64,000 nt of DNA from a virus, in the IMG/VR virus record IMGVR_UViG_3300029807_000001, positions 29,667-93,666 of that record; one strand, written 5' to 3'. Below the pieces are notes generated by a model. The model had not been told where the DNA came from. It ran no database searches and worked only from the letters and a program-made list of their open reading frames with translations. Each line of letters starts with the position of its first letter. Positions within the stretch are counted from its first letter, which is position 1. Below are positions 1 to 64,000 of this stretch, piece after piece. A program made the position numbers and the translations under genes.

Positions 1-144
1 GCGAGAAGTTTACGGCTGCACACATCTATTATGCGTAGATGGAGATTAAAGAGAAAAGATGCTGAAAGACTATATGGTAAGGGTACTGCTCCAGTATTGA
101 GTAAGCCTTTTGCTTTACGACTATCGAGGTATGTAAACCCATGA
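1..144 (+). CDS. ERLYGK-family micro-protein 1 (5'-truncated by the window edge)
   Basis: Frame 1 is open from base 1 to TGA 142-144: ...MRRWRLKRKDAERLYGKGTAPVLSKPFALRLSRYVNP. The stop overlaps the next ATG (ATGA). Not in the ORF track. Confidence 0.65.
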   Translation, partial: ARSLRLHTSIMRRWRLKRKDAERLYGKGTAPVLSKPFALRLSRYVNP

Positions 145-320
145 TAACAGCAACAGATATACGTGTGAAACGTCAGTCAGCCATGATGCGACGGTGGCGC
201 ATAAAGAGAAAGAACGCGGAAAGACTATACGGTAAAGGCTCAATTCCTAATCCTCGTAGAATCTTTGGTGGACGATTGAACATGGTTCGCACTATAAAGG
301 ACATATTCGGAAAATGTTAA
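141..320 (+). CDS. ERLYGK-family micro-protein 2 (59 aa)
   Basis: MITATDIRVKRQSAMMRRWRIKRKNAERLYGKGSIPNPRRIFGGRLNMVRTIKDIFGKC. Close paralog of ORF1 and coupled to it by ATGA. Confidence 0.7.
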   Translation: MITATDIRVKRQSAMMRRWRIKRKNAERLYGKGSIPNPRRIFGGRLNMVRTIKDIFGKC

Positions 321-454
321 ACAACAATAGTGCGTTGAGGTCTGCTATGTATGCGTTAAGACAGTCTTACCAAATAGTAGACAAGGCTACGAAAGCAAGG
401 GAACGTAGAGAAAGAAAAGAACGGGAGAGACTTTATGGTAAGCAAGGCACATAA
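314..454 (+). CDS. ERLYGK-family micro-protein 3 (46 aa)
   Basis: MLNNNSALRSAMYALRQSYQIVDKATKARERRERKERERLYGKQGT. Overlaps the previous stop codon. Confidence 0.7.
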   Translation: MLNNNSALRSAMYALRQSYQIVDKATKARERRERKERERLYGKQGT

Positions 455-605
455 CGATGCTTTTGACGCATTGATTCTTGCTGCGGCTAGAACGAAAGAT
501 TCTTGGGAATGTGTGACGAAAGCTATAAAGGTAATGAAGCGTGGCTTTGTAAAACTGGAACGTAAACGAATAAAGAATCAGGAGCGTCTGTATGGCAAAC
601 GTTAG
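435..605 (+). CDS. ERLYGK-family micro-protein 4 (56 aa)
   Basis: GGAG-N7-ATG start. MVSKAHNDAFDALILAAARTKDSWECVTKAIKVMKRGFVKLERKRIKNQERLYGKR. Confidence 0.75.
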   Translation: MVSKAHNDAFDALILAAARTKDSWECVTKAIKVMKRGFVKLERKRIKNQERLYGKR

Positions 606-741
606 ATGGAATCCAGAACAATTCAAAGCGATTGATAAATACATGAAATCGTGTGTACGCAATTATGAAATACGTAAAATGGTTGATATACGTACAAAGA
701 AGAAAGAAAGGGAGCGTCTGTATGGCAAACGTAACAGTTAG
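592..741 (+). CDS. ERLYGK-family micro-protein 5 (49 aa)
   Basis: GGAG-N7-ATG start. MANVRWNPEQFKAIDKYMKSCVRNYEIRKMVDIRTKKKERERLYGKRNS. Confidence 0.75.
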   Translation: MANVRWNPEQFKAIDKYMKSCVRNYEIRKMVDIRTKKKERERLYGKRNS

Positions 742-904
742 AATAGGTTCTACAATACCACATCCACAATCCGTACTTGGACTAGCTCAGCTTCCAGCAC
801 TAATAAGGTCCAAGAAAGACTTCGAAGTACTAAGAAGACATCAAATACAAATATGGCGTAAGCATTGGAGAGAGAAGGAGCGGGTGTATGGCAAAAGGAA
901 TTGA
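722..904 (+). CDS. ERLYGK-family micro-protein 6 (60 aa, ERVYGK variant)
   Basis: GGAG-N7-ATG at 722, preferred over the track start at 653. MANVTVRIG...IWRKHWREKERVYGKRN. Confidence 0.75.
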   Translation: MANVTVRIGSTIPHPQSVLGLAQLPALIRSKKDFEVLRRHQIQIWRKHWREKERVYGKRN

Positions 905-1073
905 TGTACATTACAGCAACTGGAGCGTAGATGGCAAGTTGTATAAAAACGTTAACACCAAGATATATGCTCCATACGGACTAGATATGGTTCCTTACCT
1001 AAGTATGAGCCTTAAACAAATAAGAAAATGTAAGACAAATTGGGAGCGTTTATATGGCAAAGGAAGTAACTGA
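888..1073 (+). CDS. ERLYGK-family micro-protein 7 (61 aa)
   Basis: GGAG-N7-ATG start. Ends KQIRKCKTNWERLYGKGSN. Confidence 0.75.
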   Translation: MAKGIDVHYSNWSVDGKLYKNVNTKIYAPYGLDMVPYLSMSLKQIRKCKTNWERLYGKGSN

Positions 1074-1548
1074 TAAATCAAGATACCCCTCCAAGTATAG
1101 CCCTAGCGAGTACGTCACTGGAGCACAGTACATCATCGAACTCGTGTGTGAGTACCGAGCTAGACATTTGAAGATAGACTTACCTAGACAATTCTGGAAG
1201 CTTCCAGAGTGGGCTAGTTATTTCTCTGCTCAAACTAGGTCTGTTCATAAACTATTAAGCAGTTTCGATGAAAGGGCCATAATAAATACAGTTAAAAATA
1301 GCAAGGTCAGGAGTTTACTGCCGAGGTGGATACCTTCTGCCGTGGCTAAGGAACAGAAAAAAATAGATGGAGCAAAAAAACAGAAAGAACAAGAAAATAT
1401 CAACAAACCTAAGAGCAAGAAGGGTATAATAGATATACCGACGAGACGCACTGTCCACCACGGCACTTCTGCTATGGACAAGCTCTTAGCACTTGATATT
1501 GAGGCATACGAAAATGGCAAAGAAGACTGCGAAGAAAAAAGAGACTAA
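1054..1548 (+). CDS. hypothetical phage protein (164 aa)
   Basis: GGAG-N7-ATG inside the last ERLYGK repeat. Overlaps the recA start. Confidence 0.8.
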   Translation: MAKEVTDKSRYPSKYSPSEYVTGAQYIIELVCEYRARHLKIDLPRQFWKLPEWASYFSAQTRSVHKLLSSFDERAIINTVKNSKVRSLLPRWIPSAVAKEQKKIDGAKKQKEQENINKPKSKKGIIDIPTRRTVHHGTSAMDKLLALDIEAYENGKEDCEEKRD

Positions 1549-2590
1549 AGAAGAACCTAAAAAGGTACTGACGATAGAAGACAAGTTGAAGAAGAAGTTT
1601 GGAGATCAAGCATTTACTACTGGTCGTTACATTACCGAAGCAAAGAAAGTTATAGTGCCAGTTAGTCCCGTTATAGATTGTATGCTCGGTGGAGGAATTC
1701 CATTCGGGTCTTTTGTGATACCTACTGGCCCTCCCAAGGTCGGTAAGACCGTTACGGCACTAGATATGGCTGCTACTGCCCTGAAAATACCTTCCGAATT
1801 TGAAAACAAGCGTCACCTATACTTCTTCAATATAGAAGGTAGGCTTAACGCTAGAGACCTAGCTGGTATCCACCACATGATACCACATATAGACGAAGAT
1901 GTTACTGTTATAGGATCGTATCCTGGTAAAATCTATACCGCAGAAGACTATTTAGACATAGGTGAACAACTTATTAATGAGAAGCCTGGATGCATCTTTA
2001 TATTTGACTCCTTCTCTCAGCTATGTAGCAAATCTGGCAGAGCAAACGAATGGGACGGAAAAGCTTATCGAGACGATGTACCTAAAATGTTATCGCAGTT
2101 CTGCAAGAGAATCTCTAACGTCATACCTATCAACAAGTCTATAGTAGTAGGAATTACACACCAGATAGCAAACACTGGCTTCGGATTTTCGGCATGGGCA
2201 GAAGCGTCTGGCACAAAGATTCAATATCAGGTAGACGTAAAACTAAAAGCATGGAGTAACGACTGGAAGGACGGAGAGACTGATACTGTTATAGGTAAGA
2301 ATATCGAATGGCAGTGTCTATGTTCTCCGCTACTGAACGGTCCTAATGTGCCAAAGTGTACGTCTAAGTTTAGATACGGGTACGGACTAGACAAGCCTTT
2401 AGAATTAGTGAATATGGCTATAGATTTAGGTATTATTCGTAAGGCTGGGTCTTGGTATTATTTTCCAGACGAAAGCAAGGTGCAAGGAATCGAATCCGCG
2501 AGACCAAGACTAATGGAAGATGACGTACTGTATCAAACTGTCAATGAGAAATACCGTGACATGATGGGACTGCCTAGTGTTAGTATATGA
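1514..2590 (+). CDS. recA: RecA/UvsX-family recombinase
   Basis: LGGGIP, Walker A GPPKVGKT, IFIFDS (Walker B), ASGTKIQYQVDV, and C-terminal GIIRKAGSWYY. Likely start is MAKK at 1514, after GAGG. Confidence 0.92.
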   Translation: MAKKTAKKKETKEEPKKVLTIEDKLKKKFGDQAFTTGRYITEAKKVIVPVSPVIDCMLGGGIPFGSFVIPTGPPKVGKTVTALDMAATALKIPSEFENKRHLYFFNIEGRLNARDLAGIHHMIPHIDEDVTVIGSYPGKIYTAEDYLDIGEQLINEKPGCIFIFDSFSQLCSKSGRANEWDGKAYRDDVPKMLSQFCKRISNVIPINKSIVVGITHQIANTGFGFSAWAEASGTKIQYQVDVKLKAWSNDWKDGETDTVIGKNIEWQCLCSPLLNGPNVPKCTSKFRYGYGLDKPLELVNMAIDLGIIRKAGSWYYFPDESKVQGIESARPRLMEDDVLYQTVNEKYRDMMGLPSVSI

Positions 2591-2972
2591 TCTAGAAAAT
2601 AATGAAACCAAGTGGCAGATGGCAGGCAAGGAAGTTACACTCGATACTAGACCGCGATCAGCGTTGCATGTAAAGGCACGAGGTCTAATAAAAGAGAGGT
2701 TCCCTACACTCCTAGTATTAGAAGAAGTACCTATAAAAACACATAGGACTAAAACCCTGTACCTGGACTTCTATCTACCACTGAGAAAATTAGTGGTGGA
2801 GGTCCACGGCCAGCAACATTATAAGTATAGTAGTCAGTTCCATTCCACGGCACTGGAGTTTTTGAAGCAACAGAAAAATGACGAAGAAAAGATACTGTGG
2901 TGTGAGATTAACGGCATAGAAATTTTAGTACTACCTTACGATACGCAGAAAGATTGGAAAGAACAGTTATGA
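2577..2972 (+). CDS. Vsr/DUF559-like endonuclease
   Basis: EE...LYLDFYLP...VVEVHGQQHY...D.EK..WC..NGI motif pattern. Confidence 0.8.
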   Translation: MLVYDLENNETKWQMAGKEVTLDTRPRSALHVKARGLIKERFPTLLVLEEVPIKTHRTKTLYLDFYLPLRKLVVEVHGQQHYKYSSQFHSTALEFLKQQKNDEEKILWCEINGIEILVLPYDTQKDWKEQL

Positions 2973-3457
2973 GTATAACACAAAAAGATAAGTTAAAGAT
3001 GCGTAACCAAGTGTTGGACGACTACGAAGGTAAGGTAGGTCTCCCAGAGAACAATGCTCCAGGAGACAACGCTGAGTTGCAGGAATATTTAAGTATGGAT
3101 AGACAGGTGATAGAAGCTATGAGTCCTAACAGGGCTATATCTATTTCTATTAGACTATCTCAGTATCAGTTTTATCTACAGAGATGTCTCAATAGGGAGA
3201 AGGCTATTAAAACTTGGTCAGAATCTGAGTTAAATTCTATAGCCGCCGTGAGTATATCTCAGTATGATAAGTTCCTCAAACATGACATGAAAATGGCTTT
3301 GATAGCAAAAGATAACTCAGCAGCTAAAGAGCTATACAAGATGCTTGCGTATGCTACCCAGAGAATAGACAGACTGTCTGAACTATCTAGTGGTATTAAG
3401 AATCTGTCATACGTGATCTCTCTCATATATAAACACAAGCTAGGAGAAGCTTCATGA
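2969..3457 (+). CDS. helical protein, possible UvsY-like recombination mediator
   Basis: ATGA-coupled ORF that looks all-helical and sits just after recA. The function is a positional inference only. Confidence 0.4.
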   Translation: MSITQKDKLKMRNQVLDDYEGKVGLPENNAPGDNAELQEYLSMDRQVIEAMSPNRAISISIRLSQYQFYLQRCLNREKAIKTWSESELNSIAAVSISQYDKFLKHDMKMALIAKDNSAAKELYKMLAYATQRIDRLSELSSGIKNLSYVISLIYKHKLGEAS

Positions 3458-4173
3458 CGCAGAAGAAAATAATACAAGACCTATCACAATTGTCCGATGA
3501 AGAACGGGCCAAGATAGAGAGCATGATCGGCTCGATGCTGGAAGAAAAACCTAAGAAAAATAAAGGTCCGAAGAAAAAAAGTAAGGGTCCGCAGCAGCAA
3601 AAACAGCAAAATAAGTCAAGGAAGAAAAGAAAAAAGTACAAGAAGGTTGACAATCCTGATAATGAGGTGATAATTGAACAGGAGGTTGGTCGCTCAGGAC
3701 CACGAAAGAAAATTCAACTACCGAACGAGCCAGAGCAAAGTAAAGGTTCCGCTGGAGTCGGCAGGACAGCACCGAGAAATCCCGAAAACCAAATAACAGA
3801 GTCTCCAAGACGAGGAGGTAGTAGTAGAAGACGAGGAAGTCCAGTACAAATGGGAAGAGGGAAGGGAAACATTCAGGCAGTAGGTCAGAAGGTAGTACTA
3901 ACTGGCGAAAACAAGTTTGAGAAGATGAGAGATAGGAACAGTTGTAAGAGCGACACTAAGATAGATAAAAAACTATGGACAGATAGAGAAGCTTTACAAA
4001 GACCAGATGACTTTAAGTTTGTAGAGGTACAATGCACTGGACCGTTTCGAGACGACGGTGTAATTGATGGTTGTGGACTATGGTTTGACGTAAACCCTGC
4101 GTTACTATTAAGAGATGAAGAGACGGGTAATATTACATACACTTGCAACAATTGTACGAGATCAGGAAGATAG
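3454..4173 (+). CDS. basic disordered protein with C-terminal Zn-ribbon
   Basis: K/R/G-rich middle. C-terminal C-x12-C ... CNNC. Confidence 0.6.
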   Translation: MTQKKIIQDLSQLSDEERAKIESMIGSMLEEKPKKNKGPKKKSKGPQQQKQQNKSRKKRKKYKKVDNPDNEVIIEQEVGRSGPRKKIQLPNEPEQSKGSAGVGRTAPRNPENQITESPRRGGSSRRRGSPVQMGRGKGNIQAVGQKVVLTGENKFEKMRDRNSCKSDTKIDKKLWTDREALQRPDDFKFVEVQCTGPFRDDGVIDGCGLWFDVNPALLLRDEETGNITYTCNNCTRSGR

Positions 4174-4179
4174 AGATAA

Positions 4180-5646
4180 ATGGCAGTAACATACGACGTA
4201 GCGGCTGAAAGAGCTGTGCTGGCTGGAATATGTCAACATGGCGCAGACATGTTTTTGGACATAACAGATTTGGTAAAGGTAAATACATTTTTTGGTGATT
4301 CTAATAAGATTATCTTTAAGTGTTTAGAGCATATATGTAAAGCAGATAGTTCGGCAGTAGTTGATCTACCGTCTATATTATCTGCGGCATCTGAGCTAAG
4401 CCTTAATCATATATTTGAGAGGAAAGAGGAAGGTAAGCATCTTAATAGTATTCTACAGTTAAGAGTAGAGCAGACTAACGTTAGAAAGTTCTCTGCCAAA
4501 CTTAGACGCTTGGAGATTGCTAGACTGATCCACAATCAGGGAGGACTTCTACAAGAAAGAATGTCCGACATAGATGGTTCGGAACCTATCGCTCAGCTTA
4601 TAGGTATAGCAGAAAATACTATCTTTGATTTTACCTCACTGTTCGAGGGAGAGACCGAGCTAAAGCCGAAGAAGATTAGCGATGGCATTAGAGAGTACAT
4701 ACAATACTTAGAAGATAATCCTTGCACTACTATTGGCATACCTACTGGCTTTCCATCCTTCGATGAAAGCATTGGAGGTGGAGTAAACCCAGGCGTTACG
4801 ATGCTAGGAGCTAGACCTAAAGTAGGCAAAACTACTCTGTCTATGAACATGGCTAAGAACATTGCTCGCAACGGTATCCCAGTTCTATACCTCGATACGG
4901 AAATGATCGAGAAGGGTAGATACCGAGATATCTCAGACAAGCTCACCGCTATGATAGCGGACGTAGACATTAAGACTGTAAAGATGGGGCAGTTCAAGGA
5001 GGACGAAGCGGAAAGGGCTCGTGTGTGGGAGGCTGTTGACGAGATTGAGAAGCTTCCTATCTACCGCATGGACATTGCGGGTAAATCTTTTGAGGATCAG
5101 TTGTATGTTATGAGACGATGGGTACAGAACACGGTCGGACTCAACGCTGATGGTACTGCAAAGGACTGCGTTATTCTATATGACTACTTAAAGGTTCAGG
5201 ACACTAGCGGGATTACTGAGTCTATCAAGGAGTATCAGGTTCTGGGTTGTATGATGACTGCACTACAGAACTTCGGTATTAGATATGCGGTTCCTATTAT
5301 AGCTTTCACTCAGCTAAACAAAGATGGCATTGACAGTGAGACCTCGGCTGTTGTGTCAGGATCGGACAGGCTGTCATGGTTCTGTATCAGTTTCAGTATC
5401 TTCAAGTATAAGTCTAATGAAGAGATAGCAGAGGATGGAACGAACAAGGGCAATAGAAAGATTGTTACTGTGATGTCACGGTACGGTCCAGGACATGACT
5501 TTGGAGAGTACGTACATGCTTACATGAATAAATATCGTGCTCAGATAGACGAGGTTGACCTTAAAAATCTAAGCGTGGGAGATGATTTCATATTCGATAA
5601 TGACGGTGAAGACGGAGAGATGGTAGACGAGATACCTTTTGACTAG
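4180..5646 (+). CDS. dnaB: replicative DnaB helicase
   Basis: AERAVLAG N-domain, GIPTGF, Walker A GARPKVGKT, LDTEM, YDYL, TQLN, SRYG. Confidence 0.95.
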   Translation: MAVTYDVAAERAVLAGICQHGADMFLDITDLVKVNTFFGDSNKIIFKCLEHICKADSSAVVDLPSILSAASELSLNHIFERKEEGKHLNSILQLRVEQTNVRKFSAKLRRLEIARLIHNQGGLLQERMSDIDGSEPIAQLIGIAENTIFDFTSLFEGETELKPKKISDGIREYIQYLEDNPCTTIGIPTGFPSFDESIGGGVNPGVTMLGARPKVGKTTLSMNMAKNIARNGIPVLYLDTEMIEKGRYRDISDKLTAMIADVDIKTVKMGQFKEDEAERARVWEAVDEIEKLPIYRMDIAGKSFEDQLYVMRRWVQNTVGLNADGTAKDCVILYDYLKVQDTSGITESIKEYQVLGCMMTALQNFGIRYAVPIIAFTQLNKDGIDSETSAVVSGSDRLSWFCISFSIFKYKSNEEIAEDGTNKGNRKIVTVMSRYGPGHDFGEYVHAYMNKYRAQIDEVDLKNLSVGDDFIFDNDGEDGEMVDEIPFD

Positions 5647-5667
5647 TACGTAAATTGGGAAGAGATA

Positions 5668-6846
5668 ATGAAGACTAAAGTAAAGATACATGACAAGATG
5701 GACCTGCGTATCCTGGAGAAGGCAGCAGGACACAAGTTAGAATCCCTGTTAGAGACTCTAGGAGTAGAGGGTCTCAGTCGTCGTAGTAGATTCTACGTGG
5801 GTAAATGCCCTATACATGGAGATGCAGACAACGGTACGGCTTTCAACATCTTTCATACTGGTCACGAAACCATTGGTAACTGGAGATGCTTTACTCACTC
5901 ATGTCACAAGCACTTCCAACCTAATATTATAGGATTCGTTAGAGGGTATATATCCAGGAATAAATACGGATGGACAGACCCTAAAGACGTTGATAAAGAA
6001 TGTAGTTTTGCAGACGCTATATCGTTCTTAATGAAGTTCGTAGGAGGTCAGGACTTATCGGAGATTAAGATTGACTACCAACAGATAGAACAAGGTAGGT
6101 TTGTCAACAGCATGACCAGTACTTACGCTAGAGAAGAACCAGCGCGTAATCTAAATATCTCTAGACGCACAGTCAGAGACGGACTAAGTATACCAGCGGA
6201 GTATTATGTTAGTAGACACTATACTGCCGAGATATTAGAAAAGTATGACGTTGGACTATGTACGGAGATGGGTAAGCAGATGTTTATGAGAGCGGTAGTT
6301 CCCATTTACGACGATGACCATAAGAACGTTGTAGGATGTAGTGGTAGAGCAATCTTTGATATGTGTCCTATCTGTAATTCATATCACAATCCAACTCACC
6401 AGTGTCCCGACGATAAGAACAAGTGGAAGTTCTGCAAGTGGAGACACAACTACGGATTTAAGGGAGAGAACTATCTCTATAACTACTGGTATGCCAAGGA
6501 CTACATCCGTAAATCTAAGGTTGCAATAATCGTAGAGAGTCCTGGAAATGTCTGGAGACTGGAGGAAGCTGGCATCCACAACTCAATTGCGACGTTCGGA
6601 GCGCATTTAACTGACGGTCAGCGATATATTTTGGATAAATCTGGCGCTTTAGCACTTATTGTGTTGACAGACCCCGACCACGCGGGTAGATTAGCACTAG
6701 AGAACATTCGTGAGTCGTGCGGCTCCATATATTCCATCCACAGTCCCGTGATTAGCGACTCTGATATCGGAGAAGCCACGGTTACTTTATTACACAACAA
6801 ATTAGTACCAATAATAAACAAAATAGAAAGTGGATTAGCATTATGA
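5668..6846 (+). CDS. dnaG: DnaG-type DNA primase
   Basis: Zn finger CPIH...CFTHSC, RAVVPI...VVGCSGR, TOPRIM IVES and DPDHAG. Confidence 0.92.
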   Translation: MKTKVKIHDKMDLRILEKAAGHKLESLLETLGVEGLSRRSRFYVGKCPIHGDADNGTAFNIFHTGHETIGNWRCFTHSCHKHFQPNIIGFVRGYISRNKYGWTDPKDVDKECSFADAISFLMKFVGGQDLSEIKIDYQQIEQGRFVNSMTSTYAREEPARNLNISRRTVRDGLSIPAEYYVSRHYTAEILEKYDVGLCTEMGKQMFMRAVVPIYDDDHKNVVGCSGRAIFDMCPICNSYHNPTHQCPDDKNKWKFCKWRHNYGFKGENYLYNYWYAKDYIRKSKVAIIVESPGNVWRLEEAGIHNSIATFGAHLTDGQRYILDKSGALALIVLTDPDHAGRLALENIRESCGSIYSIHSPVISDSDIGEATVTLLHNKLVPIINKIESGLAL

Positions 6847-7733
6847 CAAATATTATAGCCTTTAGCGGTAGAAAGCAAAGTGGTAAGAATACCGTATTCA
6901 ACTTCCTTCTTGGACTAGAGCTACTTAAACTAGGAGTAGTTAGAAAAGCCGTAGAGGTTAGACCAGAAGGATTATTCATTAGCGACGTATTGGGTAACGC
7001 TGATTACGAAGGTCTCTTCGATATAGATCGTAACAACGACACAACACGACAGTTTAATGAAGAATTTATCTATCCGTTCATCAGGAACTATAGCTTCGCG
7101 GACTGTCTCAAGACCGACGTATGTATCAATCTTCTAGGACTAACTCACGATCAATGCTACGGTACGGACGAGCAAAAGAATAGTATCACGCATCTTATGT
7201 GGGAAGATATGCCTGGAGTATTACCACAGGCTCCACCCAAAATGAAACAGGCTCAGATACCATTCTGGGGCAGAATGGGTAAGTACTATGACACGTATAT
7301 GGTAGAAGGTAAATATTTCATAGTGCATGAGCCAGGACCGATGACCGCTAGGGAAGTAATGCAGTATGTTGGTACTGACCTATTCCGCAGGATGTATGAC
7401 AAGGTATGGTCCGCTGGAACAATCAATCGCATCAAAGACTACGCTACTAAACTGGCTATTATTACAGACTGTAGATTCGTCAACGAGGTAAAAGCTACTC
7501 AGGAAGCTGGAGGCAAAGTCATACGATTCACTCGTAATGGCGACGATGCAGACGCACATGAAAGCGAGAGAGCATTAGACCGCGATAGATTCGATTGGAA
7601 CAAGTTTGATGCCGTGGTAGATAATGCGGAAATGACCATCTCGGAACAGAACGAAGCAACCTACAAGGTTCTTGAGGGATGGGGATACGTAGATCAGATA
7701 GGTAACGCAAGCCTTACGGAGGCAGTGTCTTAA
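6843..7733 (+). CDS. deoxynucleoside monophosphate kinase (T4 gp1/T5 dnk-like)
   Basis: SGRKQSGKNT P-loop, SFADCLK, TAREVMQYVGTDLFR, IITDCRFVNE, HESE. Confidence 0.9.
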   Translation: MTNIIAFSGRKQSGKNTVFNFLLGLELLKLGVVRKAVEVRPEGLFISDVLGNADYEGLFDIDRNNDTTRQFNEEFIYPFIRNYSFADCLKTDVCINLLGLTHDQCYGTDEQKNSITHLMWEDMPGVLPQAPPKMKQAQIPFWGRMGKYYDTYMVEGKYFIVHEPGPMTAREVMQYVGTDLFRRMYDKVWSAGTINRIKDYATKLAIITDCRFVNEVKATQEAGGKVIRFTRNGDDADAHESERALDRDRFDWNKFDAVVDNAEMTISEQNEATYKVLEGWGYVDQIGNASLTEAVS

Positions 7734-8782
7734 TGTCAATTATTACATACCTAAGAAGTAGCTCGTATGGTTGTCACGATATGTGTCCCATGAAATACTA
7801 CCTGGAATACAACCTTGGGCATAAGGGTCCACCAAACATTAAGGCAGAAAAGGGTACTATCGTTCATAAGGTACTAGAGGTATTAGCCGATGTAAAGCTA
7901 CATGGACAGAACGGACGTAAGAGATTTGATGACGAGATCGCTGGTAGAATTAACCTAGCTAACTACGACATAGATAAGATCGTTGACAAGTGCTATGACT
8001 ACTATTCTTCTCACTCCGTCAATACATGGAAGCCTCTTGACAGGAAGCATTGTCGAGCATGGACCTACAAGGCTCTTGAGTATAACAAGGGAGAGCACGA
8101 TCCGCGAAATTCAGATATCGTAAAAGCGGAACAAGCGTTCGACATAGAGATCACTAAACCGTGGGCTATGTATGATTACGAACTACCCGATGGAGAACGT
8201 CTCAAAGGTTTCTTATCCATCAAGGGAACAATAGATCAAGTGTCCCGCATAAATAAGAACACCTACCAGATACTAGACTGGAAGACTGGCAAACGTATCA
8301 ACTGGGCTACTGGAGAAGAAAAGGATTACGCGGCACTTACTAAGGATCATCAGTTAATGATGTATTACTATGCTGCCACACACATTTATCCAGAGATAGA
8401 CAACATACAGTTAGTGATCTACTTCATCAATGATGGTGGTCCGTTTACTATATGCTTCTCTAAGGAAGACATTCCTCGTATCGAAGATATGTTACGTCGT
8501 AAATTTGAAGCGATTAAGAACACGGCGGCTCCAGCGTTAAAGAAAACGTGGAAGTGTACTAAGTTCTGTCACTTCGGACGTACTAGTTTCGAGGGAACTT
8601 CTGTACTACCAATAATAGAAAAGAGATATGGACAGCCTAGTAAGATAGGAGAACCTATGACAAAGTGTGAACAAGTTAAGTTCTGTCTAGAGCATAGAAG
8701 TTCTGAGTTAGTCATAGAAAATATGTCTGCTCCTGGTCATCATGTAGACTACTATCAGAAGCCTGGAGACGTAGAGAAATGA
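7733..8782 (+). CDS. PD-(D/E)XK RecB/Cas4-like exonuclease
   Basis: CPMKYY, GTIVH, KGTIDQ, ILDWKTG, QLMMY, and C-terminal Cys cluster WKCTKFC. Confidence 0.88.
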   Translation: MSIITYLRSSSYGCHDMCPMKYYLEYNLGHKGPPNIKAEKGTIVHKVLEVLADVKLHGQNGRKRFDDEIAGRINLANYDIDKIVDKCYDYYSSHSVNTWKPLDRKHCRAWTYKALEYNKGEHDPRNSDIVKAEQAFDIEITKPWAMYDYELPDGERLKGFLSIKGTIDQVSRINKNTYQILDWKTGKRINWATGEEKDYAALTKDHQLMMYYYAATHIYPEIDNIQLVIYFINDGGPFTICFSKEDIPRIEDMLRRKFEAIKNTAAPALKKTWKCTKFCHFGRTSFEGTSVLPIIEKRYGQPSKIGEPMTKCEQVKFCLEHRSSELVIENMSAPGHHVDYYQKPGDVEK

Positions 8783-9600
8783 GAGTATTGGTAACTGGAG
8801 GTACTGGATTCTTAGGTAGGGCATTGATACGGAGTTTGCCTTGTCCAGATGATTGTATTACGGTCGTCGCTCGTAACGAGGGTAAACTGACTGACTTACA
8901 GAATTGTCATCCTTGTATAAACATTGTTTGTGGAGACATAGCCGATCCCCACATAGCAGAAAAAGCCACTAGAAATATAGATAAGGTGTATCATCTAGCA
9001 GCTTTTAAGCATGTAGGATTAGCGGAAAAGGATACGTTTCAATGTATCAATACTAATATTATTGGAACCATGAACCTACTAGAGAAAGCTTGGGTCTCCA
9101 GCTTCGTATATATCAGTACAGATAAAGCAGCTAGTGTAACTGGAGTGTACGGAGCGTCTAAATTTATAACAGAACGTCTAGTGCAAGAATATCAGAGAAT
9201 GAGACCTGCAAATAGATATACTATCGTTCGTTATGGAAACGTTTTGTATTCTACTGGGTCAATTCTACCAAAATGGAAAAAGGCTTTGCAAGCAGGAGAA
9301 GAGATAGTCATAACTGATCCAGAAGCTACTAGATTCTTTTGGACCGTAGACGAAGCTATCAGGACTGTGTTTGATGCTGAAAGAATGTCACAAGATGCAA
9401 ACGCTTGGTGTCCATATATAAAAAGTATTAGCATGGGCAACTTACTTACAGCTATGCAAAACAAGTACGGCGAAGCAACAAGCATTAAGAAGATTGGACT
9501 CCAAGCTGGGGAAAATCTTCATGAGAAAATGTTTACAGACGGACTAGACAGTAGTGAAGTAGAACAATATACTATAGAAGAAATAATGGAAAAGATATGA
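8779..9600 (+). CDS. UDP-N-acetylglucosamine 4,6-dehydratase (PseB/CapD-like SDR)
   Basis: TGGTGFLG, HLAAFKHV, ISTDKA, YGASK, VRYGNVLYSTGS, GENLHE. Confidence 0.9.
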   Translation: MRVLVTGGTGFLGRALIRSLPCPDDCITVVARNEGKLTDLQNCHPCINIVCGDIADPHIAEKATRNIDKVYHLAAFKHVGLAEKDTFQCINTNIIGTMNLLEKAWVSSFVYISTDKAASVTGVYGASKFITERLVQEYQRMRPANRYTIVRYGNVLYSTGSILPKWKKALQAGEEIVITDPEATRFFWTVDEAIRTVFDAERMSQDANAWCPYIKSISMGNLLTAMQNKYGEATSIKKIGLQAGENLHEKMFTDGLDSSEVEQYTIEEIMEKI

Positions 9601-11504
9601 CGTACTTCCCACTACACGTACACTCGCACTTTAGTCTACAGGACGGACTTAGTACACCTGAGCAAATATCTACTCGCTGTGAGGAGATAGGAGTAGAAGG
9701 TTCTGCAATCACAGACCACGGAACAATGTCTGGACATATCCAGTTCCTGTCAGAGATGAAGAAGTCAAAGGAAAAGTCGGCACAAAAAGCGTTGCTAGGA
9801 TGCGAATTCTACGTATGTAAGGAAGACGCAGAGATACAAACCGAGAGAAATAGAAAACTATCCGACCTGTGTATCATAGCACGTAACAAGGACGGATGGA
9901 GAGATATGGTCCAGATGATGTCTAGGGCTAATGATAAGAATACCTTCTACCATAAGCCACGACTAGACCTCGACAGGATAGCAGAATTTACAACTAGCGG
10001 AAATGTAATGGCTTTCAGTGGTCATGTTGGATCTTGTATGGCCAACATACTATTCGATGAAGAGGGAGAGATCTCTAGTCAGTGGAGGATAGAAGGATGT
10101 CGTTTAGCTAGGTGGTTTGAAAACGCCTTTGGTAAGGACAACTTCTTTCTAGAGGTACAGTTGATAGACTCGGCCACTTTTCCCAGACATAAGATTATTG
10201 CAGAGTGTATTAGAGCCATCAGTAAAGACACGGGAATTCCATGTGTGGCAACACCGAACTCTCACTACGCCAGAAAAGAAGACGCTGTAGATCAACAGAT
10301 TCTTATCTGCTCTAAGATGAACTCTACCTTGCAACAAGCAAGTAAGGCATCGTTTGGAGTTAACGGATTCTTTAGGTGTTCACAGTATCATATACCATCG
10401 TTCGTAGAGATGCAAGAGTTTCATACGGCGGAAGAGTTAGACAATACATTACTGTTTGCATCTAGAGTGGATGACTACAAGGGGATATTAAAGAGTCCTA
10501 TCCTACCTAACTTTCCATGTCCTGACGGAATGAATGCCGACTCATATTTGAGGCACTTATGTAAAGAAGGGTGGCGTAATAAGGTTCAGGGAGTAGTCAA
10601 TCCTGCGAAGTTTCAGGAGTATGGAGATAGAGTTAAGAGGGAGTTGGAAGTACTACAGGGAGCTGGACTTTCTAGTTACTTCCTTATTGTAGCAGACATC
10701 ATTAATTTTATTCGTAGAAACAAATGGCTTGCAGGCCCAGGTAGAGGGTCTGCTGCTGGTAGTCTAGTATCCTACTTGATGGATATCACAGCTATTGATC
10801 CTATGCCTTTTGGACTACTCTTTGAGAGGTTCTATAACGCTGGTAGAAATACAGCGGACCACATATCTATGCCTGATGTTGATATGGACGTGCCTAAGTA
10901 TGCACGAGAGCATGTCCTCAAGTATATGAGAAAAAAGTACGGAGAAGATCATGTTGGGCAGATGGTAACATTCCAGACGATTAAGGGACGTGGAGCTTTA
11001 ACAGACGTGCTTCGTGCTCACGGAGGTATATCCTTTCAAGAGATTAAGATGGTGACTAAGAATATCGTAGAAGAACATAAGATCACAGACGAACTCCAGA
11101 AGATGAAACAGGACACAGGAGAATCTTCTATCTTACAATGGTGTCTAGAACACACTCCAAAGAAGTTAGACCAGTGGTGTAGTATTGGCGATGACGGTAA
11201 CCTCATCGGTCCTCTTGCTCAACGCTTTACTCAGGCAATGAGGCTAGAAGGGACAAAGACCGTACAGTCTAAGCATCCAGCGGGAGTAGTTATAGCACCA
11301 GAACCATTGGGCAATATGTGTCCTATGATTTTCGATGTTGAAAGCGGTCAGAAAGCTGCGGCGTTTGAGATGGAAGACCTTGAAGCTGTAGGAGGTCTAA
11401 AGGTTGACGTACTAAGTATTACGTCACTAGACAAGGTCATGGGAGTTTGTCAAGGTTTAGAGTTTGGAGACATACATGAAATTTCAGGAACTATCTGTGA
11501 GTAG
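9597..11504 (+). CDS. dnaE: DNA polymerase III alpha, N-terminal half (PHP + palm/thumb)
   Basis: LHVHSHFS..DG, ITDHG, GPGRGSAAGSLVSY, LLFERF, catalytic MPDVDMD, HPAGVVI, LKVDVL. The ORF ends just after the third catalytic Asp. Confidence 0.93.
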   Translation: MTYFPLHVHSHFSLQDGLSTPEQISTRCEEIGVEGSAITDHGTMSGHIQFLSEMKKSKEKSAQKALLGCEFYVCKEDAEIQTERNRKLSDLCIIARNKDGWRDMVQMMSRANDKNTFYHKPRLDLDRIAEFTTSGNVMAFSGHVGSCMANILFDEEGEISSQWRIEGCRLARWFENAFGKDNFFLEVQLIDSATFPRHKIIAECIRAISKDTGIPCVATPNSHYARKEDAVDQQILICSKMNSTLQQASKASFGVNGFFRCSQYHIPSFVEMQEFHTAEELDNTLLFASRVDDYKGILKSPILPNFPCPDGMNADSYLRHLCKEGWRNKVQGVVNPAKFQEYGDRVKRELEVLQGAGLSSYFLIVADIINFIRRNKWLAGPGRGSAAGSLVSYLMDITAIDPMPFGLLFERFYNAGRNTADHISMPDVDMDVPKYAREHVLKYMRKKYGEDHVGQMVTFQTIKGRGALTDVLRAHGGISFQEIKMVTKNIVEEHKITDELQKMKQDTGESSILQWCLEHTPKKLDQWCSIGDDGNLIGPLAQRFTQAMRLEGTKTVQSKHPAGVVIAPEPLGNMCPMIFDVESGQKAAAFEMEDLEAVGGLKVDVLSITSLDKVMGVCQGLEFGDIHEISGTICE

Positions 11505-11664
11505 TCAGTTTTCAATTGACACGTCTCCACATATTGTATTCACTAAGGTGCAGCACGTCAAGGGAACGTGTTGCAGTAAAGAATATAACGCTACATATAA
11601 GAACAGCGGTGGAAAGCGTAAGGTCATGCAGTTCGCAGCTAACAAAGAAGTACATATCATTTAA
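11476..11664 (+). CDS. small hypothetical protein (62 aa)
   Basis: GGAG followed by ATG at 11476. MKFQELSVSSQF... with a CC pair. Confidence 0.7.
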   Translation: MKFQELSVSSQFSIDTSPHIVFTKVQHVKGTCCSKEYNATYKNSGGKRKVMQFAANKEVHII

Positions 11665-11687
11665 CTAATTTAATTCAGGAGTTTAAT

Positions 11688-12125
11688 ATGAGACTAGCAG
11701 GAGTCCAACCAGGACAGAAATTTACCTACGATGGAGCGACCTATGCACATGATCTAGCAGGAAGATCGGGTGGAGGAAAAGTCGCAGTAGTCAACATAGA
11801 CACAGGAGAATGTTCTATGCTACACGGACTTACCGAGGTTGATGTAGTAGTAGAAAGTGAAGTCGTTGTAGATGAAGACTTTAGCGTAACGGACAGGCAA
11901 GAGCCAGTTATGGTTACAAGCATCGGGTCGTTCGGTCCAGAGGAAGTGATGAACATGGAAAACATACCTTTTGAAAAAAGTCCAGCGAATCCTAACTCCT
12001 TAATTCTGGATGACACGATAGAAGGAGTGACAGAAATAACAGACGAAGAAGTACGTAAGGATTTCTTTAACAGAAGATATTCTCAAGCAATGGACCTAAA
12101 CCCTAAAGAAGAGAAGGAAGAATAG
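11688..12125 (+). CDS. acidic hypothetical protein
   Basis: Strong SD AGGAG, 145-aa ORF. Confidence 0.75.
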   Translation: MRLAGVQPGQKFTYDGATYAHDLAGRSGGGKVAVVNIDTGECSMLHGLTEVDVVVESEVVVDEDFSVTDRQEPVMVTSIGSFGPEEVMNMENIPFEKSPANPNSLILDDTIEGVTEITDEEVRKDFFNRRYSQAMDLNPKEEKEE

Positions 12126-12127
12126 AC

Positions 12128-12394
12128 ATGAGTAACGCAGTGAAACCGAGAGGTGATAGAATCACAGTTCGTAAAGTTAAGGCTACTCCAGTATCTAAGA
12201 ATGGTATTATATTACCAGAAGGTACGGTAGAAGATAATCCAGTTGTAGAAGTAGTCTCTGTAGGAGACGGGCCAGACGTAAAAGATATTAAGCCTGGACA
12301 GCTTGTAGTTATCTGCCAACTGTTCGAGAGAGATCAGATTGGCGACCTGTACATCGTTGACGAAGAAGACATTCGCGCAATATACGGAGAATAA
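12128..12394 (+). CDS. groES: GroES/cpn10-like co-chaperonin
   Basis: KPRGDRITV, mobile loop SKNGIILP, VVSVGDG, IVDEEDIRAI. Confidence 0.88.
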   Translation: MSNAVKPRGDRITVRKVKATPVSKNGIILPEGTVEDNPVVEVVSVGDGPDVKDIKPGQLVVICQLFERDQIGDLYIVDEEDIRAIYGE

Positions 12395-12396
12395 CA

Positions 12397-13128
12397 TTGA
12401 AGAACTATATATGTGTTTACGATTTTGAGACAGATAGTCCTAAGCCAGAAACGTGCGAGCCAGTACAGATTGCTGCTCTCATGCTTCACCCTCACACTTT
12501 GAATATAGTAGAAGATTCGGAATTCGTATCGTACATGCGTCCAGAGGGGATAGACGATAAGAATTACTTGAAGAAGAACTACGACACAATTAAGTGGCAC
12601 GCTACAAACTATCATCCAGACTTCTATGAGTTAAAGAGTGGAGATCAGGATGAAGCTGTAATGGGTATCTTGCAGAAATGGAAAGATGCTCCCAACCAGA
12701 AACAGGTGTGGAGTGACTTCTGTACCTATCTGCTCAAGTACAATAACAATCAGGCTAGACGTAGTAAGTTCTCCGCTCCAATACGTGCGGGTGCAAACAT
12801 CAGACGCTTTGATAATACTATCGTAGATCGTATGTGTACGAGGTTTGGTACTGTTACTAAGGATGGGGAGCAGAAGATTTTTCAACCTCGTGACGTAGTA
12901 GACATTATGGAACTAGCCTTCTACTGGTTTGAGAATCTGCCAGAACCCAAGGCTTACAATATGGGTGCTTTGAGAGAATTCTTTGGAATGTCCGATGAAG
13001 GTGCTCATGATGCTCTCGTTGATATCAGAGACGAAGCAGCAATGATTCAGAAGTTCTTGAGACTACACAGGTCTATAGCGGCCAAGGTTAAATTTCGTGG
13101 GGCAATGATTCCCAGGTTGAGTTCATAG
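12397..13128 (+). CDS. dnaQ: DEDDh 3'-5' exonuclease (DnaQ/epsilon-like)
   Basis: YDFETD (ExoI), GANIRRFD (ExoII), AHDALVD (ExoIII). TTG start after GGAG. Confidence 0.88.
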   Translation: MKNYICVYDFETDSPKPETCEPVQIAALMLHPHTLNIVEDSEFVSYMRPEGIDDKNYLKKNYDTIKWHATNYHPDFYELKSGDQDEAVMGILQKWKDAPNQKQVWSDFCTYLLKYNNNQARRSKFSAPIRAGANIRRFDNTIVDRMCTRFGTVTKDGEQKIFQPRDVVDIMELAFYWFENLPEPKAYNMGALREFFGMSDEGAHDALVDIRDEAAMIQKFLRLHRSIAAKVKFRGAMIPRLSS

Positions 13129-13139
13129 TTGGAGAAAAG

Positions 13140-14843
13140 ATGGTTGAGATTAAAGACGGATACGCTCATTACGAATGTGGGTGTAAGTTTGAAGTAACGC
13201 AAAATGGTCCACCGATTAGACTTAGGGTAGACCCTCGTATAGAGACCTTACCTAAAGACTGTAGTAGAACGTGGAATCTATTCGCTACTGGTAATACTAA
13301 AGGTGTATTTCAGCTTGAGACCAGATTCGGACAGCAGTATTCAAAGAAGCTGATGCCCGAAAACATAGAGCAGTTAGCTGCGTTGATGGCTATCCTACGA
13401 CCTGGATGTACGCAAAGTTATCGAGGCAGTAAGAACATTGCTGAGCACTACATAGACAGAAAGAATGGCGTAGAAAAGGTAGAGCAGTTTCATGAAGCAC
13501 TAGCACCTATTCTTGTAGGAACTTTTGGTGAGATGATTTACCAGGAACAGGCTATGCAGATAGCTCAACTCATAGCTGGCTTCACCTTACAACAGGCTGA
13601 CGTACTACGTAAGGCTATTGGTAAAAAGAAAGCCGACGTTATGGCCGAGGTTAAGATTGAATTTATAGCAGGCTGCAAGTCCGTAGGTATAGTAACTAAG
13701 GAAGAAGCGGAAGAAATCTTTGGGTGGATCGAGAAGTCACAGAGATACTCGTTCAACAAGAGTCATGCAATCTGTTATGCGTTTAATGCATATCAGACAG
13801 CATACTTCAAGGCTCACTTTCCCGTAGCTTTCTTTACTTCTTACTTATGGTATGCTAAAGACAAGTCAAAGAAGTTCGACGAGATTAAATTACTCATAGC
13901 CAATACTAACCAGATGGGTATTAAGGTTCTGCCTCCTGATTTTAATAGCGACAACTCTAGATTTAAGAGAGTGTACGATAAGATCAGCGACAATTATAAC
14001 GATTACGACGACAGTATCTACTTTGGCTTCGGTGACATAAAGAGTGTTGGAGAGAACCGTGTCAAGAAAATGAGTAATGCTATATACATAGCGGAAACAT
14101 CTCTAGATAAGCATAGAAGTAAGTGGACCTGGATAGAGTTTCTAGTACATTTCTCTCAGCAGGTAGACAGTACCATAATGAAAGGTATCATAGAAGCTGG
14201 AGCACTGTCTCACTTTAAGATAGCTCGTACTAAGATGTTGTTTGATTACGAACAGTACTCAGTACTAACTAAGAAGGAACAGGCATGGATTAAACAGAAT
14301 CTCACTGCCGATAATATCATAGAACTACTGGAAAAAGCTGTAGCTCCATATAGTAAAGGAGGTAAGAAGATTAATGGTCCTTGCAATAACTACAAGAGAG
14401 TACAGAAACTAAAGGATATAATAGTACTAGCTAAAGATCCTCCTTATTCAATGGAGGACTCTACAGACTGGATAGCCCGTATAGAGGAAGCTAGATTAGG
14501 AGTATCTATCACAGCATCTGTACTGGACTCATGTAAGGACTTAGATCAGGCTAATTGTACCATACTAGAGTTCAATAAGCAACAGGAGAAGTCTAGTGGA
14601 ATCTTCATAGCTTGTCAGATAGAGGAGATCAGGACGCATATCACTAAGACTAAGCAAGAAGAGATGGCTTTTGTGACCGTCAACGACCAGGAGGACTCCC
14701 TAAGCTGTGTGGTTTTCCCGAAAGATTGGCCAGAGATCAAAGCTTGTGGAGCATGTGTGACAGAAAACACTGTTATTATAAGCGGAGACAGGTCGAAAAA
14801 TAAAGATAGCTTTATTATTAAGAAAATGTGGCAGTTAACTTGA
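13140..14843 (+). CDS. dnaE: DNA polymerase III alpha, C-terminal half (fingers, HhH, OB-fold)
   Basis: TKGVFQLE, LRPG, IYQEQAMQ, ADVLRKAIGKK, YSFNKSHA, LPPDFN, GDIKSVG, MAFVTVND. Confidence 0.93.
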   Translation: MVEIKDGYAHYECGCKFEVTQNGPPIRLRVDPRIETLPKDCSRTWNLFATGNTKGVFQLETRFGQQYSKKLMPENIEQLAALMAILRPGCTQSYRGSKNIAEHYIDRKNGVEKVEQFHEALAPILVGTFGEMIYQEQAMQIAQLIAGFTLQQADVLRKAIGKKKADVMAEVKIEFIAGCKSVGIVTKEEAEEIFGWIEKSQRYSFNKSHAICYAFNAYQTAYFKAHFPVAFFTSYLWYAKDKSKKFDEIKLLIANTNQMGIKVLPPDFNSDNSRFKRVYDKISDNYNDYDDSIYFGFGDIKSVGENRVKKMSNAIYIAETSLDKHRSKWTWIEFLVHFSQQVDSTIMKGIIEAGALSHFKIARTKMLFDYEQYSVLTKKEQAWIKQNLTADNIIELLEKAVAPYSKGGKKINGPCNNYKRVQKLKDIIVLAKDPPYSMEDSTDWIARIEEARLGVSITASVLDSCKDLDQANCTILEFNKQQEKSSGIFIACQIEEIRTHITKTKQEEMAFVTVNDQEDSLSCVVFPKDWPEIKACGACVTENTVIISGDRSKNKDSFIIKKMWQLT

Positions 14844-14868
14844 CACTTGTGCTCTAGTCGAGTATACT
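14840..14868 (+). promoter_or_regulatory. sigma70-type promoter upstream of ssb
   Basis: TTGACA (14840-45), 17-nt spacer, TATACT (14863-68). Confidence 0.85.
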
Positions 14869-14906
14869 TATAGTGTAATTGGTAATTTTAACGAGGAGAT
14901 GAGAAG

Positions 14907-15344
14907 ATGAACATTGTAGTCCTAAAAGGCAACTTAACTAAAGACCCAGAAGTCAAGACCATTAATGCTAATGGCAAGACAACTAGCGTAGCTCAGTTTA
15001 GCATCGCGGTTAACAGACACTACAAGAAGGCTGATGGCTCTAAAGAGCAAAGCGTCACCTATGTAGACTGTGAAGCATGGGACACTGGAGCAGAGACTCT
15101 TGGTAAGTACGCCAAAAAGGGAGACCCGTTACTTATTAACGGAGCACTCAAACTAGACCAATGGGAAACAGACGGACAAAAAAGGTCCAAGCTGAAAGTC
15201 CGCGTAACAAACTTTGAGATGTTACGAACCCGTAAGGACAGGGAAGCACTAGCCAGTGCTGGTGGAGCAGAATCTAATGACGCTCCTACCGAGCAACCAG
15301 TAGCTCCAGATGGTCAGCCAGTGGACGACGACATTCCTTTCTAA
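14907..15344 (+). CDS. ssb: single-stranded DNA-binding protein
   Basis: MNIVVLKGNLTKDPE, FSIAVN, GQKRSKL, acidic tail DDDIPF. Confidence 0.95.
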   Translation: MNIVVLKGNLTKDPEVKTINANGKTTSVAQFSIAVNRHYKKADGSKEQSVTYVDCEAWDTGAETLGKYAKKGDPLLINGALKLDQWETDGQKRSKLKVRVTNFEMLRTRKDREALASAGGAESNDAPTEQPVAPDGQPVDDDIPF

Positions 15345-15841
15345 TGGTGGTGTCTAATATTAATCAAGATCAACTAGCCTCATTACTCGAAGAGAACATG
15401 GGGCTAGTTGTTTTTCTAGCTAAGTCTTTCAACCCCACTAGCCACTACGACCTAGAAGAATTTATACAGATAGGTCGTATAGCAGCATGGAAGGCTATTC
15501 TCAAGCACGACCCCGAAAGAGCCGCGCTGAGTACTCTGATATGGCATCATGTAAGATGGGCCATACTAAGAGACCTAGACAGACGTAAGAAACAACACGT
15601 ACAGTTAGATGACACCATTCCTATCGAAGATAAATCAGTAAGTTCTATAGTGTGGGAGTATGTACCAGACTATCTAACTAACAACGAACAAACAGTATTA
15701 GACATGCGTATGCAGGGTCATACGTTTGTAGATATATGTTCTACGCTGGGGTTCTCCAGAGGGTGGTCAAACAACGTATTCAAATCTGCGATAAAAAAGA
15801 TCAATGAAGCAAACGAGAAAAAAACGAATCTTAATGTGTAA
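15344..15841 (+). CDS. RNA polymerase sigma70-family factor (regions 2 and 4 only)
   Basis: ENMGLV, DLEEFIQIG..A.WKA..K.DP, region-4 HTH LTNNEQTVL...TF..I...LG.SR. Confidence 0.85.
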   Translation: MVVSNINQDQLASLLEENMGLVVFLAKSFNPTSHYDLEEFIQIGRIAAWKAILKHDPERAALSTLIWHHVRWAILRDLDRRKKQHVQLDDTIPIEDKSVSSIVWEYVPDYLTNNEQTVLDMRMQGHTFVDICSTLGFSRGWSNNVFKSAIKKINEANEKKTNLNV

Positions 15842-17489
15842 TGATGCTCATTTCCTATACACTGGCTATGCCAAGTATGGGAATGAGGTGTTAAGTCGTC
15901 TAGCTAAAACTAACAAGTTTGAACTAGCTGAGCTATCTTGCTATGGGTACGTTAACGACCCTAGAGACAACCATGTGCCGTGGAGATACTACGCCAACTC
16001 GATAAAGGAGGAGGCTGACCTGCAATTTCCCGCATACAAATCCCATCCTCAGAATCCTTTTGGTAACTGGAGATTCGAGAGAACATGCGTAGACTTTCGA
16101 CCAGATATCGTGTGGGATATACGTGATCCGTGGATGCTTGCATTTGAAGGTACTTCTACTTTTCGTCCCTTCTTTCACTGGGCGATCATGCCGACCGTAG
16201 ACTCCGCTCCTCAACAAGAGGACTGGGTATCTATCTTCTCTGGTGCTGATTCGGTGGCAACTTATTCCGACTATGGAATGAAAACGTTACAGAAGACAGG
16301 AAGCAATATACCTCTCACTTCTGTTGCGTCACCTGGAGTTGATCTAGATGTATTCTCACCAGTCACCGATAAAGCTGCGCATAGAAGAAAGTTAGGATTC
16401 TTCCCTAACGCGAATATCATTGGTACTATCATGCGTAACCAAGCTCGTAAACTATATCCAGACTTGTTTCAAGCCTTTAGAAAGTTTATAGATAACTGTT
16501 ATGATAAGGGTGAGAAAGATCTCGCCAACAATACATACTTGTATCTTCATGTAAGCTATCCAGATTTAGGATGGGAAATTCCGTCCCTGCTTAGAGAACA
16601 TGGTTTAGGCAGGAAGGTTTTATTCACCTACATCTGCAAAAATTGTGACAGTCCGTTCGCCAGCTTCTTCAAGGATGCTCGAACCGTATGTCGTCGATGC
16701 AATCACGCTAGTGCTGTACTTCCCAGTCCAGATAGAGGACTTACTCCATCTCAGCTATCGGAAGTAATTAATACGTTCGATGCATACATACAATATTCAG
16801 TGTGTGAGGGTTTCGGTATGCCTCAAGTAGAAGCTGCTGCCTGCGGAGTACCAGTCATGTCAGTAAACTATTCTGCTATGGAAGACGTAATTAAAAACAC
16901 CAAGGGTATGCCTATACCAGTAGAGAGAATGTTTAGGGATGTAGGTACTCATGCTTATAGAGCCCTGCCTGACAATGATGCCTGTGCAGAGATAATATAC
17001 AAGTTCTTCAAGAAGCCTTCTGCTATACGTAGGGTCATGGGTAACAAGGCTCGTAAGGCAGCAGAGAAATATTACAACTGGGATGCTACGGCCAAGATAT
17101 GGGAAGACCATTTTGATAGCATTGAGCTAACCAACCTACAAGGTAAGTGGAGTGCTCCTATGTTACCATGCGGGAAACCTCCCACTATGCCAGATCCTAA
17201 ACGTATGGTTTCTAATTCTCACTACGTTGACTGGCTAATATTAAACGTGTTGAAGGAACCTAAGCATCTTAATAGCAGATTCGCCCTGAAATATCTGCGT
17301 CAATTGAATTATGGGTCTCGTCAATCGGGTGTAGATATGATTCCAGTCACTAGAAAATCTGTATATGACGAAATGTCTGCATACGCCTATAATAAGCTTG
17401 AGTACGAGATGGCTAGAACTGGACAGTTAGAGCTACATAACGCGGACTTTATTGAGTACGCTCACCAGAGAGATAAGTATCTAAAATGA
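15804..17489 (+). CDS. GT-B (GT4-like) glycosyltransferase with Zn-ribbon insertion
   Basis: TGYAKY, PGVDLDVF, RNQARK, EGFGMPQVEAAACGVPV, YNWD. CKNC...CRRC insert. Confidence 0.9.
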   Translation: MKQTRKKRILMCNDAHFLYTGYAKYGNEVLSRLAKTNKFELAELSCYGYVNDPRDNHVPWRYYANSIKEEADLQFPAYKSHPQNPFGNWRFERTCVDFRPDIVWDIRDPWMLAFEGTSTFRPFFHWAIMPTVDSAPQQEDWVSIFSGADSVATYSDYGMKTLQKTGSNIPLTSVASPGVDLDVFSPVTDKAAHRRKLGFFPNANIIGTIMRNQARKLYPDLFQAFRKFIDNCYDKGEKDLANNTYLYLHVSYPDLGWEIPSLLREHGLGRKVLFTYICKNCDSPFASFFKDARTVCRRCNHASAVLPSPDRGLTPSQLSEVINTFDAYIQYSVCEGFGMPQVEAAACGVPVMSVNYSAMEDVIKNTKGMPIPVERMFRDVGTHAYRALPDNDACAEIIYKFFKKPSAIRRVMGNKARKAAEKYYNWDATAKIWEDHFDSIELTNLQGKWSAPMLPCGKPPTMPDPKRMVSNSHYVDWLILNVLKEPKHLNSRFALKYLRQLNYGSRQSGVDMIPVTRKSVYDEMSAYAYNKLEYEMARTGQLELHNADFIEYAHQRDKYLK

Positions 17490-18604
17490 AAAACATACTA
17501 TTCGTAGGACCATATAGGCAGACCGATGGATGGGGTAATGCCGCAAAAGAATACATCCGAGCCTTACGTCTCACTGGACATAACCTAGCTGTAAGACCAG
17601 TCTACCTTAACCATCAGGAGAAGTGGGATCAGATAGAAGAGTTTCGGGATTTAGAATCCGCGTCGTATGAATACGATGTTATCATACAGAATTGTCTACC
17701 TCACATGTTTAGACGGTACGGTGGAGTCAAGAATATTGGACTGTCCTACTTTGAATCTACAGTTAGATATACTCCCTGGCCAGCATCTATCAATCTGATG
17801 GATAGAATGTGGGTTACCTCCAAATTTGAACAATGGATGTTAGAGAACTCTAAGGTCAGTACAGATATAGACGTGATCTCTATACCTTGCGATGCGGAGA
17901 AGTACAACAAGGAATATTCCTACGAACTACTGAAAGAGCATCATGGTCATGAGTTTAAGTTCTACTTTATCGGAGAGTTCATAAGCAGAAAGAATCTCAA
18001 TGCATTAATCATAGCGTTTCATAGAGAATTCTCTCCCAATGAGCAAGTACGACTAGTCCTAAAGCTGAACAGGGTTGGTCTTGGAGCGGAAGACACACTG
18101 AGACAAGCACAAGCAATGATACAAAGTACCCGAAAGTCGATGGGAATGTATAAGAATCAATCATCATACAAGTCGGAGATACTATTGCTCAAGTACCTGT
18201 CTAACGATGAACTATACGGTCTACATAATGACTGCGACTGTTTTGTTATGCCTAGCAGCGGCGAGGCTTTTTGCATCCCCGCCTTTGACGCTACAATGTT
18301 CGGGTCTGCTCCTATAATAAATGTGAATTCTAGTATGGTGGAATACGTAGACGGTGACGTGGGATATTTTGCACGTAGCTATAAGACTCCAGCTATAGCA
18401 GAAGATAGACCTCTACCTTACCTGTATAACACCAGAGATACTTGGTTTAAGGTAGACATACTGTCCCTACAGACACAAATGAGATGGGCCTATGATGACA
18501 GGAACAGGAAAACTAGAGAAGAAAGAAAAGAGTATGCTAGGAAAAACATATTACCAAAGTTCACTTACGAAAGCATAGCTAAGAAGATGGCGGAAGTACT
18601 ATGA
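17486..18604 (+). CDS. GT-B (GT4-like) glycosyltransferase
   Basis: DGWGNAA, RKNL, DCFVMPSSGEAFCIPAFDA. Confidence 0.88.
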   Translation: MKNILFVGPYRQTDGWGNAAKEYIRALRLTGHNLAVRPVYLNHQEKWDQIEEFRDLESASYEYDVIIQNCLPHMFRRYGGVKNIGLSYFESTVRYTPWPASINLMDRMWVTSKFEQWMLENSKVSTDIDVISIPCDAEKYNKEYSYELLKEHHGHEFKFYFIGEFISRKNLNALIIAFHREFSPNEQVRLVLKLNRVGLGAEDTLRQAQAMIQSTRKSMGMYKNQSSYKSEILLLKYLSNDELYGLHNDCDCFVMPSSGEAFCIPAFDATMFGSAPIINVNSSMVEYVDGDVGYFARSYKTPAIAEDRPLPYLYNTRDTWFKVDILSLQTQMRWAYDDRNRKTREERKEYARKNILPKFTYESIAKKMAEVL

Positions 18605-19581
18605 AAGATGCAATAGATAACGTGATTAACAAGGCTATTAGAAAGCCTGGAGACGACACTAATCTACTATACATTCCATACGACGGAAACTTTGAGTGGA
18701 TGATGTCTAGCGTTCCAGTACGTCTATACGCACCTAGTAATTCACTATCCAGAGAATGGCCTTGTAATAATTTTCCGCAGTCATTAAACTGGCTACCCGC
18801 TGGCGCTAACTTCATTCCTAACAGGATAGACATACAAGCCGTAGTAGTTAACTTTAGAAAAGAAGCGGTACATAATGCGGCAGGCATAGCTCATCGTTTC
18901 CATGTACCTCTAGTAATAGTAGACCACGAACTACCAACCAAAGAAGCCAGTTCTAATCTAAAGAGATTTATAAATAGTCAACTACCTCCTGGTTCCGTAT
19001 ACGTTACTCCGCACAGTATGGTGAATGAATCGTGGGCGTACTCAGATACTATGGAATCTTATAACATACCATACGGATTCGAAAAGCAGGAACAATCAAT
19101 AAAACAGAACGATGTATTAGTAGTTGGAGACTACGCTCCAGAAGACGCAGGGTTACTATCAGAACTTCTTAACTGCCATACAAAAGTAATGGGCATTGGA
19201 CATAATGGAAGTCGCACCACTCCGTATACATCCATGAAGGATTTGATATATCACATGTCCAATTCACAAGTATGTGTGGTGATATTTCAGGAACATCGTC
19301 CACCGTTTTTCGCTATGCTTGCGGCTGCGTGTGGGTGTGCTGTAGTAACAAACAGAACCAGATGGACCGAATCCGTATTCGAAAATAAAACAAACGCTAT
19401 ACTGTTTGACAATATAGACTCTGTCAAGAGACTTGTTAGAGAGCTGATACATAGCGATACGTTAGACGACATGGCTCTTGCGGGACAAGAGATGATAGAA
19501 AGGGATCACAGTATTAATAAGTTTAGAGATGGCTGGATAGATCTTCTTAATGACCTAAGTACAAGGATATATATTAGATGA
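18601..19581 (+). CDS. degenerate GT-B glycosyltransferase-like protein
   Basis: AMLAAACGCAVVT, NAILFD, C-terminal HSINKFRDGW. Lacks a canonical EX7E motif. Confidence 0.65.
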   Translation: MKDAIDNVINKAIRKPGDDTNLLYIPYDGNFEWMMSSVPVRLYAPSNSLSREWPCNNFPQSLNWLPAGANFIPNRIDIQAVVVNFRKEAVHNAAGIAHRFHVPLVIVDHELPTKEASSNLKRFINSQLPPGSVYVTPHSMVNESWAYSDTMESYNIPYGFEKQEQSIKQNDVLVVGDYAPEDAGLLSELLNCHTKVMGIGHNGSRTTPYTSMKDLIYHMSNSQVCVVIFQEHRPPFFAMLAAACGCAVVTNRTRWTESVFENKTNAILFDNIDSVKRLVRELIHSDTLDDMALAGQEMIERDHSINKFRDGWIDLLNDLSTRIYIR

Positions 19582-20003
19582 AAATAGCAGTGAAGCATCA
19601 GAATTTAACGTCTGTCGTAGACAACGATCAGACTGTAGTATCGTTGCAAGAACTAGATACGGTAGAAAATGCTAGTTGTATATCAGTACATCTAGCGGAC
19701 TGTGCCGACTATGTACCTCTTTCAGAGCGCGCAAAGCTTATAAAGAAAGCTATAGGTAAACTTAGATACGGAGGTGAGATTACTATCAGTGGGACTGACT
19801 TGATATCCGTAGGACAGCAAATTATGAGCGGCAATATGAGTACTGCACGTTCTAACGTTGTACTGTTCGGAGGTAGGTTGTCCGCAGATACAATCAACGA
19901 CGTTATTAAAAATATTCAGGCAGCAGGATTAAATATCGTTAATGCTAAACTAGTGGATGAACTATACTACTCAATTAAAGCGAGAAGACCAGATGTCAAA
20001 TGA
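19578..20003 (+). CDS. truncated class I methyltransferase-like protein
   Basis: DCADYVP...KLRYGGEITISGTD resembles the SAM-MTase LKPGG motif. No GxG motif is visible. Confidence 0.5.
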   Translation: MKIAVKHQNLTSVVDNDQTVVSLQELDTVENASCISVHLADCADYVPLSERAKLIKKAIGKLRYGGEITISGTDLISVGQQIMSGNMSTARSNVVLFGGRLSADTINDVIKNIQAAGLNIVNAKLVDELYYSIKARRPDVK

Positions 20004-20793
20004 TACCTCATGTAAAGCGTGCGTCTTTGCAGAATACGATGATATGACCCAGGTTGGATGTTCTAGGGGTATGCTTAAAAAATATAAAGATGTTGGTGCA
20101 AACGTTGTAGAAGCCTATGATGAAGACAGGGAGTTTATGGTCATAGAAAATAGACTATGTCCTTTCTATAGAACTAAGGGATGGATTGATAGGATACCAG
20201 AAGAAGACTTCGACGCAACGGTAGAACGTATGCTGGCTTTAGAGACTCGCTTATCGTTTCATGCAATAGTATTTGTAGAAGACCATAATATTGAGTCTGT
20301 CTGTAGCACTATAGATAGTTTATACGCTCAGAATAATCGGCCAGCAAGAGTAACAGTAGTTAGACCACGGACCAGTACTATAAAACCTAGAGATATACGA
20401 GAACTGTTTAATGAAGACTGCGGATTCAAATGGAGGATTGAGAATCTAATAGGACCAACTCCAAGAGACGTAGTGACACACTCGGTACATAAGAAGAGTG
20501 GTAGGGTACAGCCCTGTCAATACTATGCAGTAGTAGATGCTGGACATGTATTCGACGAGCAATACTTCTACGAGATTAATGAAGCAATAATAGGTTCGTT
20601 GTTGCAATTTGCTATGATCGAATCAAAAGAGTGTATTGTTATACCTAATCCAGTACATCAATACTGGCATTTCCACGGCAATCATGAAATAACTATAGCG
20701 GAAAACATAAGAGAGTACCAATGCAAGAACAAAGAGAAAAAGGTAGTACTGAAAATGAGTCAGGTACAGGGTCTGTTGACGCAAAAGTCATAG
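19993..20793 (+). CDS. Cys-rich N-terminus plus degenerate GT-A-like domain
   Basis: CKACVF...GC...C, then TIDSLYAQ..PARVTVV and YYAVVDAG. Likely start is MSND at 19993. Confidence 0.5.
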   Translation: MSNDTSCKACVFAEYDDMTQVGCSRGMLKKYKDVGANVVEAYDEDREFMVIENRLCPFYRTKGWIDRIPEEDFDATVERMLALETRLSFHAIVFVEDHNIESVCSTIDSLYAQNNRPARVTVVRPRTSTIKPRDIRELFNEDCGFKWRIENLIGPTPRDVVTHSVHKKSGRVQPCQYYAVVDAGHVFDEQYFYEINEAIIGSLLQFAMIESKECIVIPNPVHQYWHFHGNHEITIAENIREYQCKNKEKKVVLKMSQVQGLLTQKS

Positions 20794-21326
20794 TTGCTAT
20801 TGGAGGTTCTAAGAGAGACATCCCTTGCGACTATCCCTTAGCTGACTTTATATTTCAGGACGAGTACGACGTTAATCTGCCAGCGATGTTTAACCAACTC
20901 AAGAATAAGAGTAGCTACGACCTATTCGTATATATGAGTGAAGAATATAACTTTGCGTCGGAGAGTTCTTTGAGTAGGATGGTAGAGAAGTTTTGGTCCT
21001 TAGATATGACTAGCATTGGAGCGGTATATACTGACATACTAGTTAAGCATAAGGATAAAGAGATATGCGTTAAGGTTAATCCAGCCTACAGATCGAGCTT
21101 CTATGAGGAAAGGATAGTCCTCAACATACCATTCATGGCTAAGTCTGCGATACTACCTACCTTTAACGAAGAGGTGGAACAGTTGTGTCTGTGGGACGGG
21201 ATGTTATGGCTCACACAGAACACGTTACTATACCACATACCAGAAACATTATTCCAGATAGAAGATTCCATGGAATTAAAGCAAATAGAAAAAGAGATAG
21301 GAATAGTACATGGCACGCACTACTAG
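20721..21326 (+). CDS. degenerate GT2/GT-A-like protein
   Basis: IGAVYTD, FNEE..LC.WD..L.L, YHIPETLF resemble the GT2 C-terminal half. Confidence 0.55.
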   Translation: MQEQREKGSTENESGTGSVDAKVIVAIGGSKRDIPCDYPLADFIFQDEYDVNLPAMFNQLKNKSSYDLFVYMSEEYNFASESSLSRMVEKFWSLDMTSIGAVYTDILVKHKDKEICVKVNPAYRSSFYEERIVLNIPFMAKSAILPTFNEEVEQLCLWDGMLWLTQNTLLYHIPETLFQIEDSMELKQIEKEIGIVHGTHY

Positions 21327-22038
21327 AAATATAGTAGCACCAACTATCAGACCAGACAAAAGAAGGGTCTCCATAATCATTCCCGCTGCTGGAATAGGCA
21401 GTAGGATGAAGTCGTATGGACCTAAAGCCCTGATAAAGATTAAAGAAGACCTGACCATTATCTCTAATCAGTTGAAATATATCAACAAGTATTTCCACAA
21501 GCCAGAGATCATACTGGTGGCTGGATTCGGGTACTCTAAGGTTGAGGCCGCTATGTCTCGCAAGAAGAACGTTAAAGTAATAGAGAACGCGGCATGGGCA
21601 ACTACTAATGTCATGTCAAGTATAGCTATCGGAATGGAACATGCTAGTTACGACAATATACTATGGCTATATGGAGATCTAGTATTTAACGCCTGGGCTC
21701 TAAAAGTCCCCTTTGGCAGTTACTCTATAATAGTGACAGACAAAAAAGGATTTATGAAGGACGAAGAGGTAGGATGTATAGTAGAAAGTAATATAGTAGA
21801 ACACATGATGTATGGCCTGCCAAACAAGTGGGCTCAGATAGCATATTTTACTGGGAACGAAACCGACATTCTAAAGGACTTATGCAGAAACCCTGAGTAT
21901 TATCAGTACTTTGGCTTTGAGATAATAAACAAGATCATCGGTCAGGACGGTAAGTTTACCGCATACTCCAATAACCGAATAAGAATAACAGACATAGACT
22001 CATCAAGAGACCTAGTTAAGATACAGGACATAATATGA
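21310..22038 (+). CDS. nucleotidyltransferase (LicC/GlmU-like NTP transferase)
   Basis: IIPAAGIGSRMKSYGPKAL, YGDL, DIDS. Confidence 0.88.
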   Translation: MARTTRNIVAPTIRPDKRRVSIIIPAAGIGSRMKSYGPKALIKIKEDLTIISNQLKYINKYFHKPEIILVAGFGYSKVEAAMSRKKNVKVIENAAWATTNVMSSIAIGMEHASYDNILWLYGDLVFNAWALKVPFGSYSIIVTDKKGFMKDEEVGCIVESNIVEHMMYGLPNKWAQIAYFTGNETDILKDLCRNPEYYQYFGFEIINKIIGQDGKFTAYSNNRIRITDIDSSRDLVKIQDII

Positions 22039-22925
22039 AGATAATATCTACTCCACTATCAGACAGATACGATGGTATCATTAACGCCTCTGCCGAAGTG
22101 TTTGACAAGGTTGTTCTGTGGGAACCTCACGCTAAGCCCATGTTTGATTTGTTTGACGAGGTTAAACCAGACGTTGTATACTGTGATATCAAGTACGTTA
22201 CTAAAAGCTTTATGTCGGCATGTAAACAATACGAAGATGTCAAATTAGTTCTGTTTGCCGAAGGAATACCTAGAGATTTTGAACCCGATCTAGTATGCGC
22301 CCAACCTAATCTATCTCCAATGCTAAAGAAGCATTTAGAACTAGGGGGCCATAAGGTAGAATACATACATGACTACGCGGATATAATTATGTACTGGACT
22401 GGAGAAGCAGACGATACTATAGCTTCCGACATAGCCTTCGTGTCAAACGGAGACATGGCTAGTAGTCCCGTGCAAAAGATCGAGCTGTTCTCTACCGTAG
22501 GTCGTTTAGGCCAATTGAAGATTGCTGGATCATCCAGGATACCTATACCTCAATACATAGGAACCATTAAGGACGATAGGATAGTGTCATTCTTAAAGTC
22601 AACTAAGATTGCCATAGACTGGAACGGTGAGAACCTACTTACCTGTGCCGCAAACGGAATATTCACTATGTCCACCATTCCCAACGATCTATTTCCGCAT
22701 ATAACCGTAGACAATGCCGCAGAGATAATTCCTAAGACTCTGAAAAACGGAAAGTTTATGAGACGTACTAGCAGAAAGGCCCAGCAACAAGTGTTGAGGT
22801 CTGGTACATGTTACCACAGACTTATGCAGATCACATCAGCTCTAGAGCTAGACGAATATACTAAAAAGGCACAAAGTCTATTAGACTCAAAATTAGAGGA
22901 GGTGCGACCATGCAAGCAGGCATAA
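22035..22925 (+). CDS. degenerate glycosyltransferase-like protein (CgeB-like)
   Basis: KPDVVY, SDIAFV, KSTKIAI, C-terminal T.YHR pattern. Lies in the GT cluster. Confidence 0.5.
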   Translation: MKIISTPLSDRYDGIINASAEVFDKVVLWEPHAKPMFDLFDEVKPDVVYCDIKYVTKSFMSACKQYEDVKLVLFAEGIPRDFEPDLVCAQPNLSPMLKKHLELGGHKVEYIHDYADIIMYWTGEADDTIASDIAFVSNGDMASSPVQKIELFSTVGRLGQLKIAGSSRIPIPQYIGTIKDDRIVSFLKSTKIAIDWNGENLLTCAANGIFTMSTIPNDLFPHITVDNAAEIIPKTLKNGKFMRRTSRKAQQQVLRSGTCYHRLMQITSALELDEYTKKAQSLLDSKLEEVRPCKQA

Positions 22926-23365
22926 TGATAGACGCTCTAGACACGTCTCAAATGGCGGTAGAGCTAGTTAGGGAAGTTAATAAGGTTACACTCCTAGATG
23001 AATACTGGGACATCATAGTATTCTATCACAACTACGGAAGGACTACGGCCTTTCCAGAATTTGCCATGATACAAGAACAGGAGTTGTGGTCCTACAATGC
23101 TCCAGTGATGGCTACCGACCTATCTACTGGAGACAGACTGGTAAAATGTTATGCTCCCACTAAGAAGTTTTTGTATATGTGGGATTTAGAATGGATCAAC
23201 GGCTCGTATGATATTGACACGTTGGCTTCCGTTTATATGGACCCTTCAATATCACTTATAGCACGGAGCAAATCTCATGCAAAAATCATTACTGACTGTT
23301 GGAAAGAACCAATAGCTATTATAGAGAACTTTAATTATGACCAACTTACCGAACTCTTTAGTTAA
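22910..23365 (+). CDS. hypothetical protein, possible stand-alone GT N-domain
   Basis: KFLYMWDLEW, LIARS. Cluster context and a GAGGAGG SD. Confidence 0.45.
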   Translation: MQAGIMIDALDTSQMAVELVREVNKVTLLDEYWDIIVFYHNYGRTTAFPEFAMIQEQELWSYNAPVMATDLSTGDRLVKCYAPTKKFLYMWDLEWINGSYDIDTLASVYMDPSISLIARSKSHAKIITDCWKEPIAIIENFNYDQLTELFS

Positions 23366-24164
23366 GCAGGCTAGTAGTTATAGCCAACTGCCAGACAAAG
23401 AGAAGAAGAAATTTTTTCAACAACTCTATGATAATAGGGGACTGAGTTGGTCCGTAATTGCTAAGATGTGCGGAACCTACACTAACAAGGTACGTCGTGA
23501 TGCGGTAAGGCTAGGCATAGAATCCAGGTCTAAGAGTGAGGCTCAAGCCCTAGCTCTATCTACTGGTAGACACCATCATCCTACCAAAGATAAGTGTCAT
23601 AGTAAGACAACTAAGATCAGGATAAGTGAGTCGGTTGCAGAAGATTGGGACAATATGACCACGGCTCAGAGACAGAAGAAGCGAGACGAAGCTAAGGAAC
23701 GCTGGAACAAAAAGACAGATGAAGAGATTCGTCAGTTTAGAGAGGCCGCTGGAGAGGGAGTCAGAACAGCCGCGAAGGAGGGTTCGGCACTAGAAAAATA
23801 TTTATTAGAGGAATTAATTTCGGTAGGCTACAAGGTCGAATTTCATAAGGAACACTGGGTAATACGAGAAAAGCTACAGATTGATTTGTTCCTGCCCGAA
23901 TTAAATATTGCACTTGAGGTTGACGGACCCTCACACTTCAAGGATATTTGGGGTAAGGATAACTTGCGGAAGAACAAACTTAGAGATAATGAGAAAACTG
24001 GTTTGCTTTTACAGCGTGGCTGTGTTATAATAAGAGTAAGGCAGAAGCAGTCTTTATCTCAACGTTACAAGCGTGATATCTTAAAGAGCGTATTGAATGC
24101 CCTGAGAGACATCGAAACTAAAAGACCACAAGCTGGAAAACGACACATAATTTTGGGAGACTGA
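23337..24164 (+). CDS. HTH + NUMOD3-like + DUF559/Vsr-like endonuclease (homing-endonuclease-like)
   Basis: GLSWSVIAKMCG HTH, HSKTTKIRISES, IDLFLPELNIALEVDGPSHF...D.EK. Confidence 0.75.
   Translation: MTNLPNSLVKQASSYSQLPDKEKKKFFQQLYDNRGLSWSVIAKMCGTYTNKVRRDAVRLGIESRSKSEAQALALSTGRHHHPTKDKCHSKTTKIRISESVAEDWDNMTTAQRQKKRDEAKERWNKKTDEEIRQFREAAGEGVRTAAKEGSALEKYLLEELISVGYKVEFHKEHWVIREKLQIDLFLPELNIALEVDGPSHFKDIWGKDNLRKNKLRDNEKTGLLLQRGCVIIRVRQKQSLSQRYKRDILKSVLNALRDIETKRPQAGKRHIILGD
24003..24031 (+). promoter_or_regulatory. sigma70-type promoter internal to the endonuclease gene
   Basis: TTGCTT, 17-nt spacer, TATAAT with extended TG. About 130 nt upstream of the 24164 ORF. Confidence 0.55.
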
Positions 24165-24934
24165 TGATGACTGACAAGAACATAGAAACTGCTGTAGAAG
24201 ATTTAGAACTGGACGAAGCCTTTACTCCAGTTCAGGGAAGCGATGGAGTTCAGAGTGATGAAGATTCAGATGTAGAACTAGTGCAAGGTAAACCTAGACC
24301 AGGACGATACTCTGTAGAGTGGTCGGACTTTGTAATGGGTCTGCTGGACAAGAGCGAATTAGTTAACGGTAGTCCCAAGTGTGAAGGGTTACGTAGAGTA
24401 GCTGGTCTACTATACGGAGATATGGACTTCACAATTCATGCTCATGCAGTACATGGCGACTATGCAGCGGTAACTGGAATTCTACAGATTAACGGTCAAA
24501 AAATAGAAGGCTGTGCAGAATGTACAGCAGAGAATTCAGAGCGTCCCTACAACCTGTATCCTCTAGCTACTGCTGATACACGAGCAGAACTAAGAGCACT
24601 AAAGAAGTTCCTTGGACTGAGGAATGTACTAGGAGCAGAAGAGAGTTGTGATAAGGCAAGACTAACCATGCCAGCAACTAACGAAGACCGAACAGAAGGT
24701 AGTATCGTAGATGCTCAGATATCATTCATTGATCTCTTCTGCGGTAAACAAGACATATCAGTAAAAGACGTAGTCACCGCCGTAGTGGGACAACATAAAT
24801 CAATTAAAGATCTGAGTCATTCAGAAGCTTTAAGTATTAACGAACGTTTGGACTCATGGTCCAGAGACAAGGATGACGAGTATGCCAAGCTCAGTCCTTA
24901 TGATGCAAATTGGCGATCTAATTTTGAGAAGTGA
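24164..24934 (+). CDS. putative Rad52/Sak-like ssDNA-annealing protein
   Basis: Beta-sheet segment followed by LATADTRAELRALKKFLGL, resembling the Rad52-fold A.T.A..RA...G helix. Confidence 0.45.
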   Translation: MMTDKNIETAVEDLELDEAFTPVQGSDGVQSDEDSDVELVQGKPRPGRYSVEWSDFVMGLLDKSELVNGSPKCEGLRRVAGLLYGDMDFTIHAHAVHGDYAAVTGILQINGQKIEGCAECTAENSERPYNLYPLATADTRAELRALKKFLGLRNVLGAEESCDKARLTMPATNEDRTEGSIVDAQISFIDLFCGKQDISVKDVVTAVVGQHKSIKDLSHSEALSINERLDSWSRDKDDEYAKLSPYDANWRSNFEK

Positions 24935-24945
24935 GGTATTGAAGC

Positions 24946-25338
24946 ATGGCGAACATGAAAATTACGTACAAGCCAACTCCTAATATAAGTGTGGAGATTG
25001 AGGCTAGAGGCATCGAAGAGATGTTCCAAACTGTAGGACCGATTCAAGAGGTTCTGGGAGGCAACTGTACTTGCCAAAAATGTAAACAGTCTAAGATTCG
25101 TATGGTCCATCGTAAGGCAGATAACAAGTTCGACGTATATGAATTACTCTGTGAATCTTGTGGAGCCAGACTATCTCTCGGCAAGAACGATATGGGTAAC
25201 TTATTCCCACGTAAGTACGAGCAAGCCAAGAATAGCGAGGGCCAATGGAAGCCTAAGCTGGACGGAGACGGTAAAAAGGTCTGGTTACCTGATGGCGGCT
25301 GGGTTAAATGGGACAGAACAGCAGGAAAGTACGTCTAA
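24946..25338 (+). CDS. Zn-ribbon protein
   Basis: CQKC...CESC, SD GAGG. Confidence 0.7.
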   Translation: MANMKITYKPTPNISVEIEARGIEEMFQTVGPIQEVLGGNCTCQKCKQSKIRMVHRKADNKFDVYELLCESCGARLSLGKNDMGNLFPRKYEQAKNSEGQWKPKLDGDGKKVWLPDGGWVKWDRTAGKYV

Positions 25339-25365
25339 GGGCGACTTTTAGCATTCTAAACAACT

Positions 25366-25393
25366 AAGGCGGGTCATTTGACCCGTCTTTTTT
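25366..25393 (+). terminator. intrinsic terminator at the convergence of the two arms
   Basis: aaggcgggtc-attt-gacccgtctt stem followed by a T-run. Confidence 0.8.
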
Positions 25394-25703
25394 AAATGGG
25401 GTCGTCAGTCGCAGCGTGAGGAGCAGGAATGGGGTATTCTGCGGTCCATAGTGGAGGTTCGGCAGGACATTCGGTAGTTCCCCACGCTAATTTGTTCAAA
25501 TCGACGTTTTCTGGGTGCAAATTGCACTTACAGAGGCCGCATTGGTCATATCCCTTGGCAAATCCGCCATCTTTATTGAAATTGTCGCAGTCGCTGCATA
25601 TTTGATGCAATTGTTTGATGTGTTCCGCTAATCTCACGGGACTACCAGCGTCTCGCCACTTCTTTCGCTCTCTAATGTATCTAACTATGGCGTTCATTCG
25701 CAA
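25392..25703 (-). CDS. small Cys-rich metal-binding protein (DUF6171-like)
   Basis: ICSDC...QCGLCKC...KL.W.T.ECP...W. Confidence 0.65.
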   Translation of the reverse strand: MRMNAIVRYIRERKKWRDAGSPVRLAEHIKQLHQICSDCDNFNKDGGFAKGYDQCGLCKCNLHPENVDLNKLAWGTTECPAEPPLWTAEYPIPAPHAATDDPI

Positions 25704-28700
25704 TAAGCTGGTAATGTTAGGTCACCAGTAGGTACTATGTCTACCATTTGACCACAGTTGTTAAAGATTAATACTTTTCTTGTTGCAGTAATGGTAACTA
25801 GACCGCTAGGAGAACATTGTACGGACATTCCGTCAATAATAGGCTGTTCAATTCCTGACATACTATAATCTTGAAACTTATCTTTGAAGTCTAGCTCAAT
25901 ATTACAGCTACCAAGGTCTGTAGCTTGTAGACATGCTCCGAGAGATATCTCTGCCGCTCCACTGATACCTCCTATGTCCATATACACTCCCACCTCCGCT
26001 TGGCATCCGTCTGCGGTTAGTTGATTCAGGTTTAGTCCCTTACCGTACACTAACGTACTTACGAAACCCGCAGGGCTGCTAGAACTCACACAGCTAGTGC
26101 TGTTACTCATGTTTATACCAGCCCCAATCCATGCGTCACAGCTATTATTAGGAGTCTGCATCCTGATTCCGTTACCAGCTTTAAGTACACTAGCAAGTCT
26201 AGTACTATCGGGAGTACCAGTTACGCAAGCAGCAATAACGTCTGGATGAAAACCAGCCTGAATATCTACAACGCATATATCATCGTCTTGTGGATCAATT
26301 CTAAATCCTTTACCGAAGTTTAATGTGGTATAGTTTTGTAGTGTTAAGTGACCACTAGGACTGAGGTATCCGAATCCAGCATTGGTCTCATCAAAACAGA
26401 ATGTCTCACTAGACATTTGAGTATTAGACTTATGACTTATAATAGAATATTCACATTCGTAAGGGTCGAACTCTGCTATAACAACGTCACCAGATTTCAT
26501 GCAAGCATAGCCAACCTTATCTACAGCCATGAATTGAGGAGTAGCGATAGGACTACCACCAGAATCGTATAGTGTGGGTCCGCTAGTCTGTGATGCCACA
26601 CCAGAACCTAGTGGATCAATATCCGATTGTAACGTTCCTACTAACGATCTAAATTGCGGAATTGTCCAAACGGCTCTCGCACGATCCCATCTGAAATCAA
26701 CGGGACCAACAGGCCACGACTTAGACTTACGTAGGAAGTCATCCATGAACTTGTGTTCTAGGTTTGTTTCCGCGAAATTACCACTACCAGCAGCGCCTTC
26801 TGAATCTACTTTATTAGGAACTGGGAATCCGTCTAGATCATATCCCCATCCTTGCATTATCATTGGACCTCTAATAGCCATACCTCGGTATGTGTTATTG
26901 TGGTCAGATACTGTTATGTCTTGCGTATCTCCATATCCCTGAATAGGCATCACGATACTAGATGGTGGAACTCCAGTTCCGCGCCCTATCATTTCGATAT
27001 CGTGGCCAACAGTAGGAGTATCAGTTCTATCGTCTGCTACACTGCTTCTAGAGAGTCCAGTAGGATTACTAAATGGGTCTAAGTAATTAATATCAATATC
27101 TAGATTGTAAGCGTTATAACTTCCTGCCTCACCCTCGATGTCTATTGGAGGTTGTGCTCCTCGACTTACCGTTTTTTGACAGTTGCTTGTCGGATTAGCA
27201 TAGGTGGGAAGAGTAGCGTGAGTTGCTGTCGAGATAGGACGTAACAATCCGTCCATACTCATAAGAGCCTTTTCTTCATACTTAGCAGCCATCTCTGTCG
27301 AAGCTTCTGCCACTGACACAGTACCTACTAATGATCTATCGTATTCTCCAGAGTTCCACGGAATAATCTGCCCACCAAAAACTTCATGAGCAGTATTAGG
27401 TAAATTCTTTTGAGGCTCTAGTAGTACTCCAGGAGCTTTGCCAGCAGCCTTATTGATAGCGTCTATATTTTGGTTTCTCAGTCTATGTAAACCAAACGCA
27501 CGTAACTGTTTATTAAAGTTTAGTCTTTGGCGACCCACTTTCTTCATACGTTCAGCATTACCTCTAAAGAATCTACCGTATTTAGGAGTCCATGTTCTTA
27601 GATTGTATGTTGTCTGTAATCCTTCTGGACCTACCGCCGTAGTTAGTCCTGTGATATTAGGTCCGTAGGTTCCGTCCCAAGGCAGTACGGCAGTGAAGTA
27701 GTAGTCAATTCCGCTTATTGCAGCGGTTCCGCTGGTTCTGTTTTCTACTAAGTTAGCACCGAGTCCACCGTTAAAGGGATTGCCGCTATCTGCCGCTAAC
27801 AGTTCCGCTCCGAGAGGAAGGTCTGGACTACCAATGACGGTAACCTGTCCCTCTTCGGCTACTTGCTGATTTGTAATCCCTTCGCTTGCTGTTGCATTAC
27901 CCGCTAAGTTTAAGGTTGTGAAACCTCCATACTCCCAAGGTACTAGTCCGTCGTCATGAGTAACTTGTACTCCTCCTACAGCACCAGCAGCACCCCAAGG
28001 ACCATAAGAGAGAATGTTAGATTTAATACCGAAGCCACACGCATCAGGAGTCTCGGCTCTATTAACTGCTGATAACGCCAGAAGCACTAAACCAAAGTTC
28101 TCTTGAGCATCTGCTATATTGTTGTTCTTAACTGCTCCCTTAAAATTCTGTAAGAGTTTATGCAGACCAGCAAAGTTAATGGCAATATCTGGATTATCTA
28201 GCGATACGTTTTTGATGGGGGTAGGCAAAGTTACAATAGCTCTAGGACTAAATAGTGTAGATTTGTCTAGGTATACATATTCTTCGTTTACTCCAAGCTT
28301 TACCCATAACTTACCAGCGGTAGATATGTAATCATTAGTACTTAATTCTGCTGATGTAACGCCATTAACATTATCAAATCTAGAGAAAGCTCCCAGTCTG
28401 TTGTCGTCTAAAGTAAAGAAGTCAGTTAAGATTCCTGGGTGGGCAAGTTCTAATACTGGACTCACTTCGGTCCAACCGCCCTCGTTTGGCTGTTCGCTTA
28501 ACTGTATAAGACCGCTTTCCGAATCGGTACGTCCGCAAGTAAATGGAAGACGCACTTGATATGTCTTACCGTAATGAGTATCCGCTATCTTTTTAATCCA
28601 TTTGAATCCTATTTGAGCAACTTCTAGTTGCATATCTACATCATTAGCTTTAGGAGCGTTAGCCGCTGGAAGAAAATCTGCTGCTCTAAGAGCGTTGCCA

Positions 28701-30205
28701 CCCGCTGCACCAAGATTCTTAATGATCTTGACCATGCCTTGTATATTAACAGCTCCTTTGAGGTTTGGCAGCACTAAGGCTTGATATAATTCTGTGTTAG
28801 TATTAGCTGCAAAACTTAACCATATATCATACCCAGACTGTGCGGCTACTAACTCGTCTTCGCCTATCTCTAACGTTGCTGCTATAGCTCTATTGTATTT
28901 TGGGTCTACTAGTTGTATAGCTAGGTCGTCAGTGAAGGCATCGAAGAACCACCATCCGTCTCCATCTAGCTCTGGAACGATAGCATTACCAGTGTTAGGA
29001 TTAAGACCGAAGTATGGTATAATCATGTCATCAGCTTCTGGAGGAACTGGTTGACCGTCGCCTTCTGGATCGTCGCTTTGTTCTGCCTGATAGAAACTGT
29101 TCTTTGGACCTCCTACTACAAAAGCCTGCGTAATGTCATTACGTAGTTCACGGCCTTTATTGTAACTGATAACTTTGCGGTCGGCAGATGCGACAAACGT
29201 ATCAATACTATTTAGTGCAGGAGCGTTAACTCTATCGGCAGTTCTGATCTTGATAAACTTATGGATTCCCGAACCTAGAACTCCACCAACAACTGGAACT
29301 AACTCTATGTAGTAGTCATGTCCAGAATCTTGAGTGATCTGAGATATGGTGTCCATGATAGAGGTACTAACGCCATTGAATCTCCAGTAAGTAGGAGCGG
29401 TAGGTAGTTCATTAAGGTCGAGGAAGTAGTAAGCTAAATTGCCAACGTCAGCAGGCATAATACCCATACCAGAAGCGGGAAATGATGAAGGAGCCTTGAA
29501 CGCCAGTCTACCGTAAGGAGACCAGATATTGGTTGTGGCAGGGAACGAAGATAGTAAGATACGCTGAGCACTAAGAATCTGGTTCCACTGCATACCATTG
29601 TGATTAACATCTGCCCCACCATAGAATTCAGCAGGAGAGCCGAATACTGTACCGTCAACGCTACCATCTCCAGCACTGTATACTCCTGGAGCAGATTGAA
29701 ACGTCTCTGGGCATGAAACGCCGAACGTTTCCATATATCCAAATGCATTGATAAGATTATATACGCTACCTACACTTCCAGCATACTCATTAATGATGAT
29801 CTGTGCATTGTCTAGTATAGCACGAGGATCTACTATCTTAATTTGGTATGTAGGATTACCAGATATAGAGTGGCTCTCTTCCCAGCTTTGCACCTGACCA
29901 GCAAACTCAAAGTCTCCGACTCTAAAGTATACGGGAGCACCAATGATATTGGTAGTCAGTCCGAAGAAGCCTGGATCGGCTATGGTCCAGTCTTGTTCGG
30001 TCAGGTCGGTATCGAAGTACTTCTTAGGTGATCCAGCAGGAGGAGCACATGTGTCTTCCACCACCTGTACCGTGATCTCTGACTGCTGTTCATTCCATCC
30101 AGCAGACGCGGAGAAAGACATAACGCTGCATCCTAAGAACATCGTCTGGTCGAATCCTCCCCAAATGTTACCAGGAGTACATGTATTTTTTACTGGAGTG
30201 GCCAT
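25694..30205 (-). CDS. large tail-tip/baseplate hub or central fibre protein (1503 aa)
   Basis: Downstream of the TMP and Dit-like gene. Beta-rich hub-like N-terminus and Cys-rich fibre-like C-terminus. Confidence 0.65.
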   Translation of the reverse strand: MATPVKNTCTPGNIWGGFDQTMFLGCSVMSFSASAGWNEQQSEITVQVVEDTCAPPAGSPKKYFDTDLTEQDWTIADPGFFGLTTNIIGAPVYFRVGDFEFAGQVQSWEESHSISGNPTYQIKIVDPRAILDNAQIIINEYAGSVGSVYNLINAFGYMETFGVSCPETFQSAPGVYSAGDGSVDGTVFGSPAEFYGGADVNHNGMQWNQILSAQRILLSSFPATTNIWSPYGRLAFKAPSSFPASGMGIMPADVGNLAYYFLDLNELPTAPTYWRFNGVSTSIMDTISQITQDSGHDYYIELVPVVGGVLGSGIHKFIKIRTADRVNAPALNSIDTFVASADRKVISYNKGRELRNDITQAFVVGGPKNSFYQAEQSDDPEGDGQPVPPEADDMIIPYFGLNPNTGNAIVPELDGDGWWFFDAFTDDLAIQLVDPKYNRAIAATLEIGEDELVAAQSGYDIWLSFAANTNTELYQALVLPNLKGAVNIQGMVKIIKNLGAAGGNALRAADFLPAANAPKANDVDMQLEVAQIGFKWIKKIADTHYGKTYQVRLPFTCGRTDSESGLIQLSEQPNEGGWTEVSPVLELAHPGILTDFFTLDDNRLGAFSRFDNVNGVTSAELSTNDYISTAGKLWVKLGVNEEYVYLDKSTLFSPRAIVTLPTPIKNVSLDNPDIAINFAGLHKLLQNFKGAVKNNNIADAQENFGLVLLALSAVNRAETPDACGFGIKSNILSYGPWGAAGAVGGVQVTHDDGLVPWEYGGFTTLNLAGNATASEGITNQQVAEEGQVTVIGSPDLPLGAELLAADSGNPFNGGLGANLVENRTSGTAAISGIDYYFTAVLPWDGTYGPNITGLTTAVGPEGLQTTYNLRTWTPKYGRFFRGNAERMKKVGRQRLNFNKQLRAFGLHRLRNQNIDAINKAAGKAPGVLLEPQKNLPNTAHEVFGGQIIPWNSGEYDRSLVGTVSVAEASTEMAAKYEEKALMSMDGLLRPISTATHATLPTYANPTSNCQKTVSRGAQPPIDIEGEAGSYNAYNLDIDINYLDPFSNPTGLSRSSVADDRTDTPTVGHDIEMIGRGTGVPPSSIVMPIQGYGDTQDITVSDHNNTYRGMAIRGPMIMQGWGYDLDGFPVPNKVDSEGAAGSGNFAETNLEHKFMDDFLRKSKSWPVGPVDFRWDRARAVWTIPQFRSLVGTLQSDIDPLGSGVASQTSGPTLYDSGGSPIATPQFMAVDKVGYACMKSGDVVIAEFDPYECEYSIISHKSNTQMSSETFCFDETNAGFGYLSPSGHLTLQNYTTLNFGKGFRIDPQDDDICVVDIQAGFHPDVIAACVTGTPDSTRLASVLKAGNGIRMQTPNNSCDAWIGAGINMSNSTSCVSSSSPAGFVSTLVYGKGLNLNQLTADGCQAEVGVYMDIGGISGAAEISLGACLQATDLGSCNIELDFKDKFQDYSMSGIEQPIIDGMSVQCSPSGLVTITATRKVLIFNNCGQMVDIVPTGDLTLPAYCE

Positions 30206-30546
30206 CTAGGTTCCTTAGCTGAGCTATATATAGTAGCATGTGCCTGTTCTTTTTGAGACTCTTCAAATTCATTCATCTTGCCTAGTACACTAGACAACTC
30301 TCTAGAGTTAGACCTTAAAGAACTACGTTTCACTACGTAGTTTTTGTACCACTTAAAGAAATGTTTGACAGTTGCTGTTCTTTCGTCATCTTTTGCCGTG
30401 TAGAATATAGTTCCATTTATACTTCCATGATGCCACGTCCATAAGTCTCTAACATCATTATATTCTACGGTTATTGGTCCTATCTTAGTCTCTAGTACTA
30501 GATTACATAGTGTGGGATGTTTCCCTGTTACGTACTTTACAATCAT
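30190..30546 (-). CDS. hypothetical protein (118 aa)
   Basis: Strong SD AAGGAG. Sits between tail genes. Confidence 0.7.
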   Translation of the reverse strand: MIVKYVTGKHPTLCNLVLETKIGPITVEYNDVRDLWTWHHGSINGTIFYTAKDDERTATVKHFFKWYKNYVVKRSSLRSNSRELSSVLGKMNEFEESQKEQAHATIYSSAKEPRWPLQ

Positions 30547-30561
30547 CTTATAACTCCTTGT

Positions 30562-32136
30562 TTAGCAGAATGAAGTAGAAATAGTTCCACTACAATCTGA
30601 ATATGTCCATCCTACAGACCTAGTGTATCTGCCAGTAATCGGGTTCCAACTCTCGTTATCGGCGTGCTTGAATACTTGATTATACACGTCAGTGAGCTGA
30701 GTTTCAAAACTACATAGTAAATTTTCCACATTTTCTGTAGGCTTGTTTAAATCTAGATCTGTGATCACAGAACATCCAGTAGGAGAAGGCATTACTGCCT
30801 CAATAGAAACCTCTCTGGTTCGTTCGGTAACTGTAGAAATAGCCTGTAAAACTGGTCCTTGTGGGCGACCTAATACTGCTAACTTGGCGAAAACATCTGT
30901 CGGATGGTTGTCCGAAATGGTAAAGTTCTCACTTAAAGCACCAGTAATGAAGGCGCACGGTCTATCATTGAATTCGTAACTGTATGTTATCACACCTTTA
31001 GAAGGTTGATGTCCAATTGTCTTGTTTGTAGCGTTAGGATTCAGGAAGGTAGAATGATCCTGCTGGAATATGAATTGAGCACGAGGGTATATCCTGTCCT
31101 GTAAGGTGGACCACGCTGTATTAGCGTTATCGTATGCGGCTGTTGTAACGGGACCAGTAGCGGAATTTAGTTCCGTGTAATCCCGAACCTCCAAGCCTTT
31201 GATCTGACCTTCTACAGATACATTTACCTTACCGTCGTCTATTCCCTGCCTAATATTTACGGTGAAGTCTTCGGTCATGTTTCTTGCCGCTGCTCCAAGT
31301 CCAGTCTGATTTCCGATGATAAACCACGACTCGGTGAGACTCACGCTACCATCCGTTTCATTGACTGTGTGTGCTCGCATGTGATCGAACTCACCGAAGT
31401 TTCCCGCACCAGCTAGATTAGTCCAGCCAGATAGAGAGTGACCCCAAGCTTGTTCGTTATATCCAAAGTTTAGATACACACCAGTTAACCATGCCATAGC
31501 ATTATCTGCGGCACTAGTAGGAGTACCAGTTAGACCTGGACCTACCCAGCTTTGTTTGCCCTTGGCAGTAACGGTGTGAGTTACACGCGCTTCAAACGGA
31601 TTGTTCTGGTCGCCAGAGCTATAATCACTGCTAGGGTCTTGATTTGTAAGAGACGATAAATCCCATGTAAAGTGTTTCTGATCTTCTACGAACTCCATTG
31701 ACCACTCTTCGGTATAGTCCTCAATGAACGGAGGAGCCTCAGTACCAGCGACTGGATGTTCGTTTAGTTCGTCTGTATTGTATTCGATCTCGATGCTGAA
31801 AGGTACAGTCTGCACCCAGTTGTTATTAGATTCCGCAAAGTTTACGCTAACTACCTTTGGATAGATTTGCATAACTACAGTAGAATCGCACTTTATCTCT
31901 AATAGTTTTCCGCTTCTGTTAAAGCCTGTACGCAGAGCTTCCATGAGACTGTCGGTCTGAATCAGTCCAGTCACACCGTCAGGCAGGGGAGTAAGTAGAC
32001 CGTTCAAAGTCATGCTGAACGTATAGCCTAGAGGATCGGTACGGTTTAGCACCTGATGATCTTGTCTACTAATTGTTACGAGAGGTACGGGAGAAAATGC
32101 GTAATCTCCATACGTCATTGTTGTTGCGTTAGCCAT
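30562..32136 (-). CDS. distal-tail/baseplate structural protein
   Basis: Directly after the TMP. T/S/N-rich beta protein. Confidence 0.6.
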   Translation of the reverse strand: MANATTMTYGDYAFSPVPLVTISRQDHQVLNRTDPLGYTFSMTLNGLLTPLPDGVTGLIQTDSLMEALRTGFNRSGKLLEIKCDSTVVMQIYPKVVSVNFAESNNNWVQTVPFSIEIEYNTDELNEHPVAGTEAPPFIEDYTEEWSMEFVEDQKHFTWDLSSLTNQDPSSDYSSGDQNNPFEARVTHTVTAKGKQSWVGPGLTGTPTSAADNAMAWLTGVYLNFGYNEQAWGHSLSGWTNLAGAGNFGEFDHMRAHTVNETDGSVSLTESWFIIGNQTGLGAAARNMTEDFTVNIRQGIDDGKVNVSVEGQIKGLEVRDYTELNSATGPVTTAAYDNANTAWSTLQDRIYPRAQFIFQQDHSTFLNPNATNKTIGHQPSKGVITYSYEFNDRPCAFITGALSENFTISDNHPTDVFAKLAVLGRPQGPVLQAISTVTERTREVSIEAVMPSPTGCSVITDLDLNKPTENVENLLCSFETQLTDVYNQVFKHADNESWNPITGRYTRSVGWTYSDCSGTISTSFC

Positions 32137-32138
32137 AT

Positions 32139-35100
32139 TTATACCGTATTAAAACCGAAGGATTCTTTGGTCTCTCCAGTGATAGGATTGATAGTGTTTA
32201 TTAATGCTCTCTGTATCTGACCTTCAACAAGTTGTGCAAGTGCTGGTTGCATATTTTCAAATGCTTCTGCACCATTGATGACTACGTTGACTTGTATTGG
32301 TGCAGACTCAATTTGAATCGTCTCTGGTATGTTAATATTTTGTAATTGCTTCGCTAAGTTATTAAGTCCATTAAGAGCTACTGTTAACTGGTTTGCAGCA
32401 CCAGCAAATCCATTAAGGGCATTTATACCTTGAGGATTTAATAACCCTCCCTGACCTCTTACCTTGCGGACTCTACCTTCCGCGACGTTCTGAAGACCGC
32501 CTCCGTTTGGATCTCTCCCTAGTCTTCTATCCTCGTGCCTCTGATCACGGGCCGCTTCTTCTTCTCTAATTCTAGCCTGATTTGCTTCATGAACGGCTTG
32601 TCTTTGTCTTGGTCCAGGGAGTTGCTGTGGAACTCTAGCGGCTTGAGCTTGCCGTTGAGGAACAACACCCCCGCCTCCTCCAGCCAGTCCTCGTATAGCA
32701 TTTAGTTGAGCATCAAATAGTTTATTTAAATTACCTAGTAGATTATCAGACTGAGTTTGTAAGACCCCTACTTGCTGATCTAAAGCAAACAACTGTTTAT
32801 CAGCCAACTGCTGGAACGTTTTAATTAAATTAGCTTCTTGATCTTGACCTTCTAAGTCTCCAAAAAACTTCTGCAAGAACTTACCAGCAGGACCAGCCTT
32901 GTCTAGTCCTAACGCGTCTAGATTCCCTTTTGCTACTCTGTCTCTAGCCGCCCTAGCCTGCTCCTTTGGAAGTAAGTTTATGATATCATTTAAGAACTTG
33001 TTGCCAGCAGCGAATCCTTTAGCATCTACCTTACCTCCACCTAGTATAGCAGCGGCTCCAGCTATGCCTCTGTTAAGCTCGGCTGCTGCTTTAGGATCAA
33101 GTTGTGCGGCGCGTAAGTTTGCAACGAACCCACGGCCCTTTTCTCTTCTTTGCTGAATCTCTGCAATCTTACCTTCTATTGCTGTTAAAGCATTAGTACT
33201 CGTAGCATTTAGTTGTAAAGCTTTTTCTAGTTCTTTACCTTGACGGGTGTTGTCAGCAAATTCAGCGATCAGTTCTGTTTGTTCTTGTCGTCCAGCGTCT
33301 GGTTGTCTAGCTCTTATAGCTTCATTTCTTCTCTGTAGGGAGATAAGACGATCTGCCAGAACCCTTGAGTCTGTTGACCCACCAGCCCCACCTCCTAACG
33401 ACGCGTCACGAACTCTTGCTTCTGTAATGCCTAGTATATCCTGTATGCTTACTTCTTTACCTTGTAAGCCTTTTAGTTGATTAGCTCTCTGGGCTGTGAT
33501 TTGTACTATTCTATCTTGTACGTCAGCAGCTTTTAGTTGAGACTGAGCATATAGATTTGCGTTCTTGGCAAATTCGTTTATAACTTTTTCTACACTATTA
33601 ACCGCTGCGGAAAGTGCGTCTTGAGCCTTTTTAGTTGCTGGAGTAGCAGTTGTACTTACGACTTTATCTATCTGACTTTGAGTTACACCCTTAGCCTGTC
33701 TTTTACCTCCAAACAATTGTCTAGCGCTAGATTCGAATTGATTCCTGATTACGTCTCCCAATCCTCTTAGAATATCGCTGTCTTTAAGAGCATTCTCGAA
33801 TACTGTTGCAGCGCTATCTGCATCAACCGCACTTCCTTTAGCAATAGCTTCGGCTAAAATGGCCGCGCCTTCATTACGTAGTATACTAGCATCGTTAAAC
33901 GCTTTTTCTAGTTTATCAATATCTGAACCACCACCAGTGAAACTTCTTAATTGATTAAAGCTTTGGTCAATCTGACCTTGTCCCACAATTCCAAGATTCT
34001 TACTGAGCTTATTAAACTTTACCGTAGCGATACTATTAAAGCCATTAGCTATGGTGTCTAGCGATGCTCGAAACGACTGTCCTGCTGTTGCTGCTACTGT
34101 AGCTTTAGAAGCCATATTTAATAGGTCAATTCCTAGTAAGTCCATCTCTTTACGAGCCTCGCCAGCCGCTTTTGCCGACGCAAGTAGTTGATCCTGTAAA
34201 AGCTTGTCCGCACTTATTCTGTCCGCTATGACTAAACCTAGCGCAACATCATCAGGACGGTCTGCATCAGGAGCTGCTAGAAAATTCTTTCTACTAGCAT
34301 CATCTAAAGATCCTATAAATGCCAGAGCGTCTTGTCTGGATGTACCACCAGATAAATTTTTGAATCTATCTGCACCTGTTGCTCCGCTGGCAACATTCTT
34401 CTTTACCTCACTCAAAAATAATTCAGCAGCTTGCTTCTGTGCGTCTTGTGCTTTGACACTGCGGTCTTGTAGTTTCTTTTGGAACTTTTTCTGCTCCTTC
34501 ATAGTGTCAAATGCCAACTTGAAAAATAGTGCTTCCTTTGCTCTTTCTTGAGGATTAAGGTCTTCGGTAGACCCAAATGCATTGCTTGTAGGAGTCTCAA
34601 ATCTTAATACGGCAAGCTCTTTCTTTAACTGTGGTATGGATTCTGAAACACGCTGGGAAAAATCTTCTTGGGAAATTATATTATTGGAAAAGCTAGATAT
34701 AGAATCACCTAGTTCATTGATAATTTTTTCTATTCTTGCGTCTCGTAGGTCATCAGTAGCCTGCTTAAAAGCCTGTTGGTATGATACGATTGCTCCTACT
34801 AATCCACCTACAGCGGCCCCTACTGCCGTTCCAAGTCCAGGAGCTATAATTGAACCTAGCGCAGCTCCAGCGGTTCCTCCAGCTATTGCTCCAGTAATAC
34901 CAGCTCCAGCTCCTGCCGCCTTAGCAGTTTTTGTACCTATTGCTTGTTGTAATATAGGAGCGGCTATTAGTAGTCCGATGGCAGCTCCTCCAAATCCAGC
35001 TCCATCAACGCCAGCTCCAACTCCACCTCCAGCTCCAGCTCCAGCTCTAGCTGCTTTACTTTTAGTCCTTAGTGAAGATAAAGTACTCGCTCTCTGCTTT

Positions 35101-38100
35101 TGGATTTGTGTTATCTTTGCGTTTTCTGCGTTAAGCTGCTTCTGACCAAAGATGCCTCTTTTATTGACCGCTGCAACTTCCTTCTCAACTCTAGCTAGTT
35201 GTGTTACGGTTAAAGTTCTTTTTCTTACCGCTAATACTTCTTTTTGAGCTGCGGAAGCTGAACGTATCGCCACACTTTGAAATGGCCGAGAACTTGATCC
35301 ACGTAATCCTCCAGGTGGGAAGTCACCACTCTGCATACCAACAGGACCACCAGCAGCAAATCTCTCGGAAGAACTCTTACGAACAACAAAACTACCACTC
35401 TCCAACATTGTTCGGAAGGTGTCACGATTACCTGTTCCTGGTACGCGAGCTACGCCACCACGAGCGAATCCTTGGATACCGCTGGGATCACCTAGCTTGT
35501 TAAACTTGCGGAGATTACCTACGCCAGCCTGCTGTACTGCATCGGGACTGAATACTAATTCTCCTGGCGTTAGGAGTGTATCTACTAATCCTCCAGAAGC
35601 TCGCTTTAGGGCCGCTGCTTTTGTTTCAGCTCTTTGTATCCTTACGAAATTACCAAGCTGTGTCGCCATACTCTGAGCTTGAACATTGCCTACCGTTCGC
35701 TTAGCGTCCGTAGGAAGACTTCCATCAACTCCAGGAAATAGTCTAGAAGAAGCTCCAAGGCCAGTAGGAAAGTCTAAAGATCCCTTAAATCTTTTCTTCA
35801 ATGCCGCAGCCTCGAAAGGATCTCCTAAAGCCTGTAGTGAAGCTTCGAATAGGGTTCCTTGTATTTGAGGAAGTCCAGCGGCTTTCGTCGCAGGAATAAT
35901 TTTACTTTTGTCTAACCTAGCTCCCAACTTTGTCGCAAACGTTGTACCTACATTAGTAACGGCCTGTAGAATGTTTCTATTCATTCCTTTTTTAGCTTCT
36001 CTCGCAATGTCCTTGCCTATAGCTGCGAATTTTACTTGTACGACGGATTGAGGTCTCTTGCTCGTATCTCCCTTTGCGGCTTTAATTCTTACATTACGAG
36101 TTCCTTGCGCACCTATAGGTCGCAATCCTACCATTCCGAACCGTAAGTTTTTCGCTGGAGTTGGTGCGTCTTGTTTGTTTATTGCTTCATTATCTGACTT
36201 AGTAGAAAGTTTTCCTTTACTACCAGTTACCAATCTCTGTGGAGTAGAGTTCAGAGAGTTTAATCCACCAAGACCAAACTTCTTAACACCTCTTCTATTA
36301 ACTACGAACTCACCAGCTTGAGCGCGGATAATCTGTGAGTCGCTACTACCAGAGCCGCCTACAGCACCGCCAGTTGCAAAACGAGTCCTGCCAGCAGCAC
36401 CAAGTCTACTAGACCTACCTGTCCCTAATCCAGGGAGTACTCTAGTTAGAGCAGCTAATGCTGTAGTATTATTTGTTACGGCAGTAGTGTTAGAGATAAG
36501 GTGATTAGCAAGCGATACTTGAGCCTGAGTATTTCGTTGTGATCCTCCACCAATGCCTCCGATAGCTTCGCCTACTCCTCCTGCTCCACCAGCGCCGATT
36601 CCTCTACGGAAGCCTCTGGTAATTCCACCTATAATCTGCAAGCCCTTAAATGCCGCGAAACCAGCGAGAAGAGGAAGTAGTGGTTTTAGAACACTGGCTA
36701 GACTGATTAGGGTATCCGCAAACTTTAACGTACCTTTGGTTAGGAACGAGAACGTATCAGATTTAGTTACTTCGTTGATTAACTCAAGGAATTTTTCCTT
36801 AGTCTTAGTGAATTGTACTTCTAATGCCTGCTGAGCAATAGCCGCATCTTTAGCAGTAGAGTTTTGTCCTTCTGTAGCTACCTTCAACGCGGCCTGAGCC
36901 TTGTCGAATTCTTTAATAGCAGGGATGATCTTACCGATCTGTCGGATACCGCCAAGTTCTTCAACGATGGACGAGAATCTAATGTCGGTAGACTTCAATG
37001 TATTAAGTTCTTTACTTAGTCGAGCAACAGCTTCAAAGGCTCCAACAAATTGTCCTTCTGCATTATTTACTTCTACGCCTAAGTTACGCAAGAATTCTAC
37101 AGTAGAACGTCGTTGCAATCTGCTGATTAATGTTCTTAAACCTACAGCGATAGACTCGGAACTTTCACGAGTGGTAGCACGAATAGATGTGAACAACGCA
37201 ATGAATTCACGTAGAGACTGCTTAGCGTCTTTATCGTCGCCAGCGGCAGCAGCAAATACACCACCAGTTCTACGGATAGCGTTGATGATGTCACCAGACT
37301 CAACAGAGAATCTGGCAGACACAGCATTGATAGAACCTAGAACACTGTCTAAGTCGGTTAACTCTAGCTTGAATTGGTTGATCGCAGCGATAGCACCTTC
37401 CGTGGTCTGCTTCATACTGTCGAACGTTGGAGACAAATCAGACTGAGCTACAGCCCTAAGAGCTTTGCGTACCTCGGTTATAGAGAAACCAGCTTGAGAT
37501 AACGTTCGTGCTACATTTAATAGCTCGGTAGAAGAAACGCCGAGAGTAGTAGATAAGTTAAACACCTCATCTGTTAAACTCTTTAGTCCACCTACTGATC
37601 GTCCAGTAACTTGAGCGATCTTAATGATTTCACGGTCGAACTTGATAGCTTCGACAGTAGCAGTTTTAACAGCACTGATGAATCCGAAAATCACACCAGT
37701 AGCAATAGAGAACCCAGCAAATCTACGGATAGCTAATCCAGAAACTCGACCGAACTCTTCCATCTCTGTTGCGGCTTGAGCAGCACCTTTACCAGTAGAT
37801 GCAATAACGGCATTTACTTGAGACTGACTGCGAACATTAGCACGAGCACCGTTACTAACCTTACCAAAGGATTTGCCAAGTTTAGATAGACTAGCATTAG
37901 CAGAAGCGGCTAGAGATTTTACACTCCTAAGCCGCGTCTCTAATCTTGCCAGACTTTTATCGAGAGCCTTGACGCGAGCATTCACCTTCGGATCAAGTCT
38001 GATATCGACATTGACCTTCACGCTCTTTAGCTGCTTCTTGAGCTTGTCTATGATAGGTTTTGCGTCTACAGGCCCAACTAGATTCAGTCGGGCTGTAAGA

Positions 38101-38117
38101 TTAAATGCTTTTGCCAT
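32139..38117 (-). CDS. tail tape measure protein (1992 aa)
   Basis: N-terminal PhageMin_Tail-like region (KFDREIIKIAQVTG...LSQAGFS), Ala/Gly/Lys-rich helices, glycine zipper. Follows the tail chaperones. Confidence 0.92.
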   Translation of the reverse strand: MAKAFNLTARLNLVGPVDAKPIIDKLKKQLKSVKVNVDIRLDPKVNARVKALDKSLARLETRLRSVKSLAASANASLSKLGKSFGKVSNGARANVRSQSQVNAVIASTGKGAAQAATEMEEFGRVSGLAIRRFAGFSIATGVIFGFISAVKTATVEAIKFDREIIKIAQVTGRSVGGLKSLTDEVFNLSTTLGVSSTELLNVARTLSQAGFSITEVRKALRAVAQSDLSPTFDSMKQTTEGAIAAINQFKLELTDLDSVLGSINAVSARFSVESGDIINAIRRTGGVFAAAAGDDKDAKQSLREFIALFTSIRATTRESSESIAVGLRTLISRLQRRSTVEFLRNLGVEVNNAEGQFVGAFEAVARLSKELNTLKSTDIRFSSIVEELGGIRQIGKIIPAIKEFDKAQAALKVATEGQNSTAKDAAIAQQALEVQFTKTKEKFLELINEVTKSDTFSFLTKGTLKFADTLISLASVLKPLLPLLAGFAAFKGLQIIGGITRGFRRGIGAGGAGGVGEAIGGIGGGSQRNTQAQVSLANHLISNTTAVTNNTTALAALTRVLPGLGTGRSSRLGAAGRTRFATGGAVGGSGSSDSQIIRAQAGEFVVNRRGVKKFGLGGLNSLNSTPQRLVTGSKGKLSTKSDNEAINKQDAPTPAKNLRFGMVGLRPIGAQGTRNVRIKAAKGDTSKRPQSVVQVKFAAIGKDIAREAKKGMNRNILQAVTNVGTTFATKLGARLDKSKIIPATKAAGLPQIQGTLFEASLQALGDPFEAAALKKRFKGSLDFPTGLGASSRLFPGVDGSLPTDAKRTVGNVQAQSMATQLGNFVRIQRAETKAAALKRASGGLVDTLLTPGELVFSPDAVQQAGVGNLRKFNKLGDPSGIQGFARGGVARVPGTGNRDTFRTMLESGSFVVRKSSSERFAAGGPVGMQSGDFPPGGLRGSSSRPFQSVAIRSASAAQKEVLAVRKRTLTVTQLARVEKEVAAVNKRGIFGQKQLNAENAKITQIQKQRASTLSSLRTKSKAARAGAGAGGGVGAGVDGAGFGGAAIGLLIAAPILQQAIGTKTAKAAGAGAGITGAIAGGTAGAALGSIIAPGLGTAVGAAVGGLVGAIVSYQQAFKQATDDLRDARIEKIINELGDSISSFSNNIISQEDFSQRVSESIPQLKKELAVLRFETPTSNAFGSTEDLNPQERAKEALFFKLAFDTMKEQKKFQKKLQDRSVKAQDAQKQAAELFLSEVKKNVASGATGADRFKNLSGGTSRQDALAFIGSLDDASRKNFLAAPDADRPDDVALGLVIADRISADKLLQDQLLASAKAAGEARKEMDLLGIDLLNMASKATVAATAGQSFRASLDTIANGFNSIATVKFNKLSKNLGIVGQGQIDQSFNQLRSFTGGGSDIDKLEKAFNDASILRNEGAAILAEAIAKGSAVDADSAATVFENALKDSDILRGLGDVIRNQFESSARQLFGGKRQAKGVTQSQIDKVVSTTATPATKKAQDALSAAVNSVEKVINEFAKNANLYAQSQLKAADVQDRIVQITAQRANQLKGLQGKEVSIQDILGITEARVRDASLGGGAGGSTDSRVLADRLISLQRRNEAIRARQPDAGRQEQTELIAEFADNTRQGKELEKALQLNATSTNALTAIEGKIAEIQQRREKGRGFVANLRAAQLDPKAAAELNRGIAGAAAILGGGKVDAKGFAAGNKFLNDIINLLPKEQARAARDRVAKGNLDALGLDKAGPAGKFLQKFFGDLEGQDQEANLIKTFQQLADKQLFALDQQVGVLQTQSDNLLGNLNKLFDAQLNAIRGLAGGGGGVVPQRQAQAARVPQQLPGPRQRQAVHEANQARIREEEAARDQRHEDRRLGRDPNGGGLQNVAEGRVRKVRGQGGLLNPQGINALNGFAGAANQLTVALNGLNNLAKQLQNINIPETIQIESAPIQVNVVINGAEAFENMQPALAQLVEGQIQRALINTINPITGETKESFGFNTV

Positions 38118-38205
38118 AGGTATAAATACTTACGAAAAGTGTGGATATAATGGTAGTGTTCAGTTTGCCTTACACTCGCACTATCCTAGATACTTTCCGC
38201 TTGGT

Positions 38206-39087
38206 TTAGCTATCGCTCTCGTCTGCTGCAACAACATCTTTTTTCTTACGTTTGACTACTGGCTTCTTATCTTTCTCTCGGACAATAGGCTTGTCGTTGT
38301 CGTCAAGGAAAGGGAGACTTTTACGATCTTCTTCTTCTACTATAGCTTTACCGTCAGAGTCTACTCTTTCTTCTTTGTCGTTCACGTAGTAACCTTGTTC
38401 GTCGATTAACTTACCGTCTACGTCAACATAGTGGCCTACTGAATTAATCAGTCGGTTGTCCTTGTCGGCGTATCCGTAATCTCTCAAGAATACATTCTCG
38501 ATCAGATTATGTTCGTAATCTTCGTTAAGGTCGTACATTAGTCTGGCCACTTTTGATGCACACTCAGCCGCATAGGTCTGAGTATTGTTATTTAAGTAGT
38601 CATCTAAGCTTAAAAAGACACGCTGCTTAGTATCATTATACACCACGCATTGACTAACTAAGTAGTTAAACTTCTCGTTATCTGCCTGACCTTCTGCGGT
38701 AAGAACGTCCATTGCTGTACGCTGAGAGATAAGTTCCACTAGGTCCGCACGTAATTGACGTAGTTTTAGAGACACTTTCTTAGCGGTACTTTCCCTAGTC
38801 TTACCGTCTTCGTTTTTCATAATCTTGATAAATGCTTCAATCTGATCTGACATTCTGGCCAATTCAGCTTTCTTCTTATCGTCCCAGACACCTTGTTCTA
38901 CCATAAAGTCTTCAAGTTTCATGCGTAGGATAGCTCCAGATACAATGGCATCTTTGAAGGCTCGGTTGTACACCTGTGATGCAGCGGAAGATTGTTTAGC
39001 AGTAGGCTTAGATGCGGTCATCTCTCGATCTTTACCGTCTACTTCTGCTGTGAATGTAATAGAGTTCGCGTTTTTTGTTTTTAACAT
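38206..39087 (-). CDS. tail assembly chaperone-like protein
   Basis: Immediately upstream of the TMP. Paralogous to 39465-40529. Confidence 0.55.
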   Translation of the reverse strand: MLKTKNANSITFTAEVDGKDREMTASKPTAKQSSAASQVYNRAFKDAIVSGAILRMKLEDFMVEQGVWDDKKKAELARMSDQIEAFIKIMKNEDGKTRESTAKKVSLKLRQLRADLVELISQRTAMDVLTAEGQADNEKFNYLVSQCVVYNDTKQRVFLSLDDYLNNNTQTYAAECASKVARLMYDLNEDYEHNLIENVFLRDYGYADKDNRLINSVGHYVDVDGKLIDEQGYYVNDKEERVDSDGKAIVEEEDRKSLPFLDDNDKPIVREKDKKPVVKRKKKDVVAADESDS

Positions 39088-39096
39088 AGTTTCTCC

Positions 39097-39462
39097 TTAG
39101 TCCTGTTTCTCTACGAGAAATTCGTATTGATTCTTAATGTAATGAATAGTGTTGTTATCTACTTCGGCCAATGCAGCACGAAGCTGGTTGTTCCCATTGT
39201 TTAAAATTTCTGTCCGCGTCAGTTGCCATAGTTCTCTCATGTCGAATTGTTCATCTGTTAGTTCAACGTCGTCTAGCCCATGTCCCCACAGGTGTCCGAA
39301 GTTCTGCTCAAACTGGTCTAGCGATCCAATCATTGTGGTCTTAAATTTAGTCTGTATATGCTTTTTCAGTACGTTCTTAGAATGTATGGCAGAACGTTCG
39401 TCATTAACTTTGCGAGCCATAGCCGCCATTCGTTTCATTTCTTCATGACTGTGAGTTGTCAT
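39097..39462 (-). CDS. hypothetical protein
   Basis: 121-aa ORF tightly packed in the tail operon. Confidence 0.7.
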   Translation of the reverse strand: MTTHSHEEMKRMAAMARKVNDERSAIHSKNVLKKHIQTKFKTTMIGSLDQFEQNFGHLWGHGLDDVELTDEQFDMRELWQLTRTEILNNGNNQLRAALAEVDNNTIHYIKNQYEFLVEKQD

Positions 39463-39464
39463 TT

Positions 39465-40529
39465 TTACTTTCCTTTAACCTGACTCATGAATTTTTGGTT
39501 TTGAGTCTGCTGAATTTGCAGTCTTCTGTCCTGGAAGTTGGAGTCAGTAGCCCTTCCTTTATGTTTTATTACATTGTTACGTTGAGCCTTAATTATCTTA
39601 CCTCTGGTATCATTCATACCGTTGATACGTTGTGCATCTTCTTTAGTTTTAGCTACTAAGAATACCTCATCGGCATTTTGCATCTTACTATTCTGCTTAC
39701 TCATTCTCTCGTCAAACTGGTGAGACATCTTATCTTTCTCACCCTTACGTCTCTCGCTAATCATCCATCCGTCAAATAGATCGTCGTCATTAATGATATC
39801 ATCGGGAGGACAATTTTGATGATCGTATGCTGAATCGTACATCTTACTAAACAATATTAGCGTGCGTTGTTCATCGGTTAGCTCAATAGTACAGCTTCCT
39901 CCGAACGGATTAGACTTATTAATATTCCAATAGTTTCTCCAAGGGTCTGTGCGAGCCAATTCCCGAATTTCGTCTATACCAACTGACTGATAAAACTCTT
40001 CCGATACAACACGTTCTAGCATAGACATATCAATCGCGTCCACGTTGTCCCATACTCTCTCGTTAGATTCCGCATAGTATAAAGTTTCCGAAACTAAATA
40101 CTGTTTCTTAATCATGTTGGCAAATCCTTCAAGAGTCATGTGATCAAACATGTGTCTATTACGTTGCATTTCCAACTGTTTCTCTTTTATTGCTGCTAAA
40201 CGAACTTTGGTTTCTCGATGCACATCTGGCACAAAGAGACTCGTAAAGAGTCTTACCTTAGTATTCTCAATCTCTTTTTCTATCTTCTTTAGGTTTTCGT
40301 CTATATCTTTTGAGCATAGTTCGTTGGACACTGCTATGTACAGACATTCCTGATCCGTTAACCAATCTTCAAATCTACGCTTTCTAAGTATCTCATTAAA
40401 TATACGCAGAGATTGTAGTCTAACATAAGGTGTTGCAGAACGAAGAATATATACCTCGTCCCTAACGGAGATGGTTGTCTCTGCCGTCATAATCTTATAT
40501 ATCAACTCTTCTCGTTTACTGTGTCTCAC
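39465..40529 (-). CDS. tail assembly chaperone-like protein, long paralog
   Basis: N-half aligns with 38206-39087. Extra C-domain CPPDDIINDDDLFDGW. Confidence 0.55.
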   Translation of the reverse strand: MRHSKREELIYKIMTAETTISVRDEVYILRSATPYVRLQSLRIFNEILRKRRFEDWLTDQECLYIAVSNELCSKDIDENLKKIEKEIENTKVRLFTSLFVPDVHRETKVRLAAIKEKQLEMQRNRHMFDHMTLEGFANMIKKQYLVSETLYYAESNERVWDNVDAIDMSMLERVVSEEFYQSVGIDEIRELARTDPWRNYWNINKSNPFGGSCTIELTDEQRTLILFSKMYDSAYDHQNCPPDDIINDDDLFDGWMISERRKGEKDKMSHQFDERMSKQNSKMQNADEVFLVAKTKEDAQRINGMNDTRGKIIKAQRNNVIKHKGRATDSNFQDRRLQIQQTQNQKFMSQVKGK

Positions 40530-40749
40530 TAGAATCTGGTTCCTCTGTAGCGTCAGGCATCTTTTCAGTAAGCTGCACGTTCATAAGATCCTCTAGCTGC
40601 TTCTTACTAGCTATAGACATAGCCAACTGATTATTGACTTCTGATAGCTGATTTCCCGCAGTGTATAACTGTACATACAGTTGGCCTATGATTTGATAGA
40701 CTTCATTGGCAGAGGTGTTGCCAAACGGAGAGAGATTTTCTTGTGCCAT
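40516..40749 (-). CDS. small coiled-coil protein
   Basis: 77-aa ORF with AGGA upstream and a heptad pattern. Confidence 0.6.
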   Translation of the reverse strand: MAQENLSPFGNTSANEVYQIIGQLYVQLYTAGNQLSEVNNQLAMSIASKKQLEDLMNVQLTEKMPDATEEPDSSETQ

Positions 40750-40807
40750 GTTCCTAGTTCCTAAAATAAAAAGGTCAGTAATGTTACTCGCCAGTCAAGG
40801 TATTATA

Positions 40808-40984
40808 TCACTCCGAAGAGTCGGCTATCGCTGCATTACTAACCGTATTGTCTGGTGTGTCTTTAGATACGTCTTTCTTAAATATATCAAAGTTAGTTTT
40901 GAATGTTACTGTCTGCAAGCCTTGAATCTCCTGAGAGTTTAATGAGGCTCCACTAGCTTTGTAGTATTTTCGTTTCTTGTCCAT
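40808..40984 (-). CDS. 58-aa truncated paralog of the tail tube N-terminus
   Basis: SD AAGGAG plus ATG. MDKKRKYYKASGASLNSQEIQGLQTVTFKTNFDIFKKDVSKDTPDNTVSNAAIADSSE. Below the ORF-track cutoff. Confidence 0.75.
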   Translation of the reverse strand: MDKKRKYYKASGASLNSQEIQGLQTVTFKTNFDIFKKDVSKDTPDNTVSNAAIADSSE

Positions 40985-40998
40985 GTCCTGTTCTCCTT

Positions 40999-41039
40999 AA
41001 AAAATAAAAAGCGAAGGCATCGAAATTGATGCCCTCGCT
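40999..41039 (-). terminator. intrinsic terminator after the tail tube gene
   Basis: Minus strand agcgagggcatc-aatttc-gatgccttcgct followed by TTTTATTTTT. Confidence 0.85.
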
Positions 41040-41046
41040 AAGATTC

Positions 41047-42201
41047 TTATACGTCACGTAAGTACGTGTCTCGTCCAGCGAATGTAAAGTTGCTGTTAGG
41101 ATCACCAGAGTGCATAACAGTAAAGTCGTTGAACGTTGTGAATGAGTAGCTAACAGATACGTTGCCACCACCAGCGTCACCGCCAGTATAGTTCACGGAA
41201 GATAACTTGTTCTTGACTCCAAGATAGATACGTGTACCTTCGCAAGTTGCGATGCGGATTGTACGATCCACTAGGTTACCACCGTCTAAACATGCGTCAG
41301 TACCAGTGCTATAAATACCTGCCTCTGTAGCAGAAATCATATCACCAGAAGTTGAAGTTACTTCAATCTCGCAGCTAACTTCGATTGGGAAAGTAACGGT
41401 ACGATGATACGGACCCTTACGACCAAGTTCGTTGATAGCCTCTCTACCAAGGTCGGCAGAGATAGAAATGTTGGACAAGTGAGCATCATAGTCTTGACCG
41501 TTAGACTGCTCGTTAGTACCAGAATCTGAGATTCCGAATACTTCTGGAGGCAGAATGGTCGCATCCGAATCAGCTACCATGCCGTTAGTATCTAAGCCTT
41601 GAGTTTCGTCATAAGCTAAGATTAGGTTTTCTCGTCTGTTCACACCACCAGTACCGATAGGAGAATCAAGCGATGTGAAAGCACCTTCAAAGACTGGAGT
41701 AGGTAGAATAGTGCTGGTTGGCTTAGGATCGTTTAACCACACCTTATCGTTACCAACAAGACTTACATCTTCATTGAAGTTGTCATCTAGTGGGAAGTTA
41801 TAAGCGATAGATCCTACAAACATACCAGAACACTGTACTACAGACGGAGGTGTACCAGTTGCGGATTCAAGAGTGTCGTCAAAAATAGATAGGCCAAAAA
41901 GAGCCTTCTCGTTTGAACGACCAGCTAACGTAGGAGTCAAAGCTCCAGTTGTAGCAAGGTGATAAATCAGTGGATAACCATCCAGCAATTTATTAAGTGT
42001 CACTTCAACATCGGGAATATCTTCGATGTTCTCGTAGATAGCTAACTGACCTAATTCGAAAGCTTGTTCCAAATTGAAGTTAGTAGTCATACCTACTGAC
42101 TGTAGGCCATGGATTTCCGTAAAAGCGCCAGCATCTGCATCGGCTTTCAGTCCACCTTGGTGTACAGCGTAGTAAATTCGTTTATTTGTACTAGCAGGCA
42201 T
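41047..42201 (-). CDS. major tail (tube) protein
   Basis: Acidic G/T/S-rich 384-aa protein with its own promoter, strong SD and terminator. Internal duplication (EQAFELGQ / EAINELGR). Lies between the tail terminator and the chaperones. Confidence 0.75.
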   Translation of the reverse strand: MPASTNKRIYYAVHQGGLKADADAGAFTEIHGLQSVGMTTNFNLEQAFELGQLAIYENIEDIPDVEVTLNKLLDGYPLIYHLATTGALTPTLAGRSNEKALFGLSIFDDTLESATGTPPSVVQCSGMFVGSIAYNFPLDDNFNEDVSLVGNDKVWLNDPKPTSTILPTPVFEGAFTSLDSPIGTGGVNRRENLILAYDETQGLDTNGMVADSDATILPPEVFGISDSGTNEQSNGQDYDAHLSNISISADLGREAINELGRKGPYHRTVTFPIEVSCEIEVTSTSGDMISATEAGIYSTGTDACLDGGNLVDRTIRIATCEGTRIYLGVKNKLSSVNYTGGDAGGGNVSVSYSFTTFNDFTVMHSGDPNSNFTFAGRDTYLRDV

Positions 42202-42261
42202 TCGAAAATTCTCCTTTTCGGACTGTGCTAAAGTCTATGTATTAAGAGGTGCGGTTAAAAT

Positions 42262-42271
42262 ATTATACACC
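42262..42271 (-). promoter_or_regulatory. candidate late promoter GGTGTATAAT
   Basis: Intergenic, upstream of the tail tube. The motif recurs before other structural operons. Confidence 0.65.
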
Positions 42272-42281
42272 GACAGGTGCT

Positions 42282-43247
42282 TTAATCGTCTAGAACCACT
42301 TCGCAAGTGATTCTAGCTGTTCCTTGGTACAGTCTGGTATTAAGAGCTTCCACTTCTGACGTAGTGGTACGGCTGAAACGACAACTTTCCCACCTATGTC
42401 CTGTAGACTCATCTACTAAAGCAGGGTAAGTTTGAGCGCTATCAACTATGTCTCCTTCTGCATCAAGAGGATAGTCGGAAGCTGCTGCTATAGAGTCGTT
42501 GTCAAATAGCCAAATTCCCGTATCGAACTGACCACGCAAGATATCCAGTATGTCATTACGGTCGTTACGGCTCTCGGCTATAACATGACACAGTACATCC
42601 TGCTCTACCCATGCTGCTCCGTCTCCTAGTTGGAATCCTCTAGAGACAGAACGCGGAACTGCTTCCAGTATAATGCAGGGCATCTGTATTCTATGCTGAC
42701 CACCTACTGCCCAGGTTCCACTACTAAGTTGTGCAAAGTGAGTATCATCTGGTCTAAACGATCTGTATTGTAGTTCTTGCCACCACGGAACAGAATCAGC
42801 TCTATATACTTGTACATACCTATAACTATAAGTTGCCTGTACAAGAGTGGTAGAGGCTATAGGAGTACTAAATACAATACGACCCATGGGGTAGTTAATA
42901 TGATCGGGAACTGTAGGTACTCCAGCTACTTCTACTGTTGCGGGACTAGTAGGGTTCTGTGTAGCGCCAGTAGTATCAACATAGTTCACTCCAGTCTCCC
43001 ACGTCCAGTCTTTTCTGGGAGCTTCCCAGACGGTTCCAGCAGTAAAGGATTTATCATCAACCAGCCTCAAAGTGCTGAAATCACCACCGAAACCACCAGG
43101 ACTAGAACCAGCCGTTACATCGGTCCAACCTCCGACCTGTAGAAAGGCCCAGTCAAACCATGTTTTCAGATTGATCTCCAGCTTGTTCATAAGCTGGGAA
43201 TCTCCGATATGGATTACTCCCTTAAACTTTGCACGTTCTGACGGCAT
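42282..43247 (-). CDS. tail terminator/completion-like structural protein
   Basis: Directly before the tail tube. IQMPCIILE...ESRNDRNDILDIL. Confidence 0.55.
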   Translation of the reverse strand: MPSERAKFKGVIHIGDSQLMNKLEINLKTWFDWAFLQVGGWTDVTAGSSPGGFGGDFSTLRLVDDKSFTAGTVWEAPRKDWTWETGVNYVDTTGATQNPTSPATVEVAGVPTVPDHINYPMGRIVFSTPIASTTLVQATYSYRYVQVYRADSVPWWQELQYRSFRPDDTHFAQLSSGTWAVGGQHRIQMPCIILEAVPRSVSRGFQLGDGAAWVEQDVLCHVIAESRNDRNDILDILRGQFDTGIWLFDNDSIAAASDYPLDAEGDIVDSAQTYPALVDESTGHRWESCRFSRTTTSEVEALNTRLYQGTARITCEVVLDD

Positions 43248-43906
43248 TATAGTATGCTCCTTGCTTGTGTCTGGATGATTTTTATGAGTTGATTATCTAT
43301 GCTGTCTATAGCTCTTGTGACAAAGTTATGCTCGGAAGTACCCGCAAATTCAGAAGGCACTCCCCACATCTTACCTTGCCCCTCTTTCATTACTGCCTGA
43401 CCTGACCGCGACCTGTTGATTGATCCGCTGTTAAAGTCTACGTCATATCCGCGAATAATAGAACGGTCACCAAATAGCAATAACCATTCTAGCCAGGGTA
43501 ACTCCTGTCCCTTCCTGGTAATCACTTTAGCCACAGGGCTTTGTAGTACGTCACTATAGTCTTGTTCGATCATACCAATACTGATCCCTGCGATGATCTT
43601 ATTGTTAATAATCTTAGTAGGAGTACGTTTTACTTCTACGCTGTTAGACCAAATCTCAACGATCTCTCTTACTCTAGATGTTCCGTCTCGGAATCCAAAC
43701 TCACCAGCTAAGACTCCTCCACTTAACGATCCAATCTCGGGCTGAGATAAAATACTGTCTCTGACTAGCCTACGAACTGGAGCAACTATCTTATTAGCTA
43801 GTCGCTTCATGAGCTTATCAACTTCGGGTAATAGCGCTCTGTTAATTCTCCTCTGTATGACCCCCTTGTTTTCAACCAGAGACGCTGTTAGTTGTAGTCT
43901 AGCCAT
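43247..43906 (-). CDS. neck/tail completion protein
   Basis: Basic protein in the head-tail block. C-terminal NFVTRAI resembles the HK97 gp10-type ending. Confidence 0.5.
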   Translation of the reverse strand: MARLQLTASLVENKGVIQRRINRALLPEVDKLMKRLANKIVAPVRRLVRDSILSQPEIGSLSGGVLAGEFGFRDGTSRVREIVEIWSNSVEVKRTPTKIINNKIIAGISIGMIEQDYSDVLQSPVAKVITRKGQELPWLEWLLLFGDRSIIRGYDVDFNSGSINRSRSGQAVMKEGQGKMWGVPSEFAGTSEHNFVTRAIDSIDNQLIKIIQTQARSIL

Positions 43907-44420
43907 TTTCTATGAGTTTCCACATCACTAAGACGAACGAGCTAGAACCTAACCCGCACATCTCTGGCTTACCATATCTTTCAAACTTAGAACGTACTGT
44001 TGTATCAATTGCTGTATCTACTATCACTTCTTTAGCCTGAGTTAATTCCGCATAAGTACTAAACAAGCTCACAGTCTGTATGAAACCGTTTGGAGATTGT
44101 ACTTTAGTAGTCATAGGTATCCAGCTCTTATAGTCATATATAGGAGCAAGAGATACTGTACTAGTCTGTACGTCTGGAATCTTACCAGCGCCAGCACACA
44201 TGGGACAGATGCCCACAGTGAACGCGGCAGGACCACCAGTCTGGTATCTATTGGATGACTTGTTACCGATTGGATCGAATATACAGTTGGCGCAATCGGT
44301 CCACAGGGTTACCCCAAACGATAACGTACATGTTACTGCACAAGCACGAATCACTTCTGTGATCATGTCTATGTGAAGCTGCTTAAACGTAGCGTCAATC
44401 ATTCCAGTAAAGTCACTCAT
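43899..44420 (-). CDS. head closure-like protein with Zn-finger
   Basis: CANC...CPMC.G.G. Position in the head-tail block. Confidence 0.5.
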   Translation of the reverse strand: MSDFTGMIDATFKQLHIDMITEVIRACAVTCTLSFGVTLWTDCANCIFDPIGNKSSNRYQTGGPAAFTVGICPMCAGAGKIPDVQTSTVSLAPIYDYKSWIPMTTKVQSPNGFIQTVSLFSTYAELTQAKEVIVDTAIDTTVRSKFERYGKPEMCGLGSSSFVLVMWKLIENG

Positions 44421-44422
44421 TA

Positions 44423-45541
44423 TTAGTCTCCAACGACACCAGATGTGTCTATAAGTCGTGTTCTGCCCGTAGCAATAACGGTAAATGAAATCAGTCCCGT
44501 TAAATCGTCATTGATGGTAATAGAGATGTTGTCTTCAAATCTAGAGTCTAAAAGTACTGGTTCCAAAAAGGTTGTCCGAATTGTAATACAAGTATTTGTT
44601 CCATCACTAATTTCATTAATTAGGTCGGCCCCTCCCTTTAGTGAATCTCCAACGCTCTTAATAGTAGCTGAGAATAGAGACACTCCTTTTCTAACTCGTG
44701 AAAATGTAATTCCGTTAGTTAGCTTAGCGAGTCCTAGTATCTTATCGTATGATAGGTTTGGCATATTACTATTTAGTAATGCAGGATCGTAAGCGTCAAC
44801 GTATGAAAATCTAAACTCAGTAATATAATATAAAGTGTTAGGAGGAGCTTCAACTATAAATGTCTTACTTGCGCCAGTCTCCTCAACTTGAAAATCGTCT
44901 ATATAGAACTTCGGACCTTTAGTACCTCTAGCATTTTGCTCTATTCTAAAGGCATCTATGGTTTCACTAGTCAGTCCCATATCGCCAAGAGGAATAGATA
45001 TGTTATGCCACTCATCGAATTGAAATTCATTGAAATAGTCCGATAGATTTATTGAGTTGCCGACCTGTAATCCAGTGCCAGTATCCCAGCCATACATAAT
45101 CCAATTGTCACCAATCGACCAGTCTTTGTCAACGTAGATAAACATGGTGATACCTACGTAACTAGATAGGTCCAGGTCGCTGCCTTTGTCAAATTCCATA
45201 ACATCATTAAGTGCCGCGTTATCTGTTTTTACAGACCTCGTTCCACTGTTAGCTTGATCGGTACTATTAAACGTAAATTTCACACCATTTATAGAAGAAG
45301 CAGTCCATAGCGCAGAGTCTATTCCGTCGTGAACTCCCACTGGAGTTCCTCCGAAGGCTCCATTAATAGCCATCTCAATACCAAGCTCATCATTAATAGC
45401 TGGAGCAAATCTAATATCCTGGTCGTGTACGGGTTCGGTATATACGACAGCTCCTACTGGAGTACCATCCTTATGAAGCATCTCTTGCTCTACAATGCGA
45501 GAGTCACCGTTTGTACCGACTTGTGCGAACTGTACAGTCAT
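44423..45541 (-). CDS. virion-associated protein with carbohydrate-binding-like jelly-roll
   Basis: DLSSY..ITMFIY...WHNISIPL..FYIDD pattern. Likely start is MTVQ at 45541, overlapping the upstream TAA. Confidence 0.55.
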   Translation of the reverse strand: MTVQFAQVGTNGDSRIVEQEMLHKDGTPVGAVVYTEPVHDQDIRFAPAINDELGIEMAINGAFGGTPVGVHDGIDSALWTASSINGVKFTFNSTDQANSGTRSVKTDNAALNDVMEFDKGSDLDLSSYVGITMFIYVDKDWSIGDNWIMYGWDTGTGLQVGNSINLSDYFNEFQFDEWHNISIPLGDMGLTSETIDAFRIEQNARGTKGPKFYIDDFQVEETGASKTFIVEAPPNTLYYITEFRFSYVDAYDPALLNSNMPNLSYDKILGLAKLTNGITFSRVRKGVSLFSATIKSVGDSLKGGADLINEISDGTNTCITIRTTFLEPVLLDSRFEDNISITINDDLTGLISFTVIATGRTRLIDTSGVVGD

Positions 45542-46095
45542 TATTCGTAGTATCCAAATATAATACCGTAACATCTACCATTGGAACCAGTTTCATACTT
45601 TATCGCAATAGAATTATTTTGACCTAAACGCACCCTGTCATCGATACGAAGTTCTTCATGTCCATTTGCACCTACAGCAGCGTGATCAATTTCAGCCAAT
45701 TCGGTTAGTCCCGAAAGTGCAGAGTTGCCTCGTGCTGATCCATCTGGAGCGTCATTAGGAGATGTTGCATTAAGATTAGTAGGAGTTAACACACTTCCTC
45801 CAGCAGCAGTACCCGAGACAAACACTACTGATACAGTAGAAACCAATGATGCGTTAATACCAATCGACGAAATTACTAGGTGTTTACCATCTGTTCTTAG
45901 ATTCTTCCAAACGCATACTAGATCTCCTGCCGCAGCATCCGCATCATCCCATAACAAAGAAAAAGTTTGTCCTTCATCTCTGGAATTATAGTATGCTCTA
46001 GAATCTGCTCTAGAAGACACGTTCAAACGACCGTCAGAACCTTCGGCTTCTTCAAACGATCTGTTCTTATCGTTTTTATATCGGATAGTTGTCAT
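45541..46095 (-). CDS. putative virion structural protein
   Basis: 184-aa beta-rich ORF with SD GAGG. Confidence 0.6.
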   Translation of the reverse strand: MTTIRYKNDKNRSFEEAEGSDGRLNVSSRADSRAYYNSRDEGQTFSLLWDDADAAAGDLVCVWKNLRTDGKHLVISSIGINASLVSTVSVVFVSGTAAGGSVLTPTNLNATSPNDAPDGSARGNSALSGLTELAEIDHAAVGANGHEELRIDDRVRLGQNNSIAIKYETGSNGRCYGIIFGYYE

Positions 46096-46115
46096 TGTAT
46101 TATTACCTCTTAGTC

Positions 46116-46370
46116 TTAGTGGTCGCCGTCATCAATATCGTGTCTTGTAATGACATCATTAGTAATGATTGACATGTGTTGATTTAAAATTTTGAGTTCC
46201 ATTATCATATCAGATAGTAACGAGACACTAAGCGACGAAGGTGCCTCTTCAATCGGCATGGGATCATTTTTACTAACTAACTGTCCATCCTCACCAGCAG
46301 CGCCAGTGCTCATCTTATGTATCGGATATTCGTTTGTATCAACGACATCTCTTGCTTTTATCTGCGTCAT
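46116..46370 (-). CDS. hypothetical protein
   Basis: 84-aa ORF with SD AGGTGG. Confidence 0.6.
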   Translation of the reverse strand: MTQIKARDVVDTNEYPIHKMSTGAAGEDGQLVSKNDPMPIEEAPSSLSVSLLSDMIMELKILNQHMSIITNDVITRHDIDDGDH

Positions 46371-46384
46371 ATCAATACCACCTA

Positions 46385-46609
46385 TTAGGTAACAGCATCA
46401 CCCTGATAATATCTAGGATCATCAAATCTGTCGGCTAAGTCAGTACCATTGCCAGCAGTTGCTAGATCGAACCCAGCGATAAGAAAAGTTTGAGTACCTA
46501 AAGGAGGAGCTTGCTGTTGTCTATTGTTACGATTTCCCATTACGGTAATATTACCGTTCTGAGAGCTGCCAGTGCCAGCACCAGCAGTGTTTACTACATC
46601 TGTTGCCAT
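46385..46609 (-). CDS. small putative virion protein
   Basis: 74-aa G/T/N-rich ORF in the operon. Confidence 0.6.
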   Translation of the reverse strand: MATDVVNTAGAGTGSSQNGNITVMGNRNNRQQQAPPLGTQTFLIAGFDLATAGNGTDLADRFDDPRYYQGDAVT

Positions 46610-46613
46610 AATA

Positions 46614-47120
46614 TTACCTATTTATTCTTTCAGTTTGATGGATTGAAGGGAAAAAGTTTTGGTTGACAAATGGACTTAGAATAGCTTCTGCCCACTTCAC
46701 GTTACCGAACTGGTGTTCTAGTTTCAGTTGTTCGTATGCTGCACAAGCTCCCTTGTCTAACAAGGTTCCGAATCCTTCCATACGACGAAGAGTTCTCATT
46801 ACTATAGGACCACACTTAGCTTCAAGACCAGAGGTCATTGCTGCCACTCTTGCAGAACCTACGTCTATTAAACATGCGGCCTTCAAGACCATGAAGTTCA
46901 TGAATGCGTGATCTGGGCCAGCGGTAGGATCGGGAGTAATAGTCATATCGCTCGTCACCACCACATACGTTGTATCAAAATCAATCTCTTGGTTGATATA
47001 CTGTGCCGCCACGATCAGGGTTTCTTCTAGTCGGTGATCAGTGTACGCATAAGTTAAATTATCCGTATCGTTAATCATGATCCGCAATAGAGGAATAGTT
47101 TCGTCTTGCCAACATGCCAT
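46614..47120 (-). CDS. head-tail adaptor-like protein
   Basis: LRIMINDTD...YTD..LE helical pattern typical of connectors, plus position. Confidence 0.55.
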   Translation of the reverse strand: MACWQDETIPLLRIMINDTDNLTYAYTDHRLEETLIVAAQYINQEIDFDTTYVVVTSDMTITPDPTAGPDHAFMNFMVLKAACLIDVGSARVAAMTSGLEAKCGPIVMRTLRRMEGFGTLLDKGACAAYEQLKLEHQFGNVKWAEAILSPFVNQNFFPSIHQTERINR

Positions 47121-47434
47121 TATTTGTCACTCACTTTCATGATACCGTCACCTTCTAATATAGCGCCAGTGCTAGTAGTAATTACGACTTCTACTCTATA
47201 CCGCGTCTTCGACGTACCAGCAGATATCCACATTTGGATAGTCTGGCCGCTGATTGTAGGAGTCTCGATAGTCAGGTCCGAGACCGATCCGCAAGTTTTC
47301 TCGGATGTAACAACAGGAGCAGGAGAACTAGCCTCAATCGTTTCTGCGGTACTCATCTTTGCAGAGAAGTCCATCGTGAACCGTCTACGTTCGGATGGTT
47401 GCTTGACTGCTGTTTCGTCTGCGGTACTACCCAT
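47120..47434 (-). CDS. small Ig-like virion protein
   Basis: KQPSE...DF....WISAG....Y.V...ITTS.G pattern. Confidence 0.6.
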   Translation of the reverse strand: MGSTADETAVKQPSERRRFTMDFSAKMSTAETIEASSPAPVVTSEKTCGSVSDLTIETPTISGQTIQMWISAGTSKTRYRVEVVITTSTGAILEGDGIMKVSDK

Positions 47435-48246
47435 TATGTACTACTTCCAGTAACGTTAAAGGTAATGTTAGTGTTAACGGGAGCTTGTCCAGCGGATAAT
47501 GATAGACGCATCCACGTTCCAATATGATCTGAGGTTCCAGTAGGCTGTGGACCTAAGCTGTCACCAGGAACAGACAAGATAGTGTCGGCCCATGTTGGAG
47601 CACCAAGCATTCCAGCGCCTGCTGGTTCCGCTAGTCTATTGGCTACTGAGTTGTTATCGTTAACGGCATCTTCTAGATCGAAGTCTATATTGTTTGCCGA
47701 ACCGTCATCTGTAAGTTCAATCTTAGCACTTAGTAGGGCTAAGGTTGCATGATTGTTTGCTACGAAGACTTTCTCATAGAGTGTAACTGCCGATCCACCA
47801 GAATCTTCTGCTTCCGCAAGATAGAACGGTCGTCTGTTTTCCAGCACAGCAGAACCACCAGGGTTGTCGTCTGAGCCTTCTAGAGTAACGAGAGTAACGC
47901 TGCCGCTGTTTTCGGATACCGTTAGTGTACCAGCATAGGTTGCGTCTACTACGATCTTGAGGATACGCTCGAAAGACTGTGAGCCAGTCTGAGGAGTTGT
48001 TCCAGCAAGTGAGTATGTGTCGGTCTGAATAACGCCAGTCGCATCTCTACCAGTAATAGTTACGGTTTGAGTCGTATCAGCAGCATCATCAGATACCACA
48101 TCTAGTGTGTCTGTGCCGCCCACGTCACTCATGTCTTGATTAAGGATTTTAATAGTACGGTCTATAGCACCACCAGTTAGAGAAGTGCTATCTTCTGGCA
48201 TGTTAGCCGCGCCGTATATGATTATGTCTGTTGCTGCAATAGCCAT
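47434..48246 (-). CDS. acidic virion structural protein
   Basis: 270-aa D/T/G-rich ORF starting MAIAATDI. Confidence 0.65.
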   Translation of the reverse strand: MAIAATDIIIYGAANMPEDSTSLTGGAIDRTIKILNQDMSDVGGTDTLDVVSDDAADTTQTVTITGRDATGVIQTDTYSLAGTTPQTGSQSFERILKIVVDATYAGTLTVSENSGSVTLVTLEGSDDNPGGSAVLENRRPFYLAEAEDSGGSAVTLYEKVFVANNHATLALLSAKIELTDDGSANNIDFDLEDAVNDNNSVANRLAEPAGAGMLGAPTWADTILSVPGDSLGPQPTGTSDHIGTWMRLSLSAGQAPVNTNITFNVTGSST

Positions 48247-48257
48247 GTTTATTTACC

Positions 48258-51200
48258 TTATTGTTGAGTTATTGTCCATGTTTTGTCTGTCTCTTTTATG
48301 GTCCATGTCTGAATGCTTTCCTTTACGTTCCAGGTTCTTAAACGGTCGTTAACAATCCATGTAAACAAGTCGTCCAGGACTATTGCATCACCAAGCCATT
48401 CTACTGGTATTACTTCGTCACCGCTAAAACCAGCCAGACTTTCCACGATAACACTGGTATCTACGTCTAATTGACGAACGTATTCTATCAGTAAAGTCTT
48501 AGAAAGACTTATTCCTAACAGTGTATTAAACACCAAATCCTTGTTTAGAGAGAGTTGTGCAGTGAAAGATACCTCGATATCCTTGTTTGCACTAATAATA
48601 GATAGGTTACCTATTGGGATAGTTTTGTCTATACCTATGCCTAATACGTTTTCTACGGGGATTACGTTAGCAGATGCTGTCTGTGTAGTACTCTCGATAA
48701 CGATTAACTTATTGGCATTGAGCGCTACTGCTCCAGCGGCAGAATGCTCTACTATTACCGTAATGCCGAAGTCGATCTCACGAACGTATTCTACCAGAAC
48801 TTTGTTGTCGGCAATGACTCCTCTGTTGTATTCTACTATCGCGTTTAGACTGCTGGCTAGAGCAAGAACGTTTTCCACGGGAACGTCTTTGCTGATAACT
48901 AATCCGCTAGTATTCTCTACTGGAATGTTGTTCCCTGCAATAACTTGAGATGTACTCTCTACGATGATGGTGGGACTTGCTAGGACACCTCCAACACCAG
49001 CGCTGATAATCCATTCTACGGGGATCAGATTGTTCAGAGATAGTGCCGCAGTATTTTCTACTGGTATCTGATTACTCAGGACAAGTCCAGAAACATATTC
49101 AACAATCACTTTGGAATTATTGATAACTCCAAGAGTATTCTCTACTGGAATAGTACTACTAGAAGCTAAGCCAAGGACGTTCTCGACTGGTATTGTAGCG
49201 GTGGAGGCAATAGATAGTATAGATTCGGTTGTGATAAGTTTAGAAGCCACAAATTGTCTAATCCACGCTATTACTACTCCATAGTTTTCGTCGAAGGCTA
49301 CGCCAACGTCGCCAGCATCTTCGGTCGAAATTCCGATAACCTTTTTCTTGCGGAACGGAGCTACAGAATCTTGGAAAAGCTGAGCAATTTCATCAGGAGA
49401 TAGCTCACGGTCATACGCCATAACGTCTCCCAACGAACCACTCCATTCATTAGATGGAGACGAATCTCCCACTCTCCCTATCTCTAAGTTATTTACCCCC
49501 GCTCCGTATGCGTTAGAGTGCGGGTCAGGAGAACTCTCTTGCTTTCCGTCAACAAAGATTGTTCGATGGGTTGCCGTAAATACGCCACTTAATAGATGCC
49601 ATTCATCATCATCTATAGATACGACAGATTCCTGCTCTCCATACCCAGTGTTTCTCGTAAATACAGCAGCCTTTCCAGGAGCGGCATTAGATTGGCGTAT
49701 ACCGTAAAATACATTAGTAGCCGAAGAATCCGCTAGACCCACAGCTACTCCATCCTGCGTTCCTGATTTCACCCAGGCATTCAAAGTGAAAGGGTAGCCT
49801 GTAATTACTCTCTCGGATATTAGTACATGATCATTAACTCCATCGTAATCTAAGTTATGTCCTCGTTGCCCTACAACCCAATCGCCAAGGGCCATACTCG
49901 TAAGTGTGCCATCTCGCTTTTTCCCGCTAACATCTCTCAGTACCAATGCTGTCGGCCCGAAACTCGTCATCCATGCTCCAACTAATCCCTCAAACAATCC
50001 TGGATTCGCGGACTCTCCTTGACTTCTTGCAAAACCGCTTTGCCATCCTGGTCTGACTTGTGATGTTCCGAAACGAAATGCTCCAGCTATGGTTGCTGCT
50101 GCTGGTGTAGTCGTATTCTCTACCGAGAAACCTAATCGTTTCTTGCGAAATGGTGCTAACGAATCTTGGAAAAGCCGTTGGACTTCGTTTTGGGTTAAGG
50201 CACGGTCGTGAATCAAGCTGCTTCCGATCAACCCATTGAAATAATCATCTTCCGCGTTATCTCGATCATTCGGACCACCAATTCTAGTGACCTGAGAACC
50301 ATCTACAGGAGTGGCGTTGCCTGTTGTGGAATGTATTGGAACGCCATTCAAGTACGTGGTCGAATCAAAGTTACTATCAATAACAGCCGCAATATGCATC
50401 CACTCTCCCGCCGTATACTGCGATACAGATCCCTCTGTTCCATAAAGCGTAGAGCCGTTTCTCCAGCTAAATCTTATGCGGTTCTCGCTTCCAGTAGACC
50501 TACGACGTGTGGCAAGTGCAAAGTTTGTATTGTTTTCAAAAACCGATCCTCTTGAAAAAATGTGTCGGTATTGGTTATCAAATGTCGGAGTATCGTCCCG
50601 TACCCACGCGGATAGTGTAAATGGAGGAGAAATAAATGGCAGGCCCGTTAGCAGAACGTGGTCATCGCTTCCTTCAAAATGTCGGGTGTACCCTCTTTCA
50701 GACATGAACCAATCACCCGCTTCTGCTGATCCTGCGAATGTGCCGTCTCTCTTGTACCCACTAACGTCTCTCAAGGTAGTGATTCCAGTTGGACCTAACT
50801 GCGGAATCCACGCACCGATTAATCCCTCAAACAATCCTGGATTTGCAGACTCTCCTTGTGATCGAGCGAAGCCACTTTGCCACGACGGTCTGACTTGTGA
50901 TGTTCCGAAACGAAATGCTCCAGCAATTGTTGGAGTTACTTCTTCTGCCGCAGTAGATACAGAAAAAGATAATCGTTTCTTGCGAAACGGAGCTACAGAA
51001 TCTTGATAAATCTGTTGAATTTCATCGTGAGAGATAGCACGGTCATGTAGAGAAACATCGCCTATTTTCCCATCGAAATTAAAATTACTGGTAGTCGAAT
51101 CAAATTGCGTCCCGATCCAGAATGGTGCAGCGGTGTCCGCAAGCGATGCTAAAATAGCCGTCGTATCTTCTGCAACCATGATCCCATCGACCCACAAACG

Positions 51201-54200
51201 TGAGTAAGTTGATGGTTTATAGGTCATACCTACATAATGGAGTTTGCCGTCATTGATCGCTGTCGTTGAGGCTAGCGAACCCGCAGCATTAAAAGTGCCA
51301 TCGTCGGAAAGAGCCATTGCTAAAAAGCCATTGGTCTCAGTCATTACTAGGGTGTAGGACCGTTGGTTTACGCTACCCGACTGGCTTCTATACTTGCTAA
51401 CAATCCCTTCGTTTGCCCCTGTAACACTAGAAGTCGTTTGTACCCAAGCGAATAAAGATAGCTCTCCCGTAATGCTTAGCACATCGGAGTCGGGGACTTC
51501 TAGGCGATCATCTGTTCCATCAAAATCTAAGGCGTATCCTTTTTCACCTACAATCCAATCGTCAGCAGTCATCGTACCATTAAACGTAGCGTGACTTTTA
51601 TGGCCGCTAACGTCTCGCAGGGTTGTAATCCCAGTCGGTCCAAAGCTTGGAGCCCAGAACCCAACCAAAGAATCCCATAATTTTGGATTCGCACTCTCGC
51701 TCTGCGAGCGAGCAAACCCACTTTGCCAACTTGGTCGAACTTGTGATGTTCCAAATCTAAACGCACCAATACCAGCGTCGGTTGATGGTACTTCTATCGT
51801 AGATACAGAAAAACTTAATCTTTTCTTGCGGAATGGAGCTAGGTCATCTACATAAAGTTGCTGGACTTCATCGTGCGTTAGGGCTTTATCGTAAACCGCA
51901 ACTGAGCCATAGTCGCCGCCATACTGAGCACTACTTGATGGTCCACTACTAGTGGTCCTAGTCCCAATCACCGTCAAGCCTCCCAGCCCAGCGTAATTGA
52001 ACGTCTTAGCGGTGTCTCCAATCAAGACTCCATCTACGTATAATTTCTGCCTGCTACCGTCGTGCGTTCCTACAATGTGATGCCACACATCATCCGTTAT
52101 GGTTGTGTTTATTGTACCCGACGCATCGCCATCGTCCATCGTCCAACCGAGGTCTGTCCCCGATGCCGAAAATATTCTAATGTCGTCCTGCGTACCAGAA
52201 TGAAAGATTGAAAACAATCTGGCGTTTGCGTCTTTTGTTCCAGACGGTTTTATCCATATAGATACGGAAAATGCAGTGTAGTCTGTATAGTCTAGGGTTC
52301 CTACATCTAGATAGTCGTTTGTCCCGTCTAGGGCAAGAGCGGGACCGCGTTCACCAACAACCCAATCGCTGGCAGTCATCGCTCCTGACGTTGTTGCGTG
52401 GTTTCGGTTGCTGATAGCGTCACGTACGGTCGTGAATCCAGTTGGACCTAAGAACGGTGTGATTGAAAATTCTAGTCCATCATATAAATTAGGATTCGCA
52501 CTCTCTCCCTGACTTCTTGCAAACCCGCTTTGCCAACTTGGTCGAACTTGTGACGTTCTACGAAACGCACCAATACCAGCATCAGTTGATGGCACTTCGG
52601 ATACAGAAAAAGATAATTGTTTCTTGCGGAACGGAGCTAACGTATCCACATAGAGTTGCTGGATTTCGTTGTGGCTTAGAGCACGGTCATAAATATTTAC
52701 AGAAGATATCTGACCAAGTAAAGGATTTACCGTGCCTCCTTCCTCTGCTATCTTAATTCCTATAGCTAAATCATTAGATGTATTTTGTATACTTCCCGAA
52801 AAAGCACTGGTAGTTGCGTCTTCGACTCCATCAATGTATACAGATAACACCTCACCGTCCCACGTCATCGCTATGTGATGCCACTCGCCCTCTAGCGAGG
52901 TTGCTGACGTAGAGGAAGCTAGGATATTGAACGTGGTTCCCGTAAAAGATACTCCTACTTGTATTGCATCAGCAGAGTTAGCTGCCTGAAGGACGTATTC
53001 GTGGTCCTTCATTGCTACTACGTGGACAGTTGATCCAGCAGAAATATCTGTGAAATTTACCCACGAAGATATGGTAACGTGTTTCGGACTTAGTAAATCT
53101 CTATCACTTACTACTATATGATCGTCACTACCATCAAAATCTAAGACGTATCCTCTTTCACCAATTACCCAATCGTTAAAAAACATATTGGTAAACGTGC
53201 CATCATTGCGATAGCCACTAACATCCCTAAGAGTCTTGCCAGTCGGCCCGAAACTTGGCATCCACGAACCGATTAATCCCTCAAACAGTCCTGGATTTGC
53301 AGACTCAGACGCAGAACGGGCAAAGCCGTTTTGCCACGATGGTTCAACCCTCGATGTCCCTAGTCTAAATGCGCCTACGGCGGTAGGTGTTGTTTCAACT
53401 GTCTGAGGAAAAAAGAAGGAACGTGATTTCTTACGGAAGGGAGCTAGTTCGTCTTGGTAAAGTTGCTGTACTTCATCGTGAGAAAGAGCACGGTCATAAA
53501 GTAGAGAACTACTTGTACTGGCGTTCAGATTTCTCACGCTGCCGCCGCCACCGTCTGACACCCCGTTCGCAATTACGATATTAGGCGAGCCTGTATCAGG
53601 CGTAGCTGTGGCTGATGCGTTTTGGACTACCTGTTCGCCATTTAGATAAAGCGTTAGCGTGTCTGCTTCTGCGTCATGTACGGCGGTCCAGTGAAGAAAT
53701 TCGTTAAGTATTGGAGTCCATGAATAGACTGCAGTAGTATTAGCACCGCTACTATCTTCATAGAGAGCAATGATATTCTCGTTAGTGCCAAAAATATCGT
53801 GGTCTACAATAATCGAGTAGTTGTGATTTATACCCGCCGTTTCGCCACTATCCCCCTTTACAAGAAACCCACTCCATTGATTAAACGTGGGATACGTTAA
53901 TATGCTTGCGACTGTGTGGATTGTCCAAGAGCCTGGAATCCTTAGATGAGGTGCATCTGGGATTGATATCTGCTCATCAGTTCCGTTATATGAAGTCGCG
54001 TACCCTCTTTCGCCAGTTATCCAGTCTAGGTCTAACTCCATATTGACAAGCGTACCGTGGATACCATAGCCACTAACATCTCGCAACGTACCTCCCGTTG
54101 GTCCCAATCTAGGAACCCACGCGCCAACTAATCCCTCAAACAATCCTGGATTTGCAGACTCTCCCGCTGATCGGGCAAAGCCAGATTTCCAAGAGGGCTG

Positions 54201-54230
54201 AGTCCTTGACTCGCCAGGGGATAGAGGCAT
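48258..54230 (-). CDS. giant virion protein with six LamG/concanavalin-like modules and a C-terminal 14-aa repeat stalk
   Basis: Six ~275-aa units with LDFDG.DD, W(H)H(I/V), LY.DG and YDRALS..E..QLY motifs. IPVEN repeats at the C-terminus. Confidence 0.85.
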   Translation of the reverse strand: MPLSPGESRTQPSWKSGFARSAGESANPGLFEGLVGAWVPRLGPTGGTLRDVSGYGIHGTLVNMELDLDWITGERGYATSYNGTDEQISIPDAPHLRIPGSWTIHTVASILTYPTFNQWSGFLVKGDSGETAGINHNYSIIVDHDIFGTNENIIALYEDSSGANTTAVYSWTPILNEFLHWTAVHDAEADTLTLYLNGEQVVQNASATATPDTGSPNIVIANGVSDGGGGSVRNLNASTSSSLLYDRALSHDEVQQLYQDELAPFRKKSRSFFFPQTVETTPTAVGAFRLGTSRVEPSWQNGFARSASESANPGLFEGLIGSWMPSFGPTGKTLRDVSGYRNDGTFTNMFFNDWVIGERGYVLDFDGSDDHIVVSDRDLLSPKHVTISSWVNFTDISAGSTVHVVAMKDHEYVLQAANSADAIQVGVSFTGTTFNILASSTSATSLEGEWHHIAMTWDGEVLSVYIDGVEDATTSAFSGSIQNTSNDLAIGIKIAEEGGTVNPLLGQISSVNIYDRALSHNEIQQLYVDTLAPFRKKQLSFSVSEVPSTDAGIGAFRRTSQVRPSWQSGFARSQGESANPNLYDGLEFSITPFLGPTGFTTVRDAISNRNHATTSGAMTASDWVVGERGPALALDGTNDYLDVGTLDYTDYTAFSVSIWIKPSGTKDANARLFSIFHSGTQDDIRIFSASGTDLGWTMDDGDASGTINTTITDDVWHHIVGTHDGSRQKLYVDGVLIGDTAKTFNYAGLGGLTVIGTRTTSSGPSSSAQYGGDYGSVAVYDKALTHDEVQQLYVDDLAPFRKKRLSFSVSTIEVPSTDAGIGAFRFGTSQVRPSWQSGFARSQSESANPKLWDSLVGFWAPSFGPTGITTLRDVSGHKSHATFNGTMTADDWIVGEKGYALDFDGTDDRLEVPDSDVLSITGELSLFAWVQTTSSVTGANEGIVSKYRSQSGSVNQRSYTLVMTETNGFLAMALSDDGTFNAAGSLASTTAINDGKLHYVGMTYKPSTYSRLWVDGIMVAEDTTAILASLADTAAPFWIGTQFDSTTSNFNFDGKIGDVSLHDRAISHDEIQQIYQDSVAPFRKKRLSFSVSTAAEEVTPTIAGAFRFGTSQVRPSWQSGFARSQGESANPGLFEGLIGAWIPQLGPTGITTLRDVSGYKRDGTFAGSAEAGDWFMSERGYTRHFEGSDDHVLLTGLPFISPPFTLSAWVRDDTPTFDNQYRHIFSRGSVFENNTNFALATRRRSTGSENRIRFSWRNGSTLYGTEGSVSQYTAGEWMHIAAVIDSNFDSTTYLNGVPIHSTTGNATPVDGSQVTRIGGPNDRDNAEDDYFNGLIGSSLIHDRALTQNEVQRLFQDSLAPFRKKRLGFSVENTTTPAAATIAGAFRFGTSQVRPGWQSGFARSQGESANPGLFEGLVGAWMTSFGPTALVLRDVSGKKRDGTLTSMALGDWVVGQRGHNLDYDGVNDHVLISERVITGYPFTLNAWVKSGTQDGVAVGLADSSATNVFYGIRQSNAAPGKAAVFTRNTGYGEQESVVSIDDDEWHLLSGVFTATHRTIFVDGKQESSPDPHSNAYGAGVNNLEIGRVGDSSPSNEWSGSLGDVMAYDRELSPDEIAQLFQDSVAPFRKKKVIGISTEDAGDVGVAFDENYGVVIAWIRQFVASKLITTESILSIASTATIPVENVLGLASSSTIPVENTLGVINNSKVIVEYVSGLVLSNQIPVENTAALSLNNLIPVEWIISAGVGGVLASPTIIVESTSQVIAGNNIPVENTSGLVISKDVPVENVLALASSLNAIVEYNRGVIADNKVLVEYVREIDFGITVIVEHSAAGAVALNANKLIVIESTTQTASANVIPVENVLGIGIDKTIPIGNLSIISANKDIEVSFTAQLSLNKDLVFNTLLGISLSKTLLIEYVRQLDVDTSVIVESLAGFSGDEVIPVEWLGDAIVLDDLFTWIVNDRLRTWNVKESIQTWTIKETDKTWTITQQ

Positions 54231-54250
54231 TTATAAGCTCCTATATTAAA

Positions 54251-54817
54251 TTATGCCGCTGCCTGTACATCAGGATCTAGACCAACCATTCGGACATACA
54301 TCTCTTGTGCATCAACATCGTTAAGGTCTTCCGCATCAGTGCTATTGACGATAACTGGTTGACCAAATCTTGTTGGAGGTGAGAATATCCATGTGTCACG
54401 CTGAGCAACTCCGACTGCATCAGCAGTCAAAACAATCGAACCAAGATACATTAATTGTTTTAGAGAGTCCGCTAAGCTATCACCAGCGGTTCCCGTATAA
54501 ACAGCATCAGTACCGTCTGTTCCACCTTGAAAGCCCGTAGTCAATGATACGGCAGGAGCCCAATAAAGATCGACGGTTTCGCCAGACTCTGGAGCTTCTG
54601 CGGTTTTGAATTCCACAGCTAAGGAGATTGAATATTCAAGCGACCTACTTGCCCCTAAGTCCGCAATAATTCCCTGTCTCGCGGCGCTAAACAACAGGTT
54701 GGTTAAGTCAAGATCGTGAGTACGTGTGCCTCCGATCTGAGACCCACCAGCGTAGTCGGTTTCGTCTGCCCAAACAATAGGCGTACCTTGTGTTAGTAGA
54801 ACTAAATTAGTTGGCAT
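54251..54817 (-). CDS. putative virion protein (partner of the LamG protein)
   Basis: Acidic beta-rich 188-aa ORF, TAATG-coupled. Confidence 0.6.
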   Translation of the reverse strand: MPTNLVLLTQGTPIVWADETDYAGGSQIGGTRTHDLDLTNLLFSAARQGIIADLGASRSLEYSISLAVEFKTAEAPESGETVDLYWAPAVSLTTGFQGGTDGTDAVYTGTAGDSLADSLKQLMYLGSIVLTADAVGVAQRDTWIFSPPTRFGQPVIVNSTDAEDLNDVDAQEMYVRMVGLDPDVQAAA

Positions 54818-55212
54818 TATGATCTCCTCGATAGTTCGATGTGATTTGCACCTACGACACCCAGACCAAGCTCATCAGCGCGGCTTATATTGTCTGTTCT
54901 TAGTGCTGCAAGATTAACTATTGTATTACTACCTCCACCAAATATCGAAGTCAGTAACGTCGCTTCAATACCGAATGGATTCAACTCTCCGATGTGGACG
55001 ATATTCCAGACGAGCGCCTTATTTGCATCGCTTAACGCGGTAAATTCTGCCGAGTCAAATGCGTTGACAACTTCACTAGCACTGATTGATGTGCGATTCT
55101 TGGTTCTGTTGACCAAGTTTATCTGGTCTGCTGCCAGCGCATCATCTGCGTCATACGCTCCAGTAACGGGATGGCCAGATAGCAGTTCTGACTTTAGTGT
55201 TGATATATTCAT
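54817..55212 (-). CDS. hypothetical protein
   Basis: 131-aa ORF, first gene after the promoter at 55260. Confidence 0.65.
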   Translation of the reverse strand: MNISTLKSELLSGHPVTGAYDADDALAADQINLVNRTKNRTSISASEVVNAFDSAEFTALSDANKALVWNIVHIGELNPFGIEATLLTSIFGGGSNTIVNLAALRTDNISRADELGLGVVGANHIELSRRS

Positions 55213-55259
55213 TTATGAGATTCCTGATTTGATACGTTGTTCATGCTACTTTACATTAG

Positions 55260-55269
55260 ATTATACACC
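55260..55269 (-). promoter_or_regulatory. candidate late promoter GGTGTATAAT
   Basis: Intergenic, immediately after the capsid terminator. Confidence 0.65.
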
Positions 55270-55274
55270 AATAG

Positions 55275-55338
55275 AAAAATCCTCCGTCCCATTGCGGAAC
55301 GGAGGACTTAGATATTAAAAACTTCCCGTAAGGAAGGT
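55275..55338 (-). terminator. tandem hairpins/terminators after the major capsid gene
   Basis: Minus strand cttcc-ttacg-ggaag then a T-run, followed by tcctccgttcc-gcaat-gggacggagga then TTTTT. Confidence 0.8.
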
Positions 55339-55344
55339 GTCTTT

Positions 55345-56355
55345 TTAGAGACTACCCAGGATAACACGTCGGTTATCTAGAGCGGCGAAGCCCTGCTCTG
55401 CCCATCCGTAAAGACCAGCTCTACGTTGTCTGTGAAGATTGTCATCAGCAAAGATGCTTAGAGTTTCTCGCACAGGCATAACAAAAGAGTCACGTCTACG
55501 AAGGTCAAGACCAACCACAACTTCTACGTCACCAGAAGGTAGCGAACCACCAAGCTCGTTCTCGTAGAACAGTTCGTATTCTTGGCCTTCACCAAGCTCA
55601 TCAAGGTCGTGCAAGTTAACACCGAAGATTCGGTTCATTGCATTATCGCCATCTGACACGAAGATTTCTCGACGAGTGAACTCATCAATTTGATCGACGT
55701 TCCAGTTACGAATGTCTTCCATTGCTTCTGGAGACACATACAAGTCAGTTAGCTTGCCACGGTTGTTAGAAGTGGAGTTACCACCACCGTTTCGACGCAT
55801 GATAACCTTCATCAGGCTCACAAGTCTCTTGGTGAACTGTCCAGCAGCAGCATCAGAGTCTAGGACTACAATGTTACGGTCAGCAGCAGCGGTGATAAGT
55901 GTGTGCCACCCATCATCATTCCACTTCTTGGTGAAAGAAGCTTCAAGAACTTCCATCGCTCGACCCACAACGTCCCATCGTGCGTCACGAGCATATTTTA
56001 GATTCCAGTCGATGCTTGCACCGATATCGTAGGTTGGAACCATAACATAGTCACCCTCAACATGTCGTTGAGGAATGTAACCGTGATTAGGAATAGAATA
56101 AGCTACGAACTCTTTTTCTGTTCCTGGGGCTACAAAGTCTAGTGGAAATTCTGGAGTAGCTGATTGATCTAATTTGATCACTTCAAAAATGTTATCCAGA
56201 ATGTTGCCATTAAGCATACCTTCACGAAGAGGAAGTTCCAGAGCCTTTGCAAGCTCAGCTACCGCTGGTAAAGATTCTTTTGCATCAAACGATCCACTTG
56301 CACGAAGCAGATTGTTTAACTTGTCTGATGGCTGAAATCGCTTTTTAGTTGCCAT
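55345..56355 (-). CDS. major capsid protein (HK97 fold, inferred)
   Basis: Follows the protease/scaffold and decoration genes and has a strong terminator. LYVSPE..EDI, RIFGVNL, C-terminal G.A.LD pattern. Confidence 0.85.
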   Translation of the reverse strand: MATKKRFQPSDKLNNLLRASGSFDAKESLPAVAELAKALELPLREGMLNGNILDNIFEVIKLDQSATPEFPLDFVAPGTEKEFVAYSIPNHGYIPQRHVEGDYVMVPTYDIGASIDWNLKYARDARWDVVGRAMEVLEASFTKKWNDDGWHTLITAAADRNIVVLDSDAAAGQFTKRLVSLMKVIMRRNGGGNSTSNNRGKLTDLYVSPEAMEDIRNWNVDQIDEFTRREIFVSDGDNAMNRIFGVNLHDLDELGEGQEYELFYENELGGSLPSGDVEVVVGLDLRRRDSFVMPVRETLSIFADDNLHRQRRAGLYGWAEQGFAALDNRRVILGSL

Positions 56356-56375
56356 TATATTTAGAACTCCCTAAA

Positions 56376-56828
56376 TTATTGAACGTTAACTTCTATTTCA
56401 ACATACAGGTCTGCGTCTAGTTCACTAATGAACCGACCGACTTGAGATGAACCAGAGGTAGTAGTAAATTCGCCGCTGTTGCGGTAGTATGCTGGATCGC
56501 CAGCCGCTGGTGTGTCACCAGTAAATACCATATTGGTACGAATAACACCACGAATTAAAAGATCAACCTTGTTGCCAATTTGCACTTCATCTTTGTGCCA
56601 ATTGATGTGCTGACGGGTTAGGTTGAGGTTAACCACGTCGTTCATTAGAACGCCAGCAGGATTTCCAGAAGGTCCGACAGGAAGTGACACGGTTGAGGTA
56701 GGATCATCCATACCTTCACCGCCTGGAGTATCCACGTTTACAATGATACCTCGTTCGGCAACAACATTCATAAAATACTTTATGCGACTGCCATCAGGAA
56801 GTTCAATGCGATCTGGTTTAAGAGCCAT
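56376..56828 (-). CDS. capsid decoration/cement protein
   Basis: Between scaffold and MCP. PAGVL, GD.AY....G..T, VGRF pattern. Confidence 0.65.
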   Translation of the reverse strand: MALKPDRIELPDGSRIKYFMNVVAERGIIVNVDTPGGEGMDDPTSTVSLPVGPSGNPAGVLMNDVVNLNLTRQHINWHKDEVQIGNKVDLLIRGVIRTNMVFTGDTPAAGDPAYYRNSGEFTTTSGSSQVGRFISELDADLYVEIEVNVQ

Positions 56829-56872
56829 TAGTTATATTCTCCTCTTTGAATAAATCAAAGGTTATGATAAAT

Positions 56873-58465
56873 TTATTCGTTACTGTCTTCTTGGACATCA
56901 CGACCGATTTGTGAGGCTACTGCCATTTGAAGTTCTTCTCTCAGTGAGGCAAGAGCTTCTTCTTTTTCTTTGGTTGCGTCAGTGGACAAGTCAAGATCGT
57001 CAGAAGCTTTTGCATCTTCAAGAACGGAAGCGTCAGCGTCTTTATCTGCATCGTCTTTTGATGTGTCATCATCAGAGTCATCAGATGCTTTAGCATCTTT
57101 CTTCTTGTCGTCAGCTTTCTTCTTATCTGCTGCCTTATCGTCTTTGTTAGCTACTGCGATAATATCGTCAGCAACAGAACTAAACTGTTCGTCACTTAGA
57201 TCAGCGAAAGTTTCCACTTTCTTCTCAGCAACTTCTTTGTCCACACCACCACTTACGAGGTGTGCTACACGGTCAACCTGAATCTTGGCTGCGTGAGCTT
57301 CTGCAATCTCTTCTTCAAGTTTTGCGGCAGCTTTTTTAGCTTCGGTCAGTTCGGTGTCAACGGTGTCTTTTTCAGCGGTAATAGAAACTACAGAAGCCTT
57401 AACTTCGGTCAGCTCGCTATTACTTGCTTCTAACTTGCCTTGCAAATCAGATACATTGGCTTCTAGAGCCTTTACACCAGCTTCGCTGCTTGCTTTAGTT
57501 AGTTGGTCAACTTTATCTTGTAGGTCAGCTACAGAACTCTTCAGTTCTTTGTTCTGATCGGCAAGTAAATTAAGTTCAGCACTCATATTATGAGTCTCCT
57601 GATTATTAGTTGTTTCGTTAATATATGATACACCACTTTGTGTCTTAAAAGGGTTTTTCAAAGATGCGGCAGCATAATTAAATGCTTTAGCATCGTCAAA
57701 GATTACACTATAAGGATTAGCAGGCTGATCCACATAGCCCTTACCAGAGAAGGTAATGTTACGTAAGAGACGACCGATAGTGCAGCCATCAAAAATACCA
57801 GTTCCACCGTATATTCTAAGGTGTTTGGTTAAAAATGCTGTATCTTGGCAACGAGCCAGAATATGATACTCTTCATCTGGAGTCACGACCGCGTAATCGA
57901 AATTAGTGAATCCTGCCTCCATAGATACAAATTTCTTTCCTGCTTCAATCTGTCCAATTAATTCGTTAGTTCGATCTATCAGTTCACTATCTCTCCAAGA
58001 GGTATAGATAACCGCACCGTTAGCTAAATGAAACAATTCTGGTAGATCATCAACTACAGTATCATCGGGAATTAAGTTTCCCTCACTGTCTAAGGCCCAA
58101 GTATCAGTGATATGGCCAACCAATTGCTTTTCGTCGTGTTCTAGGTTTGTTCGCTTGTGCGAAGGAGTGTGTCTAGCAGCCCAGGTATTACTAGGAGTGA
58201 AGACATCATCGTTCTTGTTCCAGTTTGTGCTTACCAGGATAGATTTGGTGAAGAACAGGTCTGCATCTGTAGCTGCACCTAGAGCTAATCCGCGAGATTC
58301 AGCTTCTGCATTGAACGCGGTAGACAACTTGTGTTTTTGTAGTTGTTCTCGCTCTGTAGGAGCCCAGGCTTCTGCTTTAGTAGTATAAGCGATAGACTGA
58401 CTGCCTAATATTTTATCGGCTAAGCCTTGAATGTTAGCTTCTGCCTTGTATATGATCATATTCAT
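56873..58465 (-). CDS. prohead protease-scaffold fusion
   Basis: N-domain NKNDDVF, N.EH, VSME, F.G.G.V..PAN (herpes/HK97-type protease pattern). C-terminal acidic coiled coil. Confidence 0.8.
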   Translation of the reverse strand: MNMIIYKAEANIQGLADKILGSQSIAYTTKAEAWAPTEREQLQKHKLSTAFNAEAESRGLALGAATDADLFFTKSILVSTNWNKNDDVFTPSNTWAARHTPSHKRTNLEHDEKQLVGHITDTWALDSEGNLIPDDTVVDDLPELFHLANGAVIYTSWRDSELIDRTNELIGQIEAGKKFVSMEAGFTNFDYAVVTPDEEYHILARCQDTAFLTKHLRIYGGTGIFDGCTIGRLLRNITFSGKGYVDQPANPYSVIFDDAKAFNYAAASLKNPFKTQSGVSYINETTNNQETHNMSAELNLLADQNKELKSSVADLQDKVDQLTKASSEAGVKALEANVSDLQGKLEASNSELTEVKASVVSITAEKDTVDTELTEAKKAAAKLEEEIAEAHAAKIQVDRVAHLVSGGVDKEVAEKKVETFADLSDEQFSSVADDIIAVANKDDKAADKKKADDKKKDAKASDDSDDDTSKDDADKDADASVLEDAKASDDLDLSTDATKEKEEALASLREELQMAVASQIGRDVQEDSNE

Positions 58466-58473
58466 GTTATCTA

Positions 58474-58483
58474 ATTGTACACC
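58474..58483 (-). promoter_or_regulatory. candidate late promoter GGTGTACAAT (near-leaderless)
   Basis: Lies 8 nt upstream of the ATG at 58465, which has no SD. Confidence 0.6.
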
Positions 58484-58494
58484 ACTTTTAATGA

Positions 58495-58770
58495 TTAAGT
58501 TACTTTAGATCCTAACAATGCTTGAGTCAGTTCTTCGGTGCTGATAGACTCATCTTTTTCAACCCATGTTTCATCGTTTACCGATGCGGTTAGTCTAGTA
58601 ACCTTGCGTAGATCGTCGCCAGCATTTTCCCTCTGAGATATCTCTAGGCTGAAAAATCCTCCAGCTTCGGTATTTATCCAGATGTCGGATACGCTACCTA
58701 TCTTCTTACCGTCCACTTTTACCGTTACTTCTTTTTTGGTGGTATCCACCTCTATTGAAACCTTAGCCAT
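58495..58770 (-). CDS. small hypothetical protein
   Basis: GGAG then ATG (MAKVSIEVD...). Overlaps the portal end. Confidence 0.65.
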   Translation of the reverse strand: MAKVSIEVDTTKKEVTVKVDGKKIGSVSDIWINTEAGGFFSLEISQRENAGDDLRKVTRLTASVNDETWVEKDESISTEELTQALLGSKVT

Positions 58771-60916
58771 CTTCATGTTCTCCATGTAAAGAGCTATATA
58801 CGTAGCTCTGTATGTTCTTTCGTTCGTTTATTATTAGTTCTCGATTGAGTTCACTAGCTACCTGACTGGACCAATGGTTATAGGTATCGAGGCAGTCTTG
58901 AGGAGTCCCGCTGTCGAGTGCAGCAAAGATAGTCTTCTCGTCCAGATGACAAAGAGGCTCTAGATTACATAATACCCCAAATTTGATATGTTCTGATGAT
59001 TCTGTCTGCTCCGAGCTTAAACTTCTCATATTCTTCTTGTCAAACTTGTTGAGCAGAATGGGATTTAATGTGTCTGCAATGATATCTTGCGCAACATTTG
59101 CCCACACACATAAAGTAGCGGCTTTAACCTTTGGCCTAAAGGTCTTGGCCTTCCTGGTAGAAGAATCTTTCTTGCCTTTAGGTCTTCCCTGTCCAGAAGT
59201 TCCAGACTTCTTTTTAGTGGGAGTCGCTCCTCCTGGAGGAGTGGGTGGAGCCATCTCAATCGCTGGTTTTTCTCCAGCCTTCTTCTCTTCAAGCTCTATG
59301 CCTACCTGACTAGGAGTAACAGCTCCAGTCTGTGCGAATACCTTTAGTATTGCCTCTTCAAATTCTGGTTCGTGGAATGGTCCAGCCTTCTCAACTCTAG
59401 CACCACGTTCACGTTCTTTCTTCTCGTTGTTGCTTCTGATTCGTTCCATCTCAGGATCACTTCCGAAGTAGTGTTGTAGCAGTTCGTCGCTAATCAAACT
59501 TCTGTCTGCTAGTTGAATCAACAAGGCTTTTTCTGCTACCTCATCTCCCAGATTCATCAGGTCGAACTCTATTCTAGCTGGAAAGCGGAATCCCATTGCT
59601 TCTTGCACTATGCGAATTTGTTCATTCCAGAATGTTCTCAACATATCACGACCATACTCTAATCTTTGAGTCAGGGTCTTTAGGCTGATGAAGTTATTGG
59701 TTGTACCGTTTGCCCCGAACGTTCCAGTCAGGGTTGGTGGAATACCTAAGCCAGCGTAGATAGCCATCATGGTAGGTCGATATTTCTCTTCGCCTAAGAA
59801 CTGATGGACTGTGGTTTTGCTCTCGATGATCTCAATGTCTGGACCCCAGATAAGATCGAGTGTACCAACTGCGGTATTAGATTCTAGGATGCTTGCTAGT
59901 TTAGCTGCGGCTGCGGCTGTAGGAGCAATCTTGTGTTCCAGACTACCCAGCTTGATGATTCGCAGATTGGAGATAGCTCCATCTAAGGCTGCACGATCCG
60001 CAAGTTTTAGCTTCTCGTAGAGAGATACGTCTAATGCAATAGCAGCGATAATAGGCTGAGCCCATGCTTGCCAATCGTCTTTCTTGTAATGGAAAACTCT
60101 GGTCTTTTCTGGAGGCAGAGGAATAGGATTAGCATTTCTTGCTGCCTTTTTAATCTCGGCAGGGAGATCAGCTACAGCAGCCTTTTCTCCTCGCGTCTTA
60201 GGAGCATTGATTAATCTGCGTAACGATTCGTTAATCCTGATAACATAGTTAGGATTGCCACTAAAGTTAGACAGCTCTCCTCCTGCTACTTCGACGGATG
60301 CGGGATGTAAGAAAGTATACTTCCACGGAATCTCGTTCTTAGTAATGTTCATAGGCTTTACTTCCATGTCTGGAGTAGCCCTAGCTTTGAACAGTGTCTC
60401 TCTCGTGTTTGCATTAATCGTTGCTGTCTGAATTCGAACTACTACATTACCCAATCTGTACAGATTATTTAAAAAACGTTCCGAACGCTCTACTCCGCGC
60501 ACCTTACGAAACCAGTTTTGAAAGAACTTCTCGATCCTCTTATTTGGATGAACTACTCGAATACCTTGACTGCCGAAGTCACCCATTAAGTCAATTACAT
60601 TTTTTATTAATCCATGTCGTTTGTACGACCAGTCTGCATGTAGTATAGTATCATTGATATTGGAGAATATCGTTTGCTCTCCTGGTCTCCATGCCTCGTA
60701 GTCACTGTGACTCATCGAGTATCTACCAGAGATACCTGATCCACCAGCATCTTCGGGACTAAAGCCCATTCGATGACCAGCATGTACCGTACCAGTATAA
60801 CTATCTACTGCGTTACTTAATATCTTAGTACCTTGGGCAGAAGTGTTGTAGCCCATGTAATACTCCTCTTGAGGAGTTTTAGGCGTGTGTGGAGACTCTC
60901 GAAGTGGCTTGTCCAT
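58763..60916 (-). CDS. portal protein
   Basis: Directly downstream of TerL. Y..H.LI..VID....F, IYAGLGIPPTL and GRP motifs. 717 aa with a C-terminal extension. Confidence 0.8.
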   Translation of the reverse strand: MDKPLRESPHTPKTPQEEYYMGYNTSAQGTKILSNAVDSYTGTVHAGHRMGFSPEDAGGSGISGRYSMSHSDYEAWRPGEQTIFSNINDTILHADWSYKRHGLIKNVIDLMGDFGSQGIRVVHPNKRIEKFFQNWFRKVRGVERSERFLNNLYRLGNVVVRIQTATINANTRETLFKARATPDMEVKPMNITKNEIPWKYTFLHPASVEVAGGELSNFSGNPNYVIRINESLRRLINAPKTRGEKAAVADLPAEIKKAARNANPIPLPPEKTRVFHYKKDDWQAWAQPIIAAIALDVSLYEKLKLADRAALDGAISNLRIIKLGSLEHKIAPTAAAAAKLASILESNTAVGTLDLIWGPDIEIIESKTTVHQFLGEEKYRPTMMAIYAGLGIPPTLTGTFGANGTTNNFISLKTLTQRLEYGRDMLRTFWNEQIRIVQEAMGFRFPARIEFDLMNLGDEVAEKALLIQLADRSLISDELLQHYFGSDPEMERIRSNNEKKERERGARVEKAGPFHEPEFEEAILKVFAQTGAVTPSQVGIELEEKKAGEKPAIEMAPPTPPGGATPTKKKSGTSGQGRPKGKKDSSTRKAKTFRPKVKAATLCVWANVAQDIIADTLNPILLNKFDKKNMRSLSSEQTESSEHIKFGVLCNLEPLCHLDEKTIFAALDSGTPQDCLDTYNHWSSQVASELNRELIINERKNIQSYVYSSLHGEHEDG

Positions 60917-60943
60917 TGCGTCTTTTCTGGTAAAGGTATTGTC

Positions 60944-60970
60944 AATACTAATGCATTAGTATTCTACACC
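60944..60970 (-). promoter_or_regulatory. candidate late promoter GGTGTAGAAT overlapped by a perfect 20-bp palindrome
   Basis: aatactaatgcattagtatt (60944-60963) is its own reverse complement. Promoter motif at 60961-60970. Confidence 0.6.
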
Positions 60971-63096
60971 GTTTTTCTCTTAACGTGGGTGATTACGTTG
61001 TTTGGTTGGTTCATTTCCCTAGTAAACCAGTCTGGCCCATCGTATAATGCGCTATTGTCTTCCTCGGTCTGAATCTTTGCCGACTCTACAGCAGCCATTT
61101 GGTGAGCAAACCCACCTATGACACTATATGCGATTGGTGCTGGTGCTCTCTTCATAGATCGAGCTATGAAGTTAGCCATGATTAGAGCAGAGTAACGATC
61201 CTTTCTAGTATGTGTTTTCTTACCTTCCGTTACTAGTTCTGGAGTATCCCATCTATCTCTACCATTAGCACTACTACCAGTTCTAGTCATAACAATAGTA
61301 CATAGTTCATCTTTAAGTTCTTCTATCTCCATAACACAGTCTTCTAGTGTATCGTATAGCTTCTTCTTACCTAAATTCAAACTAGCGGCTAAGTTTTTAT
61401 CTTGAGCCGCAGCCATTTCTAGACTCACTGGATCAAAGCGCGGAAATAGTAAAGTCTTATCTTCGAAGTCCTTACGAGTACCGTGATTAGCCATAGAGGT
61501 GAAGTCGAAGTTAGCGAACTGGCACATGTGTATTATGTGCAGCCCTGCCTCCCCGTCACTAGGAAGCTCTTTGTCGGGATCTAACACTCTGTTAGTAGGC
61601 CAGATGAAATGCTCTCCATCTTCCATCTTATCTTTATCATGCAGAGCTTCTAGTACGGCACGACCACCACCTTGAGCATCAAGAGCGATATCGTCGGTAG
61701 GGAAGACTCTCATTAGGTTACGAATCTTTCTAGCGCAGAAGCCATAGTAGTCAGTCTCGGATATCATGCCACTCTTCTTGCGCCTCTGGAAATCCGCAAT
61801 GTTTGTAGACCATCCGTACACAACTCTAGTATGATCTGCCCATACCTCTAGGATAACTATAGCGAAGTTGTCTGTTTCAGCAGCAGGATCAATACCGAAT
61901 ACGTATTTCCTACCTCCTAAGCCTATAACTCCAGCGTCAAACCATATACGACCAGAAGGTAGTTCCACGGGTTTTATATCTGATGCTACACACGACTCAA
62001 TGAGGCTCCTCTTAAAGAAACCATCGGAATCGGCAGGGAAGACAGCTCCATATTCTTTTTGATAGATAGCTTTATGTTGAGCACCTCTTGCTGCTGCTAC
62101 TACCTTGTCATCCATGAAACCCTTCGGAACTAACTCGTAAGGTATGCGGATCACGGAGTAATCCCGATAGTCAAAGGCTTCGTCTATGTGTCCGTCTGGG
62201 AAGTAGTCCATTAAGGTCTTGACTTCTCCAGAGGGTAGCTTAATCATCTTGTGGGGATCACCCTTACTTCGGATGAACGTTATGTATTTCTTCCAGTAGT
62301 CCGCATAGTGTTTGAAGTCATAGTCGGCAGTACCCGAAATAATACACTGGTTGGTCTTCTTATTTGCGAACGTCGATTCTTCTTGATCGGACCATCTTCC
62401 TGCGTCCTTGAGAGCTTTTCTTCTATAGTACTCCTGAACGTTATCAATTGGTGCGGCAGATACAGCAGCAAAACCACGTACAACAGTTTCGTAGATGGAT
62501 GGTGGGATAGATGCAAATTCATCTGCCAGGATTACGTGAGCACGAAGTCCACGAATCTTGGAGCCATCTCCTAGCGGCACGAATATAGCAACCGAGTCGT
62601 TGATGATAACGGAGCATCTATCAACTGCTTGACGAGGTCCGCTATTCTGCGTACAGATAGAACGTAGTACTGGAGCGTTCTTCCAGATGGTATCCATGTA
62701 TTCATAGATTACTCTAGCCTGTCTGAATGCCGCTCCTACTCCTACAACTTTAGTTCCTGGAATCAGGATGCATCGGAGTGTAGCATAAAGAGCTAGTAAA
62801 AAGGATTTTCCAAAACCACGTGAGCCGATATACATGGGGAATGGGCGAACCCATAGCTCATGTAGGATAGCCGCCTGTTCTGGTAGCACATCTATGTTGA
62901 GTAATGCTTTTGCAGCGAATCCCAGGTACATCGGATCACGCATAATCTGCGCTTCTAACAGTCCTGGGTTATCTTTGTATTCTTGATCTATATCCATCAA
63001 CAGATTGTTGATCTTGAGTCCATCTAGACTTCCCATGCGTAACCATGCGTCATCTACAGCCGAGTTCGGCCTATTGAGTTTATAAGTCTGAACCAT
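60964..63096 (-). CDS. terL: terminase large subunit
   Basis: Walker A GSRGFGKS, IRGLRA, Walker B ILADE, nuclease FGIDPA and DRYSAL. Confidence 0.93.
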   Translation of the reverse strand: MVQTYKLNRPNSAVDDAWLRMGSLDGLKINNLLMDIDQEYKDNPGLLEAQIMRDPMYLGFAAKALLNIDVLPEQAAILHELWVRPFPMYIGSRGFGKSFLLALYATLRCILIPGTKVVGVGAAFRQARVIYEYMDTIWKNAPVLRSICTQNSGPRQAVDRCSVIINDSVAIFVPLGDGSKIRGLRAHVILADEFASIPPSIYETVVRGFAAVSAAPIDNVQEYYRRKALKDAGRWSDQEESTFANKKTNQCIISGTADYDFKHYADYWKKYITFIRSKGDPHKMIKLPSGEVKTLMDYFPDGHIDEAFDYRDYSVIRIPYELVPKGFMDDKVVAAARGAQHKAIYQKEYGAVFPADSDGFFKRSLIESCVASDIKPVELPSGRIWFDAGVIGLGGRKYVFGIDPAAETDNFAIVILEVWADHTRVVYGWSTNIADFQRRKKSGMISETDYYGFCARKIRNLMRVFPTDDIALDAQGGGRAVLEALHDKDKMEDGEHFIWPTNRVLDPDKELPSDGEAGLHIIHMCQFANFDFTSMANHGTRKDFEDKTLLFPRFDPVSLEMAAAQDKNLAASLNLGKKKLYDTLEDCVMEIEELKDELCTIVMTRTGSSANGRDRWDTPELVTEGKKTHTRKDRYSALIMANFIARSMKRAPAPIAYSVIGGFAHQMAAVESAKIQTEEDNSALYDGPDWFTREMNQPNNVITHVKRKTV

Positions 63097-63553
63097 ATAG
63101 TTCTAAAACGTGCTCCATAAGGTTTATTGCAATTCTCTGGGCATTTTCTCTGTTGCCAGCGTAAATAATATTGAATCCGTACTTGATCTGCATTTTGTTT
63201 AGGCATGTCATAAGGTAGTTGCCGTTAACGCGAATCTTCTTGAGTATTGCAGGAGGTAAATTAGATCCTTCGGGATAGTCTAGTACATCTTGCGCCGAGG
63301 CTTCCAGAATTAAGAAGGCGTGAGGGAATTCACGTATTCTCTCTAGTTCACGTTTGAATCGTGGTTGATGAATGTTACCAGCTACCTCATTCACGGAACC
63401 TTTTCGGTCTATACATATCTTGTCTTCCAATCCCTCGATAGTATAATCGCCAGTCTTGAGAGACTTGAATTCTCTGCCTAACACACGTTCGCTTACTAGC
63501 TCCCACGGTTTTTTCTCTTTGGTGTCTACTATGACTACGAATGATCTACTCAT
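63080..63553 (-). CDS. ERCC4/XPF-family nuclease
   Basis: IVDTKEK.PW, LKTGDYT, IDRKGS..E, RF.RELER. Confidence 0.85.
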   Translation of the reverse strand: MSRSFVVIVDTKEKKPWELVSERVLGREFKSLKTGDYTIEGLEDKICIDRKGSVNEVAGNIHQPRFKRELERIREFPHAFLILEASAQDVLDYPEGSNLPPAILKKIRVNGNYLMTCLNKMQIKYGFNIIYAGNRENAQRIAINLMEHVLELYGSDL

Positions 63554-63990
63554 CTTCTTCCTCTTTTGTTTCGGGCTTTTTTCTTGGCTGCTGCGTACTT
63601 TGCTGCAAATCCTTCTGGTCGTTTCTTTCGTGGAACTTTTTTAGCTGCTCCCTTCTTGCTATCGCGTCTGGATGGTTCATCTTTCTTACCTTTAGTCTGT
63701 TGGTGAATAATAGTATAAAACATCTTGGCCCAAATCTCTTCTTCGTTCCAAACACGGTCGTGGCAGGCTCTACATAGAGCTATACCATTAGATAACTCAA
63801 AACGTAGTTTAGGATAATCGGCCCACTTTCGTATATGATGTACACGTAAGCGTGACTTCTCTCCACACTTAGGCCACTGACAGCAATAGCCATCGCGTTT
63901 AAGCACCTCTCTGCGAAATTTAACATACTGTGGATCACTGTAATTCCTTTCATCTGTGTTTATTCTGCGGACTTGTTTCTTATATTTCAT
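63550..63990 (-). CDS. HNH endonuclease with basic tail
   Basis: VLKRDGYCCQ..C, VHHI, NGIALCRACH. Near the terminase. Confidence 0.88.
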   Translation of the reverse strand: MKYKKQVRRINTDERNYSDPQYVKFRREVLKRDGYCCQWPKCGEKSRLRVHHIRKWADYPKLRFELSNGIALCRACHDRVWNEEEIWAKMFYTIIHQQTKGKKDEPSRRDSKKGAAKKVPRKKRPEGFAAKYAAAKKKARNKRGRR

Positions 63991-64000
63991 AATGATGTTG

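Follow-up and report, generated by a model that had tools for sequence, protein, structure and literature searches.

The window analysed here, a 64-kb stretch of DNA whose position 1 corresponds to base 29667 of a 93,666-bp IMG/VR contig, opens within a row of 14 chained, overlapping genes of 46-98 aa each that spans contig positions 28343-30739. The last seven of these genes (units 8 to 14) lie in the window, and seven further units are found upstream of its edge. A sequence-only reading of the window had described seven small ORFs that tile the region without gaps, and had suspected that the row continues beyond the window. All seven ORFs are present, the row indeed extends to a total of 14 units, and the tiling is gapless across the full array, in which ORFs cover 2,397 of 2,397 nt.

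All genes in this part of the window lie on the + strand. Unit 8 starts at contig position 29625, about 41 nt before the window, and occupies 1-144 (61 aa); its ERLYGK motif sits mid-ORF at 64-81 and is followed by a 20-aa extension. Unit 9 (141-320, 59 aa) likewise carries the motif mid-ORF, at 219-236, followed by a 27-aa extension. The motif belongs to the tail in unit 10 (314-454, 46 aa; motif at 425-442), where GGAG-N7-ATG within it forms the start of unit 11 (435-605, 56 aa; motif at 582-599), and in unit 12 (592-741, 49 aa; motif at 712-729). Unit 13 (722-904) encodes 60 aa from the embedded ATG at 722, which has GGAG 7 nt upstream, whereas longer in-frame GTG or ATG starts lack that signal; it ends in the variant ERVYGK at 878-895. 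The last gene, unit 14 (888-1073, 61 aa; motif at 1044-1061), provides at its junction the SD and ATG of a conserved 164-aa gene (1054-1548), which starts at the ATG in the last ERLYGK and overlaps a RecA/UvsX-like recombinase gene (1514-2590; PHROG 97 'UvsX-like recombinase', 2.7e-28; Pfam RecA_C, 3.3e-9; 312 homologues).

The available data support the prediction that the 14 units are real protein-coding genes. Specifically, uninterrupted frames from start codon to motif in 14 of 14 units would arise by chance with a joint probability of about 1e-22. Log-odds of codon usage favour the coding frame in 14 of 14 genes, with positive values in frame and negative ones off frame, and the head regions alone give the same sign pattern as the full genes. 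A profile of the shared tail matches the contig exactly 14 times at 40-50 bits, always inside the array, whereas the remainder of the 93.7-kb contig yields nothing above 7 bits. A degenerate codon pattern for ERLYGK, furthermore, has 7 matches in the 64-kb window, all of them on the + strand between 64 and 1061, whereas 0 are expected from 100 shuffles of the window. The spacing from motif to motif is irregular (115-277 nt) yet phased as 3n+1, which holds for 11 of the 11 steps in which a gene starts at the embedded ATG.

The array lies in a replication module and comprises 14 direct repeats on one strand, as would also be compatible with a non-coding repeat array, be it origin iterons, a regulatory RNA array or an assembly artefact, in which the ORFs would be accidental. 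This reading is strongly disfavoured, and we give it next to no weight, given the open frames and their full tiling, the in-frame codon usage, the 3-periodic conservation of the motif and the phase kept across irregular spacing. Rfam, moreover, has no match in the array, and neither promoters nor terminators exceed chance: the array holds 11 sigma-70-like promoter sites compared with 12.3 +/- 3.8 in shuffles, none of them recurrent at the junctions, and 4 terminator-like sites compared with 3.6 expected. The array is represented by this single contig, whose completeness is about 62%, and translation of its genes is a prediction from sequence.

The DNA that encodes the motif is dual-coding, with the consensus GGAG-CGTCTGT-ATG-GCAAA. 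Specifically, the last six codons of a tail also read as GGAG-N7-ATG in the +1 frame, and the reading frame steps by +1 with each gene. In 12 of the 14 junctions, the motif DNA supplies both the SD and the ATG of the following gene: GGAG (once GGAT) stands 7 nt before the ATG, and this ATG lies 14-38 nt upstream of the preceding stop. The role of the motif DNA as start signal of the next gene is an addition to the sequence-only reading, which had mentioned SD and ATG bases only in a refutation test. Both bases of the signal that the peptide leaves free are kept in 13 of 14 copies each: the first G of GGAG, which sits at position -1 and closes the codon of a variable residue, and the T of the ATG, which is contributed by the third position of the Tyr codon. 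In unit 7, Tyr is replaced by His via CAT, which thereby preserves the ATG. The genes after units 8 and 9 start elsewhere than at the motif.

This arrangement resembles translationally coupled overlapping genes, in which the SD is placed within the upstream ORF and the start before the upstream stop, as is the case at these 12 junctions. In contrast to the array, ordinary coupled pairs neither reuse one 18-40-nt sequence fourteenfold nor overlap through a conserved peptide common to otherwise unrelated proteins. The signal is also not a general start context of this phage, since ATGGCAAA precedes just 3 of its 76 other genes. Purine-rich leaders can likewise be rejected as a phage-wide rule: purine content reaches 72% in the tails, whereas it is 58% in the DNA that precedes other genes and 55% within gene bodies, and the richness of the tails in K, R and E therefore does not reflect a general leader rule of this phage. 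Purine-rich RNA just upstream of the start may still contribute to this composition at the RNA level.

The pattern of variation among the copies shows that the same 18 nt are constrained twice, by purifying selection at the peptide level and by selection for the SD and the ATG. The shared basic helix ending in E-R-(L/V)-Y-G-K that had been noticed in the window is found in all of its units, and the variants across the whole array are ERLYGI in unit 2, DRLYGK in unit 6, ERLHGK in unit 7 and ERVYGK in unit 13. For the 14 copies of the motif, the ORF frame gives a pN/pS of 0.12, compared with 1.48 and 2.35 in the other frames. The synonymous-codon variation from which selection on the peptide had been proposed is borne out as well. 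The Arg codons are AGA (six times), CGT (seven times) and CGG (once), and never Ser, and Leu is encoded by five different codons, with one Val. As pS is 0.68 and thus near saturation, recent gene conversion of the motif is argued against. The data support the view that purifying selection on ERLYGK persists when the bases of the SD and the ATG are left out of account. The earlier proposal that selection acts on the peptide rather than only on the DNA thereby holds for the peptide, while some of the conservation is attributable to the role of the motif as start of the next gene.

Could the repeat act only as RNA or DNA, as an initiation cassette and/or as a recombination site at which ORFans are shuffled, with ERLYGK and the basic helix as by-products? 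The recurrence of GGAG-N7-ATG and the retention of its two peptide-free bases would be expected under such a model, and related phages often gain and lose genes at this locus, by analogy with recombination at the PeSL cassettes of T4-type phages (PMC2839356). The pattern of substitutions nevertheless makes this explanation improbable. Specifically, it is the Arg-Leu codons that sit in the spacer between SD and ATG, and this spacer encodes Arg-Leu in 13 of 14 copies via three and five different codons, respectively, so that its variation is almost purely synonymous. We know of no RNA role for the spacer. The low pN/pS is confined to the ORF frame even though synonymous sites are saturated, and the longest exact run common to two junctions, 22 nt, is short for homologous recombination.

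Units 8 and 9 add to the case against a repeat that acts as nucleic acid only, as both have lost the start function and retained ERLYGK. At the unit 8 junction, TGAA stands in place of GGAG, and the embedded ATG opens a short frame only, unit 9 being started elsewhere. In unit 9, the Tyr codon is TAC, which leaves no embedded ATG, and GGAG is absent as well; the peptide motif is intact. Within the array, units 8 and 9 are most closely related to one another (75% identity over 61 nt), and the motif without start function should therefore be counted as one evolutionary event and not as two.

The same two units bear on a model in which the nascent chain acts in cis, such that ERLYGK and the basic helix slow termination from within the exit tunnel and let the ribosome re-initiate 14-38 nt upstream, at the ATG. 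Strongly basic nascent chains slow ribosomes, and the motif ends 1-9 codons before the stop in the 12 start-giving units (and at most 4 codons before it in 10 of them), placing the next start within reach of a terminating ribosome. In units 8 and 9, by contrast, the motif lies 20-27 codons before the stop, with no re-initiation site there. Such a model would also leave the maintenance of 14 different heads unexplained, and no likeness to known arrest peptides was noticed on unsystematic inspection. We consider it very unlikely.

The design of a variable head joined to a constant tail, as conceived from the window, holds across the 14 units. The heads are 11-74 aa long, range in composition from all-helical to Pro/Gly-rich, and are unrelated, as had been claimed for the N-terminal parts. 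Specifically, protein comparison gives a mean z of 0.04 (best pair z 5.8, p ~0.03 after 91 comparisons), and no similarity among the heads of the 14 units was detected as DNA or across frames. The sole recurrent weak match, between 'SIMRRW' of units 8 and 9 and a conserved motif of the relatives' DnaB-like helicase (E ~0.4), was treated as chance, and a derivation of the heads from other genes was rejected. The tail, in turn, is clearly homologous across units over about 20 aa. It is predicted to form a basic, purine-coded helix with E-R-L-Y as its last residues, followed by a closing G-K. The helix is predicted at residues 9-29 of 32 with a pLDDT of 85, from an alignment of the 14 paralogues, and it carries conserved R, K, R and K at positions i, i+4, i+8 and i+12, beside L-Y.

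A simpler origin for this design would be ordinary tandem paralogy, in which one small helical gene was duplicated and its heads diverged by substitutions and indels, leaving the tail as a doubly constrained part of the fold rather than a separable docking tag. As DNA, the tails form a family that can be recognised along 41-53 nt, and the most alike pairs, units 3/4 and 8/9, are adjacent. A single-sequence AF2 model of unit 11, furthermore, is a hairpin of two helices (mean pLDDT 77), the second of which (residues 21-53) runs through the tail to the Tyr, and the tail helix could thus pack on a head helix. The heads, however, share no residual protein, DNA or cross-frame similarity across their range of lengths, and their compositions do not suggest one fold. 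Longer shared junctions between neighbouring units are not supported either: junction identity averages 55% in adjacent pairs against 48-54% at larger distances (permutation p = 0.24). We therefore regard this origin as unlikely, while still giving it serious consideration. An Atlas model of unit 3 has a pLDDT of 0.31, and together the two models lend little support to folded heads. A complex prediction for unit 12 with unit 11, aimed at pairing between tails, scored 0.01 without controls and weighs neither for nor against such pairing.

The locus is a variable slot between a 190-aa gene and the 164-aa gene that forms its downstream bound, and here measures 2,380 nt. Homologues of the 164-aa gene, which matches no Pfam or PHROG family, immediately precede the recombinase in 80 related viral contigs. 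Related loci were retrieved with a recombinase alignment as query, as the recombinase alone retrieved none, and 17 of them keep both flanking genes. In these, the slot measures 0-680 nt: eight have 0-17 nt, and nine have 200-680 nt that hold a single unrelated ORF. The array is absent from all of them, an outcome that the sequence-only reading had listed as counting against it. The compared loci are distant (recombinases 34-61% identical; the closest recombinase homologues are 65-68% identical), and the absence therefore shows that the array expanded in one lineage, within a slot that varies, and does not mark it as non-functional. As such, gene order and comparison show a lineage-specific row of genes in a variable slot of the replication/recombination module of an uncultured large phage.

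No described family with this design had been known to the sequence-only reading, and none was found: the units match no PHROGs or Pfam profile, PDB sequences give a best E of 0.47, which is not significant, a search of 5.8 billion proteins returned self matches only, the 14 matches among 1.84 billion representative proteins are all self, and the ESM Atlas has no usable matches. The exact DNA motif has 41 single matches in IMG/VR, as expected by chance, and two-motif patterns have 0 there. The 15 matches of two-motif patterns in JGI metagenomes and the 9 in 185,579 prokaryote genomes were rejected as relatives of the array, all of them being unrelated tandem or palindromic non-coding repeats. 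Among cultured phages, neither blastn with window positions 1-3000 nor tblastn with the 164-aa protein found a match, and the recombinase is at most 25% identical, which indicates a lineage known from metagenomes only.

Taken together, these findings make it probable, with appreciable room for doubt, that the array is a dual-coded +1 staircase of 14 genes with variable heads and a constant helix, in which the genes form a coupled chain and the helix serves as a shared binding module. According to this model, the row would be translated as one coupled chain, either by re-initiation or from a strong start of its own at each junction, so that the 14 different heads would be made in similar amounts, and the downstream core gene would be driven by the last junction. 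The constant helix would be a putative binding module for one polyanionic partner, either nucleic acid or an acidic protein surface, such that the heads supply diversity and the helix the common binding. The putative function of the tail as a docking or binding helix is proposed here from its conservation pattern, and 'docking tag' and 'effector library' are conjectural labels. As the units are self-contained, whole genes could be gained or lost through recombination between junctions with every frame kept intact.

Unknown functions in host takeover and counter-defence reside mainly in small phage proteins, which gene callers routinely miss. The array packs 14 different proteins into 2.4 kb with zero non-coding DNA, and it offers a single 18-nt sequence that serves as peptide code and as next start signal, and selection can be seen on the one layer independently of the other. 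If the constant helix docks on one partner, the array would constitute a natural library of one tag and many heads, and the 20-aa peptide would provide an experimental handle for finding that partner. A bolder and fairly unlikely possibility is that the junction is a portable three-in-one module, which starts the next gene, offers a frame-safe site of recombination and encodes a docking helix, and that arbitrary short heads are thereby captured or created and expressed in equal doses as a combinatorial adaptor library on one partner. If true, this would amount to a gene-cassette system at the level of translation that operates without integrase or promoter.

Cassette systems are among the closest known in outline. 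PeSL (promoter-early stem-loop) cassettes occur in the hyperplastic regions of T4-type phages (Arbiol et al. 2010, PMC2839356; Comeau et al. 2014, PMC4122927), where they are intergenic, consist of a sigma-70-type promoter and a terminator hairpin, and act on transcription (PMC2839356, PMC4122927). As in the array, many small ORFans are packed between core genes in a variable slot, bordered by a short, repeated signal for expression, and the units are self-contained, so that whole genes can come and go by recombination at the repeats. The array, too, sits in a variable region flanked by core genes, as the slot comparison shows, and none of the relatives' genomes searched carries the repeat. 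In contrast to PeSLs, the repeat of the array lies within coding sequence, acts on translation through SD and ATG, and also encodes a selected tail. Integron-type gene cassettes were rejected, as the junctions have no inverted repeats, attC-like or otherwise, and no integrase is found among the neighbours scanned.

Short charged helices are found in the arginine-rich RNA-binding peptides of lambda N, P22 N and HIV Rev/Tat, and in ER/K-type single alpha-helices. The tail shares with them a short, highly charged R/K/E helix and a conserved basic stripe at i, i+4 and i+8, which makes it at most a candidate member, and its invariant L-Y-G-K cap is foreign to those motifs. A boxB-like hairpin that might serve as RNA target for the tail was not found.

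Designs with a constant tag and a variable body, as had been proposed for the array, are also represented by encapsulin cargo peptides, by the clamp-binding tails of T4 gp43, gp33 and gp55, and by the T4 internal proteins, which combine a constant capsid-targeting sequence with a polymorphic body and whose tag is N-terminal and cleaved in the prohead. The constant part of the array differs in being a C-terminal or internal basic helix with a putative binding role and no sequence similarity to these tags. The likeness to the T4 internal proteins lies in a short constant peptide carried by otherwise unrelated small phage proteins at a polymorphic locus, and the shared peptide of the array is under selection at the peptide level (pN/pS 0.12) while its heads are unrelated.

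Fourteen self-contained units fill a variable slot of the replication module, and the ending they share does double duty, as it encodes a peptide under selection and signals where the next unit starts. The entire contig (93,666 bp, IMG/VR viral, estimated completeness 62%) was scanned in six frames and mapped for ORFs, which resolves these units as a chain of 14 genes, 46-98 aa long, that spans contig 28343-30739 on the + strand. The window starts at contig base 29667 and covers the 3' part of unit 8 through unit 14. The seven ORFs described in the sequence-only reading are present at window 1-1073, and its suspicion that the array might run beyond the window edge proved justified, as upstream extension brings the total to 14 units, not seven. 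The exact motif ERLYGK occurs in 10/14 units, the variants being ERLYGI (unit 2), DRLYGK (unit 6), ERLHGK (unit 7) and ERVYGK (unit 13). Specifically, a degenerate ERLYGK codon pattern has 7 matches in the window, all at 64-1061, where shuffles expect 0; a 32-aa tail profile retrieves exactly the 14 array copies at 40-50 bits, with the rest of the contig at ≤7 bits; and an independent repeat finder also picks up this tail family, in the form of 41-53-nt direct repeats that are 60-80% identical.

The DNA of each ERLYGK end, referred to here as a junction, carries two codes. Aligned on the Glu codon, its consensus is GGAG CGT CTG TAT GGC AAA CG, which in the +1 frame reads as GGAG, a 7-nt spacer and ATG GCA AA, and thus as the Shine-Dalgarno (SD) sequence and start of the following gene. 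At 12 of the 14 junctions the following gene begins with the embedded ATG, which lies 14-38 nt ahead of the current gene's stop; the genes started in this way therefore begin with MAN, MAK, MAS, MVS, MVN or MGN. The frame shifts by one from each gene to the following gene, and wherever a gene uses the embedded ATG as its start, the motif-to-motif step measures 3n+1 nt (11/11). The final junction provides the start of the conserved 164-aa gene after the array, and ATGGCAAA serves as start context for only 3/76 other genes of the phage.

Substitution patterns in the 18-nt motif bear on what is selected. Codon positions 1 and 2 are invariant or nearly so and position 3 varies, the exception being a synonymous A/C at the first Arg position. 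Arg is encoded by AGA (six copies), CGT (seven) or CGG (one) and is never replaced by Ser, and Leu is encoded by CTG, CTT, CTA, CTC or TTA, plus one GTG (Val). Both codons fall within the SD-ATG spacer, a region for which we know of no RNA function; in these two codons, variation is nearly only synonymous, with the one Val as the exception. As a mean over all pairs, the motif has a pN/pS of 0.12 when read in the ORF frame and of 1.48 and 2.35 when read in the two alternative frames; this, together with the synonymous variation, upholds the earlier proposal that selection acts on the peptide and not only on the DNA. Motif pS is 0.68 and near saturation, which marks the copies as old, and their identity is not accounted for by recent gene conversion. 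Two positions left free by the peptide are nonetheless fixed: in 13/14 copies the codon of the variable residue preceding Glu ends in G, which forms the first G of GGAG, and in 13/14 copies the third base of the Tyr codon is T, which forms the T of ATG. These positions point to an RNA layer of selection that is separable from the peptide layer. In unit 7, Tyr is changed to His via CAT, and the ATG is retained. Units 8 and 9 have TGAA and GGAA in place of GGAG, the Tyr codon of unit 9 is TAC, without an ATG, and the genes downstream of both units start elsewhere. Both units retain ERLYGK and then run 20-27 residues further; as they are mutually closest paralogues, this retention of the motif without the start signal counts as one event.

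The tiling of the array is complete, with the 14 ORFs spanning 2,397/2,397 nt, and in shuffled sequence the joint probability that all 14 are open from start to motif is ~1e-22. With 15 long genes of this phage as the training set, codon-usage log-odds are above zero for the proposed frame and below zero for the two alternatives in 14/14 genes, and the result is the same when the first 3 and last 22 codons are taken out to leave the heads alone. Furthermore, the array has no match in Rfam, and the frequency of promoter-like and terminator-like sites in it is not above that in shuffles. Taken together, open frames, codon usage and these null results make it very unlikely that the array is non-coding, for example a set of iterons or an RNA array.

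Conservation reaches ~14 residues upstream of ERLYGK. Counted from Glu, positions -7 (Arg) and -3 (Lys/Arg) are almost invariant, and with Arg +1 and Lys +5 they line up as an i, i+4, i+8, i+12 stripe beside Leu-Tyr. AlphaFold2, given the 14 paralogues as alignment, predicts the tail as a single helix at residues 9-29 of 32 (pLDDT 85) that ends at Tyr, with Gly as the cap; unit 11 modelled alone yields two helices, the second passing through the tail (pLDDT 77). The purine content of the tails (72%) exceeds that upstream of other genes (58%) and in gene bodies (55%), so the K/R/E richness is specific to the array, and a purine-rich leader as a general rule of this phage is ruled out. The heads measure 11-74 aa and, as had been noted for the N-terminal parts, share no similarity, with a mean z of 0.04 between proteins and equally null DNA and cross-frame comparisons. 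Whole-protein pI is 7.7-11.9, and almost all positive charge resides in the tail. The pre-tail segments of units 8 and 9 (SIMRRW and AMMRRW, window 40-60 and 195-215) resemble a conserved motif of the DnaB-like helicase, which reads SIMRRW in relatives and YVMRRW in this phage (window 4180-5643, motif near 5100-5125); at E ~0.4 per match, this likeness is probably due to chance.

The row would be translated as a chain, either through re-initiation by terminating ribosomes or from a strong start site of its own at each junction. Such translation would yield the 14 heads, all different, in comparable doses and, at its last step, drive the core gene that follows. The constant basic helix would bind a single polyanionic partner common to all units, with the heads providing diversity; the docking tag and effector library of the sequence-only reading are thereby candidate roles. 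Recombination from one junction to another would insert or remove complete genes with the frame kept, as units measure 3n+1 nt and each brings a start and a tail with it. The array may have grown by duplication and divergence, or it may have grown by capture of foreign heads; similarity is not significantly higher between neighbouring junctions than between remote ones (p = 0.24), and exact runs common to two junctions reach 22 nt at most.

The impression that no described family has this design is sustained by profile and sequence searches, which found self matches only. Specifically, full-length alignment against 5.8 billion clusters returned the contig's own proteins only, the tail profile gave 14 self matches only among 1.84 billion representatives, and there was no match in PHROGs, Pfam, PDB sequences or the ESM Atlas. 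One- and two-junction DNA patterns in IMG/VR, JGI metagenomes and 185,579 prokaryote genomes matched only by chance or in unrelated non-coding repeats. Tandem 69-150-nt repeats in three loci of metagenome Ga0172373 (~70% G+C; L066, L067:155-510 and 3872-4031, L070:2800-3100) carry the palindrome AGACGCTCC-AA-GGAGCGTCT, and one of their frames happens to spell KRRSKERLYG; they have no relation to the array and resemble extragenic repeats of the REP type from a high-GC bacterium. Homologues of the recombinase number 312, and 87 related viral loci (731 kb) were retrieved with alignments of the recombinase and of the 164-aa protein. These loci contain no tail-like sequence (best score 11 bits) and no other clustered peptide or DNA repeat of the same kind. 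An array before recA, which the sequence-only reading proposed to look for in phage contigs, is present here and absent in the 87 loci, which are distant relatives with recombinases 34-61% identical, closer ones at 65-68% lying outside the set.

The nearest described system is the PeSL cassettes of T4-type hyperplastic regions, which are intergenic promoter-terminator units (PMC2839356). As in these cassettes, a repeated expression signal flanks ORFans in a variable slot; unlike them, the repeat of the array is coding and translational, and the promoter and hairpin features tested were not found in it. The array would be an extreme case of ordinary translational coupling, and the design of its proteins resembles loci that pair a constant tag with a variable body, such as those of the T4 internal proteins, with the tail as a putative tag. 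Its heads are unrelated, its tail is a long basic helix, and it has no relatives in the searched databases. The dual-coding architecture is striking and lends itself to clean analysis, but it is known as sequence only, from a single metagenomic contig.

The neighbourhood opens with a class II ribonucleotide reductase (weak match), PhoH, an HNH endonuclease and a zinc-ribbon protein, followed by three family-less ORFs, the last encoding a 190-aa protein with an N-terminus that we read as helix-turn-helix-like. After the array come the 164-aa gene, the RecA/UvsX-like recombinase, a DnaB-like helicase, a primase and a split DnaE polymerase, and synteny is kept among related loci. In the 17 loci with both genes that flank the slot (190-aa and 164-aa), these are adjacent in 8/17 (0-17 nt apart) and separated by one unrelated ORF in the remaining 9/17 (200-680 nt); in this phage they lie 2,380 nt apart. 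These arrangements mark the slot as a recurrent insertion point. Its ORFans in relatives are single, 131-175 aa long and of no known family (L051:6084-6524, L095:4622-5017, L058:3861-4388); those of L095 and L096 are alike, the others unrelated. No cultured phage is close (recombinase identity ≤25%), and eight large structural-side ORFs searched against PHROGs matched the large terminase alone. By these comparisons, the lineage is deeply divergent and known from metagenomes only. The DnaE-type polymerase is encoded in two genes at window 9597-11501 and 13140-14840, with ~1.6 kb of other ORFs between them, one carrying the PHP and Pol III alpha core and the other the finger and HHH domains. Upstream of the array, a 70-aa GTG-start ORF at contig 27075-27287 overlaps, in another frame, the 3' end of a 155-aa ORF (contig 26782-27249). 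Relatives have kept the 70-aa product, which carries the motif APHQA (L051:4756-4977, L056:5344-5556), whereas L051 lacks conservation of the 155-aa ORF; the shorter frame may represent the real gene, or both ORFs may overlap.

Follow-up and report, generated by a model that had tools for sequence, protein, structure and literature searches.

The source record is a 93,666-bp (93.7-kb) IMG/VR virus record with an estimated completeness of ~62% (CheckV). The window, meaning the whole stretch of 64,000 nucleotides that was analyzed (G000:C1:29667-93666), starts inside an array of tandem mini-genes, and the upstream part of the array was read from the full record. The ORFs of the full record place 14 tandem mini-genes, encoding proteins of 46-98 aa each, at G000:C1:28343-30739 (window -1323 to 1073), in a 2.4-kb array whose first 1323 nt lie upstream of the window. 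An earlier, sequence-only reading of the window had described copies of the repeated junction that are genuine but represent only the tail of these 14 units. The array is one co-directional block with no intergenic space, bounded by the conserved core genes p190 (190 aa) upstream and p164 downstream, and unit 1 starts with a TAATG overlap on the stop of p190. The features of the array tail and of the adjoining core genes are as follows (window positions, plus strand).

1..144, with its start 41 nt earlier at G000:C1:29625, plus strand: unit 8, 61 aa, with an internal ERLYGK at 64-81
141..320, plus strand: unit 9, 59 aa, closely paralogous to unit 8, with ERLYGK at 219-236
314..454, plus strand: unit 10, 46 aa, ending in …KERERLYGKQGT; junction GGAG-N7-ATG at 424-437
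435..605, plus strand: unit 11, 56 aa
581..602, plus strand: dual-coding junction of units 11 and 12 (GGAG, 7-nt spacer, ATG), the same 22-mer as 711-732
592..741, plus strand: unit 12, 49 aa
711..732, plus strand: dual-coding junction of units 12 and 13
722..904, plus strand: unit 13, 60 aa from the ATG at 722, with the variant ERVYGK
877..895, plus strand: dual-coding junction of units 13 and 14
888..1073, plus strand: unit 14, 61 aa, the last mini-gene
1043..1061, plus strand: last junction, whose ATGGCAAA is the start of core gene p164
1054..1548, plus strand: p164, 164 aa, with an invariant QFWKLPEW, next to the UvsX-like gene in 37+ array-less related contigs
1514..2590, plus strand: RecA/UvsX-like recombinase, 358 aa (PHROG 97, E = 2.5e-28)

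At 12 of the 14 junctions, the upstream ORF contains, within its 3' end and on the same strand, the SD and start codon of the next gene. The junction codons xxG-GAG-Arg-Leu-TAT-GGN, which encode most of the motif E-R-L/V-Y-G-K, also read as GGAG, a 7-nt spacer and the next ATG. This ATG consists of the last two bases of the Tyr codon and the first base of the Gly codon, and always begins 10 nt downstream of the Glu codon's first position. The overlaps at these coupled junctions are 14-38 nt long, and the distance from motif to stop varies from 2 to 10 codons. The proposal that the junction is dual-coding is thus borne out: the 14-38 nt that end one gene also supply the SD and start of the next, and the chain consequently stays in phase. 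In the window, the ATGs at 435, 592, 722, 888, and 1054 were verified, each within the TAT-GGN of ERLYGK or ERVYGK and with an xG-GAG 7 nt upstream, as were the repeat spacings of 157, 130, 166, and 166 nt, all 1 mod 3 (Glu codons at 425, 582, 712, 878, and 1044). No stop codon interrupts the noted ORFs, 581-602 and 711-732 carry one and the same 22-mer, and the last copy is indeed the start of the 164-aa gene preceding the RecA/UvsX-like gene.

Over 48 nt, the repeats, which code in two frames, are 41-79% identical, and they are spaced 115-277 nt apart. A degenerate ERLYGK-coding pattern occurs 11 times in the forward and 0 times in the reverse orientation of the whole 93.7-kb record, all within one 2.2-kb cluster, and the junction 19-mer with no more than three mismatches occurs 4 times versus 0.01 expected. 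The GC content of the array is flat at 0.39-0.45, flanks included. With a codon model derived from the long genes of the phage, the annotated frame was the best of six in 15 of 15 segments (unit interiors, with junctions excluded). In both codon usage and GC content the units match the phage.

Units 8 and 9 depart from the general pattern. The motif of unit 8 has GCT-GAA in place of GGAG, and the protein continues for 21 aa past the motif to a degenerate second junction, …RYVNP-stop, ATGTAAACC. Unit 9 has GCG-GAA and TAC, leaving neither SD nor ATG, and its protein continues for 28 residues to a tail, …IFGKC-stop, that is possibly a degenerate junction. Unit 9 starts with an ATGA overlap; the overlap is 4 nt between units 8 and 9 and 7 nt between units 9 and 10. 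Units 8 and 9 may each consist of a canonical unit fused to a short one that followed it. The tail of unit 8 (window 120-144), where …RYVNP-stop is encoded over TATGTAAACCCATGA, resembles CATGGTAAACCATAG at the end of unit 7, and the tail of unit 9 (window 296-320), …KDIFGKC-stop, also has the look of a decayed second junction.

Homologues of the units and relatives of the locus

A profile built from the 14 units was run against 5.8 billion proteins by a word index and, exhaustively, against 1.84 billion representatives. In these two sets it matched only the 14 proteins of the phage itself and two ENA proteins, and it recovered all 14 units with E values of 4e-14 to 5e-4 among the 1.84 billion. 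Each of the ENA proteins, P0016 and P0011, is listed for one 693-bp contig, which the two very probably share. P0016 (70 aa) aligns with unit 5 over its full length at 38% identity, but in its last 16 residues it resembles unit 4 (81% identical) more than unit 5. The last 28 residues of P0011 (44 aa) are 86% identical to unit 6, and its N-terminal part is unalignable and 7 residues shorter. The end of P0016, …YGKRT, and the start of P0011, MANAP, are the expected products of the same dual-coded junction, and for this reason the ENA relative very probably has its counterparts of units 5 and 6 in the same order.

Searched singly, unit 3, the longest, has no homologue at all. Neither Pfam nor PHROGs contains a family for any unit, the ESM Atlas gave no usable match for the units, Rfam gave no match at the locus, and a literature search for the ERLYGK motif found nothing. 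Scans of IMG/VR returned 2 matches to the exact pattern and 62 to the protein-level junction pattern, all single, and no other array; since none of them lies in an array or ends a small ORF, they were treated as chance or unrelated matches. In blastn, window positions 1-3000 had no match in 50,697 phage records. The UvsX-like protein reaches 26% identity or less in isolates by tblastn, indicating that the phage has no cultured relative. On the evidence of these sequence searches, the mini-gene family is private to the lineage.

Relatives of the locus were gathered via p164 and then via an alignment of its homologues, yielding 5 metagenome and 37 IMG/VR loci. Among these loci, the block p163-p190-p164-UvsX is widely conserved (tblastn). 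The site between p190 and p164 is either empty or occupied by one unrelated ORF; in most relatives the two genes abut or overlap, with a gap of 2-41 nt. The two nearest clades, L013 and L080-82, whose p164 is 53-57% identical, have a single gene of 138/146 aa at the site. These genes are homologous to each other (E = 2e-14), and unit 1 shows no similarity to them (E = 1.4). Elsewhere the site is occupied by a 175-aa ORF (L096-98) or a 56-aa ORF (L101). The ERLYGK-type motif is absent from all of the fetched loci (5 metagenome and 37 IMG/VR). Because the relatives differ at this site and have no array there, we consider the site to be a variable spot and the array to be lineage-specific. In several clades, the accessory genes at the p190/p164 site begin on the stop codon of p190.

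The p164 homologues of the array-less relatives begin ATGGC[A/T/C]AA[A/G]GA, i.e., MAK(E/D), and thus the core-gene start ATGGCAAA is already present in relatives that have no array. It follows that the 3' half of the junction is the ancestral start of the core gene. Within the array, neighboring junctions resemble each other more than expected for a random arrangement (p = 0.02), and the adjacent units 8 and 9 are clear duplicates.

Origin of the array

The array is, with good probability, a lineage-specific multigene family that arose by tandem duplication in situ at a variable site, with translational chaining of its members. It was probably seeded at the overlap of one accessory gene with the native ATGGCAAA start of p164, and would then most likely have grown in place by tandem duplication via unequal recombination or slippage, the N-terminal parts diverging after duplication. 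Growth from the p164 start by duplication fits the p164 start of the array-less relatives, the likeness of neighboring junctions and the pair formed by units 8 and 9. Whole units may not all share one ancestor, since their N-terminal parts are mostly unalignable (3 of 91 pairs at z > 3 in an all-against-all comparison), and capture of unrelated heads onto a shared tail is also conceivable.

For translation of the chain, the codons of x-E-R-L-Y-G would provide a good initiation region: GGAG, a 7-nt spacer, ATG, then GCA-AA. A ribosome ending one mini-gene would stop 14-38 nt beyond the start of the next, so that de novo initiation, termination-reinitiation or a combination of the two could serve to translate the chain. 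De novo initiation would occur at an SD held single-stranded by upstream ribosomes, and reinitiation after termination 14-38 nt downstream would be an alternative or an added route. Coupling of overlapping genes in polycistronic operons by termination-reinitiation has been reviewed (Huber et al. 2019, PMC6728339; PMC10666635) and is best documented for -4/-1 overlaps (PMC10666635). The locus resembles such operons in its co-directional genes, in the placement of the downstream SD and start in the upstream 3' end, and in the lack of intergenic space. It differs from them in its long overlaps (14-38 nt, against 4 or 1 nt as a rule), in the twelvefold repetition of the junction, and in that the overlapped codons encode a selected peptide motif. 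Published tight coupling concerns mainly 4- and 1-nt overlaps (PMC6728339, PMC10666635), so coupling in the array is put forward as a proposal.

The sequence-only reading had suggested an expandable cassette array of the integron or CRISPR kind, with the junction as the site of insertion; this part of it gains no support here. The related and improbable alternative to duplication in situ is that the ~20-40-nt junction is a recombination or insertion site at which units are shuffled in frame, in a PeSL- or integron-like manner and perhaps driven by the adjacent UvsX-like recombinase. The geometry would allow it, since in-register recombination of one junction with any other would insert or delete whole units and leave a chain that is still translatable. 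Junctions 11 and 12 share the identical 22-mer although the unit bodies are unrelated, and P0016 has a tail nearer to unit 4 on a body that matches unit 5; together, the identical 22-mers and the mosaic look of P0016 are a hint, at the sequence level, of exchange or conversion between tails. The variability of the site among relatives is likewise compatible with shuffling.

Against a dedicated system, searches with PF00589 and PF00239 for tyrosine and serine recombinases gave 0 matches in the 93.7-kb record, which is ~62% complete (the controls were positive); the sequence-only reading, too, had seen no dedicated integrase nearby. There are no inverted repeats and no attC-like hairpin at the junctions. 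RNA folding of the 14 junction regions gave z-scores of -2.3 to +1.4, with no shared or unusually stable structure, and promoter- and terminator-like sites are not above shuffled expectation, with none at a junction. In these tests, the locus thus shows none of the hallmarks of an integron, a CRISPR array or a PeSL cassette.

An outside origin of the segments between the repeats, to be sought by homology search, also found no support: in the searches made, homologues of the units are confined to the lineage and reveal no external pool of cassettes, and codon usage and GC content are native. The array is absent from the 42 loci, and the ENA orthologues of units 5 and 6, which appear to keep their order, differ internally, including the 7-aa length difference, and not at the repeat, which counts against an insertion site at the junction. 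Gain or loss of units by homologous recombination between junctions would be geometrically possible.

Several known systems provide points of comparison. PeSL (promoter-early stem-loop) cassettes are found in the hyperplastic regions of T4-type phages (Arbiol et al. 2010, PMC2839356; PMC4122927). PeSLs are intergenic sigma70-type promoters with terminator hairpins; shuffling and mini-circles have been shown experimentally, and recombination between PeSL repeats is the proposed route of shuffling (PMC2839356; PMC4122927). As in those regions, small ORFan genes of a large lytic-type phage lie in a variable stretch between core genes and are flanked by a short repeat, and the repeat carries expression signals, so that any unit bounded by it would be expressed. 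In contrast, the ERLYGK repeat is coding, its signals are translational rather than transcriptional, it has no hairpin or promoter, and any shuffling at it would be hypothetical. Integron arrays are likewise rows of short promoterless co-directional genes with a repeated element between them, but IntI, attI and attC hairpins are lacking here, the repeats are coding, and the units have no homologues elsewhere. CRISPR arrays consist of non-coding, near-identical and regular repeats accompanied by cas genes and a leader, whereas the present repeats are coding, diverged and irregularly spaced.

Tandem paralogue expansions of small early genes occur in large phages. The array is like them in having many small, fast-evolving paralogues back to back in a phage; the family of the ERLYGK helix is distinct from them and private. 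Membership in one paralogous family is indicated by a shared homologous segment, the 13-residue anchored motif, under purifying selection with pS far above pN. The closest published analogues are coupled overlapping genes and, by analogy in the evolutionary idea, PeSL cassettes (PMC2839356). What is new here is a private tandem family whose conserved peptide motif doubles as an initiation region, 12 times consecutively. The locus shows how small basic proteins can multiply into a large private family of a phage at a variable site between core genes. Should units indeed be exchanged through the junctions, this would extend the PeSL idea from transcription to intragenic translation signals and help to explain the expansion of ORFan mini-gene arrays in phages.

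Two layers of selection on the junction

An anchored codon table separates the requirements of the initiation signal from those of the peptide. The residue before Glu is variable (R/Q/L/W/K), and yet the third base of its codon is G in all 12 coupled copies; this fixed G is an SD constraint. Glu is encoded by GAG in 11 of the 12 coupled copies, and the Tyr position is xAT in all 12, including a copy with a Y to H change that still keeps CATGG. At the protein level, Arg is encoded by CGT (7), AGA (6), or CGG (1), and Leu by five kinds of codon (CTG, CTT, CTA, CTC, and TTA). Gly is invariant, whereas the overlapping second residue of the next gene is G, A or V. Conservation extends to 21 nt upstream of the SD, with R(-7) in 13 of 14 units, K/R(-3) in 13 of 14 and E/N/D(-2) in 14 of 14.

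In units 8 and 9 the peptide is retained although GGAG is absent, as is the ATG in unit 9. Over the 19 codons around the motif, this pair has a pS of 0.86 and a pN of 0.09; pooled over all 91 pairs of units, the ERLYGK codons have a pS of 0.68 and a pN of 0.08. Retention of the peptide in the two units that are missing the SD is a protein constraint. The codon table and the pS and pN values thus separate both layers, and the ERLYGK peptide and the initiation signal are each under selection.

That the ERLYGK peptide is functionless, a mere by-product of selection for a strong purine-rich initiation region, is very unlikely. The GGAG, the 7-nt spacing, the ATG and the GCA-AAA second and third codons are those of the usual good starts of the phage, and the K/R/E-rich stretch upstream is purine-rich, as such selection would have it. 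It would not, however, maintain the peptide in units 8 and 9 under saturated synonymous change, conserve R(-7) 21 nt upstream of the SD, or fix Gly while the next gene's second residue varies; nor does it account for the switching of Arg between CGT and AGA or for the range of Leu codons. A pure nucleotide-level explanation is largely refuted by units 8 and 9 and by the synonymous codon switching. The locus is a clean natural case of sustained dual coding, in which one 18-nt stretch is selected both as a helix-end peptide and as RBS plus start codon, 12 times consecutively, and two copies without the second role let both pressures be told apart.

The mini-proteins and the neighboring core genes

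The conserved part of the mini-proteins is a 13-residue stretch near the C-terminus, R-x3-K-[E/N]-x-E-R-L-Y-G-K. AF2 (AlphaFold2) predicts a confident helix over residues 41-61 of unit 1 (pLDDT ~79-92) and two helices for unit 11, the second of which (residues 21-53) spans the basic stretch into ERLY. The conserved stretch is confidently predicted to be part of a C-terminal basic helix whose end is at the Gly. The pI is 9.2-11.9 in 13 of the 14 proteins, and the net charge reaches +14. The N-terminal parts are fast-diverging and the C-terminal helix is conserved. Given the high positive charge and the conserved face of the helix, the proteins may bind nucleic acid or a shared partner and present variable heads. 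Our guess is that the helix binds nucleic acid or docks a shared partner and that the variable heads serve host takeover or counter-defense. The mini-proteins are candidate host-takeover or counter-defense factors, and the shared helix could be used as bait.

A bolder version of the family origin, to which we assign a small but appreciable chance, joins these ideas with those on recombination. The ERLYGK helix would be a docking or nucleic-acid-binding handle for 14 heads, and its coding DNA an in-frame recombination joint, such that units could be duplicated, lost, or exchanged between co-infecting phages and expressed at once, in a design that recurs in uncultured phages. If true, this would be a translation-level, intragenic counterpart of the PeSL cassettes.

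Tandem short peptides with one conserved segment and an otherwise hypervariable sequence also resemble precursor arrays, and the mini-genes could in principle encode RiPP-type precursors, or secreted or packaged peptides, with a conserved C-terminal recognition 'follower' and hypervariable cores. We find this hardly credible, as no modifying enzyme, protease or transporter family was recognized beside the array, and the products are highly basic helices without Cys/Ser/Thr-rich cores; RiPP precursors were rejected on both grounds, the lack of tailoring families nearby and the unsuitable composition of the peptides. One long gene with repeated +1 frameshifting, or a decayed repeat-protein pseudogene, has next to no likelihood and was rejected: the +1 shift at every junction and the SD-like GGAG upstream recall some programmed frameshift sites, but each of the shifts falls on an ATG whose spacing from the SD is optimal, no slippery site is present, the number of codons between motif and stop varies, and the junctions of units 8 and 9 and of units 9 and 10 are ordinary ATGA-type overlaps.

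Next to the duplicated family lie core genes with features of their own. No Pfam or PHROG family was found for p164. With its QFWKLPEW and YSP motif, it invariably lies immediately ahead of the UvsX-like gene in 40+ contigs of uncultured phages (L009-L115), and it may be a recombination accessory protein. The ATG of the UvsX-like gene (MAKK…) lies 35 nt within the end of p164 (window 1514-1548), and long overlaps with MAK starts thus characterize the whole gene block and not the array alone. Upstream of the window, this block also includes the conserved pair p163-p190 (G000:C1:27280-28343). At its N-terminus, p190 is weakly HTH-like (Pfam HTH_38, only E = 0.077), and p163 matched nothing in Pfam or PHROGs.

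In several relatives, the UvsX-like gene is interrupted after residue ~78-80, near Walker A, by ~0.9-1.0 kb, after which the match continues, at the following positions.

L093:6503-8515: interrupted UvsX-like gene
L102:6407-8443: interrupted UvsX-like gene
L014:1438-3282: interrupted UvsX-like gene
L086:1613-3448: interrupted UvsX-like gene

The interruption suggests an intein, or an intron with a homing-endonuclease insertion. The UvsX-like gene of the window is uninterrupted. It is directly followed by a small DUF559/HNH homing-endonuclease-like gene (window 2619-2969; PHROG 559/9084, E ~1e-14), which occupies the same place in relatives L009 and L010.
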